A DNA stretch of 64,000 bases from Marsupella aquatica (taxonomy: Eukaryota; Plantae; Marchantiophyta): assembly GCA_973895155.1 (NCBI GenBank), contig OZ316893.1, positions 16,398,645 to 16,462,644 on the forward strand, written 5' to 3'. Position numbers and translations under genes: made by a program. This document shows positions 1 through 64,000 of the stretch, piece after piece (position 1 is the first letter of the stretch; every line of letters begins with the position of its first letter). A model generated the notes under the pieces. It was not told the origin of the DNA, made no database searches, and saw nothing but the letters and a program-made list of their open reading frames with translations.

Positions 1-2448
1 ATCTCGCTTCGATCACATGAAAACTATATCACTCCCTGCAGCACGCCACGATTGGATCAACTTACGAGTTCAAGACTGTGATGCCTAACCAGGAATCACT
101 AGGCCGGTTAAATGGGAAAATGGAAGTATACCCTAGAAACAACTTAGTATAGTTACAAGAATGAGGAAAATATAAACAATTAAGGGTGACTATGGAACCC
201 GGGCCCAGGCCGGAAGTAAGGACGCCGGGGGAGAGAATACGATTAGGGTTAGGGTGCACTAAGTGTCGGCGGCTAGGGGTAACCAACGGTAGGAAATACC
301 ATAGGAGGAGAGGGGTAAGGACAGCTCGCGAGGAATGGTGGCTCATTTGCAAGCACGAACTGGGCAGACGACTACAGGAGGCCAACTACTATCAGCTGCT
401 TAGACAAACACTCTGGGCGGGAGCAGATACCAATGAACGACTCAAGGAGGGTATGAGCAACATCAATCAAGCGACACATTTTTGGGGATGCCTGTTTGAA
501 CGGGCAACAGAGTACATTGGGACTTACGAGGACGAAGAATCGGAGAGAGCAGCTCGAGAATGGCAGGAGCTAGCTCGACTGTGGGAGCTGCAGAAATCTG
601 CCTTCTTAGGAGGAGAATTCATCAAGACCGAGTTCTTGTGGACTCCTACTGCCAATCAGCTTGATGACCTTTTGTTTTGCGAAAACAGGATCGTCGGCAT
701 TCGGGAAGCCATCAACCGCTGCAACGACATACACTGGGAGTTGAAGGGTAGCACGGAGGGGTGGACAAAGGCAACCGTGCTAGGAGAAACATCCACGGCA
801 GCCGAGATGAAGAGGAAAGGAAACAACAATGAAGAGGCCACCCCGGCAAAAAGAACGAGGTCGGTGGCACCAAGGAAGCCAGCAGAGCAGGGAAGCAGGA
901 GGCAAGCGGAAGCCGAAGAGGAGGAGGTTGATCCCATCAATGCCATTCCAACAAAGGATGACACCTGGAAAGGCTGGGCGACGACCCTACCAGAAGAGGT
1001 GCAACTACATTTTGCACGGGAGGAGGATGCATGCTTTACGGCCATGCAGACCAAGAAGTACCAGGGCTTCATGGCCGGATCCGGCTTGGAAGCCTTCGTA
1101 AAATTACCATGACTCAAGCCGGAGGTGCCGGATTCAGACTTATTAGAATTCATGGGAGCCGAGACCAATTCCACAAGGGTGTATGGGAAGGATTTCTATC
1201 TCACTCCTCGGGTGATTGCCGAAGTGTTTGGCTTGCCGATGGGCAATAAGACCAAGGTAGAGACCAGGAAGACCTTGCCAGACAAGGAGTTCCGGTTGTT
1301 TCCAGGGCCATCAACGAAGAATGGCTTCTTTCGGAACACCTGCACCAACCCGCACATCGGAGAGATGATCGATTTCTTGCGGGTGACCATGCATTGCAAC
1401 TTGCCAAGGGCAGAGATCGGCAAGGCACAAGTCTACCTGGCAGAGAGGCCAGACCCAAGCCGGGACTACAACGGGTACCTCCTCAACCAACTAAAGAAGA
1501 TCTTGAAGGAGGAACAGCTGGTGATCGGCATGGGAAGCGTGTCCTGTGGTGCGTCCCATGGCTCTCTAAACCCCAGAAACCCCCCTTCTCAAGCCGATTC
1601 CCGCAGGTTTCGCGCTTGGCGAGGCCGTTTTCGCGGCTTAGTGGCATGGGACGCTGCTAACCTCCTTCTACTACTACTATTAACATTTTACACACATATA
1701 CTGGACAGATCCTTCATCGGGTCATGAGATACGTAGCCGGCCTAATCTAGGCCTTCCCTTGTCTTCCCCTCCTTCTTGTTAGGTATATTTGGATTCCGCC
1801 GCTGAAATGATCCCCAATAGGCTTGGTTAAGCCGCTAAGACCTCTCTCAGCTCGACACATCCAACTCTCACTCCCTTGCTTACTTTCCTTCATCTATTAG
1901 TTGATGTGGGCACTCTTCACACAAGTTAATGCGACACACAAATAGCAAAATGACTCCTTCTGACTGAGTCATACCATGCACTTGCCATACAAACAGTACA
2001 TCTCATACACAAGCTCTGCGAACTAAGCCGTGAGGCCAACTCTATTCAGCTCTTAGGCATGAGGAAACATGAATATACACAAGGGTCACTGTATGACTAA
2101 CCGAGAGCTTCTCTTACTACTTGATCCCAGCCCGGCTGGTGCAACTAAAAACTTGCTAAAGAAGAGGCCCTGAGCTCCCCGCTGCCTAGGGACTTATCCT
2201 GGTAGTGGATCTGCCTAATTCTTTGCAGCGTAAGCCTAATCTACCTAACTGAATCTACCTAAGTACAGCGAGGCAGGAGTACAAGTGTTGCTCTTACCAG
2301 TGGAACCGCAATCCCACTAAGCTAAGTGTTAGGGCCGCCTCCTGATCCTGATCCTAATCCTAACCTTAGAGATCTGAGCCCGCCCTGCCCACTCACGCCT
2401 CCTCCCTCCACGTCCGCCCTCCTTGAAAGGAGCGGCCCTCCACCACCA

Positions 2449-5400
2449 TCATGGCAGCGGTGTCTGTTCCTCAGTGGACGCCCCCAACGCTTCCTCCTCA
2501 GCCACTGCCGTAGGTTCGTTCTCTGACAGATTACCTGCCCTTGATTGAGTCAACTCTCCATCGGCCTGACTGGGTCCACCCCCGGCATTGGCATCGGCAT
2601 CGGCATTGGCATCGGCATTGGCTTCAACATCAGCCTCGGCTATGGCCTCAGCCTCGGCTATGGCCTCAGCCTCGGCTATGGCCTCAGCCTCGGCTATGGC
2701 CTCAGCCTCGGCTACGGCCTCAGCCTCGGCTATGGCCTCCCCTGCACACTCAAGTGGCGGATTGGGTACCTCGGCTTCATTACCGAGTATCCTGGCCTCG
2801 GCTTTATCATCCCCTTCTTCTAGGGTAGTTGGATCCTCCACCGTAACCCTGCCTGAGGTCGGTGCTGGGTTTACATCCTTGGTCACCACGGCCTGTGGAG
2901 CCGTATTACTCCTTGACCCTGACGGTTTCCGCTTCTTCTTCTTTTCTGGTTCGGCAGCTGGCCCCTTCCCCTTCCCACTTACTTTCGGCACTGGTGCAAA
3001 TGGCACGGCTTGTCCTTCGGCCAGTACCACTCCTGGTAACTTAGTGGCCTCAATTTGAGTTGGCCCTGATGAAGCCAAGCACTTAAATACTGTAGCTTGT
3101 TTCTTCAGCCGCTCCGTTTGGTTGTCGGCTCGTCGTTGTAAGTTCTCTAGCTTCCGCGTGCTTTCCTCCAACTCTTCCTGCACTTCGTCCAGGTCCTTGT
3201 GGGCCTCCTCCAGCTCCTTCTGGGCTTCCTCCAATTCCTTTTTAAACGCAGCTCTCTCCTCTCGGGTCGCTCTTAACTCCTTGTCGAGCTCTGCAATGAT
3301 GACAGACTCCATCTGGTTCATCTTGGCGTAAGTCTGATCGAGCATATTGTCCTTCTCACGCAGGTCGGCCTTGAAGCTGGCCGTCAGGGACGCAAGCTCC
3401 TGCTGCAGCGCAATGATCCCTTGATAGGATTTCCCTAACTCGGCCTCCTTCTGCTCAAGGGCTCTGCGGATAACCTCGAGCTCCCCCTTCAATGCCCTTT
3501 CCCTTCTCTGGGTCTCCGCCATGGCCCGGTTGTTGGTTGTTATGTGGGCCTCTTCTGCATCCCTCAGCTCTCGCTTCCACTTCTCCCGCTCCTTGATCGC
3601 ATCGGCCAACTCTCCTTGGGTTCGAGTCAGTTTATTCTCGATAATCCGATTATCAGACTGTGCGATATCCAATTGATCCTGCATGATATTTAGCTCATGC
3701 CGCTTAATCCGCAGCTCATCTTGGGCTTTCTTGGCCGCCCTCAGGTCTTTGATTTCGGCTTCCCTTGCCCTAAGCCGACGGATGACCTCGTCCTTCTTGC
3801 TTCTTTCCAAAGCCACCGCTTCTTCTAATTGGCGCTTCTCCAACATCTCCCTCTAAAAAAAGGGTCCTTGCTCCAACTCCTCCCCAAAGATGCTGAGCGC
3901 CAGCTCTCCACACATTTCCCCGTACTCCATGGCTCTATTTTTAGCATAGGTGGAGGAAGTAGAAGTCATCGGCATCATCCACCGCGGCTTGTGTTCCCAA
4001 GCCGCCTTGCGGATCTCTTCTATTGTGGCTGGAGGGATGCTTCGTTTTTTTGCAAGCTGCCTGATGTCCTCTGGCCATTCTCCTCCTGGTAAATCCTTTT
4101 CTCTAGCCAGGGCTGCCTCCTCTTCCTCCCTGATTCGCTCCTGAAATTCCTGTGCCGTCTGTTTTATGCCGTCAAAGCTCGGGGGAGCGACATCTGGTGG
4201 GGGAGACTCGGGGCTGCTCTGCTGGCTCGGGTCTCCTCGAAATACTCTTGGGAGCGTGGGGATGAACCGGCCACAGGTCCTTACTCCTGGAACATGATGA
4301 TCCGACCCGTAGCCGGAGTCATCATTGCTGTAGTCCTCTACCGCCTCCTCCTCGGCTTGGACTACCGGCTTCTCCCGCTGTTCTCCTGGTTTTGTCGTGA
4401 ACACGGCTTCACCTCTCACCGGTCTTGGTTCCTCCTCCGGCTTCCGTGTTGATCTCTTGTTCTCCTTGTCGCGGCCGGGAGCTACGGCCTCCTTCTCCTC
4501 GGCTTCGGGACTTGAGACTCCTACATACATCCGGACTCCCGGCTCGTGTTCCGGCCTCCTTCTCTCCTTGACCCCAGTAAAGGGGTTTTCCCTTGTAAGC
4601 CGGCTTAGGCCTACCTCAGGAGCAGTGTCCTGCATTGTTGCCGTTGCCGTTCTCTTTTCCTTCTCCAGCAATTTCAGTAGATTCTGCATGTCTGGTTGCT
4701 GCATCGGCAAGTCCTCCGTCCTTGGCCTAAACACCTGCTCGATTGTAGGACTGTTGGGCGGGTTGGGTTTCTCCGTTGCCGGCCTCTGTTCCGGAACCTC
4801 CTCTGGTGCCCTTGCCTATAGGGGAAGTACCGGGGCAAAGGTCTTACTTCGGGCATACCGGCATAGTAGCGGTACGTGATAGCCAAGCCGGGACACGCTT
4901 CCCTTGCCGATCACCAGCTGTTCCTCCTTCAAGATCTTCTTTAGTTGAGTGAGGAGGTAACCATTGTAGTCCCGGCTTGGGTCTGGCCTCTCTGCCAGAT
5001 AGACCTGTGCCTTGCCGATCTCTGGTCTCGGCCAGTTGCAATGCATGGTCACCCGCAAGAAATCGATCATCTCTCCTATATGCGGGTTGGTGCAGGTGTT
5101 TCGGAAGAAGCCATTCTTTGTTGAAGGCCCGGGAAACAACCGGAACTCCTTGTCTGGCAAAGTCTTCCTGGTATCTACCTTGGTCTTATTGCCCTTCGGC
5201 AAGCCAAACACTTCGGCAATCACCTGGGGAGTGAGATAGAAATCCTTCCCATACACCCTTGTGGAATTGGTCTCGGACTCCCATGATCCCACGAATTCTA
5301 GTAAGTCTGAATCCGGCACCTCCGGCTTTAGCCACGGTAACTTTACGAAGGCTTCCAAGCCGGATCCGGCCATGAAGCCCTGGTATTTCTGAGTCTGCAT

Positions 5401-6252
5401 AGCCGTAAAGCATGCATCCTCCTCCCGTGCAAAGTATAATTGCACTTCCTCGGGGAGAATCGCTGCCCAGCCTTTCCAGGTGTCATCTCTTGTTGGAATG
5501 GCATTGATGGGGTCGACCTCCTCCTCCTTGGCTTCTCTCTGCCTCCTGCTCTGCTGTTCTGCTGGCTTTTTTGGTGCCGCCGATCTCGTTCTTTTTGCCG
5601 GGGTGGCCTCTTTGTTGTTGTTCCCCTTCCTCTTCATCTCGGCTGCCGTGGATGTCTCTCCTAGCACGGTTGCCTTTGTCCACCCCTCCGTGCTACCCTT
5701 CAACTCCCAGTGTATGTCATTGCAGTGTTTGATGGCTTCGCAGATGCCGACGACTCTGTCTTCGCAAAACAGCAGGTCGTCTAGCTCGTTGCCAGTAGGC
5801 GTCCACAGGAATTCAGCCTTGATGAGTTCTCCTCCTAAGAAGGCAGCTTTCTGCAGCTCCCACAATCGGGCGAGCTCCTGCCATTCTCGAGCTGCTCTCT
5901 CCGATTCTTCGTCCTCGTAAGTCCCAATGTACTCAGTTGCCCGTTCGAACAGGCATCCCCAAAAATGTGCCGCTTGATTGACATTGCTCATACCCTTCTC
6001 GAGTTGATAGTCGGTATTTGTTCCCACCCTGAGCGCTTGCCTAAGCAGTTGACAGTAGTTGGCCGCCCGTAGTCGCCTGCCCAGTTCGTGCTTACAAATG
6101 AGCCACTATTCCTCGCGAGCGGTCCTTACCCCTCTCCTCCTCTGGTTCTCCCTCCCGTTGGTTACCCCTAGCTGCCGGCACTTAGCGTGCCCTAACCCTA
6201 ATCGTGTTCTCTCCCCTGGCGTCCTTACTTCCGGCCTCGGCTCGGGTTCCAT
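2449..6252 (-). pseudogene. LTR-borne ORF of copy 2: 1,267-aa single reading frame with only three in-frame TAG stops; unknown transposon accessory protein (globular domain + coiled coil)
   Basis: From ATG 6252 to stop 2449 the frame never shifts. The TAGs at 6106-6108, 4816-4818 and 3853-3855 correspond to TGG or CAG in other copies. Confidence 0.88.
2584..2740. repeat. Coding tandem repeats: GGCATTGGCATC-like units, then an 18-bp unit CAGCCTCGGCTATGGCCT x~6 (AEAEAI peptide repeat)
   Basis: Directly visible. The repeat is much shorter or absent in the other X copies. Confidence 0.9.
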
Positions 6253-9200
6253 AGTCACCCTTAATTGTTTATATTTTCCTTATTTATGTAACTATACTAA
6301 GGTGTTTCTAGGGTACACTTCCCTTTTCTCCTTAAACTAGCCCAGTGATTCCTGGCTAGGCATCACATGTCCCAGCTTGGTTATCACATGCCGTTGTTAT
6401 GCCGGTATGCCCAAAGCCAGATATTTGCCCCGGTACTGCCCCTGCAAGCAAGGGCACCAGAGGAAGTTCCAGAACTGAGGTCGGCAACAGAGAAATCAAA
6501 CCAGCCCGACAGTCCTACAATCGAGCAAGTGTTTAGGCCGAGGAAGGAGGACTTGCCGATGCAGCAACCAGGCATGTAGAATCTGCTGAAATTGCTTGAG
6601 AAGGAAAGAAGAACGGCAACGGCAACGGGGCCAGCACAAAATACTGCTTTCGAAGTTGGCCTTAGCCAACTTACCAGGGAAAACCCCTTTACCGGGGCCA
6701 AGGAGAGAAGGAGGCCGGAACACGAGCCGAGAGTCCGAATGTATGTAGGAGCTTCAAGTCCCGAAGCCGAGGAGAAGCAGCCCGAGGCCCCTGGTCACGA
6801 CAGGGAGAAGATGAGATCAACGTGGAAGCCGGAGGATCCAAAACCCGTGATCTGTGGGGTTGTGTTCATGGCAGGACCAAGAGAACAGAGGGGGAAACCG
6901 GGAGTCCAAGCAGTGGAGGAGGCGATGGAGGACTACAGCAATGATAACTCCGGCTATGGGTCGGATCATCATGTTCCAGGAATAAGGACCTGTGGCAGGT
7001 TCATCCCCACTCTTCCAAGAGTAATTTGAGGGGACCCCACCCAACAGAGCAGCCCCGAGTCCCCCCCCCACCAGATGTCGCTCCCCCGAGTTTTGACGGC
7101 ATAAGACAGACGGCACAGGAGTTTCAGGAACGACTCAGAGAGGAAGAGAAGGCAGCCCTGGCTAGGGAGAACGATTTACCAGGAGGAGATTGGCCAGAGG
7201 ACATCAGGCGGCTTGCCGAAAAAAGAAGCAACCCTCTTGCCACCATAGAAGAAATCCGCAAGGCGGCTTGGGAACAGAGGCCGAGGTGGTTGATGTCGAT
7301 GACTTCTTCTTACTCCACCTATGCTAAAGATAGAGCCATGGACTACGGAGAGATGTGTGGGGAACTTGTGCTCAGCATCTTTGAGGAGGAGTTGGAGCAG
7401 GGACCCTTTTTCTAGAGGGAGATATTGGAGAAGCACCAATTAGAAGAAGCGGTGGCTTTGGAGAGAAGCAAGAAAGACGAGGTCATCCGACGGCTTAGGG
7501 AGAGGGAAGCCAAGGTAAAAGACCTAAAGGCGTCCAAGAAAGCCCAAGATGAGCTACGGATTAAACGGCATGAGCTAAACATCATGCAGGGGCAGTTGGA
7601 TACCGCGCAGTCTGATAATCAGATTATCAAGGATAAATTGACTCAGAGCCAAGGAGAGTTGGCCGAGGCGGTCAAAGATAGGGAGAAGTGGAAGCGAGAG
7701 CTGAGAGAGGAGGCCCACATAGCAGCCAATAACCGTGCCATGGCAGAGACTCAGAGAAGGGAGAGGGCGTTGAAAGGGGAACTCGAGGATATCCGCGGAG
7801 CCCTTGAGCAGAAGGAGGCCGAGTTAGGGAAATCCTATCAGGCGATTATCGTGCTGCGGCAGGAGCTCGCATCCATGACGGCCAGCTTCAAGGCCGACCT
7901 CCGCGAGAAAGACAACCAGCTCGACCAGACTTATCCCAAGATGAATAAAATGGAGTCTGAGGTCATGGCGGAGCTCGACAAGGAGCTGAGAGCAACCTAG
8001 GAGGAGAGGGCTACCTTAAAGAAAGAGTTGGAGGAAGCCCAGGAGGAGCTGAAGGAGGCAAGGAAGGACTTGGATGAATTGCAGGAGAAGTTGGAGGAAA
8101 GCACGCGGAAGATGGAGAACTTACAGCGGCGGGCCGACAACCAAATGGAGCGGCTGAAGAAACAGGCCGCAGTATTTAAGTGTTTGGCTTTCTCAGGACC
8201 AACTCCAATTTGGGCAACCAAGTTACCTGGTGTAGTACTGGGCGAAGGAGAAGCTGAGACACTCGCACCGGTGCCGGAGGTAAGTGGCAAGGGGAAGGGG
8301 CCAGCTGCCAAACCAAAGAAGAAGAAGAAGCGGAAACCTTCTGGGTCAGGGAGTACTACGGCTCCTCGAGCCGTCGTGACCAAGGAGGTAAACCCAACAC
8401 CAACCTCCGGCATGGTCACGACAATGGATCCACCTGTCAAGGAAGGTGGGGATGGCAAGGCCGAGGCCGGGACAACTATTGATGAAGCCGTGGTAGCAAA
8501 CCCACCACTAGAGCCAACCGAGGAAACCATAGCCAGGGAAGCCGTGGCCGAGACTGATGCTGAAGCTGAAGGTGGACCCAATCAGGCCGATGAAGAGTTG
8601 ACTCGGTCCGGGGCAGGTAATCTGTCAGAGGAAGGACCGACGGCAGTGGCTGCGGGGGAAGCGTTGGGGGCGTCCATTGAGGATCCACCACCGGTGTCGT
8701 GACGATGCAAGGGCGCCATTCCTTTTAGGAAGGGTGGACGTGGAGGTAGGAGGCGTGAGTGGGCAGGGCGGGCTCGGATCTCCAAGTTTAGGCTGAGGAT
8801 CAGGACCAGGAGACAGCCCTGACACTTAGATTAGTGGGATTGTGGATCCACTGGTAGGAGCAACACTTGTACTCCTGCCTCGCTGTACATAGGTAGATTG
8901 CAGTTAGGTAGATTACAGGTAGGATAGATTAAGCTTATGCTGCTAAGAATTGGCGGATCCACTACCAGGATAAGTACCTGGGCAACTGGGAGTCCAAGGC
9001 CTCTTCTTTAGCAAGTTTTTAGTTGCACTAGCAGGGCTAGGATCAAGTAGTAAGAGAAGCTCTCGGTTAGTTATACAGTGACCCTTGTGTATTTTCATGT
9101 TTCCTCATGCCTAAGAGCTTAATAGAGATGGCCTCACAACTTAGTTCGCAGAACTTGTGTATGAGATGTACTGTTTGTATGGCAAGTGCATGGTATAACT

Positions 9201-12200
9201 CAGTCAGAAGGAGTCATTTTGCTATTTGTGTGTCGCATTAACTTGTGTGAAGAGTGCCCACATCAACTAATAGATGAAGGGAAGTAAGCAAGGGAGTGAG
9301 AGTTGGATGTGTCGAGCTGAGAGAGGTCTTAGCGGCTTAACCAAGCCAATTGGGGATCATTCCGGCGGCGAAATCCAAATATACCTAAAGAAAAGGAGGG
9401 GAATACAAGGGAAGGCCTAGATTAGGCCGGCTACGTATCTCATGACCCGATGAAGGATCTGTCCAGTATATGTGTGTAAAATGTTAATAGTAGTAGTAGA
9501 AGGAAGTTAGCAGCGTCCCATGCCGCTAAGCCGCGGAAACGGCCTCGCCGAGGACGAAACCTGCGAGTATCGGCCTGCATAGGGGGGTTTCTTGGGTTTG
9601 GGGATCCATGGGACGCACCACAAAGACCATGCTACAATTGCCAACTACAACAGTGAGTTATTTCGTATCACCTCACAGCTAGCAGTGTGCGATCACCCTG
9701 TAACAGACGAAGAACAAATCAAGAAGACGCTATCGACATTTCATGCTACAAACCTGGTACTCTCGGCACAATACCGTAACATGAACTTTACCAGATATTC
9801 TGAACTAATCGCTTACATGCTATTAGCAGAAAAGCACCAGATCTTGCTCCTTGAAAACGCCAAAACTTGACCACCCGGCAGTGCTGCACCACCAACCAAG
9901 ACCGAGACCCACTTCAACAGAGGAGAAGGCAGCACTAGAGGCAGAGGCATAAGTTTCTATGGCGGCAGAGGACGTTCGATAGGAAGAGGACGAGGCCGCT
10001 TCGACCGGGACATGGGCAGGAGCAACGACTGGCAAACATCACCGGGACGAACCTGGAACCGGAGAGGCAACAGAGGACAAGGCCGCAGCTTCGTTCGTGG
10101 CAGAGGTCGAGGCTACCTCACCTACAACAGAGATAAGTCTGACACTCCCACCTGTTTTAGATGTGGAACTAAAGGTCACACACAAAAAGATTGTCGTGCC
10201 CCTGCCCACTTAGTGAAGCTATATCAAGATAATTTGCATCAACTAGGCCTCGGACGTCACAGAAATTTCCTAGAGGCACCCAATGAAATTGACCAGTATG
10301 TAGTCTCTTCACCTTTACCTGAGGTTCATACTGTTAGTTTACAAAGCGACCTCCCTGCCGATCCTGCTCCCACACATTGTATTGTGGACAGCGGAACATC
10401 CCACTCGATACTACGCCACAAGAAATACTTCACCAAGATCATTCGATCCAATCGCCCTGTCACAACCATCACTGGACAGAATCACATTGAAGAAGGCAAT
10501 GGCCCAGCCATAGTCCAATTTCCTGGAGGAACAACCATCCGCATTCGATCAGCCATATACGCCCCTACAGCCACCCACAACTTGATAAGTTTTTGTGATA
10601 TACGGGACAACAACCTACACATCCATACCAGCAAACAAGATCGACAGGAGGTACTGCACATTTTGGCCAAAACTAATACATGACTCATAATCAAAGAGAC
10701 CCTGTTAAACCATCCTCCTGGCCTCTATATCACTCACATATATTCATATCACACAGAAAAGGCAACCAGAACACTCACAGACCAATGGCATCTCTGCCTT
10801 GGTCATCCGGGCACCACCATGTACCACAGAATCATTCAGGACATAGTCGGCATCCCACTTGGCGTACACCCGTCCCAAAGTAAACAAATCTGCACAGCAT
10901 GTTCCCAGGGTAAACTTGTCATCCGCCCCTCCATTGACAAAACCATATATTCTATACCCCAATTCCTTGAACGCCTACATGCCGATGTGTGCGGCCCTAT
11001 AGACCCCCCATCAGGCCCCTTATGATACTTCCTAGTACTCATTGATGCTTCCTCCAAATGGTCCCAAGTCTCCTTGCTATCAACTAGAAACCTTGTATTT
11101 TCTCGGATACTGTCCAACATACTGAAACTAAGATCACAATTTCCAGACCATCCAATCCGCACCCTGCGAGTCGATAATGCCGGTGAATTCACATCCCGAA
11201 CATTTGACACATACTGCGAAACTGCAGGGATCGATGTTCAGTATCCTGTCCCCCATGTACACTTCCAAAATGGAATAGCTGAGTCCTTAATCAAGCGACT
11301 GTAGATGATAGCCAGACCTTTACTGCTACAGACCAATTTACCTATATCAGCATGGGGTCATGCCATCAGACATGCCTCCTCCCTCATCAGATACAGACCA
11401 TCTGCCTATAACAAGTACACCCCACACCATTTATTGTTTGGGATCCCACCTGATGTCTCTCACCTTCGCATCTTCGGCTGCTTGGTACTGGTCCCCATTT
11501 TGGGACCCAAACGCACCAAGATGGGCCCACAGAGACAACAAGGGATATATGTAGGATTTGACTCACCATTGATTATTCGGTACTTAGAACCATCTACAGC
11601 AGATCTATTCAAGGCACGGTTCCTTGATTGTGATTTTATTGAAGATGATTTCCCCAAATTAATGGAGAACCAGACATCAAGTCCCCTTGTCCATACTCCG
11701 GAATTACAATGGCAGTTAAAACCCCCCTTCCAGCATGACCCACGGACAGTCCAAACCGAAGCAGAAGTACAGAAAATCCTCCACCTTCAACAAATGTTAG
11801 AGAAACTCCCAGACGCCTTTAATGATGCAGCAAATGTCACTCAGTCCTTAACACCAGCTGCCAATGCACCAGCACGAATCCAACCCACTCGACTAGCTAC
11901 CGAAGCCCCCCCTAAGGCAAAAAGGGGCAGACCACTAGGCTCAAAAGATAGCCAACCCAGGCAACGCCGGACCACAGCTGTTGTACCTACAGCCCTAAGA
12001 CCCACACCTGCACCCCCTGGACCTCAACCAACTTTAGTTAACGACAATGATGAAATAGCCATCCAATATATGCATTCAGGCAAAGTCTGGAAACGAGAAA
12101 CCACTACCATAGATGATGCATTTGCATATATGATATCAGAAGAGATAACCAATGATACTCCAGATCCATTGACAGTAACAGAATGTCAATCTCGTCCAGA

Positions 12201-14460
12201 CTGGCCCCAATGGGAAGCGGCTATTAACTCTGAACTTGACTCTTTGATCAAACGCCAGGTTTTTGGACCAATCACTCTAGCTCCCACCCACAGCCATCTG
12301 ACCGGCTACAGATTCATCTTCGTCCAAAAGAGAAATGCCAAGGGCGAAGTAGTTAGATATAAGGCCAGACTAGTGGCGAAGGGCTACACCCAAATCCCAG
12401 GTCAAGACTATGACCTGACACATTCCCCAGTGATGGACTCAATTACATACCGCTACATGATAGCGTTTGCTTTACTACACAAGCTAGTCATGCACATCCT
12501 GGATGTAATAACAGCTTACCTGTATGGCATGCTAGATACCAAAATTTACATGAAAGCTCCTCCAGAGCTTCTCAATAGATTGTCTTTCCATATTCAGGGG
12601 GAGAAGTCAGGCATATCAGTCCAATCACTACGATCTGGCATGATCCAGATGGCTCCTACTGAGCCCTTAATTGTGCAAATTACAAATTCAGGACCTACTG
12701 TCCGCTCTGGTGGGCTATACCCACCACATACTCCACAGCAAGTGCCTACTGCATGCAGCAAGAGACCTCAAATGGAATATGCCATACAAATCTTGCGTTT
12801 AATGTACGGCCTAAAGCAGAGTGGTTGGATGTGGTATAAACGATTCCAAGCTGAAATGTTAGCTTTGGGATTTATAAATGATGAGCTAGCACCCTGTCTA
12901 TTTCTAAAATCTCAGGCAGAGGAATTTGTCATAATAGCTATCTATGTAGATGACCTGAATATATTCGGGACACCACAACTCACAGCCCATACACTCAGTA
13001 TTCTGAAGGGCACATTCGAAATGAGGGACCTTGGTCCACCTAACTTCTGCCTTGGCATTCAGTTCGACTACCTGCACAATGGTATTCTGATTAGTCAATC
13101 TACTTACACAGAGAAGATTTTACGATAGTTCAATATGCAAGTAGCTCACCCTGTCAGCACACCAATGGAGCTTCGCTCCTTAGACACTAACAAAGATATG
13201 TTCAGAAGGCGCGGCGAAACAGAACCTCTTCTTGGATCAGACAAACCCTACCTATCTACCATTGGTGCCCTTATGTATTTGGCTAATCAGACTCGTCTCG
13301 ACATCTCTTTTGCTATCAACTTATTGGCCAGACATAGTTCTCAACCAACCATCCGCCATTGGAATGGGCTGAAAAGGATTTTTCGATACCTGAAGGGCAC
13401 AGTCGACGTTGGTCTATTTTTCTGAAAGATGCTGAAGACAAATTGATTGGATTTGCAGATGCCGGCTACCTCTCTGACCCTGGAGATGCCAAATCACAAA
13501 CAGGGTACGTTTTTATTCAAGGTGGCACTGCAATTTCGTGGCGAAGCTCCAAGCAAACACTAACCACAACATCCTCTAATCATGCAGAAATCATAGCTCT
13601 GTATGAAGCCTGCAAAGAATGTGTATGGTTATGCAGCATGCTCCATCACATCCACAAGCACACTGGTCTCCAACAATTTCAAAAGCCCACTACTATTTAC
13701 GAAGACAACCGCCCCTGTGTGGATCAAATTGCTCATGGCTTCATAAAAGGTGACAGAATTAAACACATCTCACCGAAATTCTTTTATACACATGAACAGC
13801 ACGGTGATCAAATTCAGGTCGAATGGATACCCAGCCGAGACAACCGAGCAGACTTATTCACAAAGCCATTACCACCAATTTTGCATAAGGAACATTCATA
13901 CAGCATTGGCATGAGAAGCCTATCCACACTGCACACAGAGCAAACATGACCATTGCGATCCGCCTCCATCTTCTGCACGATTATAGAAGACACAACAGCC
14001 ATTACCACTCAAGATGCATTTGCATGTTCACCTTGGCCTATCAAGAACGCATCCATCGAAGCACATGATTGTTTGCTAAACAAGAATCAAAGATATCCAT
14101 GCTGCAGCCATTTACCTTCACCGTCTATACGAAAATAATGAAGCATTACACATGGAGACGCAGCGACCCGTCATCTCCATGCTAAACTCCTTCCCTTCGT
14201 AAAAAGACATAACATAAGCCAGTTTTAGGTCGCATACCTTATTAGGAACGCTGCAGCGCAATACTCTTAGTTTTCTTTTCTACTTTGCATCTACATTTCA
14301 ATACGGACCCATGCAATGTACAGAGTGGTGGTACTCTTTCCCCCAGAAGAAAGCGGGGGGTTTTAATGAGACCACACTCTCCTTATGGGTACCAAAATAA
14401 TCCACCTAGGGTTAGTATTACTCCTTAAGATGGTTACTTTATTATGCTATTCAAGTAACC

Positions 14461-14672
14461 AAGGGGGAGTGTTGTAATATGGAGTTAACACTAACCCGAG
14501 TCATGGTAGTACGGTTAGTTAGTCCTAACTAACCGAAGCTTAGGTTGTTACTAACAAACCTAACCGCATGTAATAGATCGAGTCCTTAGGGACTCTATAA
14601 GGTAATGGAAGTTGGAGGGAACCTCCAGTTGTTGGCGTATGTTCTACTCTCATCTTCTTGTCTCTAAATACC
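14461..14672 (+). repeat. PPT (AAGGGGGAG) and probable 3' LTR of the Bianca-like copia; right boundary uncertain
   Basis: A purine tract at 14461-14469 is followed directly by TGTTGTAAT at 14470. The partner LTR lies outside the window. Confidence 0.55.
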
Positions 14673-14759
14673 ATCCCCTTTGTCAAGGCAATATAACTTT
14701 CAATTGTTTGCTTTGTTTTTAGAATGTGCAACCCTCTCCAAATATGTTACCACAGAGAT

Positions 14760-15324
14760 TGAGAACAACATATTGAGAAATGGGTATGCCAAAAAGAAGG
14801 AAATGGATCAGAGTCACACTCCCCATCAAGTGATAGTGGAAGCAGTAACCCTGATGAAGAGGTACCTCGGACAGATGAACAAGTAACCGATGACCGGGAT
14901 AGAGCCATGGATGACTTTATGGTTGATTGGTTTGGTGCCGACACCCCTTGTGATGAAGTTAATGACCTTCCCAATGAAGGACAGGTGACCCCCAATGATC
15001 CACACCCAAGACATACCCTTGAGGGACAACGCCAATGGGAAGAAGCAGAGGAACATGCCCAAACACCTATCTATGAGGGTGCTCATTTGAGTCATCTTTC
15101 AACCATCTTGGGGTTGATGAACCTAAAGGCTAAACACAAGGCAAACAATGCCTTGTTATCTGATATGTTTGCACTTTGCCATGATCTTATGTTACCCACT
15201 AAGAATGTGTTGCCAGCAACTTGGAAGGAGGCAAAGAGTGTTCTCTCATCTATTGGCATAGAATATCATATTGTTCATGCATGTGTGAATGATTGCATGT
15301 TATTTCATGGGGCCAATGCAAACA
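14760..15324 (+). pseudogene. CACTA/En-Spm transposase (TnpD-like) N-terminal fragment
   Basis: The segment TPIYEGAHLSHLSTIL...LPTKNVLPATWKEAK...YHIVHACVNDCMLF matches the conserved HACxNDCxL region upstream of Transposase_21. It is truncated at ~15325, where another TG-starting sequence begins. Confidence 0.8.
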
Positions 15325-16910
15325 TGTCATGCGCATACACATTGCTACACAACATACATCGCTTGTCACACACATTCAAACATATCCACAATGCAGCATC
15401 ACAAACACAAGAGAATGGAATACAAGTGGAACTCATGTCCACACATGTCCAAAACCCACAATCGCCCCCCTAGCTGGGAGTAAGGTCCCCTAACTCTAGC
15501 TAGCCATGAGTTCTACAAGGCTGATATACGCCTTTTTAAGTATGAAGATCAGGAGGCCGGGTGCAAGTGGTAGATTGCATGATTGAGGACTGTGATGCCT
15601 AGCCAGGAATCACCAGGCCATATTAGGAGTAAAATAGGAGGGTATACAATAAACCATTAGTATGAGGGCAAAAAACCAGGGAAAACCATAAACAATAAAC
15701 CATAAACCAGGGAAAACCATAAAGCATACATGGAACCGTAGCCGAGGCCAAAAGAGGAGTAACTATCACTAGGTCAAGATTAGGGTTAAGGCATGTAACC
15801 CTGGCGGCTACCGGTAATCGGTATCAAGACATACAGCGCTGGCCAGATGGAGGGGGGGTAAGGCAAGGCAACCCAGGAGTGACGGCTCATATTTGCACCT
15901 CGAGCAAGCAAAGTGCAAGCAGAAGCCAACGATTGTCAGCTGCGGAGGAGAACACAGGAGGGGCATAAGCAGCTACCAAGCAAAGCCAGAGAAGGGAATG
16001 AGCAACATCAATCACGCAACACATTTTTGGGGATGCCTGTTCGAACGGGCAAGTGAGTACGTTGGGACTTACAAAGAGGAAGAATCAAAAAGAGCAGCCC
16101 GCGAGCAATAGGGACTTGCTCGGCTGTGGGAACTGCAGAAGACAACCTTCTTAGGAGGAGAACTCATCAAGGTTGAATTCCTGTGGACACCTACTGTTGA
16201 TGAGCTTGACGACCTTCTAATTCGAGACAACAAAATTGTTGGCATTTGGCAAGCCATCAAAAACTGCAACGACAAACATTGGGACCTGAAAGGTTGCACG
16301 GTGGCGTGGACAAAAGCAACAGTGTTGGGAGAATCTTCAGGTGCCGCTGAAATGAAGAGGAAGATGGCCAACAATGAAGAAAACACACCGGCCAAGAGAA
16401 CAAGGTCGGCAGCATCAAGGAAGCCGGCCGAATAGGGAAGGTAGAGAGAGGAGGAAATCGAGGAACAAGAAGTCGACCCAGTCAATGCCGTCCCTACCCA
16501 AGACAACACCTGGAAGGGATGGGCGGCAATGATACCACTGGCAATGCAACTACATTTTGCACGAGAGGAGGATGCATGCTTTACAGCCATGCAAACCAAG
16601 AAGTACCAAGGCTTCATGGCCCGATCAGGCTTGGAGACCTTTGTAAGACTGCCGTGGCTGAGGAAGGAGGTGCCAGAATTGGACTTACTGGAATTCGTGG
16701 TATCGTGGGATTACCAATGTGTTTGGCTTGCTGATGGGCAACAAAGCTAAGGTAGAAACCTGGAAGAACTTGCCAAACAAGGAATTTAGATCGTTCCCTG
16801 GGCCGTCAACAAAGAATGGCTTCCTCCGGAGCACCTGCACCAACCCGCATATTGGAGAAATAATTGATTTCTTCCGGGTAACAATGCATTGCAACTGGCC
16901 GAGGCCGGAG

Positions 16911-17155
16911 CTCGGGGGGTTAACTAAGTGTATATTTTGGGGTACCACGTGCAATCCAAGAATATTCTCTATTTTCAATATTAATAAACTATTTTACTTT
17001 ATAAAGGGTATATATTAAAGAATATTCTATAAACATGAGTTTATAATACCTTCTTTTGCCTCCTACGCTTTTTAAAAATTTAATTAAAATCTGCCAAAAA
17101 TACCTATTTTGGATCGCACGTGGTTTCTAAGATTTTTGATAGTCAACCCCCCGAG
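16911..17155. mobile_element. 245-bp MITE / non-autonomous TIR element with 8-bp TSD
   Basis: TIRs CTCGGGGGGTTAACTA / TAGTCAACCCCCCGAG (15 of 16 match). TSD GGCCGGAG at 16903-16910 and 17156-17163. AT-rich core and subterminal inverted ACCACGTGCRATCCAA. Confidence 0.92.
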
Positions 17156-17310
17156 GGCCGGAGATCAGCAAGCCACAAGTGTACCTGGCAGAGAGGCCAG
17201 ACCCAAGCCGGGATTACAATGGGTACCTCCTCAACCAACTCAGAAAGATATTAAAGGAGGAATAGCAGGTGATTAGCCAAGGGAGCGTATCCCGGCTTGG
17301 TTATCACATG

Positions 17311-20063
17311 TGTCAAGCGATTAACATGGGTCTTAACACCAAAAACATCACTATTAGGTACCAAAACCATCTCCTTGTACCTGAGGATCACAAAGGGATG
17401 TTGTGAAGGCCGATAAAGACCAGTTTATGCCCTTAACACCAGACTATCATAGCAAGACTCTATCACACATCACCCAAGCTCAATCCTTAGGAACCAAGGT
17501 TGGGAATCAGATCCTGTGCTCATGATAGTTCTGGTGAGAAGGGGTCTTCATATCGGGCCCGTACACATAGGGCCTAGCGCTATGGTGCGCATATGTCTAT
17601 ACGTATGCTTACTATCATAGGTATATTTCTATTCCGCCGCCAGAATGTACCCATAAACCAATGACTCCTGACTGATTCCCGGCTTAGGGACTTCTAAGCC
17701 ATTGCCCCACCACTCTGCCATTCCACTCTCAGCAATCAGAGCTATGACAACCCTCACCCAACCCACTTCAATGCACCCGGTACACCTCTCAGTGGCGCTG
17801 CTAGTCCCATCATACACTCAGATTGCCTCACACACACACACATCCATGAGAGAAATGAGGCTTGAGAGGAAAACTCAATTAGATTCAAAGATGTGCACAA
17901 TAGTTCACTAAGAACACTTGATCCGAACAATAGGCCCGAAGGCTGTCTACTCCAGATTGCAACGTGCTTGCCCTGCAACCCCCGTGCTTGCCATGCAAGC
18001 TCAATCCTGAACCTGAGCCCGACTCACTCCAGATTGCGACGGTAGATTGGACTCAAACCAATCCCGTACTTGCCTTGCAAACTCAATCCTGAACTCAACC
18101 TCCTTCACTGCACTTCATTCTTGGGGGCACATACAAATCTCACACCTCCATTTCAGAATGGCAAGTTACACATGCACAGTTGACTTGACTTCAAAGCTGG
18201 TACCAGGCCTAACGGCAATCTACCCCAGATTGCAATGAGGCCTGGCCTCATGCTTGCCCTGCAAGCTCAGCTCTGGCCATAAATCCCTTAGTGCTCTCTA
18301 CCAGACAAAGGCTGGGACTCCCCATGGATCACGTAGCCTTGCCAGACTAAATTGTAAGTGCTCCTCCTGCTACCCCTCAATCAGTATCTCAGCCTCCCTA
18401 ATGTGCTCACCGCAAATCACATTGAAATCCTCCCCACATTTTGCAATCACCAACACATCACCTATCACCAAGGCTCTGTATCGGGGGAAAAGAACCCAAT
18501 TGTGTTGCCTACTAGAAAGAGCCACAATCCAGCTTGCAAACCTGGCCAACTGTTGCTGTGAAGCGTGGCTGATCACTCCCTGAGTAATAGCTCAACCAAG
18601 CTCTCCCCAACACATAGCTTCCAAGCCCAGCCTTCCTTGCACAGAGCTCCTCCCTGCTGCTCAGTCTACGTGAGATCACACAACTGATGTCCCCCCCCCC
18701 TTGCCTCTACCGGGGCTGCTCTATATACTCTCATACTGAGCCCAAATAAGTGGATACTACGCTGCTGGAGCCCCATCCCAGCCCTAACAGAGCCGTCACT
18801 ATCTCTAACTACTGAACCCTAACTCGCAACTTTATTTCTATCTTGAATTGGCTATGTACTTCGGATTTGGCCCTCCTCCATAGTTTTTGCGAGCTTGCGC
18901 CTCCTCTCCCAATTTCTCTATTCACCCATTTGCTGTGTGGATAGCAGCGTTGGAAGCGGCTTGAGCTCCTCTTTCCAACGAGGTCAATTATAGCCGATTT
19001 GGTCAAATACACAAAAAGTTGTGCCCCCATAACTGAGAGGGGGTATTCACTGTTGCGCTAACCCGAGTTACATATCTAACCCGAGTTTGGCTAACCTAGC
19101 TATCCTATCTAACCCGAGTAGAGCTAACCCGTGGTCTCGGGTTAGGCCGCTACCCGCTATCCGCTAATTCTAGGCTAAGCTGAGCCCGAACCCGAGCTTA
19201 TCTATGCTAACCCGAGCCCATGTTTAGGCTAACCCGAGTTCAATCTAACCCAAGCTCAATCTAACCCAAACCCGGGTTAAGCCTAAGCTGAAGCCGTGTT
19301 GACCTTAGCTAAGCTGAAGCTGTGTTGACCTGAGCTAAGCTGAAGCCGAGCTCACATAAGCTAAGCCGTGGCCGAGCTTAGGTTAACCCAAAACCGAAGC
19401 CGAATCCGCTAATTCCGACCACAAGTTAACCTGTCACACTAATCAGACAGTATCTTTCTTAACACACCTTTGTTTCCCAAGTGTTTTATATTGATTTTAC
19501 TCGCCTTGACCAGATCTTTCCAATGCTCTTTACAGATCCGGATTTGGTGACATATTGAAAGAGATATGGTCACCGACCACCTGCGACATAGCTTTTATTT
19601 CCCTAACTTTCTAAGACTAGACTATGAACCACTAACCCAAATAACAAAATGAAGCTACACACCCAAAGACATTCAGATTTTATCATGAGAACAATCACCA
19701 TACCACACAGCTTCATATTCAGCTATGGAGACTTGCTTCCTTGAATTACCATGCCTACCTCCGTACCGGCGTCTTGAAGGGCCTTCATGCTCCATCTTGC
19801 TTGTCAAGAAGATGGTGTGGTTGAAGAGCTGAATCCTCTCTTCCCCAGTTTCTCCTTTGTGGCCTTGACAGTGACTACCTCAACTGTGTCTGCCTTGGTT
19901 GTGCAGTCTTCAAGTTGAAATACCTTTATCCCTACTCTTAACGCCATGATTGCCCTTATTCTTGCCATCTTGCTAATTGTTATGCAATATCAATAGCTAC
20001 TCCTTGCATAGAGTAGCCTAGTTAATCAGATTATAGAATAATGACCATGTCATCGGCGTCACA
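17311..20063 (-). mobile_element. 2,753-bp solo LTR of a different family, no long ORF
   Basis: TGTCA...TCACA ends with TSD ACATG at 17306-17310 and 20064-20068. Removing it restores GYHMPLLC in the host X ORF. The strand is inferred only from a hairpin motif shared with X. Confidence 0.85.
19058..19410. repeat. Array of TAACCCGAG / AAGCTGAAGCCG-like short motifs inside the solo LTR
   Basis: More than 10 dispersed TAACCC(GAG) motifs, several of them inverted (CTCGGGTTA). Confidence 0.75.
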
Positions 20064-20904
20064 ACATGCCGTTGTTATGCCAGTATGCCCGAAGTCAAAT
20101 CTTTGCCCCGATCCTTCCCCTGCAGGCTATAGCACCAAAAGAGGAATCAGACCCGAGGCCGACAGCAAAGCAACCCGATCCGCCCGACAGCCCCACGATA
20201 GCTCAGGTCTTCCGACAGGTGCCGGAAGCTGGTCCGATGCAACAACCGGGCATGCAGAGCCTCTTGCACATACTGAACAAGGAGAAGGCGGCTCTAGCAC
20301 CAGAGGCAGCAGTAGTGGGCAGCAAAGAACCACTAGAGGAGAACCCATGGCCAGGGGTCGTAAACAGAAGCAGGCCGGAAAACAAGCCAGGGGTGCGGAT
20401 GTATGTAGGAGCCTCTAGTGAAGAATCAGAGGAGCTGGGACCCAGGGTTCCTAGTCCTGAAAAGGAGTGTGGAAGTCAGGAGCAGGAGCCGGAAGGGCAA
20501 GCTGCACGCATGTATAATCTTTGGCAGGAGGCCGGGTTTACGGCTAGTCCTAGAGAGGACAAGCAGGCACCAGGACACCCAAAGGCCGGGGAATACGTGG
20601 AGGAATACCACGAGGACTTGGGTTACGGGTCGGATCGCTCGGTACCAAGGGTGCGGACCTGCGGCTATTTTATCCCCAGACTACCAAGAGTGGTGCGTGG
20701 GGATCCACAACAGCAGGGGGCCCGGAGTCTCCCCCACTGGACGTACCTCCACCAATGTTTGACGGAAGACAATAGGCCGATCACGAGTTGCAGCAGCGAT
20801 TCAATGACCTGGAGGAAGCAACCCTGGCCAAGGAGAAGGACTTGCCAGGCGGTGGATGGCCGGAGGACATTCGGCAAATAGCAGGGACTCAAGCCGTGCC
20901 TTTG

Positions 20905-23900
20905 TGTGGTGCGTCCCATGGCTCCCTAAACCCAAGAAACCCCCCTGGACAAGCCGATTCCCGCAGGTTTTGCGGCTTAGCGGCATGGGATGCTGCTAAC
21001 TCTCTACTAACATTTTACACACATACACTGGACAGATCCTTCATCGGGTCATGAGATACGTAGTCGGCCTATTCTATGCCTTCCCTTGTCTTCCTCTTGT
21101 GGTCTTCCTTTAGGTATGTTTGGATTCCATAGCCGGAATGATCCCCAACTGGCTTGGGTAAGCCGGTAAGACCTCTCTCTCAGCTCGACACATCCAACTC
21201 TTACTACCTTGCTTACTCCCTTCTCTTGGTTGATGTGGGCAATCTTCAAACAAGTTAATGTGACACACAAATAGCAAAATGACTCCTTCTAACTGAGTTA
21301 TACCATGCTTTTGCCATACAAACAGTACTTCTCATACACAAGATCTGCAAACTAAGCCGTGAGGCCAACTCTATTCATCTCTTAGGCATGAGGAAACATG
21401 AATATACACAAGGGTCACAATATAACTAACCGAGAGCTTCTTTTACTACTTGATCCCAGCCCTGCTGGTGCACTAAAAGCTTGTTAAGGAAGAAGGCCCT
21501 GAACTCCCCGCTGCCCAGGTACTTATCCTGGCAGTGGATCCGCCTAATTCCTTGCAGCATAAGCCTAATCTATCCTATCTGTAATCTACCTATGTACAGC
21601 GAGGCAGGAGCACAAGTGTTGCTCTTACCAGTGGATCCGCAATCCCACTAATCTAAGTGTCAGGGCCGCCTCTTGGTCCTGATCCTAAGTCTGAACTTGG
21701 AGATCTGAGCCCGCCCTGCCCACTCACGCCTCCTCCCTCCATGTCCGCCCTCCTTAAAAGGAGCGGCCCTCCACCACCGTCATGGTAGCGGTGGCTGGTC
21801 TTCAATGGATGCCCCCAACGCTTCCTCCGCAGCCACTGCCGTAGGTCCGTCTTCAGACAGATTACCTGCCCCAGACCCAGTCAACTCACCCGCGGCCTGA
21901 CCAGGTCCACCCTCGGCTTCGGCCTCAGCATCGGCCACGGACTCTAATACGGCTATGGCCTCCCCGACATGCTCAAGTGGTGGATCCGGTACTCCGGGTT
22001 CATCATTGAGTATCTTGGCCTCAGCTTTGCCATCCCCGCCTTCTAGGGCAGTTGGATCCTCTGCCGTGACCCTGCTTGAGGTTGGTGTCGGGTTCTCCTC
22101 CGTGGTCACGACTGCTGGAGAAGCCGTGTTACTCCCTGACCCAGAAGGTTTCCGCTTCTTCTTCTTCCCTGGTTTGGCAACTGGTCCCTTCCCCTTGCCA
22201 CTTACCTCCGGCAGTGGTGCGAGTGTTGCGGCTTGTCCTTTGGCTAGTACTACTCCTGGCAACTTGGTTGCCCCAATTGGAGTTGGAACTGATGAAGCCA
22301 AGCACTTAAATACTGCGGCTTGTTTCTTTAGCCGCTCTGTTTGGTTGTCGGCCCGCCGCTGTAAGTTCTCCATCTTCCTCGTGCTTTCTTCCAACTCCAC
22401 AGGTGTTTTGTCCAGGTCCTTCCGCACCTACTCCAGCTCCTTTTGGGCTTTCTCTAACTCCTTTTGGGCTTCCTCCAATTCCTTCTTTAAGGTAGCCCTC
22501 TCCTCTTGGGTTGCTCTTAGCTCTTTGTCAAGCTTTGTTACGACCTCAGACTCCATTTTATTCATCTTGGCATAAGTCTGATCGAGCTGGTCATCTTTCT
22601 CACGCAGGTCGGCCTTGAAGCTGGCCGTTAGGGATGCAAGCTCCTGCTGCAGCACAATAATCCCTTGATAGGATTTCCCTAACTCGGCCTCCTTCTGCTC
22701 AAGGGCTCCGCGGATATCCTCGAGCTCCCCCTTCAACGCCCTCTCCCTCCTCTAGGTCTCCGCCATGGCCTGATTGTTGGTTGCTATGTGGGCCTCCTCT
22801 GCGTCCCTTAGTTCTCGCTTCCACTTCTCCCTTTCCTTGACCGCATTGGCCAACTCCCCTCGGGTCCGAGTCAGTTTATCCTTGATAATCTGATTATCAG
22901 ACTGAGCGGTATCCAGTTGCCCCTGCATGATGTTTAGCTCATGCCGCTTAATCCGCAGCTCATCTTGGGCTTTCTTGGCCGCCTTTAGGTCCTCTGCCTC
23001 GGCTACCTTCTCCCTAAGCCGTTGGATGACCTCGTCCTTCTTCCTTCTCTCCAAAGCCATCGCTTCTTCCAATCGGCGTTTCTCCAACATCTCCCTCTGG
23101 AAAAAGGGTCCCTGCTCCAACTCCTCCCCAAAGATGCTGAGCGCAAGTTCCCCAAACATCTCCCCGTACTCCATGGCTCTTTCTTTAGCATAGGTGGAGT
23201 GAGTAGAAGTCATCGACATCAACCACCGTGGCCTTTGTTCCCAAGCCGCCTTCCATATTTCTTCTATCGTGGCTGGAGGGCTGCCCCATCTTTCTGCAAG
23301 CCGCCGGATGTCCTCTGGCCATTCTCCCCCAGGTAAATCATTCTCCCTAGCTAGGGCTGCCTCCTCTTCTTCCCTGAGTCGCTCCTGAAATTCTTGTGCC
23401 GTCTATTTTATTCCGTCAAAGCTTGGGGGAGCGACATCTGGCGGGGGAGACTCGGGGCTATTCTGCTGGGTGGGGTCCCCTCAAACTACTCTTGCAAGCG
23501 TGGGGATGAAACGGCCACAGGTCCTTATTCCTGGGACATGATGGTCCGATCCGTAGCCAGAGTCATCATTGTCGTAGTCCTCCACCTCCTCCCCAACTTG
23601 GACTACTGACTCCTCTCGCTGCTCTCCTGGTCTTGCTGTGAACACGGCCTCCTGCCGATCATAGCTCACAGGTCCTAGTTCCTCCTCCGGCTTCCAGGCT
23701 ATCTTCTCCCTCTCTTTCCTGTGAACACGAGCCTTAGGCTGCCTTCCCTCAGCTTCGGGACTTGAGGCTCCTACATACATTCGAACCCCCGACTCATGTT
23801 CCGGCCTCCTTCTTTCCTTGGCTCCGGTAAAGGGGTTTTCCTTCATGAGTCGGCTTAGGCCGACCTCTAAAGTAGTGTCCTGTACCTGTGCCGTGGGCGT

Positions 23901-25692
23901 TGCCATTGCCATCCTCTTTTCCTTCTCCAGCAATTTCAGCAGATTCTGCATGCCTGGTTGCTGCATTGGCAAGTCTTCCCTCCTTGGCCTAAACACCTGC
24001 TCGATCGTCGGACTGTCGGGCTGGTTGGGCTTCTCTGGTGCCGGCCTCTATTCCTAAACCTCCTCTGGTGCCCTTGCCTGCAGGGGAAGTACCGGGGCAA
24101 AGATCTGACTTCGGGCATACCGGCACAACAGCGACATGTGATAGCCAAGCCGGGACACGCTTCCCTTGCCGATCACCTACTATTCCTCCTTCAAGATCTT
24201 CTTCAGTTGGGTGAGGAGGTACCCGTTGTAGTCCCGGCTTGGGTCTGGTCTCTCCGCCAGGTAGACCTGCGCCTTGCCAATCTCTGGCCTTGGCAAGTTG
24301 CAATGCATGGTTACCCGCAAGAAATCGATTATCTCTCCTATGTGCGGGTTGGTGCAGGTGTTCCGAAAGAAGCCATTCTTCGTTGATGGCCCTGGAAACG
24401 ACCGGAACTCCTTGTCTGGCAAGGTCTTCCTGGTATCTACTTTGGTCTTATTGCCCATCGGCAAGCCAAACACTTCGGCAATCACTCGGGGAGTGAGATA
24501 AAAATCCTTCCCATACACCCTTGTGGAATTGGTTTCGGGCTCCCAAGATCCCACAAATTCTATTAAGTCTGAATCCGGCACCTCCAGCTTCAGCCATGGT
24601 AATTTCACGAAGGCTTCCAAGCCGGATCCGGCCATGAAGCCTTGGTACTTCCGAGTCTGCATAGCTGTAAAGCATGCATCCTCTTCACGTGCAAAGTGTA
24701 ATTGCACTTCCTCGGGGAGGCTCGCCGCCTAGCCTTTCCAGGTGTCATCCCTTGTTGGAACGACATTGATGGGGTTGACCTCCTCTTCTTTGACTTCTTC
24801 TTGCCTCCTGCTCCCTTGCTCGGCTGGCTTCCTTGGTGCCGCCGACCTCGTTCTCTTTGCAGGGGTGGTCTCTTTGTTGTTGTTCCCTTTCCTCTTCATA
24901 GCTGCTGCCGTGGATGTTTCTTTGAGGATGGTTGCCTTTGTCCACCCCTCCGTGCTACCCTTCAACTCCCAGTGTATGTCGCTGCAGCGGTTGATGGCTT
25001 CCCGGATGCCGACTATTCTGTTCTCGCAAAACAAAAGGTCATCTAGCTCGTCGCCAGTAGGTGTCCACAGGAATTCAGCCGTGATGAGTTCTCCTCCTAA
25101 GAAGGCAGACTTCTGCAGCTCCCACAGTCAAGCGAGGTCCTGTTGTTCTTGAGCTGCTCTTTCCAATTCTTCATCCTCGTAGGTCCCAATGTACTCAGTT
25201 GCTCATTCTAACAGGCATCCCCAAAAATGAGCAGCTTGATTGACGTTGCTCATACCCTTCTTTGAATTGATAGTCGGTATCTGCTCCCACCCCAAGTGCT
25301 TGCCTAAGCATTTGATAGTAGTTGGCTTCATGTAGTCGTCTGCTTAGTTCGTGCTTGCAAATGAGCCACCATTCCTTGCGATCGGTCCTTACCCCCCTTG
25401 CCGCCATTAGTTACCCATAGCCGCCGGTACTTAGCGTTACCCATTAGTTACCCATTAGTTACCCATTAGTTCCTTCCCATTAGTTACCCATAGCCGCCGG
25501 TACTTAGCGTGCCCTAACCCTAATCGTGTTCCCTCCCCCGATGTCCTTACTTCCGGCCTTGGCTTGGGTTCCATAGTTACCTTTAATTGTTTATATTTTC
25601 CTTGTTTTTGGTACTATACTAATGTGTTTCCAGGGTACACTCTTGATTTTTACCATTTAAACTGGCCTAGTGATTCTTGGCTAGGCATCACA
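20905..25692 (-). mobile_element. Family X giant solo LTR copy 3 (4,788 bp), antisense inside the old X copy
   Basis: TGTGGTGC at 20905 and GCATCACA ending at 25692. TSD CTTTG at 20900-20904 and 25693-25697. Confidence 0.95.
21780..25574 (-). pseudogene. LTR-borne ORF of copy 3, multiple stops
   Basis: Collinear ORF-track pieces 24729-25034, 24180-24707, 23481-23996, 22752-23222, 22428-22736 and 21780-22427. Confidence 0.85.
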
Positions 25693-26134
25693 CTTTGCCC
25701 ACGGTTGAGGAGATATGAAGGGCGGCTTGGAAAGTAAGGCCACGTTGGGAGATGCCGACATCTCCTAACCACTCCACCTATGCACATTCCAGAGCCTTGG
25801 AGTATGGGAGGATGTGCGGGCTACTCGCCTTCAACATCTTTGGGGTAGAATTGGAGACAGGGCCTTTCGTCCATAAGGAGATGTTGGAGAAAAGCCGATT
25901 GGAGGACGCACTGGCTTTGGAGAGGATGAAGAAGGAGGAAGTCATCCGGCGGCTAAGGGAGAAGGAAGCCGAGGCCGAAGAGTTAAAGGTGGCCAAGCAG
26001 GCCTAAGACGAGCTACAAGTTAGGAAGCATGAAATAAGTATCATGCAGGGGAAACTAGCCCAGACTCAGGAAGACTTGGCTGAAACCCTCAAGGAGAAGG
26101 AGAAGTGGAAGCAAGAGCTTAAGAAGGCAGAGGC

Positions 26135-27888
26135 AGCTCTCTTTGAACACACCTTGATCCAAACATCTAGATCATCCAAGTTCACAACGGATGCAGCATC
26201 ACGACGAATAGCTGCTAGCAAATTTGGCTCTCTACCATAGAGCAAAAAGTAAGGTGAGAAGGATGCAAGTGATGCTTGCCAACTGAAACGGTAGCCCATA
26301 GCCAACCAAGGTAGCTGGAGATCCCAATCTCCCAGGTGACCAACCTGCAAGCCATACTTACGCAATCCTCTCTTTACAGTTTGCACCACTCTCTCAGCTA
26401 ATCCATCTGCCTCAGGATGATCATGAGAGGTAGTATGATGATCAATCACAGCTTGCTCACACAAATTCTCAAACTTTCCATGGAACTCAGTTCACTGATC
26501 AGTCAACACCTCAGCTGGTGCTCCAAAATGACTGAGTACATGATCCAAAAATGTAGCAGCAACTCCTCCACTAGCTTTATCTAGCAATGCCACTAGCTCA
26601 ATCCACTTGGAGAAGTGCTCCACCATGACCAAAATATACCATTGTATGATGTTGGGTAAGAGGTAATGGACCAGCAAAATCCAAACTCCAACGATATCCC
26701 AAACCCATGATCGACAATAGATGAAACTGGGGAGTGGGAGCATATATTAAATGATGCTCTCACTCTATCACATACCACACACTTAGCTATCAATTGTTGG
26801 ACATGAGTGTGCATACCACGCCACCAATACTGTGTCTGCAGCAAGCTATAAGTGCGCTTCACACCAAAGTGACCCAACTCCTCGTGCGCATGTTGCACCA
26901 AATGTACTTGTTGTGATGGTTTTGGTACCACCAGCACCCTACCATCATGCAATACTCTCAGAAGATGGTTTCCCTCCCATCAAAACCTCTTGGCTCTCTA
27001 TAGAACCCTATCATGCTCCTTGGCATCAACACTACCAACAATAGAACCATTGTGCAGATATTCCAACGCCCTCACATCATTGTGAATATCTTGTTGTCCA
27101 GAAGTCACCTCACCAACATCCACATCTGAAGACTCATCATCCACTCCATCCAATGAGGTAGAGTCCATAGATCCACTGTATGCTGACACCCAACAAAGAA
27201 AGGCAGATGCATGCCATCCTGGCACCATCTCCTTATCTGACTCATCATGCCATCTGGCTCCAGTCTCATCCTGCTGACTGGTGCTGCGGCTCAACCCATC
27301 TGCATCCAAGTTCACCTTTCCAAGTCTATGTACAACCTGGAAATCATACTCCTGCAACAACAATGCCCATCTTGCAAGCTTCCCAGTAATCTTGTCAAAC
27401 TCTATTAACCACTTGAGAGGCTGATGATCAGTGATCAAAGTGAAAGGATTACCAAACAAGTAACAGCGGAAGTGTGCCACAGCCCACACTGCTGCCAAAC
27501 ACTCTCCCTCATAAGAGCTATACTTAGCCTCTGCTGAATTGTTTGATCTATTGGCATATGCCACAACAAACTCATGCCCTTCATCATCTTTCTGAGTCAA
27601 CACTGCTCCAAGTCCTACTCCACTCCAATCAGTGTGTAGCTGAAATGGTCTGCCTGAAATGGGACTTCTCAAAATAGGGGATGATGCCAACCTTTCCTTC
27701 AACTCCTGAAAGGCATGCTCCTGGTCATCACCCCAAATCCATTCCTGATCCAACTTAGTGAGTATGGTTAAAGGTTTAGCAAGCTGGCTAAATCCTTTAA
27801 CATACCTCCTATAGTAGCTCGCCAATCCCAAGAATGCATGAACTCTGCTCACATCAGTATGACAAGGAATCTGTGTAATGGCCTCCAT
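26135..27888 (-). pseudogene. Ty3/gypsy pol fragment (end of RT, RNase H, integrase)
   Basis: Motifs FLGLASYYRR, LHTDWS, EGECLA, TDHQPL and ADGLSR, an integrase zinc finger (HEELGHFG...CVVC), and HPEADGLAER. Both ends are truncated. Confidence 0.9.
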
Positions 27889-28198
27889 TTTTTAATTTTT
27901 TATAAAAATTTCCTTTATTCCGTGTGAACCCCACGGATGGGGGAAACAAGCAGGCCAAAAGGCAGTAGCTCCTCAAAGAGGGCAAAAAGAGCATGAAAGA
28001 AAGTAGATTCAATGAGTTCATGTACCAAGGTCAAAAAGACCCGATAAGGCAGACCGAGCAGTCTAAATCTATCCAAAAGCTCTTAGTAAGGGCCACTATC
28101 ATACTACTCAGCAGTCCTGTCACCTGTAATCCGGCCAGATCAGCCAAATGAGGTGCTAGAGAAAGGCTTTGCTTCTACACCTAACTAAGCCAGACTAC

Positions 28199-28690
28199 TG
28201 TCACGTCGTCAGCCTAGGCCTTAACCCGGGCTTCGGCTTAGACAGGCACATCCTTTGTAAATATGAGGGTTCGGGCAGGGAGGGAAGCACGGAATGCACC
28301 TAACTCACGTAAACTAGCGCTAAGTGCATCTACTATTATTTACGGACACCTCCTAGGTATGGTTTGTGTTCCGCCGTTGGAACGTACCTTAGTCGATAGC
28401 GGGGTTGACCCCGGCTTACGGGCTTCTAAGCCTTTGTGTTGTCCGCCTTCAATCCAGGTTTGATGATACGGTCACTCAACCCATGCTCGCAACCACTTAC
28501 CCACAAGCTGCACCCCATGCACAGCTCGGGTAGTGCGTTCGGCCAAGCGTTGGCAACCGTACACGAGATTCACACATATGCACACACACAAGCATACAAT
28601 CTCGATTTACACGAAGGAAATGATGGGAAAGGATTTTACTACATAGGAAACATGCACGTATACTTAGCTGACCCCCTGGGCCCTCAACTT
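28199..28690 (-). mobile_element. Probable LTR fragment related to the 17311-20063 solo LTR
   Basis: 28355-28435 resembles 17619-17705 (twin-hairpin motif), followed by similar CA-rich sequence. Boundaries are uncertain and I found no TSD. Confidence 0.4.
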
Positions 28691-31254
28691 ATATAATACA
28701 AGTAGGACGTGCAATCGGCGCAAGGGTATTTTAAATTCAATTCAAACTAATTATTATAATTGGGTTAGAAGATAACAAGGCGTTTGATTTTCTTTTGAAA
28801 TTCTTATAAGAAAGAGGGTGTTTATGAATCCAACAACATATTATATTTATGCAAGGGTTGTCTAATTTATCCCGACACGCGGCACTATATGATTTGTCCA
28901 CGTGTCTAGTGCTAACTAGTACACATGTCCGCCTAACATTAAAAGTTTAATACTACCCTACACTAAGGAGAAATCAAATTGAGGGGTTTGGGGTGGGGCG
29001 GGGCAGGGATTTAGTTTGGTGGGATTTTGAGTAGTGTCACTGGGGTTAGGGGTGAGAGGGGCCTGAAGACGGTGCCTGAGCGGGGGCCTGAGGGGGAGGG
29101 GGGGTCGGAGGCTCGGGTTTTTCCTTGGTGGGCCACGGATCATGGATTTTGACTGTGAGGATTGCTCCTCCCTCATATCGTGTGGCCGCGACACCCTCCC
29201 TATGTGTTTGTTAGGGTTTAGGGCACGGTTTGGCCCATTGTGCATTGATCGTGGGTTATGCTTTCTCGCTTGCTCCTGCGTCCATCCTACGCTCACCCCT
29301 GGCTCCGCGATCCCGCTTCCCGTCCCGCTTGCTCTTGTGCCGAGACCCTAGCTCATTGCAGGGCTTGTTCCTTGGCTCATTCTTCTTGCCTCTTGTTGGG
29401 AGTTTCACTCCCCATCGCCGTCTCGGTCCCTAGCTAGCCTGTCTGGCTCTCGTTCTTGGTGGCTCTCCCTCTCGCTAGCTCTCCCTCTCGCTTTGATAAT
29501 TCATTTTGCCTAGATTCTACCCTAGGCCGCCATCTCCTCAGGTTCCTGGTGCTGTTTGTGATTTCTTTGCCATTGCCGCAGCTTGTGGTCGGACCTCGTC
29601 CACCCTCGCCATCCAGTTTGCGTTGCTATTGTGTTTGTGGCATCACCGACGCCATTGCTGATTGCATTTTGAACCCAATTTTGCATTGGAGGCGGAGTTG
29701 GAGCAGGGGTTGGACGCAAGCCCAAAGGCAAGTTTGATTGAACGGTACTCAGTGTCCTCGCCTTTCTTCCCGCCTTTCTTTGAAGCTCTTAACTCAGAAT
29801 GTTTTCAATTCTTGCAGTAGTTGATGAAACTCAGGACTAAGTTGCATAAGTATACACATTGACAATGTGGATTGTTGTCCCTATTCCCATCCCTATTGCA
29901 TTGCAGCCAGGTTGTGTGCCTCGGCCAAGTCAGGACCGGGTTTGCCCTCCGCTCCTCCACCTCCATCCCGCCTGTCATCTGTCCTCCCAAGCAACTCCCC
30001 ACACAATTCTCGTCCGCCACTTGGTACGCCATCGCCATGAGCTCATTTCCGCCATTGTCTGGCCCTCTCATTGACCACAACAGTGACCACCATTGAAGCT
30101 TTTTTAGCTTGGTTTACTGAGTCTCCACACCGGTCTACTATCGCACCGCTTGTCCTGCTTACCCCGCCATTGCCGCTGGTTGCGCTTAGACCCATAGTGA
30201 TTTGGGTTGCCCGCCAGTGCTCTTTCTTTCTCAGTACTAACCAAGAGCCCTCCATTCAATGTTGTGCAGGTTGTCCGCGGGTTGTTCTTTGGCCATCATT
30301 GCAGAGCTCGTTCCTTTGTGAGTCATTTGCGCAAGCAAATTCCTCCGTCTATTGCAACTAAAAGTTTTTTAGGTTGAGGGTTTATCCCTGTAGCTCGATC
30401 CGAGGTTTCTTTGTGTTGGGCTATGTCTGTCCATCATAGGCCACAGTTTCTTGTGCCAATGTTGAAGGTTTATGCAGTGTTTTACATTGTGTTTTGTGTT
30501 GTCCATGCAGTGTGATCGGGCTGATTTGCTGTGACAAAAAGTTTTGACAATCAAGGTGACTTCATCAGGTCCCGCATCAGGTATTATTTTTGCTTCCCTT
30601 TCTGTTATCCCTCCATGTGAAACCCAAATGTAGAATGCCATGATAGGTCATGTCGCATTATTTTGTGACGTTGTCATCGGCCTTTGGGTTTTTGCAACAT
30701 TTTTTCAGCCCGGTTTCTGTTGTCCATGCAGGTGACTGTGATCCATTCTGTGCTACAATAATTTCTTTCAAGGTTTATGGACTCTTACTAAAAGGACCAG
30801 AGAGCATTTTGGGCATTGAGGATCAGAGCCATATCGGTTGTTGGTGGATGGGCCATAGTGACTGTGGAGTATTTGTGGGGAGTTCAACTCTGAGACTGGT
30901 AACATTTCCTCTCTCCTTTCTACCTACATGAAGTTTAATTGTTGATCCATTTTATTGGACAGAGTATTCCCTTCTTAGGTGACAGGTCTTTGTAACCATC
31001 CAGGGTGTCCACTCCATCATGACACACTTTTATCTCTGCAGGCAATATCCATTTAGTTTGCAGGAGGGTAGTCGCAGTCATTAGTTGAAGTGATGCTCTA
31101 AAGCGCTTACAGGGATTTGTGGGTGCGGTCAGAGGTTTGCCAGTTTGGTGGTGCAAAGGTAATTTCCTCTCATTTCTTTCATCCCCGCAAACAAAATGTT
31201 GATTAATTTTTTTACGGGCGGAATCTGCCCTTTGTAGATGACAATATTTTGTGC

Positions 31255-32832
31255 TTTCAGGTTTCCTCTCAATTTTGACATTGACCTCTTTTCCATTTGT
31301 GCAGGTGACAGAACTTGCTAGCATTGGCAGAGGCAACATTCAAAAGGGGCCGACGGTAGGAGGTATTAGAGGAAGTTTATATTTCAGGTAACCATTCCCT
31401 TTCCCTTTTTTTAATTGTGGGAGATCATTGGTGCCAGTCTGTCTTCCTCTCAGTGATTGGTCCCTAATCTTTGTAATCCCATTTTGTGTGTGTGCGCAAG
31501 TAACAATAATTGCTCAGTCAAATGCTATTAGGCTTGTGACATTATCTTGCTATCTATGTCATAGAGCTTTGCAGGTTTCCTCTCCATTTTGACACTCCAC
31601 TTGCTTTAATTTGTACAGGTAATCCTGTCAATTTGTTGTGACGCCAACTCAAAATAGCGGCAATGGTGCAGCTAGCCGGGGCGATAGTTGGGGCAAGAGT
31701 AGGAGGTACTGGCAGGCCTAGTTCAGGTAACCATTACAATTCTTTACAGACGGGATCCTTTCCTCTCATGTGATATGTTTTTGTGCTGTCAGGATTTTCT
31801 TTCCATTTTGACACTCCCATTTTTTCTCCTACGCAGCTATTGTTATTTTCTTTAGAGCAAACTTGCAATCAGCACGGGAATGAACAGCAGGGGTGACACT
31901 TGAAAGTGCCTCAAGGCGACAACAACTGATACAAATGCAAGTTCAGCTTTCAGGTGAGCAGTCTTGTTCCCATTCTTTTTTATTGTTGGAGCCCGTGCTG
32001 GAGAGGAAATGATTTGAGTTGATTGTGATAGGATGTATCCATCTTAGGTTGTTTCAAGGGCTTCACCTGTTGTTTACTGCCCGATGTCTTCTCTTTACAC
32101 AGGTAACACTCGATGTTGATTTCAAGAACGTGGTGACTTCTGAGAAGTTAGACGCGATATCAAAGAAGGTCAAGGCTGAAAAGGTTACAAACACATCAAG
32201 CTCACCATATGGATATTCTGTGACTTGGATCTTTTGCAGTCCCTCAGAAAGTAGGCTAGTTGTGTGCTATTTTGCCTTTTTGTTAGCCGAGTTCTTTAGA
32301 TTGAGTTTTTCTACAATACTTGAATGAATGTCTGATAGATTTCATTATGTTTGCAGTGATAGAGCAACCGCAATATCAAGGACCTTCATTTTGTGTACGA
32401 GGTGAGACTGAGGCTACTGCAGCCATGGTGTCAACCCGCTTTCGGACTTTGGCCGCCCTCCAAGCTAAGGCACTTAGAATGAAAGAGAAATTGGAATATA
32501 TGGCCATTCTGAAAGGACCCATTCTATGTTTGTTTGGGTGTGTACCTCCTCGTTTGTTGACTAGGTGCACTCTTTGGAGTAAGAGGGTGAACCCAACAGC
32601 AATTTTGTTCTTCAGATTGGTAGATGGTGTGCAGGGCGAGATGATCACCGGGGGTTGTCTCCATCCCCATTCCCTTAGGTGTCTGGCTTGTGATGTGCAC
32701 CCCAATGCAGATATCAAGCATGATTGGGCCTTCAAAGCAAAGTGCGCTCAAAAGTTGTGCCGATTGTGGCACACTAACCCATATGTGAATGGTACTGGTA
32801 TCATTAGTGATATGGCCCCCGCAGAGGCTTAG
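31255..32832 (+). other. Spliced-gene-like segment of unknown function (short exons plus a terminal ~158-codon exon)
   Basis: Repeated TGCAG|G acceptors and TTCAG|GTAACC or CAG|GTGAGC donors separated by T-rich stretches. Open frames at 32103-32250 and 32358-32832. No recognised domain. Confidence 0.35.
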
Positions 32833-35800
32833 GCTCAGTTAGTGTATGACCTGGATTTTGTATATTTTGGCATGTGATCGACTCAGGGATCGACTACCCT
32901 CCCGTCTTGCACAATACTAAACCAGTAGGAACTATGGACATGACCCCAAGTGGTCACCTGGTAATATGGTTGTGCTAGTGGGCACCAAACATTTTGTAAA
33001 CATAATTTATATAACTATGCATTTGATGAATTTGTATGGAAGTAACCAAGAGTCTCAAGAGTCTGAGTTTCCTCAAGGGGAAACAATGATGATGAACCTG
33101 CCAAATTTTGTAAAGCAAAATTTTGACTCTGGCAACATATGGAAAAGTTCTTATGCTGCTGCCTGCTCTACTTAAACTTGACAAACTTGGGATGATCCAC
33201 AGGTGGGGTTGTGATGCCTAGCCAGGAATCACTAGGCCAGTTAGGTGGGGAAAATGGAGGTGTACCCTATAAACACATTAGTATAGTAACAAAAACAAGG
33301 AAAATATAAACAATTAAGGTGACTATGGAACCCGGGCCGAGGCCGGAGGTAAGGACACCGGGGGACAGAACACAATTAGGGTTAGGGCGCGCTAAGCATC
33401 GGCGGCTAGGGGTAACCAACGGGAGGAAAGACCAGAGGAGGAGGGGGGTAAGGACCGCTCGCGAGGAATGGTGGCTCATTTGCAAGCATGAACTGGACAG
33501 ACGACTACGGAAGGCCAACTACTGTCAGCTGCTTAGGCAAGCACTCTAGGCGGGAGTAGATACCAACGATCGAGTCAAGGAGGGTATGAGCAACGTCAAT
33601 CAAGCGGCACATTTTTGGGGATGCCTGTTCGAACGGGCAATTGAGTACATTAGGACTTACGAGAACAAAGAATCGGAGAGAGCAGCTCGAGAACGGCAGG
33701 AGCTCGCTCGACTGTGGGAGCTACTGAAGTCTGCCTTCTTAGGAGGAGAACTCATCAAGGCCAAGTTCTTGTGGACTCCTACTGCCAATCAGCTCAATGA
33801 CCTTATGTTTTGCGAAGACAGAATCGTCGGCATTTAGGAAGCCATCAACCGCTGCAACGACACGCACTGGGAGTTGAAGGGTAGCACGGAGGGGTGGACA
33901 AAGGAAACTGTGCTAGGAGAAATCCACAGCAGCCAAGATGAAGAGGAAAGGAAACAACAACGAAGAGGCCACCCCGGCAAAAAGAACGAGGTCGGCGGCA
34001 CCAAAAAAGCCAGCAGAACAGCAGAGCAGGAGGCAGGGAGAAGCCGAAGAGGAGGAGGTCGATCCCATTGATGCCATTCCAACAAAGGATGACACCTGGA
34101 CAGGCTGGGCGGCGACCCTACCAGAGGAAGTGCAATTATATTTTGCACAGGAGGAGGATGCATGCTTTACGGCCATGCAGACTAAGAAGTACCAGGGCTT
34201 CATGGTTGGATCCGGCTTGGAAGCCTTCGTAAGATTACCATGGCTAAAGCCGGAGGTGCCGGACTCAGACTTATTAGAATTCGTGGGATCATGGGAACCC
34301 GAGACCAATTCCACGAGGGTGTATGGGAAGGATTTCTATCTCACTCCTCGGGTGATTGCCGAGGTGTTTGGCTTGCCGATGGGTAATAAGACCAAGGTTG
34401 ATACCAGGAAGACCTTACCTGACAAGGAGTTCCGGTTGTTCCCAGGACCATCAACGAAGAATGGCTTCTTCTGGAACACCTGCACCAACCCGCACATTGG
34501 AGAGATGATCGATTTCTTGCGGGTGACCATGCATTGTAACTTGCCGAGGGCATAGATCGGCAAGGCTCAGGTCTACCTGGCAGAAAGGCCAGACCCAAGC
34601 CGGGATTACAACGGGTACCTCCTCAACCAACTGAAGAAGATCTTGAAGGAGGAACAGCAGGTGATCAGCGTGGGAAGCGTGTCCCGGCTTGGCTATCACA
34701 TGCCGCTGTTGTGCCGGTATGCTAGAAGTGAAATCTTTGCCCCAGTACTTCCCCTATTGGCAAGGGCACCGGAGGAGGTTCCGGAGCAGAGGCCGGACAC
34801 AGAAGAGCCCAACCAGCCTGCCAGTCCTACGATCGAGCAGGTGTTTCGGCCAAGGAAAGAAGACTTGCCGATGCAGCAATCAGGCATGCAGAATCTGCTG
34901 AAATTGCTGGAGAAGGAGAGAACGGCACCGGTACCGGCAACGGCAACGGCAACGGCACCGGTACAGGACACTGCCCCAGAGGCCGGCCTAAGCCGACTCA
35001 GGAGGGAAAACCCCTTTACCGGAGCCAAGGAGAGAAGGAAGCCGGAACACAAGCCGGGAGTTCGAATGTATGTGGGAGCCTCAAGCCCCGAATCGGAGGC
35101 AGAGCAGCCTAAGGCTCCTTCCCGCGGAAAGCAGAGGGAGAGGACAGCTTGGAAACCAGAGGAGGAACAAGAGCCCGTGATCTGTGAGGCCGTTTTCACG
35201 GCAGGACCAGGGGAACAGAGGGGGAAACCAGGAGTCCAAGCAGTGGAGGAGGCGGTGGAGGACTACAGCAATGATAACTCCGGCTATGGGTCGGATCATC
35301 ATGTTCCAGGAGTAAGGACCCTGTGGCCGGTTTATCCCCACGCTTCCAAGAGTAGTTCGAGGGGACCCCACCCAGCAGAGTAGCCCCGAGTCTCCCCCAC
35401 CAGAGGTTGCTCCCCCAAGCTTTGACGGCATAAAGCAGACGGCACAAGATTTTCAGGAGCAACTTAGGGAGGAAGAGAAGGCAGCCCTGGCTAGGGAGAA
35501 AGATTTACCAGGAGGAGATTGGCCGGAGGACATCAGGTGGCTTGCCAAAAAACAAAGCAACCCTCTTGCCACCGTAGAAGAAATCCGCAAGGCGGCTTGG
35601 GAACAGAGGCCGAGGTGGTTGATGCCGATGACTTCTACTTACTCCACCTATGCAAAAGATAGAGCCATGGAGTACGGGGAGATGTGTGGGGAACTTGCGC
35701 TCAGCATCTTTGGGGAGGAGTTGGAGCAGGGACCCTTTTTCCAGAGGGAGATGTTGGAGAAGCACCGATTAGAAGAAGCGGTGGCTTTGGAGAGAAGCAA

Positions 35801-36014
35801 GAAGGACGAGGTCATCCGGCGGCTTAGGGAGATGGAAGCCGAGGTGGAAGACATGCAGGCGGCCAAGAAAGCCCAAGATGAGTTGCGGATTAAGCGGCAT
35901 GAACTAAACATCATGCAAGGACAATTGGATGCCGCTCAGTCTGGCAATCAGATTATCAAAGATAAACTGACTCGGACCCAGGGAGAGTTGGCCGGCGCGG
36001 TCAAGGACAGGGAA

Positions 36015-39000
36015 TGTGGTGCGTCCCATGGCTCCCTAAACCCAAGAACCCCCCCAGCTCAAGCCGATTCCTGCAGGTTTCACGCTTGGCTAGGCCGTTT
36101 CCGCGGCTTAGCGGCATGGGACGCTGCTAACCTCCTTCTACTATTACTATTAGCCTTTTACACACATATACTGGATAGATCCTTCATCGGGTCATGAGAT
36201 ACGTAGCCGGCCTAATCTAGGCCTTCCCTTGTCTTCCTCTCCTTCTGGTTAGGTATGTTTGGATTCCGCCGCCGGAATGATCCCCAATAGGCTTGGTTAA
36301 GCCGCTAAGACCTCTCTCAGCTCGACACATCCAACTCTCACTCCCCTGCTTACTTTCCTTCCTCTGTTGGTTGATGTGGGCACTCTTCACACAAGTTAAT
36401 GCGACACACAAATAGCAAAATGACTCCTTCTGACTGAGTCATACCATGCACTTGCCATACAAACAGTACATCTCATACACAAGCTCTGCGAACTAAGCCG
36501 TGAGGCCAACTCTATTCAGCTCTTAGGCATGAGGAAACATGAATATACACAAGGTCACGGTATGACTAACCAAGAGCTTCTCTTACTACTTGATCCCAGC
36601 CCGGCTGGTGCAAACTAAAAACTTGCTAAAGAAGAGGCCCTGAGCTCCCCGCTGCCCAGGTACTTATCCTGGTAGTGGATCCGCCTAATTCTTTGCAGCG
36701 TAAGCCTAACCTACCTAACAGTAATCTACCTGCCCGGATCTACCTATGTACAGCAAGGCAGGAGCACGAGTGTTGCTCCTACCAGTGGAACCGCAATCCC
36801 ACTAAGCTAAGTGTCAGGGCCGCTCCTGGTCCTGATCTTAATCCTAAACTTGGAGATCAGCGCCCGCCCTGCCCACTCACGCCTCCTACCTCCATGTTCG
36901 CCCTTCCTAAAAGGAACGGCGCCCTTGCACCGTCACGACACCGGTGGTGGATCCTCAATGGACGCCCCCAATGCTTCCTCCTCAGCCACTGCCGTTGGTC
37001 CGTCCTCTGACAGATTACCTGCCTCTGACCGAGTCAACTTTTCATCGGCCTGACTGGGCCCACACTCGGCTTCGGCATCGGTTCGGGAATCATACTCGGC
37101 TACGGCCTCAGCCTCGGCTTCAGCCACTGTCTCCCCGGCCTGCTCAAGAGGTGAATCTGGGATACCGGCCTCATTACTGAGTAGTTCGGCTTGGGCCGCG
37201 CCATCCCCACCTTTGGTGATAGCGGAATCTATTGTCGTGTTCATGCCGGAGGTTGGTGCCGGTTTGAGTACGGCTTGAGGGGTCGAATAACCTCCGGACC
37301 CCGAAGGTTTCCGCTTCTTCTTCTTCACTATCTCCACAGCCGGTTCCTTCCCCTTGCCGCCAACGTCCGGCACCGGGCCGTGTGTCACGGCTGGTCCTTC
37401 GGTAATTACCACTCCTGGTAACTGGTTTGCCCCAACGGGAGATGGACCTGATGTAGCTAAGCATTTAAATGCTGCAGCTTGTTTCTTCAGCCGCTCAGTT
37501 TGGTTGTCGGCCCGCCGCTGTAGGTTCTCCATCTTCCTTGTGATTTCCTCCAACTCCTCCTGGGTCTCATCCAGGTCCTTACGTGCCTTCTCCAGCTCGT
37601 TTTTGGCTTCCTCCAATTCCCTGTGGGCTTCCTCCAATTCCTTCTTGGTGGTAGCCCTCTCCTCCTGGGTTGCTCTTAGCTCCTTGTTGAGCTCTGCTAC
37701 AACCTCAGACTCCATGTTATTCATCTTGGCATAAGTCTGGTCGAGCTGGGCGTCCTTCTCCCGCAGGTCGGCCTTGAAGCTGGCCGACAGGGACGCAAGC
37801 TCCTGCTGTAGCGCAATAATCCCTTGATAGGATTTCCCTAACTCGGCCTCCTTCTGCTCAAGGGCTCCGCGGATTTTCTCGAGCTCTCCCTTCAGCGCCC
37901 TTTCCCTTCTCTGAGTCTCCGTCGTGACCCGGTTGTTGACTGCTATATGGGCCTCCTCTGCGTTTCTCAGCTCCTTCTTCCATTTCTCCCTGTCCTTGAT
38001 TGCGTCGGCCAATTCTCCCTGGGTCTGAGTCAGTTTATCCTTGATAATCTGATTATCAGCCTGCGCTGTGTCCAACTGCCCCTGCATGATGTTCAGCTCA
38101 TGCCGCTTAATCCGCAGTTCATCTTGGGCTTTCTTGGCCGCCCTTAGATCTTCAATCTCGGCTTCCATCCTCCTAAGCCGTCGGATGACCTCGTCCTTCT
38201 TGCTTCTCTCTAAAGCCACCGGTTCTTCCAATTGGTGCTTCTCCAACTGCTCCCTATGGAAAAAGGGTCCTACCTCCAACTCCTCCCCAAAGATGCCGAG
38301 CGCAAGTTCCCCACACATCTCACCATACTCCATGGCTCTATTCTTAGCGTAGGTGGAGTAAGTAGAAGTGATCGGCATCGCCCATCGCGGCCTCTGCTCC
38401 CAAGCCGTCTTGCGGATCTCTTCAATCGTGGCTAGAGGTTTGCTTCCCTTTTTGGCTAGCCGCCTGATGTCCTCCGGCCAATCTCCTCCTGGCAAATCCT
38501 TTTCCCTAGCCAGGGCTGCCTCCTCTTCCTGCCTGATTCGCTCCTGAAATTCCTGGGCCGTCTATTTTATGCCGTCAAAGCTCGGGGGAGCAACATCTGG
38601 TGGGGGAGACTCAGGGCTACTCTGCTGGTTGGGGTCCCCTTGTACTACCCTTGGAAGTGTGGGGATAAACCGGCCACAGGTCCTTACTCCTGGAACGTGA
38701 TGGTCCGACCCATAGCCGGAGTTATCATGGCTGCAGTCCTCCACTGCCTCCTCTACTTCTTGGACTTCCGGCTTCTCCCTCTCTTCTTCGTCGGTAGGAG
38801 CTTCAGGCAATTCTGCCTCAGATTCAGAGCTTGAGACTCCCACGTACATTCGAACACCCAGCTTGGATTCTGGCCTGATTCTGCTTAGGTTGACCTCTGG
38901 GGCAGTGTCCTGTATTGGTGCTGCTGCCGAAGCCGGTGCCGGTGCCGTCTTTTCCTTCTCCAGCATTTTCAGCAGATTCTGTATGCTTGGTTGCTGCATC

Positions 39001-40663
39001 GGCAAGTCTTCCTTCTTTGGCCTGAACACCTGCTCGATTGTAGGACTGTCAGGTGGTTGAGGCTTCTCTGCTACCGGCCTCGGTGCTGGAGCTTCCTCGG
39101 GTGCCCTTACCTGCAGGGGAAGTACTGGGGCAAAGGTCTGACCTCTGGCATACCGGCACAATAGCGGCATGTGATAGCCAAGCCGCGACACGCTCCCCAT
39201 GCCGATTACCTGCTGCTCCTCCTTTAAGATCTTCTTCAATTGGTTGAGGAGGTACCCGTTGTAGTCCCAGCTTGGGTCTGGCCTCTCTGCCAGATAGACC
39301 TGTGCCTTGCCGATCTCTGCCCTCGGCAAGTTACAATGCATGGTCACCCGCAAGAAGTCGATCATCTCTCCTATGTGCGGGTTGGTGCAGGTGTTCCGGA
39401 AGAAGCCATTCTTCGTTGATGGCCCGGGGAACGACCAGAACTCTTTGTCAGGCAAGGTCTTCCTAGTATCAACCTTGGTCTTATTGCCTATCGGCAAGCC
39501 AAACACTTCGGCAATCACCTTGGGAGTAAGATAGAAATCCTTCCCATATATCCTCGTGCAATTGGTCTCGGGTTCCCATGACCCCACAAATTCTGATAGG
39601 TCTGAATCCGGCACCTCCGGCTTCAGCCATGGTAATCTTACAAAGGCCTCTAAGCCGGATCCGGCCATGAAGCCTTGGTACTTCTTGGTCTGCATGGCCG
39701 TAAAACATGCATCCTCCTCCCGTGCAAAATGTAGTTGCACCTCCACTGGTAGGGTTGCCGCCCAGCCTTTCCAGGTGTCATCCCTGGTTGGAATGGCATT
39801 AATGGGATCGACCTCCTCCTCTTCGGCTTCTCTCTGCCTCCTACTCTGCTGCTCGGCTGGCTTCTTTGGTGCCGTCGACCTCATTCTTTTTGCCGGGGTG
39901 GCTTCATCGTTGACGGCTCCCTTCCTCTTCATCTCTGCTGCCGTGGAGGTTTCTCCTAGCACCGTTGCCTGGGTCCACCTTTCCGTGCTACCCTTCAATT
40001 CCCTGTGTATGTCATTGCAGTTCTTGATGGCCTCTCGAATGCCGATGATTTTGTCTTCGCAAAACAGAAGATCGTCAAGCTGATTGGAAGTAGGAGTCCA
40101 CAAGAACTCGGCCTTGATGAGTTCGCCTCCTAAGAAAGCCGTCTTCTGCAGCTCCCACAATCGAGCGAGCTCCTGTCGTTCTCGAGCTGCCATTTCTGAT
40201 TCTTCATCCTCGTAAGTCTTGATGTACTCAGTTGCCCGTTCAAACAGGCATCCCCAAAAAATGTGCCGCTTGATTGACGTTGCTCATACCCTCCTTAGGT
40301 CGATCGTTGGTATCTACTCTCTCCCCGAGTGCTTGCCTAAGCAGCTGACAGTAGTTGGCCTCCCGTAGTCGTCTGCCTAGTTCGTGCTCGCAAATGAGCC
40401 ACCATCTCTTGCAAGCGCTCCTTACCCCTCTCCTCTTCCGGTCCTTCCTTCCGTTGATCCTTCCTAGCCGCCGACGCTTAGCGCGCCCTAACCCTAATCG
40501 AGTTTTCACCCCCAACGTCCTTACCTCCGGCCTCGGCCCGGGTTCCATAGTCGCCCCTAATTGTTTATATTTTCCTTGTTTTGTCCCTATACTAAGGTGT
40601 TTCTAGGGTGCACTCCTGCTTTACCCACTTAACTGGCCGAGTGATTCTTGGCTAGGCATCACA
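36015..40663 (-). mobile_element. Family X giant solo LTR copy 5 (4,649 bp), antisense inside the 5' LTR
   Basis: TGTGGTGC at 36015 and GCATCACA ending at 40663. TSD GGGAA at 36010-36014 and 40664-40668. Confidence 0.95.
36933..40548 (-). pseudogene. LTR-borne ORF of copy 5 (~1,200 codons; one frameshift near 40255, one TAG at 38562)
   Basis: ORFs 38562-40193 (543 aa) and 36933-38495 (520 aa) are in the same frame. The N-terminal piece is 40240-40548. Confidence 0.88.
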
Positions 40664-42596
40664 GGGAAAAGTGGAAGCAGGAGCTGAGGGACGCAAAGGA
40701 GGCCCACATAACCGCCAACAATCGGGCCATGGCGGAGACTCAAAGAAAGGAGAGGGCGTTGAAAGGAGAGCTCGAGGATATCCGCGGAGCCCTTGAGCAG
40801 AAGGAGGCCGAGTTAGGGAAATCCTATCAAGGGATTATTGCGCTACAGCAAGAGCTTGCGTCCCTGACGGCCAGCTTCAAGGCCAACTTGCGTGAGAAGG
40901 ACGACCAGCTCGACCAGACTTATGCCAAGATGAATAAGATGGAGTCTGAGGTCGTAGCGGAGCTTGACAAGGAGCTAAGAGCAACCCAGGAGGAGAGGGC
41001 TACCTTAAAATTGGAATTGGAGGAAGCAAAAAAGGAGCTGCAGGAGGGACGGAAGGACCTGGAGGAAGCCTAGGAGGAGTTGGAGGAAACCACCAGGAAG
41101 ATGGAGAACTTACAGCGGCGGGCCAACAACCAAACGGAGCGGCTGAAGAAACAGGCCGCAGTATTTAAGTGCTTAGCTTCATCTGGTCCAACTCCAATTG
41201 TGGGAACTTCGTTACCAGGAGGGGTACTGGCCGAAAGACAAGCCGAGACACACGCCCCGGTGCCGGAGGTAGGTAGCAAGGGGAAGGGACCAGCTACCAA
41301 AATAGGGAAGAAGAAGAAGCGGAAACCTTCTGGGTCTAGGAGTTATACGGCTTACCAAGCCGTTGTGACCCAGGAGGTCAACCCGGCACCAACCTCCGAC
41401 ATGGTCACGACAGTAGATCCACCTGTTGAAGAAGGTGGGGATGGCAAGGTCGAGGCCGGAACAGCTATTGATGAAGCCGAGGTACCGGATCCTCCACTAG
41501 AACATGACGGGGAGGCCGAAGCCGTATCGAAGGTCGTGACCGATGCTGAGGCCGAAGCCGAGGGTCACCCAGTCAAGCCGATGAAGAGTTGACTCGGTTT
41601 GGGGTAGGTAATCTGTCAGAGGACGGACCGACGGCAGTGGCTGCGGGGGAAGCGTTGGGGGCGTCCATTGAGGATCCGCCACCGGTGTCGTGACGGTGCA
41701 AGGGCGCCGTTCCTTTTAGGAAGGGCGGACGTGGAGGTAGGAGGCGTGAGTGGGCAGGGCGGGCTCAGATCTCCAAGTTTAGGATTAGGATCAAGACCAG
41801 GAGACGGCCTTGACACTTAGATTAGTGGGATGGCGGATCCACTGGTAGGAGCAACACTTGTGCGCCTGCCTCACTGTACAGTTAGGTAGATTACAGGTAG
41901 GATAGGTTAAGCTTACGCAGCAAAGTTCTGGACTATCCGTTGCCAGGATAAATACCTGGGCAGCGGGGAGTCCAGGGCCTCTTCTTTAGCAAGTTTTTAG
42001 TTGCACCAGCAGGGCTGGGATCAAGTAGTAAGAGAAGCTCTCGGTTAGTTATATAGTGACCCTTGTGTATATTCATGTTTCCTCATGCCTAAGAACTGAA
42101 TAGAGTTGGCCTCACGGCTTAGTTCGCAGAGCTTGTGTATGAGATGTACTGTTTGTATGGCAAGTGCCTGGTATAACTCAGTCAGAAGGAGTCATTTTGC
42201 TATTTGTGTGTCGCATTAACTTGTGTGAAGAGTGCCCACATCAATGAAGGGAAGTACCAAGGGAGTGAGAGTTGGATGTGTTGAGCTGAGAGAGGTCTTA
42301 GCGGCTTAACCAAGCCAATTGGGGATCATTCCGGTGGCGGAATCCAAACATACCTAATGGAAGACCAGGAGAGGAATACAAGGGAAGGCCTAGAATAGGC
42401 CGGCTAAGTATCTCATGACCCGATGAAGGATCTGTCCAGTATGTGTGTAAAATGTTAATAGTAGTAGAAGGAGAGTTAACAGCATCCCATGCCGCTAAGC
42501 CGCGGAAATGGCCTCGCCGAGGATGAAACCTGCAGGAATCGCCTTGAGCAAGGGGGTTTTCTTGGGTTTGGGGAGCCATGGGACGCACCACATTTT

Positions 42597-42615
42597 TGGC
42601 GCTAGATGGAGGGGG
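42597..42615 (+). promoter_or_regulatory. Primer binding site, tRNA-Asn(GTT)-type
   Basis: TGGCGCTAGATGGAGGGGG starts 4 nt after the LTR end. As recalled, the plant tRNA-Asn 3' end is ...CCCCTCCTTCTAGCGCCA, which would give one mismatch. Confidence 0.75.
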
Positions 42616-42751
42616 CATTTCTTAAGCCGTGAGATATGAAGTTAGGAAGGAAGCGTGGGTAATGACTGAACCTACACCGAGAGAGGAAAGAGCGATTCAA
42701 CGGGAGAGAGCTCGTCTGCAGTAGCTCGCCGGGTGGCATGATACACAGCGA

Positions 42752-43639
42752 TTGAGAGGGGCAAAAAGAGCTAGTAGCTCCGTAACTGAAAGTGGCATCG
42801 AAGAAGACATACCAGAAGAAGGGTCGGTAAGGAGAAGTGAGTCTCCAACCGACATGGGGGAACCAGAGGCACGGCCAGACGAGAGGCCAGGGACCAGACT
42901 GAGCCAACGGTCGCGTATTCATTACAAGGCCTTTCATGGAAGAGGAGATGAGGATCCGGACGAATGGTTGGATGACTTCGAAGGAACCGCTGCAGCAAAT
43001 GGAGAATCGGCCATCAAGATGCAAATTCTTCCCGGCTTGTTCAAGGGTGAGGCTAGGCCTTGGTACAGAGCATTGGACGTGGAAGATCAAGCCATCTGGA
43101 ATACTTTCAGATCACTATTTGTCAAAGAGTTCAACCCATTGGAACTTCAAAGTTAGCAGTGCTGAAGTTGGGACGACTTCGGTTCAAGGAGAACAAATCC
43201 TTGAGGAAGTTCCTGCAACGCTTCCAAAAGCTGGTAAGACGTACAAAGACCAATGCATTTGAAGGTATGCAACTTCAATGGTTAGTGAATGCTTTGCCAC
43301 AGAAGATGAGTTTGCAATTAGGAAGGAGAATCCAGAGACTTTAGCCGAGGCAATTAGAGATATTCAATTATACATTAATGCAGATATCACAAGCCGGAAG
43401 AAACAGCTTAAGTTTGAGAGTTCCTCATCGGAGGAAGGATCAACCCATAAGAAAAACGATAAGAAAAAGAAACATTCTAAGAAGTCAAGAAGTGATAACT
43501 CAAGCTCAGATAGTGGAGGTAGCAAGAGTGATTCATCTTCTAGTTCTGAAGAAGAAAAAACTAGGAAAAGGAAGGGCAGAAGGAGGGGGAAGATGAACTT
43601 TATACTAGTCATGTTCGGCATGTGGCTGAGGTCAGACCA
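42752..43639 (+). pseudogene. gag N-terminal/capsid part of the X element, frameshifted
   Basis: FHGRGDEDPDEWLDDFE...LFKGEARPWY...WNTFRSLFVKEF is a retrotransposon gag motif set. A Ser/Lys-rich linker follows. Confidence 0.8.
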
Positions 43640-46184
43640 TGTCAGGGAGAAGTAGAGTATTTGTAGTTTGCTATAAAGAACCAAAAACACACTTAAAGGT
43701 CTTCAAACTCGGTATTCGTTCCCGTAAAGAACAAGATGGGGTTGATTTGATACATAAAAACACAAATGAGAGTTTAAGAACTCTCTTTAACACATAGTAA
43801 TCAGGATTGATTACTTTACTAAGGTATTTTGAAGATCGCTCCACAGCGGTGAGTGGTTTTTAATGACAACTCAGCATCATGTAACCATAAATTAATGAAA
43901 AGGGAATGATTAACAAAACACAAGGAAAAATATCTCAAAGTATGCTAAGGGAGTCTGGAATAGACCAAGGTTACTCCTTAGACATAAGTCAAAATGAAAA
44001 GACTTAAGGATTCAAATCCATATTGTTTTTCAGATCTAAACTGCTTACTAGAGTACCTTTTAAAATGCCGTCAACATGTCTTATCCTTTTTTTCTAAGTG
44101 GTACTCAGATAAGATCTAAAAGGTAGCTACTTCAACATTTAGATGGTACTAAGCAACACGAAAGAAAATCCATCAATTTCAATGAGACTTAAACTCAATG
44201 AGTTAACTCCAAGAACTCAGGAGATTGTAATGAGTCACCAAAGAGGAATCTGTCATCAGATCTCATAAGATTTACACAATTGGAATTTTACTTCCCATGA
44301 TTTATTCAAAGGATTAAACCACAAGAAGGAGGAAAGTCTTCTCCTGGTGTCAAGCTTGATCTCGAACTCTTAACATTCATGATCAACTGGCAGAACACCA
44401 AGGAAAGGCAAAAATTGCTAAACTTTACCATAAACTACACTAGTGGTGGAGGGGTCTTATAGTAAAAATCTACAGAGTAAGAGGTCACAGGGTCGAAGAG
44501 ACATGCCTCTTCATACCCCTCAAAATTTTAAAATGGCGATTCAGTAAGTGAAAAGCCGGAAAAATGGCTAAGTATAAACTCGTAATCGGAAATCTGTCGG
44601 AACTCGTAATCGTAAACTAGTAACTCTTAAACTAGTAAAAACTAAGTCGTAACTCGTAATCGCGGTAAAGTAAAGACTTGATGAATTCAACTATTTTTAA
44701 CTTCCTAACTATAAGTCAGAAAACTCTGAGATTTTTCCGGGAGGTTTTCCTAGGTATAGACTATACACTAAAGAAGTATGACAGCTTCCAAAGCTCTAGA
44801 ACGCAATTCTAAAAATCAGATAAGATGCACTACTCTAAAAACTAACTAAAAACACTTAAAGACTTCTTCAAGCTTGCTGTCGGATGTCGTCTGGTTCCAG
44901 CAACTCCACAAGGGTAACAATTTGGTTCTGAGTAACCTCCATCAGTTCAGCTTGGCGTGGGGATCCTCTGGAGTATGGTAGGCACCTCAGTTGTCTCTCA
45001 AGATACATCAAAGGCATCCTCTTCATCAAATAACATGAATCTATACGAAGAGCTTCTCTGTACATCCCGATCACATCATAGTTGTTGCAGGTAGCAGCAT
45101 ACACTTGGGGATAATGAAACAGGAACTCATCACTACTCATCATCCTGGAATAGAAGGGTCAAAGTCTCCATCTGACATCTCTGAAGTATCGGTTGAATTC
45201 AGCTAGAGTCTGAGAAGTGACATTATTCCAGATCCTCTGTTTCTCAGCCAATGTACTGGTTGAAACAAGGGTAACCTTGGGTCCTTGTGGTATGTAATCG
45301 TGTTGTAGAGTAGTAGACTTCTTGCTCTGCATCAGGAAGGAAACCACAAAATCCAAGGCATAGGCTGCAAAGTTTCCAAAGTATGCCAGAACTAAGTCTA
45401 AATCCTCTACCTCTACATCACCTTGGAGTAGCATCATAGCAAGAATAGGCCGAAAGTATATTGAGTCAATCCAGAACTCATCAAATTGTGCCATTTCCAC
45501 TCTAGAAGTACCAAGACACCTAAGATCGAAGATGTAGCTTGCCTCAGTCTTCTTTAGATAGTAGTATCTCCAGAACTCTCCAACCGGTGGTTTGTTGGCC
45601 TGCATTATTTTGCAAGTGGTGGCATACCTGTGCACTTCTGACTCAGGACGTCTAGGGTACCTGCTTTCGATAGTAGCATTCCTGGGGGTTTGGGTGGACG
45701 AGGTGACCACTGCCACTAAATTTGGTTTTGATTTTAGAGCTACATTAACATTCTCAAATCCTTGCCTTGGGGATGACCCAAGAGAATTTTCATAAGATCT
45801 ATAAGTGTCACCATCTGAGGGCGGATCAGAGTCTTCAGGAAGATCCTTTCGAACATAAGGATGCTCATACTGTGACTGATGGTAGGGCGGTCCTTCAGTG
45901 GGTTCATAGTTGGAGTCAGGACTGTAAGGGGGAAAACGTGGACTAGGAGAAGGGGTAGCAGTGGGACATCGCTGCACCAGGTTGCCAACTACAGAGACTA
46001 TCTGCCGAGGATCACACTGCAATATCTCCAGTAGATCATCCACAATAGCTGCACAGCTAATATTGTCTGTTAATGGAACAAGGTCACCTGATTGAAAGGG
46101 GGTCTGTTGAGTAGCAGGGGTGAGAGTCACATATTCCACTGGTGTTGACTCTCCTGGAGGAGAAGTCATCCTGATAGGGCTTAA

Positions 46185-46605
46185 TGTTGGGTATTTACTC
46201 TTACGTCTAGGTTAGGTATGGTGTGGTTGGTACAACAACGTGGGTTGGTACAACTACGTGGTTAGGTACAACTACGTGATTAGGTACAACTATGTGGTTA
46301 GGTACAACTACGTGATTAGGTACAACTATGTGGTTAGGTACAACTAAGTTGCACACTATATCATAAGAGGCATGTGTGCTTGGAGAGGTAGAACCAAGGC
46401 TCATTGTTATGGAGCCACTTGAGAGATAGGGAGAGCTTACACTGTGGAGACTCGGTATAGCCGACGGGCTTAGAGTTTAGTAAAGCTCTCTTGTGTGTTC
46501 CCGTGGACGTAGCCTCAAGGAGGTGAACCACGTATCTCTTGTGTCGACTATTGTGCGTTGGATGGTTCATGGGCTTGCCGTTGCGATCGTCGTCTATGCT
46601 CAACA
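46185..46605 (+). repeat. copia 5' LTR (421 bp) with an 18-bp tandem array
   Basis: Direct repeat of 52265-52721. Array unit GRTTAGGTACAACTAYGT. Confidence 0.97.
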
Positions 46606-47759
46606 ATTGGTATCAGAGCATGCTTGGGAGGTGACGTGTGTTCGTGACGGGATTTCATGACGGTTTTTCCAGCGTTGAGTGTTGGTGGATTTTCCAGAGT
46701 TCCATCGCATGGAACTTGGAGTTTATGGGCTCAACGGATAGATCAGGGCAAGAGCTTTCTAACGGTGTGAAGAAATCGTTGAACGGAGCTCGTGGTGCAG
46801 AGAGATCTAAGTTTTCGTCGTTCTGGATTTTGTGAAGAAAGTTGGCAATCGACTCGGAGGGAGAAGCGTCAAGTGTTTTGACTCAACGGAGAGATTGAGG
46901 CAAGACGATTGTTTTTGAGTCCGGGATTGGCTCTTTGATGCAAAGAGGAAGGCTAAGCAAAATCAATTACCTTGTTGGACTTGGTGACGGCACCAAGTGC
47001 AATTGATCAACATTCGTTGTTGACAAGGTACCATTTTTTTCTCTTTGAAAAACTGATTCGAAATTGGCTATGGCAATTGAGAGAAATCTGTCATCTTTAC
47101 CAATTTTTTTCTCCCTCGTTCTTTCCTTGTTTTGGGTGCTTCTTATATCGATCTTCATCGCCTCGGAGTCTAGTTTCCAAATCTGAGATCGGATCTTGAT
47201 TTAGTCAAAACCCGAGTGAGATATCTTGCGTTTGGTGTCGAGGGGTACATTCTGCCGTGTGTATTTTCTGCGCGCGCGACCAGATTTCGACGACGAAGGG
47301 TGGTAGGGGGTTTTGGGGGTTCGAGGACACATGTCAGCCCCTCGATTGTTCTTCCAAAATTCCCACAGGGCCTGTACAAGGGTCATAGAATATTCCAAAA
47401 AACCAGAGAGCTATTTTTTGACCGTCCGACAAAGATTTCATCCGCCGAACGATAACTTTTTTGGTTATTTTTCGGCGAGGTCGTAGCCATTGAAGTTGGC
47501 AATGCAGCGCACCAATCACATCGCAATTCCGACAACGGGTTGTACTTGGTATTTCGGTTATTCCCTGAGGTGGTCAAAACGGGGGAGTTTCCCAAGGTTT
47601 TACCCACCTCGACCGAAATTTGAATAACTTTTCCGTCAAATTTCGATTTTGATTTTGGTTTTCAGTATTGGACTCCTAGCTTTGTGGGCTACGCGGCGGT
47701 GTTGAGTTTCGAGTTTTTTGAGAAGTTGTGAAAAACAACATTTTTTGTGACTTTCTCAT

Positions 47760-48800
47760 ATGAGTGATTCGGAGGAATTTTTCGAAGACGTGGAACTTGA
47801 AGCACGAGGATCACCGCGGCGGTTTCAGGGGCAGAGAGAGGAGCAGGAGGAAGAGCACGTGACACCGATACCATCACCGGTGCGGCGTGTGGTGGAGGAA
47901 GCAGTACTACTACCGGAGCTCACGGTAGTGCCAAAGAAGAAGATGGGGACTTTCAAGCTTGGGGGACCCAAGTATGAAGTGACAAAGTATGATGGGCGCT
48001 CTGACTACTTGCTATGGGAGAAGCAGGTGAAGGGAGTGCTCTATGCGTCAGGGATGGGCCAACTGCTGAGCACTCGTGAAGACGATGTTGATGAGAAACA
48101 ATGGGACCGCATGCAGGAGCAGGGAGTGTGGTGTGTTACACTCTATCTCATGCCTCCCATCATCAAGCAGTTAGGTGCACATAAGGATTGCATGTCCTTG
48201 TTTGCGGAATTGCAGAGCAAGTATCACCGCAAGGAGTTGTCGAACCGGCTCTACACTTCCTACAAACTGATGAGTTTCAGGATGAAGGAATCTGGTACGA
48301 AGTTGCAAGACCATGTGGATGCTTTCAACGACATGGTCGTTGACTTGGAAAACCTTGGGGAGACTTTGAATAATGAGACGAAGGCTCTGCAGCTTCTTAG
48401 TTCATTGCCTCCATCTTACCAGTCCCTATCACGAGTGTTGTTGCATCGTGATAGGGATACCATTTCATACAATGACGTGGTAAGTTCTCTGCTTAGTGAT
48501 GATCTTCAGCAGAAGATGCACATCACGTCACAGCCTTCATCATCTGGTGCTGCCCTCAATGTTAACCGTGGGAGGAGTATGCAGCGACCAACTGGGGACC
48601 GTAGAACCCAGTTTAGATCTAAATCCAGATCTAAGTCCAAGGGTAAATCCCCTCAGAGGAGGCAGGTGACATGTTGGAAGTGCAACCAAGTTGGACACTT
48701 CAAGCAAGATTGTAAGGGAAAGGCAGCGGAAACTTCATCGGCAAATGTGGCTAGGGCTGATGGAGAAGCTGATTTACTCAATGATGAGTATGTTTTATGA
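47760..48800 (+). CDS. gag: copia gag (346 aa) with CCHC zinc knuckle
   Basis: KYDGRSDYLLWEKQV, LLSSLPPSY, CWKCNQVGHFKQDC. Confidence 0.92.
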   Translation: MSDSEEFFEDVELEARGSPRRFQGQREEQEEEHVTPIPSPVRRVVEEAVLLPELTVVPKKKMGTFKLGGPKYEVTKYDGRSDYLLWEKQVKGVLYASGMGQLLSTREDDVDEKQWDRMQEQGVWCVTLYLMPPIIKQLGAHKDCMSLFAELQSKYHRKELSNRLYTSYKLMSFRMKESGTKLQDHVDAFNDMVVDLENLGETLNNETKALQLLSSLPPSYQSLSRVLLHRDRDTISYNDVVSSLLSDDLQQKMHITSQPSSSGAALNVNRGRSMQRPTGDRRTQFRSKSRSKSKGKSPQRRQVTCWKCNQVGHFKQDCKGKAAETSSANVARADGEADLLNDEYVL

Positions 48801-51800
48801 AGCCGGGGGTATGCCCTGTGCACGTCATCTAGGAGAGCAGATGATGTGTGGATTCTTGATTGTGCTTGCTCTTTTCATATTTGTTACATTCGTGAGTTTT
48901 TCAGTTCTTACTCTGTTTCAAACGGTTCAGTTCTGATGGGAAATGATCACTCCTGTCAAATTGAGGGAATTGGGTCTGTGAAGATTCAAATGTTTGATGG
49001 CGCTGTGCGCACAGTATCCGGAGTCAGGTATGTACCTGGCATGCGTAAGAATCTGATTTCACTCGGTGTGTTGGATTCAAATGGTCATCAATGGAACGTT
49101 ATTGATGGTGAACTTCAAGTCAGGTCGGGAGAGACAGTGATTTTGAAGGGGAGTAGACAAAAGAATTTGTATGTGTTACAAGGCAATACTGTATGTGGAG
49201 AGGCCAATGTAACCAAGTCTCACGAGGAGATGACTCAACTGTGGCATTCACGGCTAGGCCACATGAGTGAGAAGGGTTTGGCTATCTTACGGAAGAATGG
49301 ACTCATTTCTGATTTGCAATCTTGTAAATTAGAGTTTTGTGAGCATTGCATTCTTGGAAAGCAGCATCGTCGTGCTTTTGGTGTTGGAACTCATCGTTCC
49401 AAAGCGGTTCTTGAGTACATACATAGTGACGTGTGGGGTCCATCCCCGACTCCCTCACACTCTGGAAAGTTGTACTATGTATCATTTATTGATGATTACT
49501 CAAGATTTGTGTGGATTTATTTCATGACGCATAAGTCTGATGTCTTGTCCATTTTTAAGAAGTGGAAGGCCCAGGTGGAGAATCAGACTGGAAACACGAT
49601 CAAGTGTTTGGATACAAGGGTGAAGAGTCTGAGGTCAGACAACGGCGGGGAGTACACTTCAATGGAATTTGAAGAGTACTGTTCAGAACAGGGGATAACT
49701 CGCCATCTCACCACAGTTTATACTCCGCAGCAGAATGGTGTCGCTGAGAGGCTCAATCGGACACTGTTGGAGCGGTCACGGAGTATGTTGAGCCAATCAG
49801 GTTTACCACAAGAATTTTGGGCAGAAGCTGTCAATACCGCAGCTTATTTGGTAAATCTTTCTCCTTCTAGTGCTATCAATTTCAAAACGCCGTTTGAGAT
49901 GCGCTATAAGCGGCAAGCAGACTATCATGGCTTGGTAATTTTTGGAAGTGATGCATATGCTCTCACACCAAAGCAGAATAGGACCAAGTTGGATCCTACC
50001 TCCAGGAAATGTGTTTTTCTTGGGTACCAGAGTGGTGTGAAAGCCTATAGGCTATGGGATCCTATTGCCTGTAAGCTCGTTGTCAGTAGGGATGTTTCCT
50101 TCAATGAATCCAGATTATTGAAGGAGGGAGAGAATACTCAGGTCTCCCGTACTGACAAAGGAAAATCTCCTATCCCGGATCTCGTTGAGGGGGAGATTGG
50201 TTATGAGGTGCATGACCGGAGAGAAGGAGTTGCTCCAATTATGGAGCTGGTTCCTGTGCCAGAGGAACCAGAGGAGTTTGTTGATGCTGGTGAGCAGCAA
50301 GTGGATGCTGTTGAGCTTCAAATTGTACCAGCACACGCAGATCAACCGGAGTCATCGGCTAGAAGAACATCTGGTCGCACTGTACGCGCTCCATCAAGGT
50401 ATGGACAGTGGGTTGATTCATCTCAACTGCAAGAGGATGATTTTACAGCTGATGATGAGGGTGATGCGTTAATTTTGGAAGAAGGAGAACCTTCTTCATT
50501 TCATGAGGCAAGTGCTTCAAAGGAGAAGCAGAAGTGGACTGCAGCAATGCAAACGGAGATGCAGTCACTAAAGGACAACAAAACTTGGGAGCTTGTTAAG
50601 CTGCCTAAGGGTCAGCAAGTGGTGGACAACAAGTGGATTTACAAGCTGAAGGATAATTCCATAGGAGGTGGATCGAAGGTCTACAAGGCTAGATTGGTAG
50701 CAAAGGGATTCACACAAGAGAAAGGTGTGGATTACAATGAGGTCTTCTCACCAGTTGCTAAGTACTCTACAATACGACTATTGTGTGTACTTGTTGTAAT
50801 GTTTGGTCTGCTCCTAGATCAGATGGATGTTGTCACAGCTTTCCTCTATGGCACATTGGAAGAGGTGATCTTCATGAGACAACCGCTAGGTTTTGTGAAG
50901 AGAGGACAGGAGGAATTGGTTTGCAGATTGCTGAAATCCTTGTATGGGTTGAAGCAGTCACCAAGACAGTGGAACAAGCGGTTTGACGATTGGATTCGGT
51001 CACAAGGTTTTCACAGAAGTGTATTTGACCCTTGTGTGTATTTGAAACCGGTGAAGAATGTTGTCTTTGGGTTTATTATTTTAGTACTTTATGTGGATGA
51101 CATGCTAATTGCAGCCAAGGATAGGTCTGAGATTGTTAAGCTCAAGGCACTGCTTAGTGCAGAGTTTAAGATGAAGGACTTAGGGCCAACTAAGAGGATT
51201 TTGGGTATGGAGATCACTAGGGACTTGGAGGCTGGCAAGCTATGGTTGACGCAGAGCAGTTATGCGAGGAAGGTAATTGCAAGGTTCAACATGGAGAATA
51301 GCAAGCCAGTAAGTACCCCGTTGGCTCCACACTTCAAGTTATCATCAGCGTTCTGTCCTACGGATGACATAGAGAAGGGGTTGATGTCAAAGGTTCCATA
51401 TGACAAGGCAGTGGGGAGTCTCATGTATTTGATGACTTGCACTAGACCTGATCTTGCCATGGCTATGGGCAAGGTGAGCAGGTACATGTCGAATCCAGGG
51501 AAGGTACACTGGGAAGCAGTGAAGTGGATTATCAGGTACTTGAAGGGTACCGTGGATCATGGTCTTTTATTTGATGCGAATGCAAAGAATGCTAGATCAT
51601 TGATTGGCTATGTAGATTCTGACTATGGACAAGATTTGGACCGAAGGAGATCAACAACAGGATACGTGTTCACACTTGGCGGTGGATGCATAAGTTGGAG
51701 GTCTACTTTGCAGAAGTGTATTGCTCAGTCTACTACAGAAGCGGAGTATGTTGCAGCTGCGGAAGCAGCAAAGGAAGCGATTTGGTTGGATAGACTTATC

Positions 51801-52073
51801 ACTGAAATGGGATTGCCACAGGGGAATGTGAAGCTCCATTGTGATAGTCAAAGTGCGCTCCACCTTGCTGTGAACCAGGTGATGGACAGCAGAGTGAAGC
51901 ACATTGACGTCAGGTACCATTTTATCAGGCAGGCTGTGTCTGATAATTTGTTTGAGCTAGTCAAGATTGATGGTAAACTCAACCCGGCTGACGCATTTAC
52001 CAAAGTGATTCCTTTGGAGAGTTTCTCTAGACACCGTGACGTATTGCAGGTTTTGCAATTGCATCACAAGTAG
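48801..52073 (+). CDS. pol: copia pol (PR-INT-RT-RNase H), in frame with gag after a single TGA
   Basis: WILDCACSFH, LWHSRLGH, HSDVWGP, RSDNGGEY, QNGVAER, YGLKQSPRQW, LYVDDML and NPADAFTK in an uninterrupted frame. Confidence 0.95.
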   Translation, partial: SRGYALCTSSRRADDVWILDCACSFHICYIREFFSSYSVSNGSVLMGNDHSCQIEGIGSVKIQMFDGAVRTVSGVRYVPGMRKNLISLGVLDSNGHQWNVIDGELQVRSGETVILKGSRQKNLYVLQGNTVCGEANVTKSHEEMTQLWHSRLGHMSEKGLAILRKNGLISDLQSCKLEFCEHCILGKQHRRAFGVGTHRSKAVLEYIHSDVWGPSPTPSHSGKLYYVSFIDDYSRFVWIYFMTHKSDVLSIFKKWKAQVENQTGNTIKCLDTRVKSLRSDNGGEYTSMEFEEYCSEQGITRHLTTVYTPQQNGVAERLNRTLLERSRSMLSQSGLPQEFWAEAVNTAAYLVNLSPSSAINFKTPFEMRYKRQADYHGLVIFGSDAYALTPKQNRTKLDPTSRKCVFLGYQSGVKAYRLWDPIACKLVVSRDVSFNESRLLKEGENTQVSRTDKGKSPIPDLVEGEIGYEVHDRREGVAPIMELVPVPEEPEEFVDAGEQQVDAVELQIVPAHADQPESSARRTSGRTVRAPSRYGQWVDSSQLQEDDFTADDEGDALILEEGEPSSFHEASASKEKQKWTAAMQTEMQSLKDNKTWELVKLPKGQQVVDNKWIYKLKDNSIGGGSKVYKARLVAKGFTQEKGVDYNEVFSPVAKYSTIRLLCVLVVMFGLLLDQMDVVTAFLYGTLEEVIFMRQPLGFVKRGQEELVCRLLKSLYGLKQSPRQWNKRFDDWIRSQGFHRSVFDPCVYLKPVKNVVFGFIILVLYVDDMLIAAKDRSEIVKLKALLSAEFKMKDLGPTKRILGMEITRDLEAGKLWLTQSSYARKVIARFNMENSKPVSTPLAPHFKLSSAFCPTDDIEKGLMSKVPYDKAVGSLMYLMTCTRPDLAMAMGKVSRYMSNPGKVHWEAVKWIIRYLKGTVDHGLLFDANAKNARSLIGYVDSDYGQDLDRRRSTTGYVFTLGGGCISWRSTLQKCIAQSTTEAEYVAAAEAAKEAIWLDRLITEMGLPQGNVKLHCDSQSALHLAVNQVMDSRVKHIDVRYHFIRQAVSDNLFELVKIDGKLNPADAFTKVIPLESFSRHRDVLQVLQLHHK

Positions 52074-52264
52074 AGTTTTCTTAAACATTCATTGTAATTA
52101 CTGATATATGCTCTTCCTCATTCCTATGTATTAGGCTACGGCTTAGTTCTGGTTTGCTCTAGTTAGAGAGGGAAACCGGTTTGGTTTCTGTCCAGAACTT
52201 CCCGCTGAGGGATCATATACATTGGCAGTATTACTCTCCCCTAGACCAGAGTCAAGGGGAAGAT

Positions 52265-52721
52265 TGTTGGGTATTTACTCTTACGTCTAGGTTAGGTATG
52301 GTGTGGTTGGTACAACAACGTGGGTTGGTACAACTACGTGGTTAGGTACAACTACGTGATTAGGTACAACTATGTGGTTAGGTACAACTACGTGATTAGG
52401 TACAACTATGTGGTTAGGTACAACTACGTGATTAGGTACAACTATGTGGTTAGGTACAACTAAGTTGCACACTATATCATAAGAGGCATGTATGCTTGGA
52501 GAGGTAGAACCAAGGCTCATTGTTATGGAGCCACTTGAGAGATAGGGAGAGCTTACACTGTGGAGACTCGGTATAGCCGACGGGCTTAGAGTTCAGTAAA
52601 GCTCTCTTGTGTGTTCCCGTGGACGTAGCCTCAAGGAGGTGAACCACGTATCTCTTGTGTCGACTATTGTGCGTTGGATGGTTCATGGGCTTGCCGTTGC
52701 GATCGTCGTCTATGCTCAACA
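52265..52721 (+). repeat. copia 3' LTR (457 bp)
   Basis: Direct repeat of 46185-46605 with two extra 18-bp units. Followed by TSD CTTAA. Confidence 0.97.
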
Positions 52722-54343
52722 CTTAACTGGTCAGGGAAGGGTGACTTCAAACTGACAGCTTCCATTCTTAAATCATTGACAGCATCGAAAAGACCATCAT
52801 CACTGCAACTAAGAAGAGATGTCAACTTATCAATGAGTTGCTGATTCGCTTCTGCTTTCGGAGGTGTGGAGGAGTTGGTCCTTAGGTTGACAGTTGTAAG
52901 AGCCAGTTCAGCAACATCGGCTGATTGCTCAGGAGAATCTCTGTCTTCTCCAGCTCCAGGTTGATCTCTCATATTAACTCTTGGTGAATACACCACGTTA
53001 TGCAGAGGGTGTCGAACCAGCTCTAAGTTATGAGCAGGTGTCCTATCTAATTCCATCTCAGCATCCACATTCTGATCATGAGAATCCAGGGGAACAGCAT
53101 CCACTGGTTCTTCCATACTTAGGTCTTCTTCAATGCCTAACTCAATCAGGAGCAGCCCTCTTTCCGTTTTCTCCTCTGGATATAAACAATCATAAGCATG
53201 ATAGAGTTGAGACAAATAAATCTGCAGATGAGTGGGTCTACCTGCCTTCATGGTCCTCACCTGATCCTTCATCACATTGAAAATTAGCAGGGCCCAATTC
53301 ACCTGGACAGATCCACTGTGTGCGGCTACAATTGTATTCACCAAAGCCACTGGACAGATGGTTGGCTTCTTCGGGTGTAAAATGGGTACTAGAAATTCCA
53401 GAAGCACTCTCAAATCTGGATAAATACACTGTGTTAAATTCCAGCCATTGGTGAGATTGCGAGTCCCCGAGAAGTAAGGTGTAGATAAATCTTTCTTCTT
53501 TGAATACAATCCTTCTCCTTCTAAAGGGCAGCGGAAGGCATAAGCAATTTGTTCCATAGTCCATAAGCTGGGTCAAGCTCGAATAGTCCGTCGAAATTCA
53601 GGAGCAAGCACTGACCCCTTTACAAAATCCTGCAAATATGTGTCGAGCTCTACTTCCCAAGGAACGGCAAGTAGATGCTCCAAACCTAGCTGCTGTAAGG
53701 AAGTTCGTAAATTTGCATAGCTATCGGGCGCTGGTGGAATTCGGGCGACTATGCTCTTAGGAATTGCCAGAGTGTCAACTCGGTACTGTTCATCAATGCC
53801 GAGGTTCGCCATAGCGCTCATCCGTTATGTTGAGTGCGCTAAGGAGTGGGGAAGCTGGTAGAATCAACAGAGGTGGCAGGAATTAAGTCAGGAGTGAGCG
53901 CCTGAAGTCTAATTTGCCTTTTCTTCAATTCGCGTTCGCCATCCCATTGCTAAGTCCCGTTGGAAGTAGCCGTAAGACGTCGCGATCATCGGTCGCCAAC
54001 TCGTAAGGCACAACTCGTAAAGCCCTAACTAGTAAGTCGTAACTAGCATACTCGTAACTAGTATACTGTCGCAACCCCGTAACTCGTAACTAGTAACTAG
54101 TAAACTCGTAACAGGAGTTTACTCGTTAACTTACTTTAAACTTGGGAACCGTAACTTGTAGACAGAATGCTATCTCCGTTATGTTATCAACAATTAGAGG
54201 TTAAACCCCATAAAAAATTTAAAAATTTTCAGTTTCTTCATGATTTTGGAAATACCCACTACTTACAGTATTTTTTAGGGGATGCCGCTGATAGTGTTTT
54301 CGGCATCAGTGAGACTGGAGCACGAGACCTATCCAACAGACCT

Positions 54344-56098
54344 GCATCTCTCTGGTCAGGATTAAGGAACAATCCGGGAGAAATGTATCCTCGGATTATT
54401 CAAAATCCGTCAGTACCTCCTAGGCCGAATGTGCAAAGATTTGCGGCATGCTATAATTGTGGTCAACCTGGTCATTTTGCTAGAGAATGCCCGAATGCAC
54501 GCAAACAAGGTGATGGACAACCAGCTCAGCTATGTATGGGATGCCGACAGGAGGGCCACCTGCTAGGACAATGTCCTACGTGGTTGGCAGGCATGGTCGC
54601 AAACCATAAGCTCTTGCCAGTCAAGGTCTTGCCACCAGGTACTACCCCCGGAGGAGTTCAAATCAACCACATCAAACTCGGATGGCAAACGGATGCCGAG
54701 GCAGAGTTCGGACCATCTGATGATGAGGCCGAGGCCCTATCAACCTTCTCAGAAGAGGATTTGGATCATGATTGCTATCGGGTCTCTACTCGATCTACTA
54801 GAAGGAAGGAAAGGTGGGATGGGCTGGCCAAAAATAAAGGGAAGGATAAGGAAGAAAGAATCGACTCTTCGTCAACATCAACAGAAGGGGAAGGAAAGGC
54901 GCCGGCAACACAGGTAAGCCATGAGCCCACCAGTGAGCCCAATCCTTCACAGGACAGCGACTTCAATCGGGATCACCCTAAGTTGTTCTACCCCTCTATT
55001 ACGGCTAGTGTTAAGGAACAATTGCGAGAATTAGAAACCCTGGAGAATACCGAAGCCATAGCCAAGGATGTGAAACGAGAAAAAGTGTTGTTTGCTTCAG
55101 AGGATCCAATGGCTGTGGAAACCAGCATGGAAAAACAGGCCGAAGCCAAGATAGAGACACCGCCAGAAGAGAAGCCGATAGTTCCCTATGACCTGGCTAA
55201 AGATGTGCTAGAATCTAGAGTCTCGGCAACCGTAGGTCAACTATTGAAAAATAGCCCGTACTTCCGGAAGCAGTTAAGAAAGGCGATTCTCAGCAAGCCG
55301 AGATTACCCAAGGTAGCAACCAAATCCGATGTGCTGATGATAGAAGAAGATCAAGGAGCCCCAGCATTACCATTAATGATTCAAGGAGAAATATTATTGC
55401 GAGTACCCATTGATGGAGGATCAGGGGTATGTATTATGATTGATTCAACAGCAAAAGGATGGGGTCTAACGCCGGAGATGACTGGAAGAGTGTTAAACAT
55501 GGCCAATGGGTATCAAGTCATTCCCACGGGAGTGTTAACCGGCATCAAAACGGAGATAGGAGGTATCTTCTTTAGCATTAACTATGTAGTAATGAAGCCG
55601 GTAAACCCTACGTCGTTCCGACTATTAATTGGCAGGCCATGGCTGTACCTAGCCAAGGTAATAGAGGATTGGGGTAAGAAGGAGTTCACCTTTGGGGCCC
55701 CATCTATCACGGTATCTTGGGACACCAAGGATGACCGTAGGAAAAGCATCAGGGAGATAGATGGGTACGACAGTGGACTGGAATCCGCCGATGAGGTACG
55801 TTGGCTAGAATGCCTCACTGACCTAACCGAAGAAAGTGTCTTTGGACCAGAGGTACCCCCCAGCGGATTATGGCAAGAACCTATGGAAGGTGACTTGGAG
55901 GAAGGTGAAGAAAAGGTCGAGGGCTGCTTTACCATAGAATCCACCTTTTTAGCTTCAATCCCGGAGGAAGCACCAAAGGTGGACCAATTGGATGAAACGG
56001 TTAAGTGGGGAGCTACAACAGGGACCGTGGATTTTCCTCAGGCGTTGTGGCAGAGCCGACAGGATCCACAACGCCGTCTATCCCCGGCAACAAATTAA
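54344..56098 (+). pseudogene. X element gag C-terminus (two CCHC knuckles) plus aspartic protease
   Basis: CYNCGQPGHFAREC, CMGCRQEGHLLGQC, IDGGSG and LLIGRPWL. Confidence 0.88.
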
Positions 56099-56209
56099 AT
56101 TACAAGGGGATCGTCTTACAAGCCGATCTCAAGGGCAGAGCAAATTGAGGCCCTACTAGAAGCCGGAAGAGCACGACGGCCTGACCCTCAGGAAGCAGGA
56201 ATAGATGAC

Positions 56210-59200
56210 ATGCACGGGAAGAATCCAAAACCGAGTCAGGAAGGGAAGCCAACAACTAAATCAAAACCGAGCAGAACGGCAAGGGAACAGTCTGTTGAGA
56301 ACCAAGGAGAAATTAAGTCAACCAACTCGGCTAGTACTGCCAAGATTCCAGTCTATGGAGGTATGAGACTGGAAAGGCTGGAAGCCGAGCTGGACCCGAA
56401 TTTGAAGAAGCAGATTAATATGATCCAAGCATGGCAATACCGGAAGCTTGACTTAGGAGAAGGAAGGGAACTGAACTTAGGGAGGGACCTAACACCTGAG
56501 CTCGAGAAGGAGATCAGTGAATTACTAATTGAATTTCAGGATGTCTTCGCATGGAGTCACCAAGATCTGAAGGGAGTAGACCCAAAACTAGGAGAACACC
56601 GAATTGATCTCATGTTAGGGGCCAAATCATTTCGACAACCGATTCGACGGATGAACCCTAAGTATTCCCTGATGGTAAAAACTGAAATCGACAAGCTAGT
56701 AGAAGCCAGATTCATCACTCCAGTCCTACACTCAGACTGGGTGTCTCCAATTGTGATAGTTCCCAAGAAAGCTGGACCCGATGGTAAACCAAAGATCCGG
56801 GTTTGTCAGGATTATAGAAAGTTGAATGAGGCTACGTTAAAAGACCATTTTCCTTTACCCTTTACTGATATGGTACTAGACATGGTAGCCAGTCATGAAC
56901 TATACTCATTCATGGATGGATACTCTGGTTATAACCAAATCAGGATTAGGCAGGAGGACCAAATCAAGACGGCCTTCATCACGGAATGGGGGATCTATGT
57001 CTTCAATCGTATGCCGTTTGGACTCTGTAACGCACCAGCAATGTTCCAACGATTAATGGTGAACATTTTCCACGACTACTTGAGAAAATTCATGGAAATC
57101 TTCATTGATGACTTTGCAGTGTTTGGGAAGGCATCAAAACATGCTAAATACCTCAGGAAAACCTTCATGAGATGCAGAGAGGTAGGTCTCAAGTTACACC
57201 CCGATAAATGTTTCTTTGGAGTAACAGAGGGTGTGCTACTAGGTCACAAGGTATCAAAGAAGGGCATTGAGATTGATAAAGGTAAGCTAGCAGTATGGCT
57301 AGATATCATGCAACCTAAGAACATAAAGGATGTGAGATCCTTCTTGGGGTGCATTGGCTATTATCGCCGGTTCATCAAGGACTTTGCCAAACTAGCTTTA
57401 CCGTTAACCAACATGCTCAAAGTAGGTGCAGACTTTGAACCCACACCAGAACGAGTAACAACAGTACTAGAATTAAAGCAAATGTTAGTAGAGGCCCCAG
57501 TCATGATAGCACCAGACTGGAACAAAGATTTTCATGTCTTTGTAGATGTCTCAGGCTTCTGTATCGGCTTAGTACTAAGTCAGTTGGATGAGAAAGGAAG
57601 GGACCATCCCATATACTTTGCAAGCCGCCAACTTGCCGATGCCGAACGCAATTACTCCACCACAGAAAGAGAAGCATTAGGAGTCATTTATTCCTGTAAA
57701 AACTTTAGGCATTATTTACTGGGGTACAAAGTAATCTTTCATACCGATCATGAAAGTTTGAAGTACCTAGTAAATAAGCCGGACCTTACAGGCAGGGTAG
57801 CAAGATGGATTTTGCTATTACAGGAGTTTGACTACGAGCTAAAAATCAAGCCAGGAAAGCTACACGCCAATGCCGACTTCTTTTCAAGGATCACAGGTGA
57901 ACCTGCCACGGATTGCATCAATGATCGATTTCCCGACGAGGAGCTATTCGTTGTGGAAATAGCTGATACATGGTACCCTGAGATTTTACAATTTCTCAGC
58001 ACATCCAGATTACAGCCAGGGCTAAACAGAGAGCAAGCCGCAGTCTTTCTACGGAAGTCAGATAGTATCAGTGCATTAAGGGCATCCTACACAGGTATGG
58101 AATCAGCGGCACGATTCAAAGGTGTTTGGAAAAAGGAGAGGTAAAATGAGTCCTACCGGCTATGCATGGGGAGGAAGCCGGAGGACATTTTGCTCCAACA
58201 ACCACATCTAAAAAGATATTAAATTCCGGTTACTAGTGGCCCACCTTGCACAAGGATGTCTATCAGTTTATCAAACAATGCGACCCTTGTCAGCGAGCGG
58301 GAGGACCAAGGGCATCCACAAGACATCCACTGCACCCTATTCTACCTCTGGCACCATTTGAGAAATGGGGTATTGACTACATGGGACCTCTGAAACCATT
58401 GACCCATCCTCGAAAAAACAAGTACATAATCCTGGCCACGGATTATGCAACTAAGTGGGTAGAGGCCAGGCTGACAACGAAAGATGATGCAATTACTACG
58501 GCTTGATTCATGTATGAGCAGATCTTCACCAGGTATGGCGCACCCCTAGAATTAGTTAGTGATAGAGGAACCCATTTTCTGAATGATATAATTAGTCGTT
58601 TAAATGAGCAGTATTTAGTTAGACATAGGCCTACTACTCCCTACCACCCAAAGGCAAATGGGTTGACAGAACGAGCAAATGGAATTATAGGAAAGATATT
58701 GAACAAAACCATAGCTCAGAACAAACTTGATTGGGATGATAAATTGTTTGTTGTTGTTTTTGCTTACAATTTAGCCTATAAATCCACTACCGGTCATACA
58801 CCCTTTTTCTTAACCTTTGGACAGGAAGCCCTGGTACCCATGCAACTTGAGATTCCTACATTTCAAGTTACAATTGAGGAGAGAACCTCAAAGGAGGAAA
58901 GCCTAAAGGAGCGAGAATATAGGTTAGAAGCTTTTGAGGAGGCAAGAATGATTTCAGTCGAGAGAGTAGAATATAGACAGAATACTATGAAGCAACAATA
59001 TGATAAAAGGTTGAAACTAGTTAGTATTCACATAGGAGATCTTGTATTACTTTATGATAGTAGGTATAGTAGGTTTCCGAGGAAACTTTACACTTGCTGG
59101 TTAGGACCTTTCAGGGTATCAATGAAGTTCTCTAATGGCTCTGTGCAATTGGCCAACATTACTGGAGAGGTGTACCCAGTTTGCATCCATTACGACCGCC

Positions 59201-59280
59201 TCAAGAAATACTGTATGGACGAAGATGAAGTTGTTTGCGAGGACGCTTCACAATTAAGTGGGGAGCTATGTGATGCCTAG
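56210..59280 (+). pseudogene. X element RT-RNase H-integrase (non-chromovirus, Athila/OTA-like motifs), with a frameshift and stops in INT
   Basis: DYRKLN, DHFPLP, MDGYSGYNQI, FIDD, NADFFSR, INDRFPDEELF, GGHF, WGIDYMGP, SDRGTHF and GPF. No chromodomain and no extra RNase H is evident. Confidence 0.92.
59256..59268 (+). promoter_or_regulatory. Polypurine tract of the X element, lying within the integrase coding end
   Basis: AAGTGGGGAGCTA immediately precedes TGTGATGCC at 59269. Confidence 0.75.
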
Positions 59281-59450
59281 CCAGGAATCACTAGGCCAGT
59301 TAGGTGGGGAAAACAGAGGTGTACCCTATAAACACATTAGTATAGTAACAAAAACAAGGAAAATATAAACAATTAAGGGTGACTATGGAACCCGGGCCGA
59401 GGCCGGAGGTAAGGACGCCAGGGGACAGAACACGATTAGGGTTAGGGCGA
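59269..59450 (+). repeat. Start of the 3' LTR of the X element
   Basis: About 182 bp matching 33210 onward, with ~6 substitutions and 1 indel. Confidence 0.93.
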
Positions 59451-62400
59451 TGTCATGAGGTTTCCATCCTAAAGGAGGAATCCTCATGTTTTGTGAAGGA
59501 AGTTGAAACCAATTTTTGCTTCTAACTTGGGCAAGTTGACTTGACTTGAGCTAACTTGACCAATGTGAAGGAGGAAGTAGAGTTATGAGGGTCAAGGTAG
59601 GGATGAGGTCGAGCCTACCCACCCTTGTTACTATTGTGGGGTATGTTTTTCATTTGTGACCAGCGATTAAGTTATCATTTGGCGGATTGGCGGAATGGAG
59701 ATTGCTTGCTCAACAAGCAAGGTATCTAGGGTTTTGGCGACATGGTGACCAGGTTCATTGAATACATGGAGGAGGTGACCAGGTTCAAGGCATGTAAGAG
59801 GGTTTGGTCCAAGTGCATCAGTTTTGTGAGATATGGGCCAGATTCCTAGTTTTGTGAAATAAGGACTAGATTCATTGAACCTACATTTGTAGGGAGCATC
59901 TTCAATTTGTTTGGGAGCATCTTCAAGATGTTACATCAATCCTTAAGCGTTTGATTGAGGTTGGGATCACCTTGTCAGGAGAAAAGTCAGCCTTTGGACT
60001 TCGTGAGATCATAGTGGTTGGGCAGCGGTGTGGACCTTATGGGCGGTTGCCTAACCAGGCTAAAGTTGATACCATCCGAGAGATGAGAGCATGTGAGAGT
60101 GTGAGTGAGGTGAGGAGATTTTTAGGAGCATGTGTGTTTTACCGTGTGTGGATCCCTCATTTTTCCCACATAGCGGATCCATTGTATGGGCTACTTAGAA
60201 AGAAAGTGAGGTTTCGATGGAGTGATGAGTGTGAGAGAGCTATGGCAAAGCTCAAGGAGTCGTTGATGAGTCCACCAGTTTTGAGACCACCAGACTATGC
60301 TTGTGGGAGGCCAATTGTTCTTATTGTTGACTCTAGTCCTTTGGCAGCAGGCTGGGTACTTGGCCAAGAAGATGGAGATGGCCAGATGTTTGCTACTAGG
60401 TTTGGTGCCAAGATATTCAATGAGAGGCATCGTAGGTATCCACAGGTCAAGAGAGAGTTATGGGGAGCAAAATGTGCCCTCAAACAAGAGAAGGATTATT
60501 TGATAGGAGCACATGTAGTTTTGCAAACTGATTGCCTTCCTTTGCTCGGTATGATTGCTAATTGTGATACCCCTAATATCGCCATGCTCAGATGGATTGC
60601 TTTCATTTGCATGTTCAATCCTGAATTAGAGCATATTTTGGGTAAGAACAATCCAGTAGCAGACATGCTTTCGAGAGCTAGGTTTGAGGAGTGTGAGTCA
60701 TGTGTAAATGTAGATAGGTGTGTGTGTGTTGCAAGTCATAAAAGGAAGGAGAAATTTCAGAGTGAGTTTGAGTTGTTGGAGTTCAAGGAGGAGTTGTATT
60801 CCACAGATTTTGCAGTGATTGGAGAGTACCTTAGCACTTTGAAAAAGAAAAATGAGTGGAGTAGAGAGGAGTTTGAGAGAATTAGGAAGAAAGCCTATGG
60901 TTTTTTTCTTAGAGATGGATACTTGTGGAAGAGACCAAAGAAGCGGGGACACTTACCCTTGAGGGTAGTCGATGATGATGATACACGGCGGAAGGTTTTG
61001 CAGGAGTGCCATGACTTTGAGGCTTCTGGCCACAAAGGGGTTCGAGCTACCTATGAGCGGATTCAACAATTCTATTGGTGGCCTCGAATCTATGTAGATG
61101 TTAGGACTTATGTTGAGAGTTGTGAGGTGTGTCAATTTTACTCAAAGGTCAAGCATAGGGATGGTCTTAGTCCCACTCATCCATTGTCTTTGCATTTCCA
61201 GTGGGTGCTAGATATTGTTCATATGCCAAGAGGGGTTAGAGGAGCTAGGAATTTGGTGCTTGCCAGAGAGGATTTGTTATCTTATGTTGAGGGTAGAGCT
61301 CTTGCTTCTAACAAGAGCGAGCCTGTTTGTAGGTTTGTGTTAGAGGATATAATATCCAGGCATGGTTGTTTTTATCAGATGAGGGCAGATAGGGGTGAGT
61401 TAAACTCAGATGAGGCTCGTCAGTTCTTTGCTAAGTACCACATTAAGCTTAAACTGACCACTTCCTACAATCCAGAGGGAAATGGGAAGAGTGAGAGGGG
61501 TCACCCACCTATAGTGAGTGCTTTAGTTAAGTCTTGTAGAGGTCGGGCTTCACTTTGGCCTAACTTTTTGCCACTTGCACTTATGGCAGATAGGATTACA
61601 TGTAGTTCAGTTACTGGTTTTGCACCAGCTGAGTTGGTCTCAGGTCATCTACCTTTGATGCCTATCGAGGAGGCTGTACACAGCTGGAGATCCATTGAGT
61701 GGAAAGATGAGGTTTCAAGAGAGGAACTCCTAGCAAGAAGGATTGAACATTTCAGTTTAACACCAAGTAAGATTGATGAGGCCTTGGAGAAAGTGAAAGA
61801 GGCAAGAGAAGAGAGTAAGGGGAGATTTGATAGGAAGAAGAGACTTAGACCTATCCAGATTCAAGAAGGAGATTGGGTTCTCATTTTGGATGAGAGCTTG
61901 ATAAACCAGCACTCTACTCTTAAAAAGTTTGCCTTGAGGTGGAGTGGACCATTTGTTGTGATGGAAGTAAGGGACAATGCTACATACAGAGTTCGTGAGC
62001 TTGATGGTGTTCCCCATGCCCATCTCTATGCAGGGAAAAGGGTCAAGTTTTTCAAAAGGAGAGATCAATTTGTTGATGACACCTTTTTGGAGGAAGATAC
62101 TAGTGTTGTGCTAGATGATGAGAATGATTTTGAGGGTGATGAAAGTGATTCATCTAACGGTAAAGGTGATAGTGATGATGGAGATTGACATTTGCGGTGT
62201 GGAGCAGGCCAGAGGCTGCTCAGGTTTGGTAAGGGTGGATGTCATGAGGTTTCCATCCTAAAGGAGGAATCCTCATGTTTTGTGAAGGAAGTTGAAACCA
62301 ATTTTTGCTTCTAACTTGGGCAAGTTGACTTGACTTGAGCTAACTTGACCAATGTGAAGGAGGAAGTAGAGTTATGAGGGTCAAGGTAGGGATGAGGTCG

Positions 62401-64000
62401 AGCCTACCCACCCTTGTTACTATTGTGGGGTATGTTTTTCATTTGTGACCAGCGATTAAGTTATCATTTGGCGGATTGGCGGAATGGAAGTTGCTTGCTC
62501 AACAAGCAAGGTATCTAGGGTTTTGGCGACATGGTGACCAGGTTCATTGAATACATGGAGGAGGTGACCAGGTTCAAGGCATGTAAGAGGGTTTGGTCCA
62601 AGTGCATCAGTTTTGTGAGATATGGACCAGATTCCTAGTTTTGTGAAATAAGGACTAGATTCATTGAACCTACATCAACGGTGGATCTTGGTTGAGTCAA
62701 TGGATGAATGGATAGGATTGAGGATGAGGACGTGCCTTAGGGTTTGGAGGAGGTCGAGGTTTTTTCGAAAGTGCGAAGCCTCATTTGGTTACAAAGTTAC
62801 AAAGGATGGTATTTTGGCTCATTTTTGACCCTTAGATCTTTTTGATGGATGATCAAGGGCTGAAAATTGTCGAGGACTTAAACCATAAGTGGAGGGCTTG
62901 TGCCTTGCCCCAGGCCTTCCCACGAGAGTACTAAAGAGGAGAGTTCGAAGGGTGGGCTCTCTCTCACACTGTGATGCTGCTAAAGTGTTGCCGCTTTTGG
63001 CAGTTTTTGAGTCTTTGAGTAAGTTTTGAATAGGTAGGAGCGAACCTCTTGAGGGGAGCTCAAGCATGAGGCATGAGTGAAGGGGGAGCCCTCCTCCTTG
63101 GCCATGGCCTTAGGATTTTGAGGGTAGGAGATGTAGAGGCAATTTTGTGAAGAGATAGATGGAGTAGAAGCTTTGAATGTGAAGAGATTGAGTTTTGTGA
63201 CAATTTTTCTAAGGATTTGGAGAGAGGTTTCGAATGTAGGAGAGGCTGACTCGAAGCCTTAGGAAGGAGGTAGGATGTGAGTAGGAAGTATAAGGAGCTT
63301 GCATGAGAGATTGCCCACAAGATGGCATACTCGAATGTAGGTTTGTTGCTTCAAGTTTTGAGGAGAATGGACTTGTAGGAGATTTTCGAAAGCTTAGAGG
63401 AGATGTGACCTAATCTTGTTGAAGCTTGGGAGTCTTGCATTAGAGATGGCTCACTAAGAAGGCCTACTCTCTTGTAAACTCCTTGACTTGAAGCTTCGAA
63501 AGTAGATTTGGTTGAAAGAAGGAAGTATGAGAGAAGGAGACTAGGGTTTTGAAGCTTGGATAGGCTATGGAGGGATTTTGAATGCTTGGTTGATGATTAG
63601 ACTTGGTGATGATTCATTTTTGCTAGGAGGGTCTTGCTTGTGACCCATGTTTTTACTTGGAGGCCATGATGCTACATGTGCCTTCTTGCTATGCATTTAG
63701 AGGAGAGGTATCCTCGTTTTTGAGATGTGTGTTGATGCCTTGCTTTGGCTATGAGTGATGGAATGGTTAGAATGAATGTCTTCATGCCATTTTCGAATGT
63801 TGTTGTGAGCTTGAAGGTGTTTTTGAAAGTAGATGGGTTGAATGAAGGTACTTTCGAAAGTAGTTATTATGCATGAGGGAAGTTGCAAGAGTAAAGAGTG
63901 AAGGCATTTTCGATTGATGGAATGGGTAATTTGTGGATTATACTTGGTGGTTCTACTAGAGGAAGGGACCAAGGTCAATTCCATGTTTGTTAAGGAGTTT
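59451..64000 (+). mobile_element. Ty3/gypsy element (family Z) inserted in the X 3' LTR; internally deleted; runs off the window
   Basis: Near-identical direct repeats at 59451-59886 and 62240-62675 begin TGTCATGAGG. A purine-rich tract precedes 62240. The second LTR probably continues past 64000. Confidence 0.85.
59906..62188 (+). pseudogene. Family Z pol remnant: RT C-terminus, RNase H, integrase (5'-truncated, open frame)
   Basis: VRRFLGAC, IVDSS, TDCLPL, VADMLSR, H...GHKG...CEVC, RADRGE, GKSERGH and WSGPF. Confidence 0.9.

Follow-up and report, generated by a model that had tools for sequence, protein, structure and literature searches.

Our analysis of 64,000 nucleotides of Marsupella aquatica DNA (GCA_973895155.1, contig OZ316893.1, positions 16,398,645 to 16,462,644 of the forward strand; "the window" below) shows that a whole 4.8-kb unit is the long terminal repeat (LTR) of a Ty3/gypsy element, and we are highly confident that a gene under selection lies inside it. 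The best explanation as a whole, which we rate a little better than even, is that this LTR houses an accessory gene whose product is likely a DNA-binding regulator of the VANC/PMD type that counters silencing. The literature that we searched yielded no precedent for an LTR-resident gene in plants; the surveys in it place extra ORFs in the internal region. Beyond the preliminary description of this DNA, we report a VANC21-like match of a predicted protein model, a predicted coiled coil, liverwort relatives and a second element carrying a distant homolog.

Ends, copies and neighbors of the LTR

The window holds seven complete or partial copies of the LTR, together with the other parts of one full element:

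77-1544 and 6368-9622, plus strand: copy 1, solo LTR cut in two by copy 2; duplication AAGAC
1545-6367, minus strand: copy 2, solo LTR inside copy 1; 4,823 bp, TG...CA, with TGTCC at 1540-1544 and 6368-6372
20905-25692, minus strand: copy 3, solo LTR inside copy 7; duplication CTTTG; 12 stops
33210-36014 and 40664-42592, plus strand: copy 4, 5' LTR of the full element, cut in two by copy 5
36015-40663, minus strand: copy 5, solo LTR flanked by GGGAA; its frame has a single stop and a single net frameshift
59269-59450, plus strand: copy 6, first part of the 3' LTR, preceded by the purine tract; another LTR element cuts in at 59451
15591-17310, 20064-20904 and 25693-26133, plus strand: copy 7, of an older subfamily; protein identity 50-81% by piece
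42597-42614, plus strand: primer-binding site (PBS), 4 nt (TTTT) 3' of copy 4; starts TGG
42664-59280, plus strand: coding region of the full element (gag-PR-RT-RH-INT); about 6.07 kb of internal region when the nested element B is left out

As the preliminary description held, the unit has TG...CA ends and is flanked by its own 5-bp duplication in all four testable solo copies, and it adjoins the coding region of an element on either side. Copy 4 is followed by the PBS, the only match anywhere in the window when up to 2 mismatches are allowed, with gag-like coding beyond it. At the other end, the integrase frame extends 12 nt into copy 6 without a spacer between int and LTR, and the purine-rich tract between int and copy 6 has 11 purines in 16 positions. 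Copies 4 and 6 are each other's closest match, agreeing at 169 of the first 175 nt, the only stretch compared, against 151-157 of 175 for the other four copies. About 180 nt of the 3' LTR lie inside the window; its remainder and the outer duplication lie beyond. Gag-pol fills the internal region, leaving no room there for a further gene. The PBS of the full element is a putative tRNA-Asn site; Athila elements use tRNA-Asp or tRNA-Asn. When its two ends were compared, the unit showed no shorter repeat in any of the three copies tested, which supports the reading that the whole unit is the LTR; there was no second PBS. An Rfam scan of the unit gave no match. Three of the four solo copies are inserted within another copy of the same LTR family. 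An assembly artefact can be ruled out, as the copies are 83-88% identical in the ORF and each has a separate duplication.

The reading frame and its constraint

The coding part of the LTR, in the coordinates of copy 2, is laid out as follows:

6268-6273, minus strand: TATAAA, candidate promoter; LTR position 95, the only one in copy 2
2449-6252, minus strand: LTR-resident frame; 1,267 codons when counted from its first ATG; TAG at codons 49, 479 and 800
5641-5991, minus strand: N-terminal helical domain, aa 88-204, with four predicted helices
4813-5487, minus strand: most conserved domain, aa 256-480, with a predicted VANC/DUF1985-PMD-like fold
3058-3852, minus strand: predicted coiled coil, aa 801-1065; long, charged, without proline
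1545-2448, minus strand: 3' non-coding part of the LTR; copies 90-94% identical

The earlier estimate that about 80% of the LTR is one sense ORF agrees with our count: in copy 2 the frame runs from 6252 to 2449 without a frameshift, has three TAG stops and covers 79% of the unit. Because its first 80 codons are weakly constrained, the true start is more likely Met88 (position 5991), giving about 1,180 codons, or 73% of the unit. The frame is intact in none of the five full copies and open in none of the four solo copies. The lesions were rightly described as copy-specific, since 19 of 22 stop positions are private, and those of copy 5 were correctly given. However, TGG/CAG>TAG changes make up half of the stop positions (11 of 22) and not most of them, and three stops, not one, are shared, each by two copies. 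No stop is fixed.

The substitution pattern indicates that the gene was kept under frame-specific purifying selection. In the gene's frame, dN/dS is 0.25 overall and 0.23-0.30 in all 10 copy pairs, against 0.99, 1.33, 0.92 and 1.38 in four other frames; for the antisense frame, in which the third positions are those of the gene frame, it is 0.34. CpG decay as the source of the low values is ruled out by a dN/dS of 0.23 after CpG-context codons were removed. By region, dN/dS is 0.10-0.13 in aa 256-480 and 0.16-0.24 in the coiled coil. Of the refuting conditions that the preliminary description named, the two examined here, fixed stops and a dN/dS near 1, did not refute its reading of the unit as an LTR with a selected gene. 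As for selection on solo copies after their insertion, private differences (190 synonymous, 103 non-synonymous) and shared ones (73 and 25) do not clearly differ (p 0.08).

The encoded protein and element B

For the model of aa 256-480, the best structural match is 9lnk_A, from a VANC21-DNA structure (Z 5.7, rmsd 5.0, 168 residues aligned, 11% identity). It is the only chain among 48,161 with Z of at least 5, the next having Z 3.5, and the alignment spans model residues 57-234; a Z of 5.7 is middling and under the tool's safe level, and the model's mean pLDDT is 68. Foldseek gave no match at E 0.001 for either domain model, and re-alignment of its 74 chains gave one weak row. The model of aa 88-204 had no fold match, and a PDB search by sequence found none. 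Pfam DUF1985, PMD, Transposase_32 and ATHILA had no match among the window proteins and 20 relatives. Atlas gave DUF1985 and PMD at 0.87-0.88 for the conserved domain, scores that count as leads only, being below 0.9. We consider a VANC/PMD-type fold of the conserved domain probable. A structural kinship of PMD with DUF1985/VANC, and coiled-coil oligomer models of VANC and Athila proteins, have been published (10.1101/2024.09.27.615353, PMC13547354). In our protein, the heptad periodicity of the coiled coil is only modest by a simple test.

The named relatives of the protein are liverwort proteins. Word-index protein searches for longer relatives gave 3 matches in all and no full-length relative of this protein; one such search, with a length window of 1,379-3,935 aa (too long to be useful), gave no match. 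Among metagenome contigs, none of 74 pattern matches was confirmed. An env-like role was ruled out, as the protein has no transmembrane segment and its top 19-residue hydropathy mean is 0.92.

A homolog of the conserved domain lies within the full element itself, in a nested unit:

43662-54267, minus strand: element B, a second TG...CA unit; about 4.06 kb without the copia element nested at 46185-52721

Element B holds one gene of about 810 codons, and is likely a solo LTR of another family. A profile built without element B recovers its homolog (E 3e-6) and also P0030 (E 2e-9, 31.6 bits, against 3.4 bits for the best of 200 shuffles). For the B-type homolog, the Atlas leads were Transposase_32 and ATHILA (0.90-0.91). 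Arrays of a 9-nt motif flank the gene of element B on both sides; its top 8-mer occurs 8 times, a count that a single one of 200 null sets reached. The main LTR showed no enrichment of any 7- or 8-mer in its non-coding DNA in the three copies tested.

The preliminary description missed that the protein has kin: its domain probably belongs to the VANC/DUF1985-PMD-Transposase_32/Athila type of accessory protein, so that the novelty lies in the position and not in the kind of gene. VANC21 of Arabidopsis VANDAL21 (DUF1985, 9lnk) is likewise transposon-encoded and combines the domain with a long coiled coil; we group it with MAIN/MAIL1 and the Ogre PMD ORFs as the PMD-type comparison for the conserved domain. 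However, VANC binds tandem motifs and has a Mutator-type DNA transposon as its carrier, whereas the carrier here is an LTR and the protein has no Pfam match. The tandem motifs that VANC targets lie in non-coding DNA (PMC5735166); no such array was found in the main LTR, while element B has one.

Origin, expression and function of the gene

The element resembles Athila, except that the 3' accessory gene seems to have been relocated into the LTR. MMTV sag and HIV nef are sense genes that reside in or overlap U3 and are duplicated by reverse transcription, but they belong to animal retroviruses, are several times shorter and encode unrelated proteins. Athila, a non-chromovirus OTA Ty3/gypsy group, carries 3' extra ORFs of the types Athila ORF-1 (PF03078) and Transposase_32 (PF20167) (PMC6317226, PMC11728184). 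Our element shares with it the gag-PR-RT-RH-INT order without a chromodomain, and no second (archaeal-type) RNase H was found by Pfam scan and in the translations. It also shares the 5-bp duplication, where Phygy, Selgy and TatI have 4 bp (PMC6317226), and a sense accessory gene 3' of int in the genomic RNA, of a related domain type by the Atlas lead and without a transmembrane segment. In Athila, the extra ORF commonly, not universally, lies between int and the 3' LTR; here there is no such spacer, and the ORF follows the purine tract within the LTR, hence it is present at both ends and in solo LTRs. Its length is about 1,180 aa, compared with 487 aa in sunflower Athila 14 ORF(+). Non-chromovirus plant LTRs reach about 5 kb, a range that includes ours, but these giant LTRs were described as large and non-coding, while three quarters of ours is coding (PMC6317226).

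We propose the following scheme. In an Athila-like ancestor, the gene would have followed int and preceded the 3' LTR. A shift of plus-strand priming to a site upstream of the gene would then have absorbed it into U3. There, it would be copied to both element ends at every round of reverse transcription. The gene would have its own promoter at the 5' edge of the LTR (TATAAA at position 95, start at Met88), and its transcript would terminate in the polyadenylation region of the LTR, for which a TGTA/T-rich cluster near 1990-2080 in copy 2 is the candidate; both signals are consensus-type sequence matches only. With these two parts, any young LTR, paired or solo, could therefore be a source of the protein. 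As an oligomer, the protein would bind the LTRs of its family and maintain their transcription in trans. Its conserved part has a predicted fold resembling that of a known transposon anti-silencing protein, so that the LTR would likely carry the element's own defense against silencing; we put the odds of an anti-silencing role slightly short of even.

Expression from solo LTRs is a more tentative idea. No RNA holder was among 7 runs listed, a result that says nothing about expression either way. A less probable alternative, though one to be taken seriously, is that the gene lies in U3 but lacks a promoter of its own. Its message would then come solely from the 3' LTR of a full element, in a subgenomic RNA that is spliced or started internally as for the 3' genes of Athila or retroviral nef, and solo copies would be silent. 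The start at the LTR edge is indeed placed by sequence signals alone, all four solo copies in the window are broken, and barley Bagy2 is known to have 3' sense ORFs that are spliced (PMC7264820). On the other hand, TATAAA is kept at LTR positions 95-98 in all six copies examined, which together with the weak constraint over codons 1-80 fits a promoter and leader, and a simple pattern search of the first 400 nt revealed no splice acceptor with a pyrimidine tract in any of the six copies.

Another possibility, which we regard as similarly improbable, is that the LTR-resident gene has a purpose unrelated to silencing: its protein might, for example, direct integration into LTRs of the same family, export RNA or help to assemble particles. 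The nesting of solo copies within their own family and the lack of a target-motif array in the main LTR would suit such a role, and functions of plant gypsy accessory ORFs are unresolved (PMC7264820, PMC11963269). However, the only solved structure that the protein resembles is a sequence-specific anti-silencing factor on DNA, and self-nesting within a single repeat-rich window can be chance. Finally, it is very improbable that what lies beside gag-pol by chance is a distinct non-autonomous element, or an internal region flanked by short LTRs, and the unit therefore no LTR: the 3' copy extends over only about 180 nt inside the window and its outer duplication is out of view, and element B splits the internal region, but such a unit would have had to land exactly before the PBS and exactly after int and the purine tract, its copies there are mutually closest, and it has neither a repeat between its ends nor a second PBS.

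On the fate of the LTR-resident gene, the preliminary description had concluded that solo-LTR formation amplifies the gene. This was overstated: solo-LTR formation turns two gene copies into one and therefore retains the gene, and no solo copy here has an open frame. Elements with long LTRs and short interiors readily form solo copies (PMC7497039), and gene copy number here is tied to LTR number. A bolder and rather unlikely extension is that, in several liverwort gypsy families, the LTR has become a self-contained anti-silencing cassette, a single repeat that combines a promoter, a VANC-like gene, a polyadenylation signal and binding sites for the encoded protein. Deletion of gag-pol by recombination would then leave a working de-repressor, and young solo LTRs would keep the family active in trans.

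In plant LTR retrotransposons, surveys and annotation pipelines restrict their search for extra genes to the region between the LTRs, and they regard solo LTRs as debris without coding content; a selected gene of about 1,200 codons within an LTR means that this annotation assumption can fail. Such a gene would also explain some of the liverwort gene models that are "unnamed". The VANC-like fold predicted here makes the long-open function of gypsy accessory ORFs directly testable; in the literature surveyed, family-specific anti-silencing factors have so far been shown only for DNA transposons, and here one would come from a retrotransposon. If the cassette reading is true, the host's main route of element removal would not disarm the family.

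The unit is the whole LTR

Self-comparison of the window, which consists of nested plant copia and gypsy retrotransposons, recovered the unit as six close copies and one older copy, c7. The reference copy, c2, and the surrounding features are as follows.

1545-6367: c2 (4,823 bp, TG...CA ends, TGTCC at both flanks)
9871-13949 and 14763-15473: decayed copia gag-pol, presumably Bianca-like, and a fragment resembling a CACTA transposase-associated region, which we take by eye to be CACTA-like and which has no Pfam match
17311-20063: insert within c7 (2.75 kb, TG...CA, 5-bp duplication ACATG, without a long ORF), likely the solo LTR of a different family
43662-54267: element B, within gag (TG...CA, GTATT at both flanks, ~4.06 kb minus the nested copia)
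46185-52721: copia nested in element B (duplication CTTAA), nearly intact, with a 1,090-aa pol separated from gag by a single stop and an 18-bp tandem array in its LTRs
59451-64000: internally deleted gypsy element whose 5' LTR is truncated and whose 3' LTR apparently starts at 62239 and runs beyond the window

Solo copies c1, c3 and c5 also have their own 5-bp duplications. Public contigs from two runs join 1510-1516 directly to 6368 and represent host copies that lack the c2 insert. In 4/4 runs the contigs covered all 30 bins across the stretch, as many diverged records; the best-covering run may come from the sample behind the window itself, and its depth does not measure copy number. Three of the four solo copies (1545-6367, 20905-25692 and 36015-40663) are nested in the ORF of another same-family copy, all three antiparallel, which may reflect self-targeting or the loss of same-direction nests through recombination.

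Copy c4 ends at 42592 and is followed by four T's and a PBS starting with TGG, unique within the window. Gag-like coding lies 3' of this PBS, followed by protease, RT, RNase H and integrase, whose frame crosses a purine-rich tract and extends 12 nt (59269-59280) into c6, a copy of the 5' end of the unit seen in c4; there is therefore no 3' spacer at all. Since c6, cut at 59451 by another element extending past the window so that the 3' LTR is seen only in part, is identical to c4 at 169/175 nt and to the other four copies at 151-157, as expected of paired LTRs, we read the two as such. The preliminary description's ~4.7-kb LTR is thus borne out by PBS and gag after c4, integrase and purine tract before c6, and c4-c6 as the closest pair. 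The alternative, that the true LTR is only a short terminal part, is unlikely: no repeat common to both ends was found in 3/3 copies tested against 100 shuffles each, so no shorter LTR is hidden within the unit. The interior of ~6.07 kb is filled by gag-pol, and the full element, ~15.5 kb, has no internal accessory ORF.

The gene is under selection

In c2, the frame spans 1,267 codons, is free of frameshifts and contains three TAG stops; none of five copies is intact. Stops fall at 22 positions (omitting one additional apparent stop adjoining an indel), of which 19 are private and three common to two copies; none is fixed or in more than two copies. The lesions had been described as mostly copy-specific TGG/CAG>TAG changes with one shared position; they are indeed mostly private, but only 11 are of that type (3 are CGN>TGA and 8 other), and three positions are shared. 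Whole-gene dN/dS (Nei-Gojobori) was 0.23-0.30 in 10/10 copy pairs, which are not independent, falling to 0.10-0.13 over the most conserved domain (aa 256-480) and 0.16-0.24 over the predicted coiled coil (aa 801-1065). The pooled value was 0.25 in the gene frame, not near 1, versus 0.92-1.38 in four other frames and 0.34 in the antisense frame with shared third positions, to be read with the caution that in the LTR's 3' non-coding part the six frames span 0.49 to 1.07; excluding CpG-context codons gave 0.23. The gene is real and was under selection, in line with the intact master ORF first proposed. An 18-bp tandem array at 2583-2739, which encodes Ala/Glu-rich repeats near the protein C-terminus, has expanded in c2 compared with the other copies.

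Codons 1-80 show dN/dS of 0.54-0.71, Met88 is retained in 5/5 copies and c7, and the relative protein P0007 begins at the matching place. TATAAA occurs once in c2, at LTR position 95, and at 95-98 in 6/6 copies. From these sequence features, we infer that promoter and leader would lie within the first 376 nt of the LTR and that the protein would be ~1,180 aa. The 900 nt 3' of the stop are 90-94% identical between copies, far above synonymous sites, and contain a TGTA/T-rich cluster that could be a polyadenylation region.

A predicted VANC/PMD-type product and element B

A full HMMER search of 1.84 billion proteins found 20 relatives, mainly fragments; no Pfam family matched apart from generic coiled-coil matches. 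The only named relatives are Calypogeia fissa gene models (three proteins), which makes a liverwort host likely. An AlphaFold model of aa 245-478, built from 20 sequences (mean pLDDT 68), had no Foldseek match. When the model was compared in full with 48,161 solved chains, only 9lnk_A, VANC21 bound to DNA, reached Z of at least 5 (Z 5.7, rmsd 5.0, 168 residues, 11% identity; next-best chain 3.5), although the tool warns that Z below 8 may reflect a common arrangement. We give this match weight because it extends across the domain and is consistent with separate leads from a language model: DUF1985 and PMD (0.87-0.88) for the conserved domain, and Transposase_32 and ATHILA (0.90-0.91) for the B-type homolog. 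The VANC domain is DUF1985, which is similar to PMD (10.1101/2024.09.27.615353), and coiled-coil pentamer models have been published for VANC and Athila proteins (PMC13547354). The gene product is predicted to combine a VANC/PMD-type fold with a coiled coil. It contains a 265-aa charged stretch without proline and a KKKKRK motif (position 1104), and lacks transmembrane segments. VANC targets are tandem motifs in non-coding DNA (PMC5735166), whereas none was enriched in 3/3 LTR copies tested, which argues against a strict parallel.

Element B carries one gene of roughly 810 codons from the same domain family, ~70% identical lengthwise to P0030, an intact 808-aa protein; a profile made without B recovers B. 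For a 9-nt motif, 12/13 window matches lie in two arrays flanking the B gene (44577-44651 and 53998-54103), much like VANC targets, which makes B more suitable than the main unit for testing VANC-like self-binding. B is likely a solo LTR. Its ends are less sure: within the range searched, a duplication like GTATT could be a chance occurrence, a different 8-nt repeat is close by, and B is linked to no element by a PBS or purine tract.

Position of the gene and its possible role

Athila has a 3' ORF; here the gene would hold the corresponding place in the genomic RNA, but within the LTR. We propose that the plus-strand priming site moved upstream, which would have placed the gene in U3. Reverse transcription copies U3 to both ends. 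Solo-LTR formation had been suggested to amplify the gene, but it keeps one of two copies, and 4/4 solo copies here are decayed. Long LTRs with short interiors favour solo formation (PMC7497039). No plant precedent was found in the mainly open-access literature searched for LTR-internal genes or liverwort elements. Among retroviruses, MMTV sag and nef lie in or overlap the LTR U3. It is well supported that this is a known kind of accessory gene at a position undescribed for plants within that literature. The protein may act on the LTRs of its own family and counter silencing, and an anti-silencing role of the LTR gene is a testable hypothesis.

Follow-up and report, generated by a model that had tools for sequence, protein, structure and literature searches.

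The window (the whole 64,000-nucleotide stretch of DNA that was analysed) is a nest of LTR elements, and its minus strand carries an interrupted accessory gene whose N-terminal domain is, by sequence comparison, a distant homologue of a domain encoded within the LTRs of the host gypsy element (family A). The antisense position of this gene within gag has an ordinary cause, while its home in giant LTR-type units of two families is unusual. We judge it about an even call that this gene sits in what is likely a solo LTR and that its N-terminal domain, with a predicted VANC/PMD fold, binds motifs of its own element to act against silencing. The coordinates of the features are given in Table 1.

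Table 1. Features of the nested elements, in window positions.
Feature	Position	Strand	Details
Host 5' LTR, family A	33210..42592	+	about 4.7 kb net; carries LTR-ORF; followed by PBS
Family A solo LTR	36015..40663	-	TSD GGGAA; reversed, interrupts host 5' LTR
Relic PPT-like site in family A LTR	36889..36924	-	9 nt behind LTR-ORF stop codon
LTR-ORF in family A solo LTR	40283-36933	-	N-domain 39830-39090; coiled-coil C-terminal half
Host gypsy gag, 5' part	42725..43661	+	frameshifted and interrupted by element B; Retrotrans_gag match under the cut-off (E 0.0015)
Left TSD of element B	43657..43661	+	GTATT, 5 bp
Element B	43662..54267	.	4,064 bp net; 10,606 bp with nested copia; ends TG..CA
AACTCGTAA cluster downstream of ORF stop	44577..44661	.	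3 copies, same orientation as upstream cluster
Accessory ORF, 3' half	44868..46184	-	437 codons; premature stop at 45159-45161
Orphan C-domain of accessory ORF	about 44871-45650	-	in 3' half
Young Ty1/copia element	46185..52721	+	interrupts accessory ORF; TG..CA ends; TSD CTTAA on both sides
Accessory ORF, 5' half	52727..53821	-	365 codons; premature stop at 53573-53575
N-domain common to accessory ORF and LTR-ORF	about 53150-53790	-	within 5' half
AACTCGTAA cluster upstream of ORF start	53998..54112	.	4 copies; candidate binding sites or internal promoter
Right TSD of element B	54268..54272	+	GTATT, 5 bp
Remaining host gypsy	54269..59268	+	gag zinc knuckle, protease-like stretch, RT, RNase H, integrase; PPT directly ending pol
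Host 3' LTR start	59269..59447	+	cut off by another LTR element

The accessory gene is a single interrupted frame

The earlier note had claimed that excising the copia element (TSD CTTAA) fuses a frame of about 800 amino acids, and this was confirmed. The minus strand pieces at 53821-53576, 53572-52727, 46184-45162 and 45158-44871 lie in a single frame of about 800 codons that is broken by the two premature stops listed in Table 1, and the two halves were translated separately with X placed at these stops. The two copia LTRs, at 46185-46605 and 52265-52721, are nearly identical, with 2 substitutions and a single array indel of 36 nt between them. Downstream of the N-domain the 5' half continues with an acidic linker and then a short helical motif, and the 3' half is made up, in order, of a second short helical motif, a Pro/Ser-rich linker and the conserved orphan C-domain. 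At 53575 the base differed from that of the window in nearly all of the contig depth in all four runs, so this stop is peculiar to the copy in the window.

A search with the N-terminal domain recovered P0003, a natural protein of 808 amino acids without interruption that is colinear with both halves of the accessory ORF (264/370 residues identical, 71%, for the 5' half and 307/437, 70%, for the 3' half). Its cluster has five members on contigs of 3.4-3.9 kb, three of them full length at 808 amino acids; P0003 was not found in the metagenome contigs searched for loci. As judged from sequence, the accessory ORF reads as a real gene that was recently broken in this copy. The C-domain matched P0003 at 78-80%. 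No relative of this domain besides P0003 was seen among the 149 N-domain matches, none of 113 candidates was retained in a search of shorter proteins, and its Atlas matches were all below 0.9 and mixed, including terpene-synthase-like helical clusters. The structure model of the C-domain, from an alignment of 5 sequences, had a pLDDT of 36.

Element B is a separate insertion within the host gag

Contigs at the junctions of element B departed from the window at 54267/54276 and 43659 and went on into the gag flank on the other side in runs X2, X3 and X4, with no junction-crossing contig row for run X1 among the matches listed. In contigs from three of the four runs gag was continuous, and it was in frame over the empty site of element B. 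Because element B has its own TSD, TG..CA ends and an empty site with gag in frame, the antisense position in gag is that of a nested insertion. The description of an antisense ORF inside gag was accurate as to the minus strand and the place between the two gag halves but not as to membership in the host gypsy, as the unit that carries the ORF is a distinct insertion of 4,064 bp flanked by a TSD. If the host gypsy itself had an antisense gene in a gag intron or spacer, this would also sit between the gag halves on the opposite strand, but such a gene is contradicted by the TSD, ends and empty site of element B, and we consider this explanation barely credible.

Four further family A LTRs stood alone between 5-bp TSDs, each with an LTR-ORF, and in two cases within the window a family A LTR was nested in another family A LTR. 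Six pairwise comparisons of four copies of the LTR-ORF domain gave a dN/dS of 0.10-0.13, indicating purifying selection. The host pol was 55% identical over 546 residues to the pol of L001, a terminally redundant contig with a complete gypsy. Pfam detected neither a chromodomain nor an additional RNase H (criteria as in the available part of PMC6317226) on the scanned host pol frames, which leave out 58145-58506, and no tRNA genes were found in the window.

Element B has the TG..CA termini, TSD and empty site of a solo LTR and no internal gag-pol. We did not find a full-length B element, that is a unit flanking gag-pol twice, there being no locus in the metagenome contigs; no B-flanked gag-pol was visible among the loose contig ends listed; and 7 comparisons with the L001 LTR and the 3' part of the family A LTR, meant to orient B by similarity, gave no signal. 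With no full-length element and flat orientation tests we infer the solo-LTR status of B from its ends and its likeness to family A, by which it is most simply, and likely, a solo LTR from a second family of gypsy type. Its reading direction is probably that of the minus strand, which would place the ORF in U3 in the sense orientation, and the ORF probably has its own promoter.

Proposed entry of the gene into the LTR

In L001 a member of the domain family, P0011, lies in sense orientation after pol and ahead of an LTR of 1 kb, the classic position of 3' extra ORFs according to the available parts of PMC7264820, PMC6317226 and PMC11728184. PPT-like sites flank the P0011 ORF on both sides (3762 and 6565). 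The working PPT of family A is the pol-proximal one, and the best PPT-like window of the family A LTRs was just behind the ORF stop in all three copies scanned; behind the ORF in B no PPT relic was above background. The gene would have started out as a 3' extra ORF of Athila type, and it would have come to lie in U3, together with the old LTR, once plus-strand synthesis was primed from the upstream PPT. We infer this entry into U3 by PPT shift with good support for family A and none directly for B. The relic PPT would be a visible footprint of the entry of the gene into the LTR and would help explain LTRs of 4-5 kb.

The missing relic is also what would be expected if element B were a plus-strand unit whose longer terminus had taken in an older LTR of 778 bp (43662-44439), a site resembling a PBS and a 5' extra ORF in antisense, or else if it were non-autonomous and mobilised in one piece by the integrase of a gypsy element. 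The segment 43662-44439 is closed by an inverted match of 17 nt (76%), which is however among 7 pairs at chance level within 2.5 kb, the PBS-like TGGTGGAG comes next at 44444, and the leftmost 350 bp have far more contig depth than the ORF, depth not being copy number. This 778-bp part has no second copy closing the unit, and the homologous genes of family A and L001 are sense and at the 3' end, so we regard a plus-strand unit as quite unlikely compared with a minus strand solo LTR.

On the solo LTR reading, whole genes of 800-1,100 codons lie inside LTRs and persist in solo LTRs. Among retroviruses, MMTV sag and lentiviral nef are genes in or overlapping U3, and as here their coding frame is in the LTR, doubled at both ends and left in solo LTRs; these genes are unrelated and far shorter than the 800-1,100-codon frames of the plant-type gypsy elements.

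The N-terminal domain is shared between two element families

As the earlier note had stated, there was no obvious nucleotide similarity between the ORF unit and the host LTRs, and blastn (word 7, E up to 1) of element B against them was blank. Pairwise alignment of the two domains scored 61, which 0/1000 shuffles reached (best shuffle 60), and an unrelated downstream part used as a control scored 59 (3/1000 shuffles). With the best shuffle at 60 and an unrelated part at 59, the pairwise test was weak on its own. Homology was then assessed with a profile of 121 relatives, from which P0100 was excluded as a repeat-driven match and 28 of 149 hits with fewer than 140 residues of the domain were dropped. 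Searched against 808 window frames, this profile ranked five LTR-ORF copies next after B (E 1e-6 to 1e-4; best reversed control E 0.18), while the single closest of its 121 members reached only 17.5 bits against the family A domain. Alignment of the two domains with hhalign gave a probability of 92% (E 6.3e-7, 113 columns, score 47.4) as compared to scores of at most 21.9 and probabilities of at most 3.5% in 40 column shuffles. The similarity in the profile search and with hhalign exceeded chance as set by these controls. Six motif pairs had been aligned by eye; the first four fell inside the significant profile alignment, and the last two aligned in the pairwise alignment only.

The N-domain family comprised 282 clusters at 50% identity (E 0.001 or better), and none of the 20 clusters looked up had an informative name. 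Similar unnamed proteins are presumably present in liverwort and moss annotations, and the nearest Atlas clusters of the accessory protein were from Streptophyta. Many relatives extend into a common coiled-coil-like tail; B instead has its two short helical motifs and the C-domain. A search for homologues of the family A domain among longer proteins retained 0/777 candidates, which is weak evidence. The number of clusters, the member at the gypsy 3' extra-ORF position and the purifying selection on the LTR-ORF bear out the suggestion that these accessory proteins of retroelements form a family that is old and diversified.

Predicted fold and relation to known families

The alignment used for folding combined the P0003 domain with 79 N-domain hits, most of which were short. 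The best match of the modelled N-domain among the solved structures compared was VANC21 (PDB 9lnj, 9% identity), and the domain is predicted to have the VANC/PMD fold. Transposase_32 accounted for 23 of the 30 nearest Atlas clusters (score 0.91), yet only 160-162 of 256 language-model features were common, and 3/30 matches carried ATHILA (PF03078), on 17% of members. Transposase_32 (PF20167) had no hit at the Pfam gathering score for P0001, P0003 or the LTR-ORF and reached E 0.005 in 1/80 family members in the Pfam scan. The PMD (PF10536) and ATHILA ORF-1 (PF03078) models had no hit in the accessory ORF, the LTR-ORF or the relatives scanned, and nothing relevant came from Pfam scans of P0003, both ORF halves and 54 relatives. 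The proposed kinship to PMD, Transposase_32 and ATHILA domains was supported at the level of predicted fold and features (VANC21, Atlas) and not at the Pfam threshold.

An older view of sense 3' ORFs in Athila-type elements would make the accessory protein an envelope-like membrane protein. The position of P0011 in L001 matches that of the env-like ORFs described in the available part of PMC7264820, and one 19-residue window of the C-domain had a hydropathy of 1.73, but no P0011 window exceeded 1.3, the N-domain model is soluble and globular and matches a DNA-bound protein, and a library of predicted viral structures gave no match to this model at E 0.001. An envelope-like protein is therefore very improbable.

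According to the accessible text of PMC5735166, VANC21 binds a 9-base motif that is arrayed one-way in the non-coding DNA of its element, and methylation is lost as a result of its action. One-way 9-base arrays in non-coding DNA were also found in element B, while family A lacks them, and VANC proteins belong to VANDAL (MuDR) DNA transposons whereas the genes described here are single-exon ORFs of LTR retrotransposons. PMD-A is a gypsy-borne extra ORF, as here (PMC5418596 and the available part of PMC6317226), but the link to the PMD proteins (MAIN/MAIL1/MAIL2, PMD-A) runs via VANC only, PMD-C being reported as structurally similar to VANC, with no PF10536 hit. Athila-type 3' extra ORFs are sense genes at the 3' end of non-chromovirus gypsy elements, as in L001, and a sunflower Athila ORF has a Transposase_32 domain and a predicted NLS (PMC11728184, in the part available). 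In contrast, the genes here are wholly within a 4.7-kb LTR (A) or a 4.06-kb solo-LTR-like unit (B), and the accessory C-domain has no known relative. In the literature searched, mostly without subscription journals or supplements, we found neither a description of the LTR-borne arrangement in plants nor a link from a Transposase_32-like ORF to VANC.

Motif arrays and proposed function

The 9-mer AACTCGTAA occurred in 7 copies in element B, all in a single orientation and with both clusters non-coding, as compared to a maximum of 4 in 200 shuffles. The 7-mer test was borderline (8 versus a shuffle maximum of 8 of 100), and word lengths 8 and 9 were chosen afterwards. No excess of motif arrays was detected in two family A LTRs or in L001. 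Tandem arrays are common near extra ORFs in general, as stated in the available part of PMC11963269.

We propose that the N-domain would bind short motifs of its own element, so that the element is kept transcribed despite host silencing, and that the C-terminal halves, a coiled coil in A and an unrelated orphan helical domain in B, may be exchangeable effector or oligomerisation modules. Given the predicted VANC-like fold, the accessory protein would likely help its element escape silencing. Sequence-specific DNA binding by the modelled domain is somewhat probable, a DNA-binding factor that protects or activates its own element is suggested by analogy with roughly balanced odds, and anti-silencing or transactivation as the outcome is more tentative. 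For Athila the anti-silencing idea is posed as an open question in the available part of PMC12844716.

The same gene, origin and fold could serve another job, such as dampening the element itself, guiding integration or a role in element RNA or particles. Such another job would agree with a fold common to host regulators, with MAIN-type PMD proteins regulating chromatin (PMC13547354, PMC5418596), and with the presence of the domain in family A, where motif arrays are lacking. The two nestings of family A LTRs in family A LTRs and of B in a family A gag would agree with targeting, although nesting is frequent in repeat-dense DNA even without it. The one-way 9-mer arrays in the non-coding DNA of B instead fit the VANC pattern (PMC5735166, in the part available), and we consider such another job rather unlikely, although a different nuclear role is the strongest competing explanation.

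Extra ORFs are common in plant gypsy elements, and their function is an open question in the available parts of PMC7264820 and PMC6317226. The unnamed family gains a structural lead in the VANC-like fold, a candidate target of 9 bases next to its gene and a natural protein that is intact, which together make the anti-silencing idea directly testable for a retrotransposon. In its widest form, which we hold to be doubtful, the idea is that gypsy elements, probably of a non-seed plant, run their own sequence-specific VANC-type anti-silencing, with an ancient protein of VANC/PMD/Transposase_32 fold PPT-shifted into the giant LTRs of at least two families and co-evolving with arrays in the same LTR. 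If true, every solo LTR would be a self-contained expression cassette protecting or activating its family in trans, and the VANC/PMD fold would likely have had its older home in the extra ORFs of retrotransposons.

We also observed a TATA-like CTATAAGA, which fails the strict TATA pattern, on the minus strand near 44465, about 110-200 nt past the downstream AACTCGTAA cluster.

Structure of element B and the copia that interrupts it

In element B, the insertion in the host gag that is likely a solo LTR of a second gypsy-type family, the stretch 43662-44451 contains a 17-nt inverted match that bounds the initial 778 bp, followed by a PBS-like TGGTGGAG at 44444. Together the inverted match and the PBS-like site may either mark an older LTR or be due to chance. 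Positions 53124-53795 were matched, with 137 differences, by contigs of 2,114 and 1,775 nt from two sequencing runs (X2 and X4), which point to a putative second B subfamily.

The copia interrupting the element B ORF is young and nearly intact. Its gag and pol frames are separated by a single in-frame stop (48798-48800), and its LTRs contain an 18-bp tandem array that differs between them by two units.

Motifs in relatives of the element B ORF

The uninterrupted 808-aa relative (P0003) contains two similar short helical motifs, at residues 326-360 and 411-445, each with a central Cys. By eye, a similar motif was seen in P0011 and, in other family members, before the coiled coil. In L001, the complete gypsy encoding P0011, AGCGCTAC-like units were clustered at four sites (636-706, 5059-5131, 6739-6803 and 7991-8024), one of them within the LTR; the number of units in L001 did not exceed that in shuffles.

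Other transposon remains

Family A, the host gypsy family, was self-nested in two cases in the 64-kb window, with an LTR copy lying in reverse orientation within another family-A LTR. The LTR element inside the host 3' LTR has LTRs that are 98.7% identical, and its only coding frame, 769 codons long, is of RNase H-integrase type. The short frame tabulated with the decayed pol remnant presumably resembles a CACTA transposase fragment.

Transposon features and their window positions
Feature	Position	Detail
Family-A solo LTR	77-9622	5-bp TSD
Family-A solo LTR	1545-6367	5-bp TSD
Family-A solo LTR	20905-25692	5-bp TSD
Family-A solo LTR	36015-40663	5-bp TSD
Copia in element B	46185-52721	
LTR element within host 3' LTR	59440-62675	448-bp LTRs
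Copia-type pol remnant, decayed, and short frame	9871-13949 and 14763-15473
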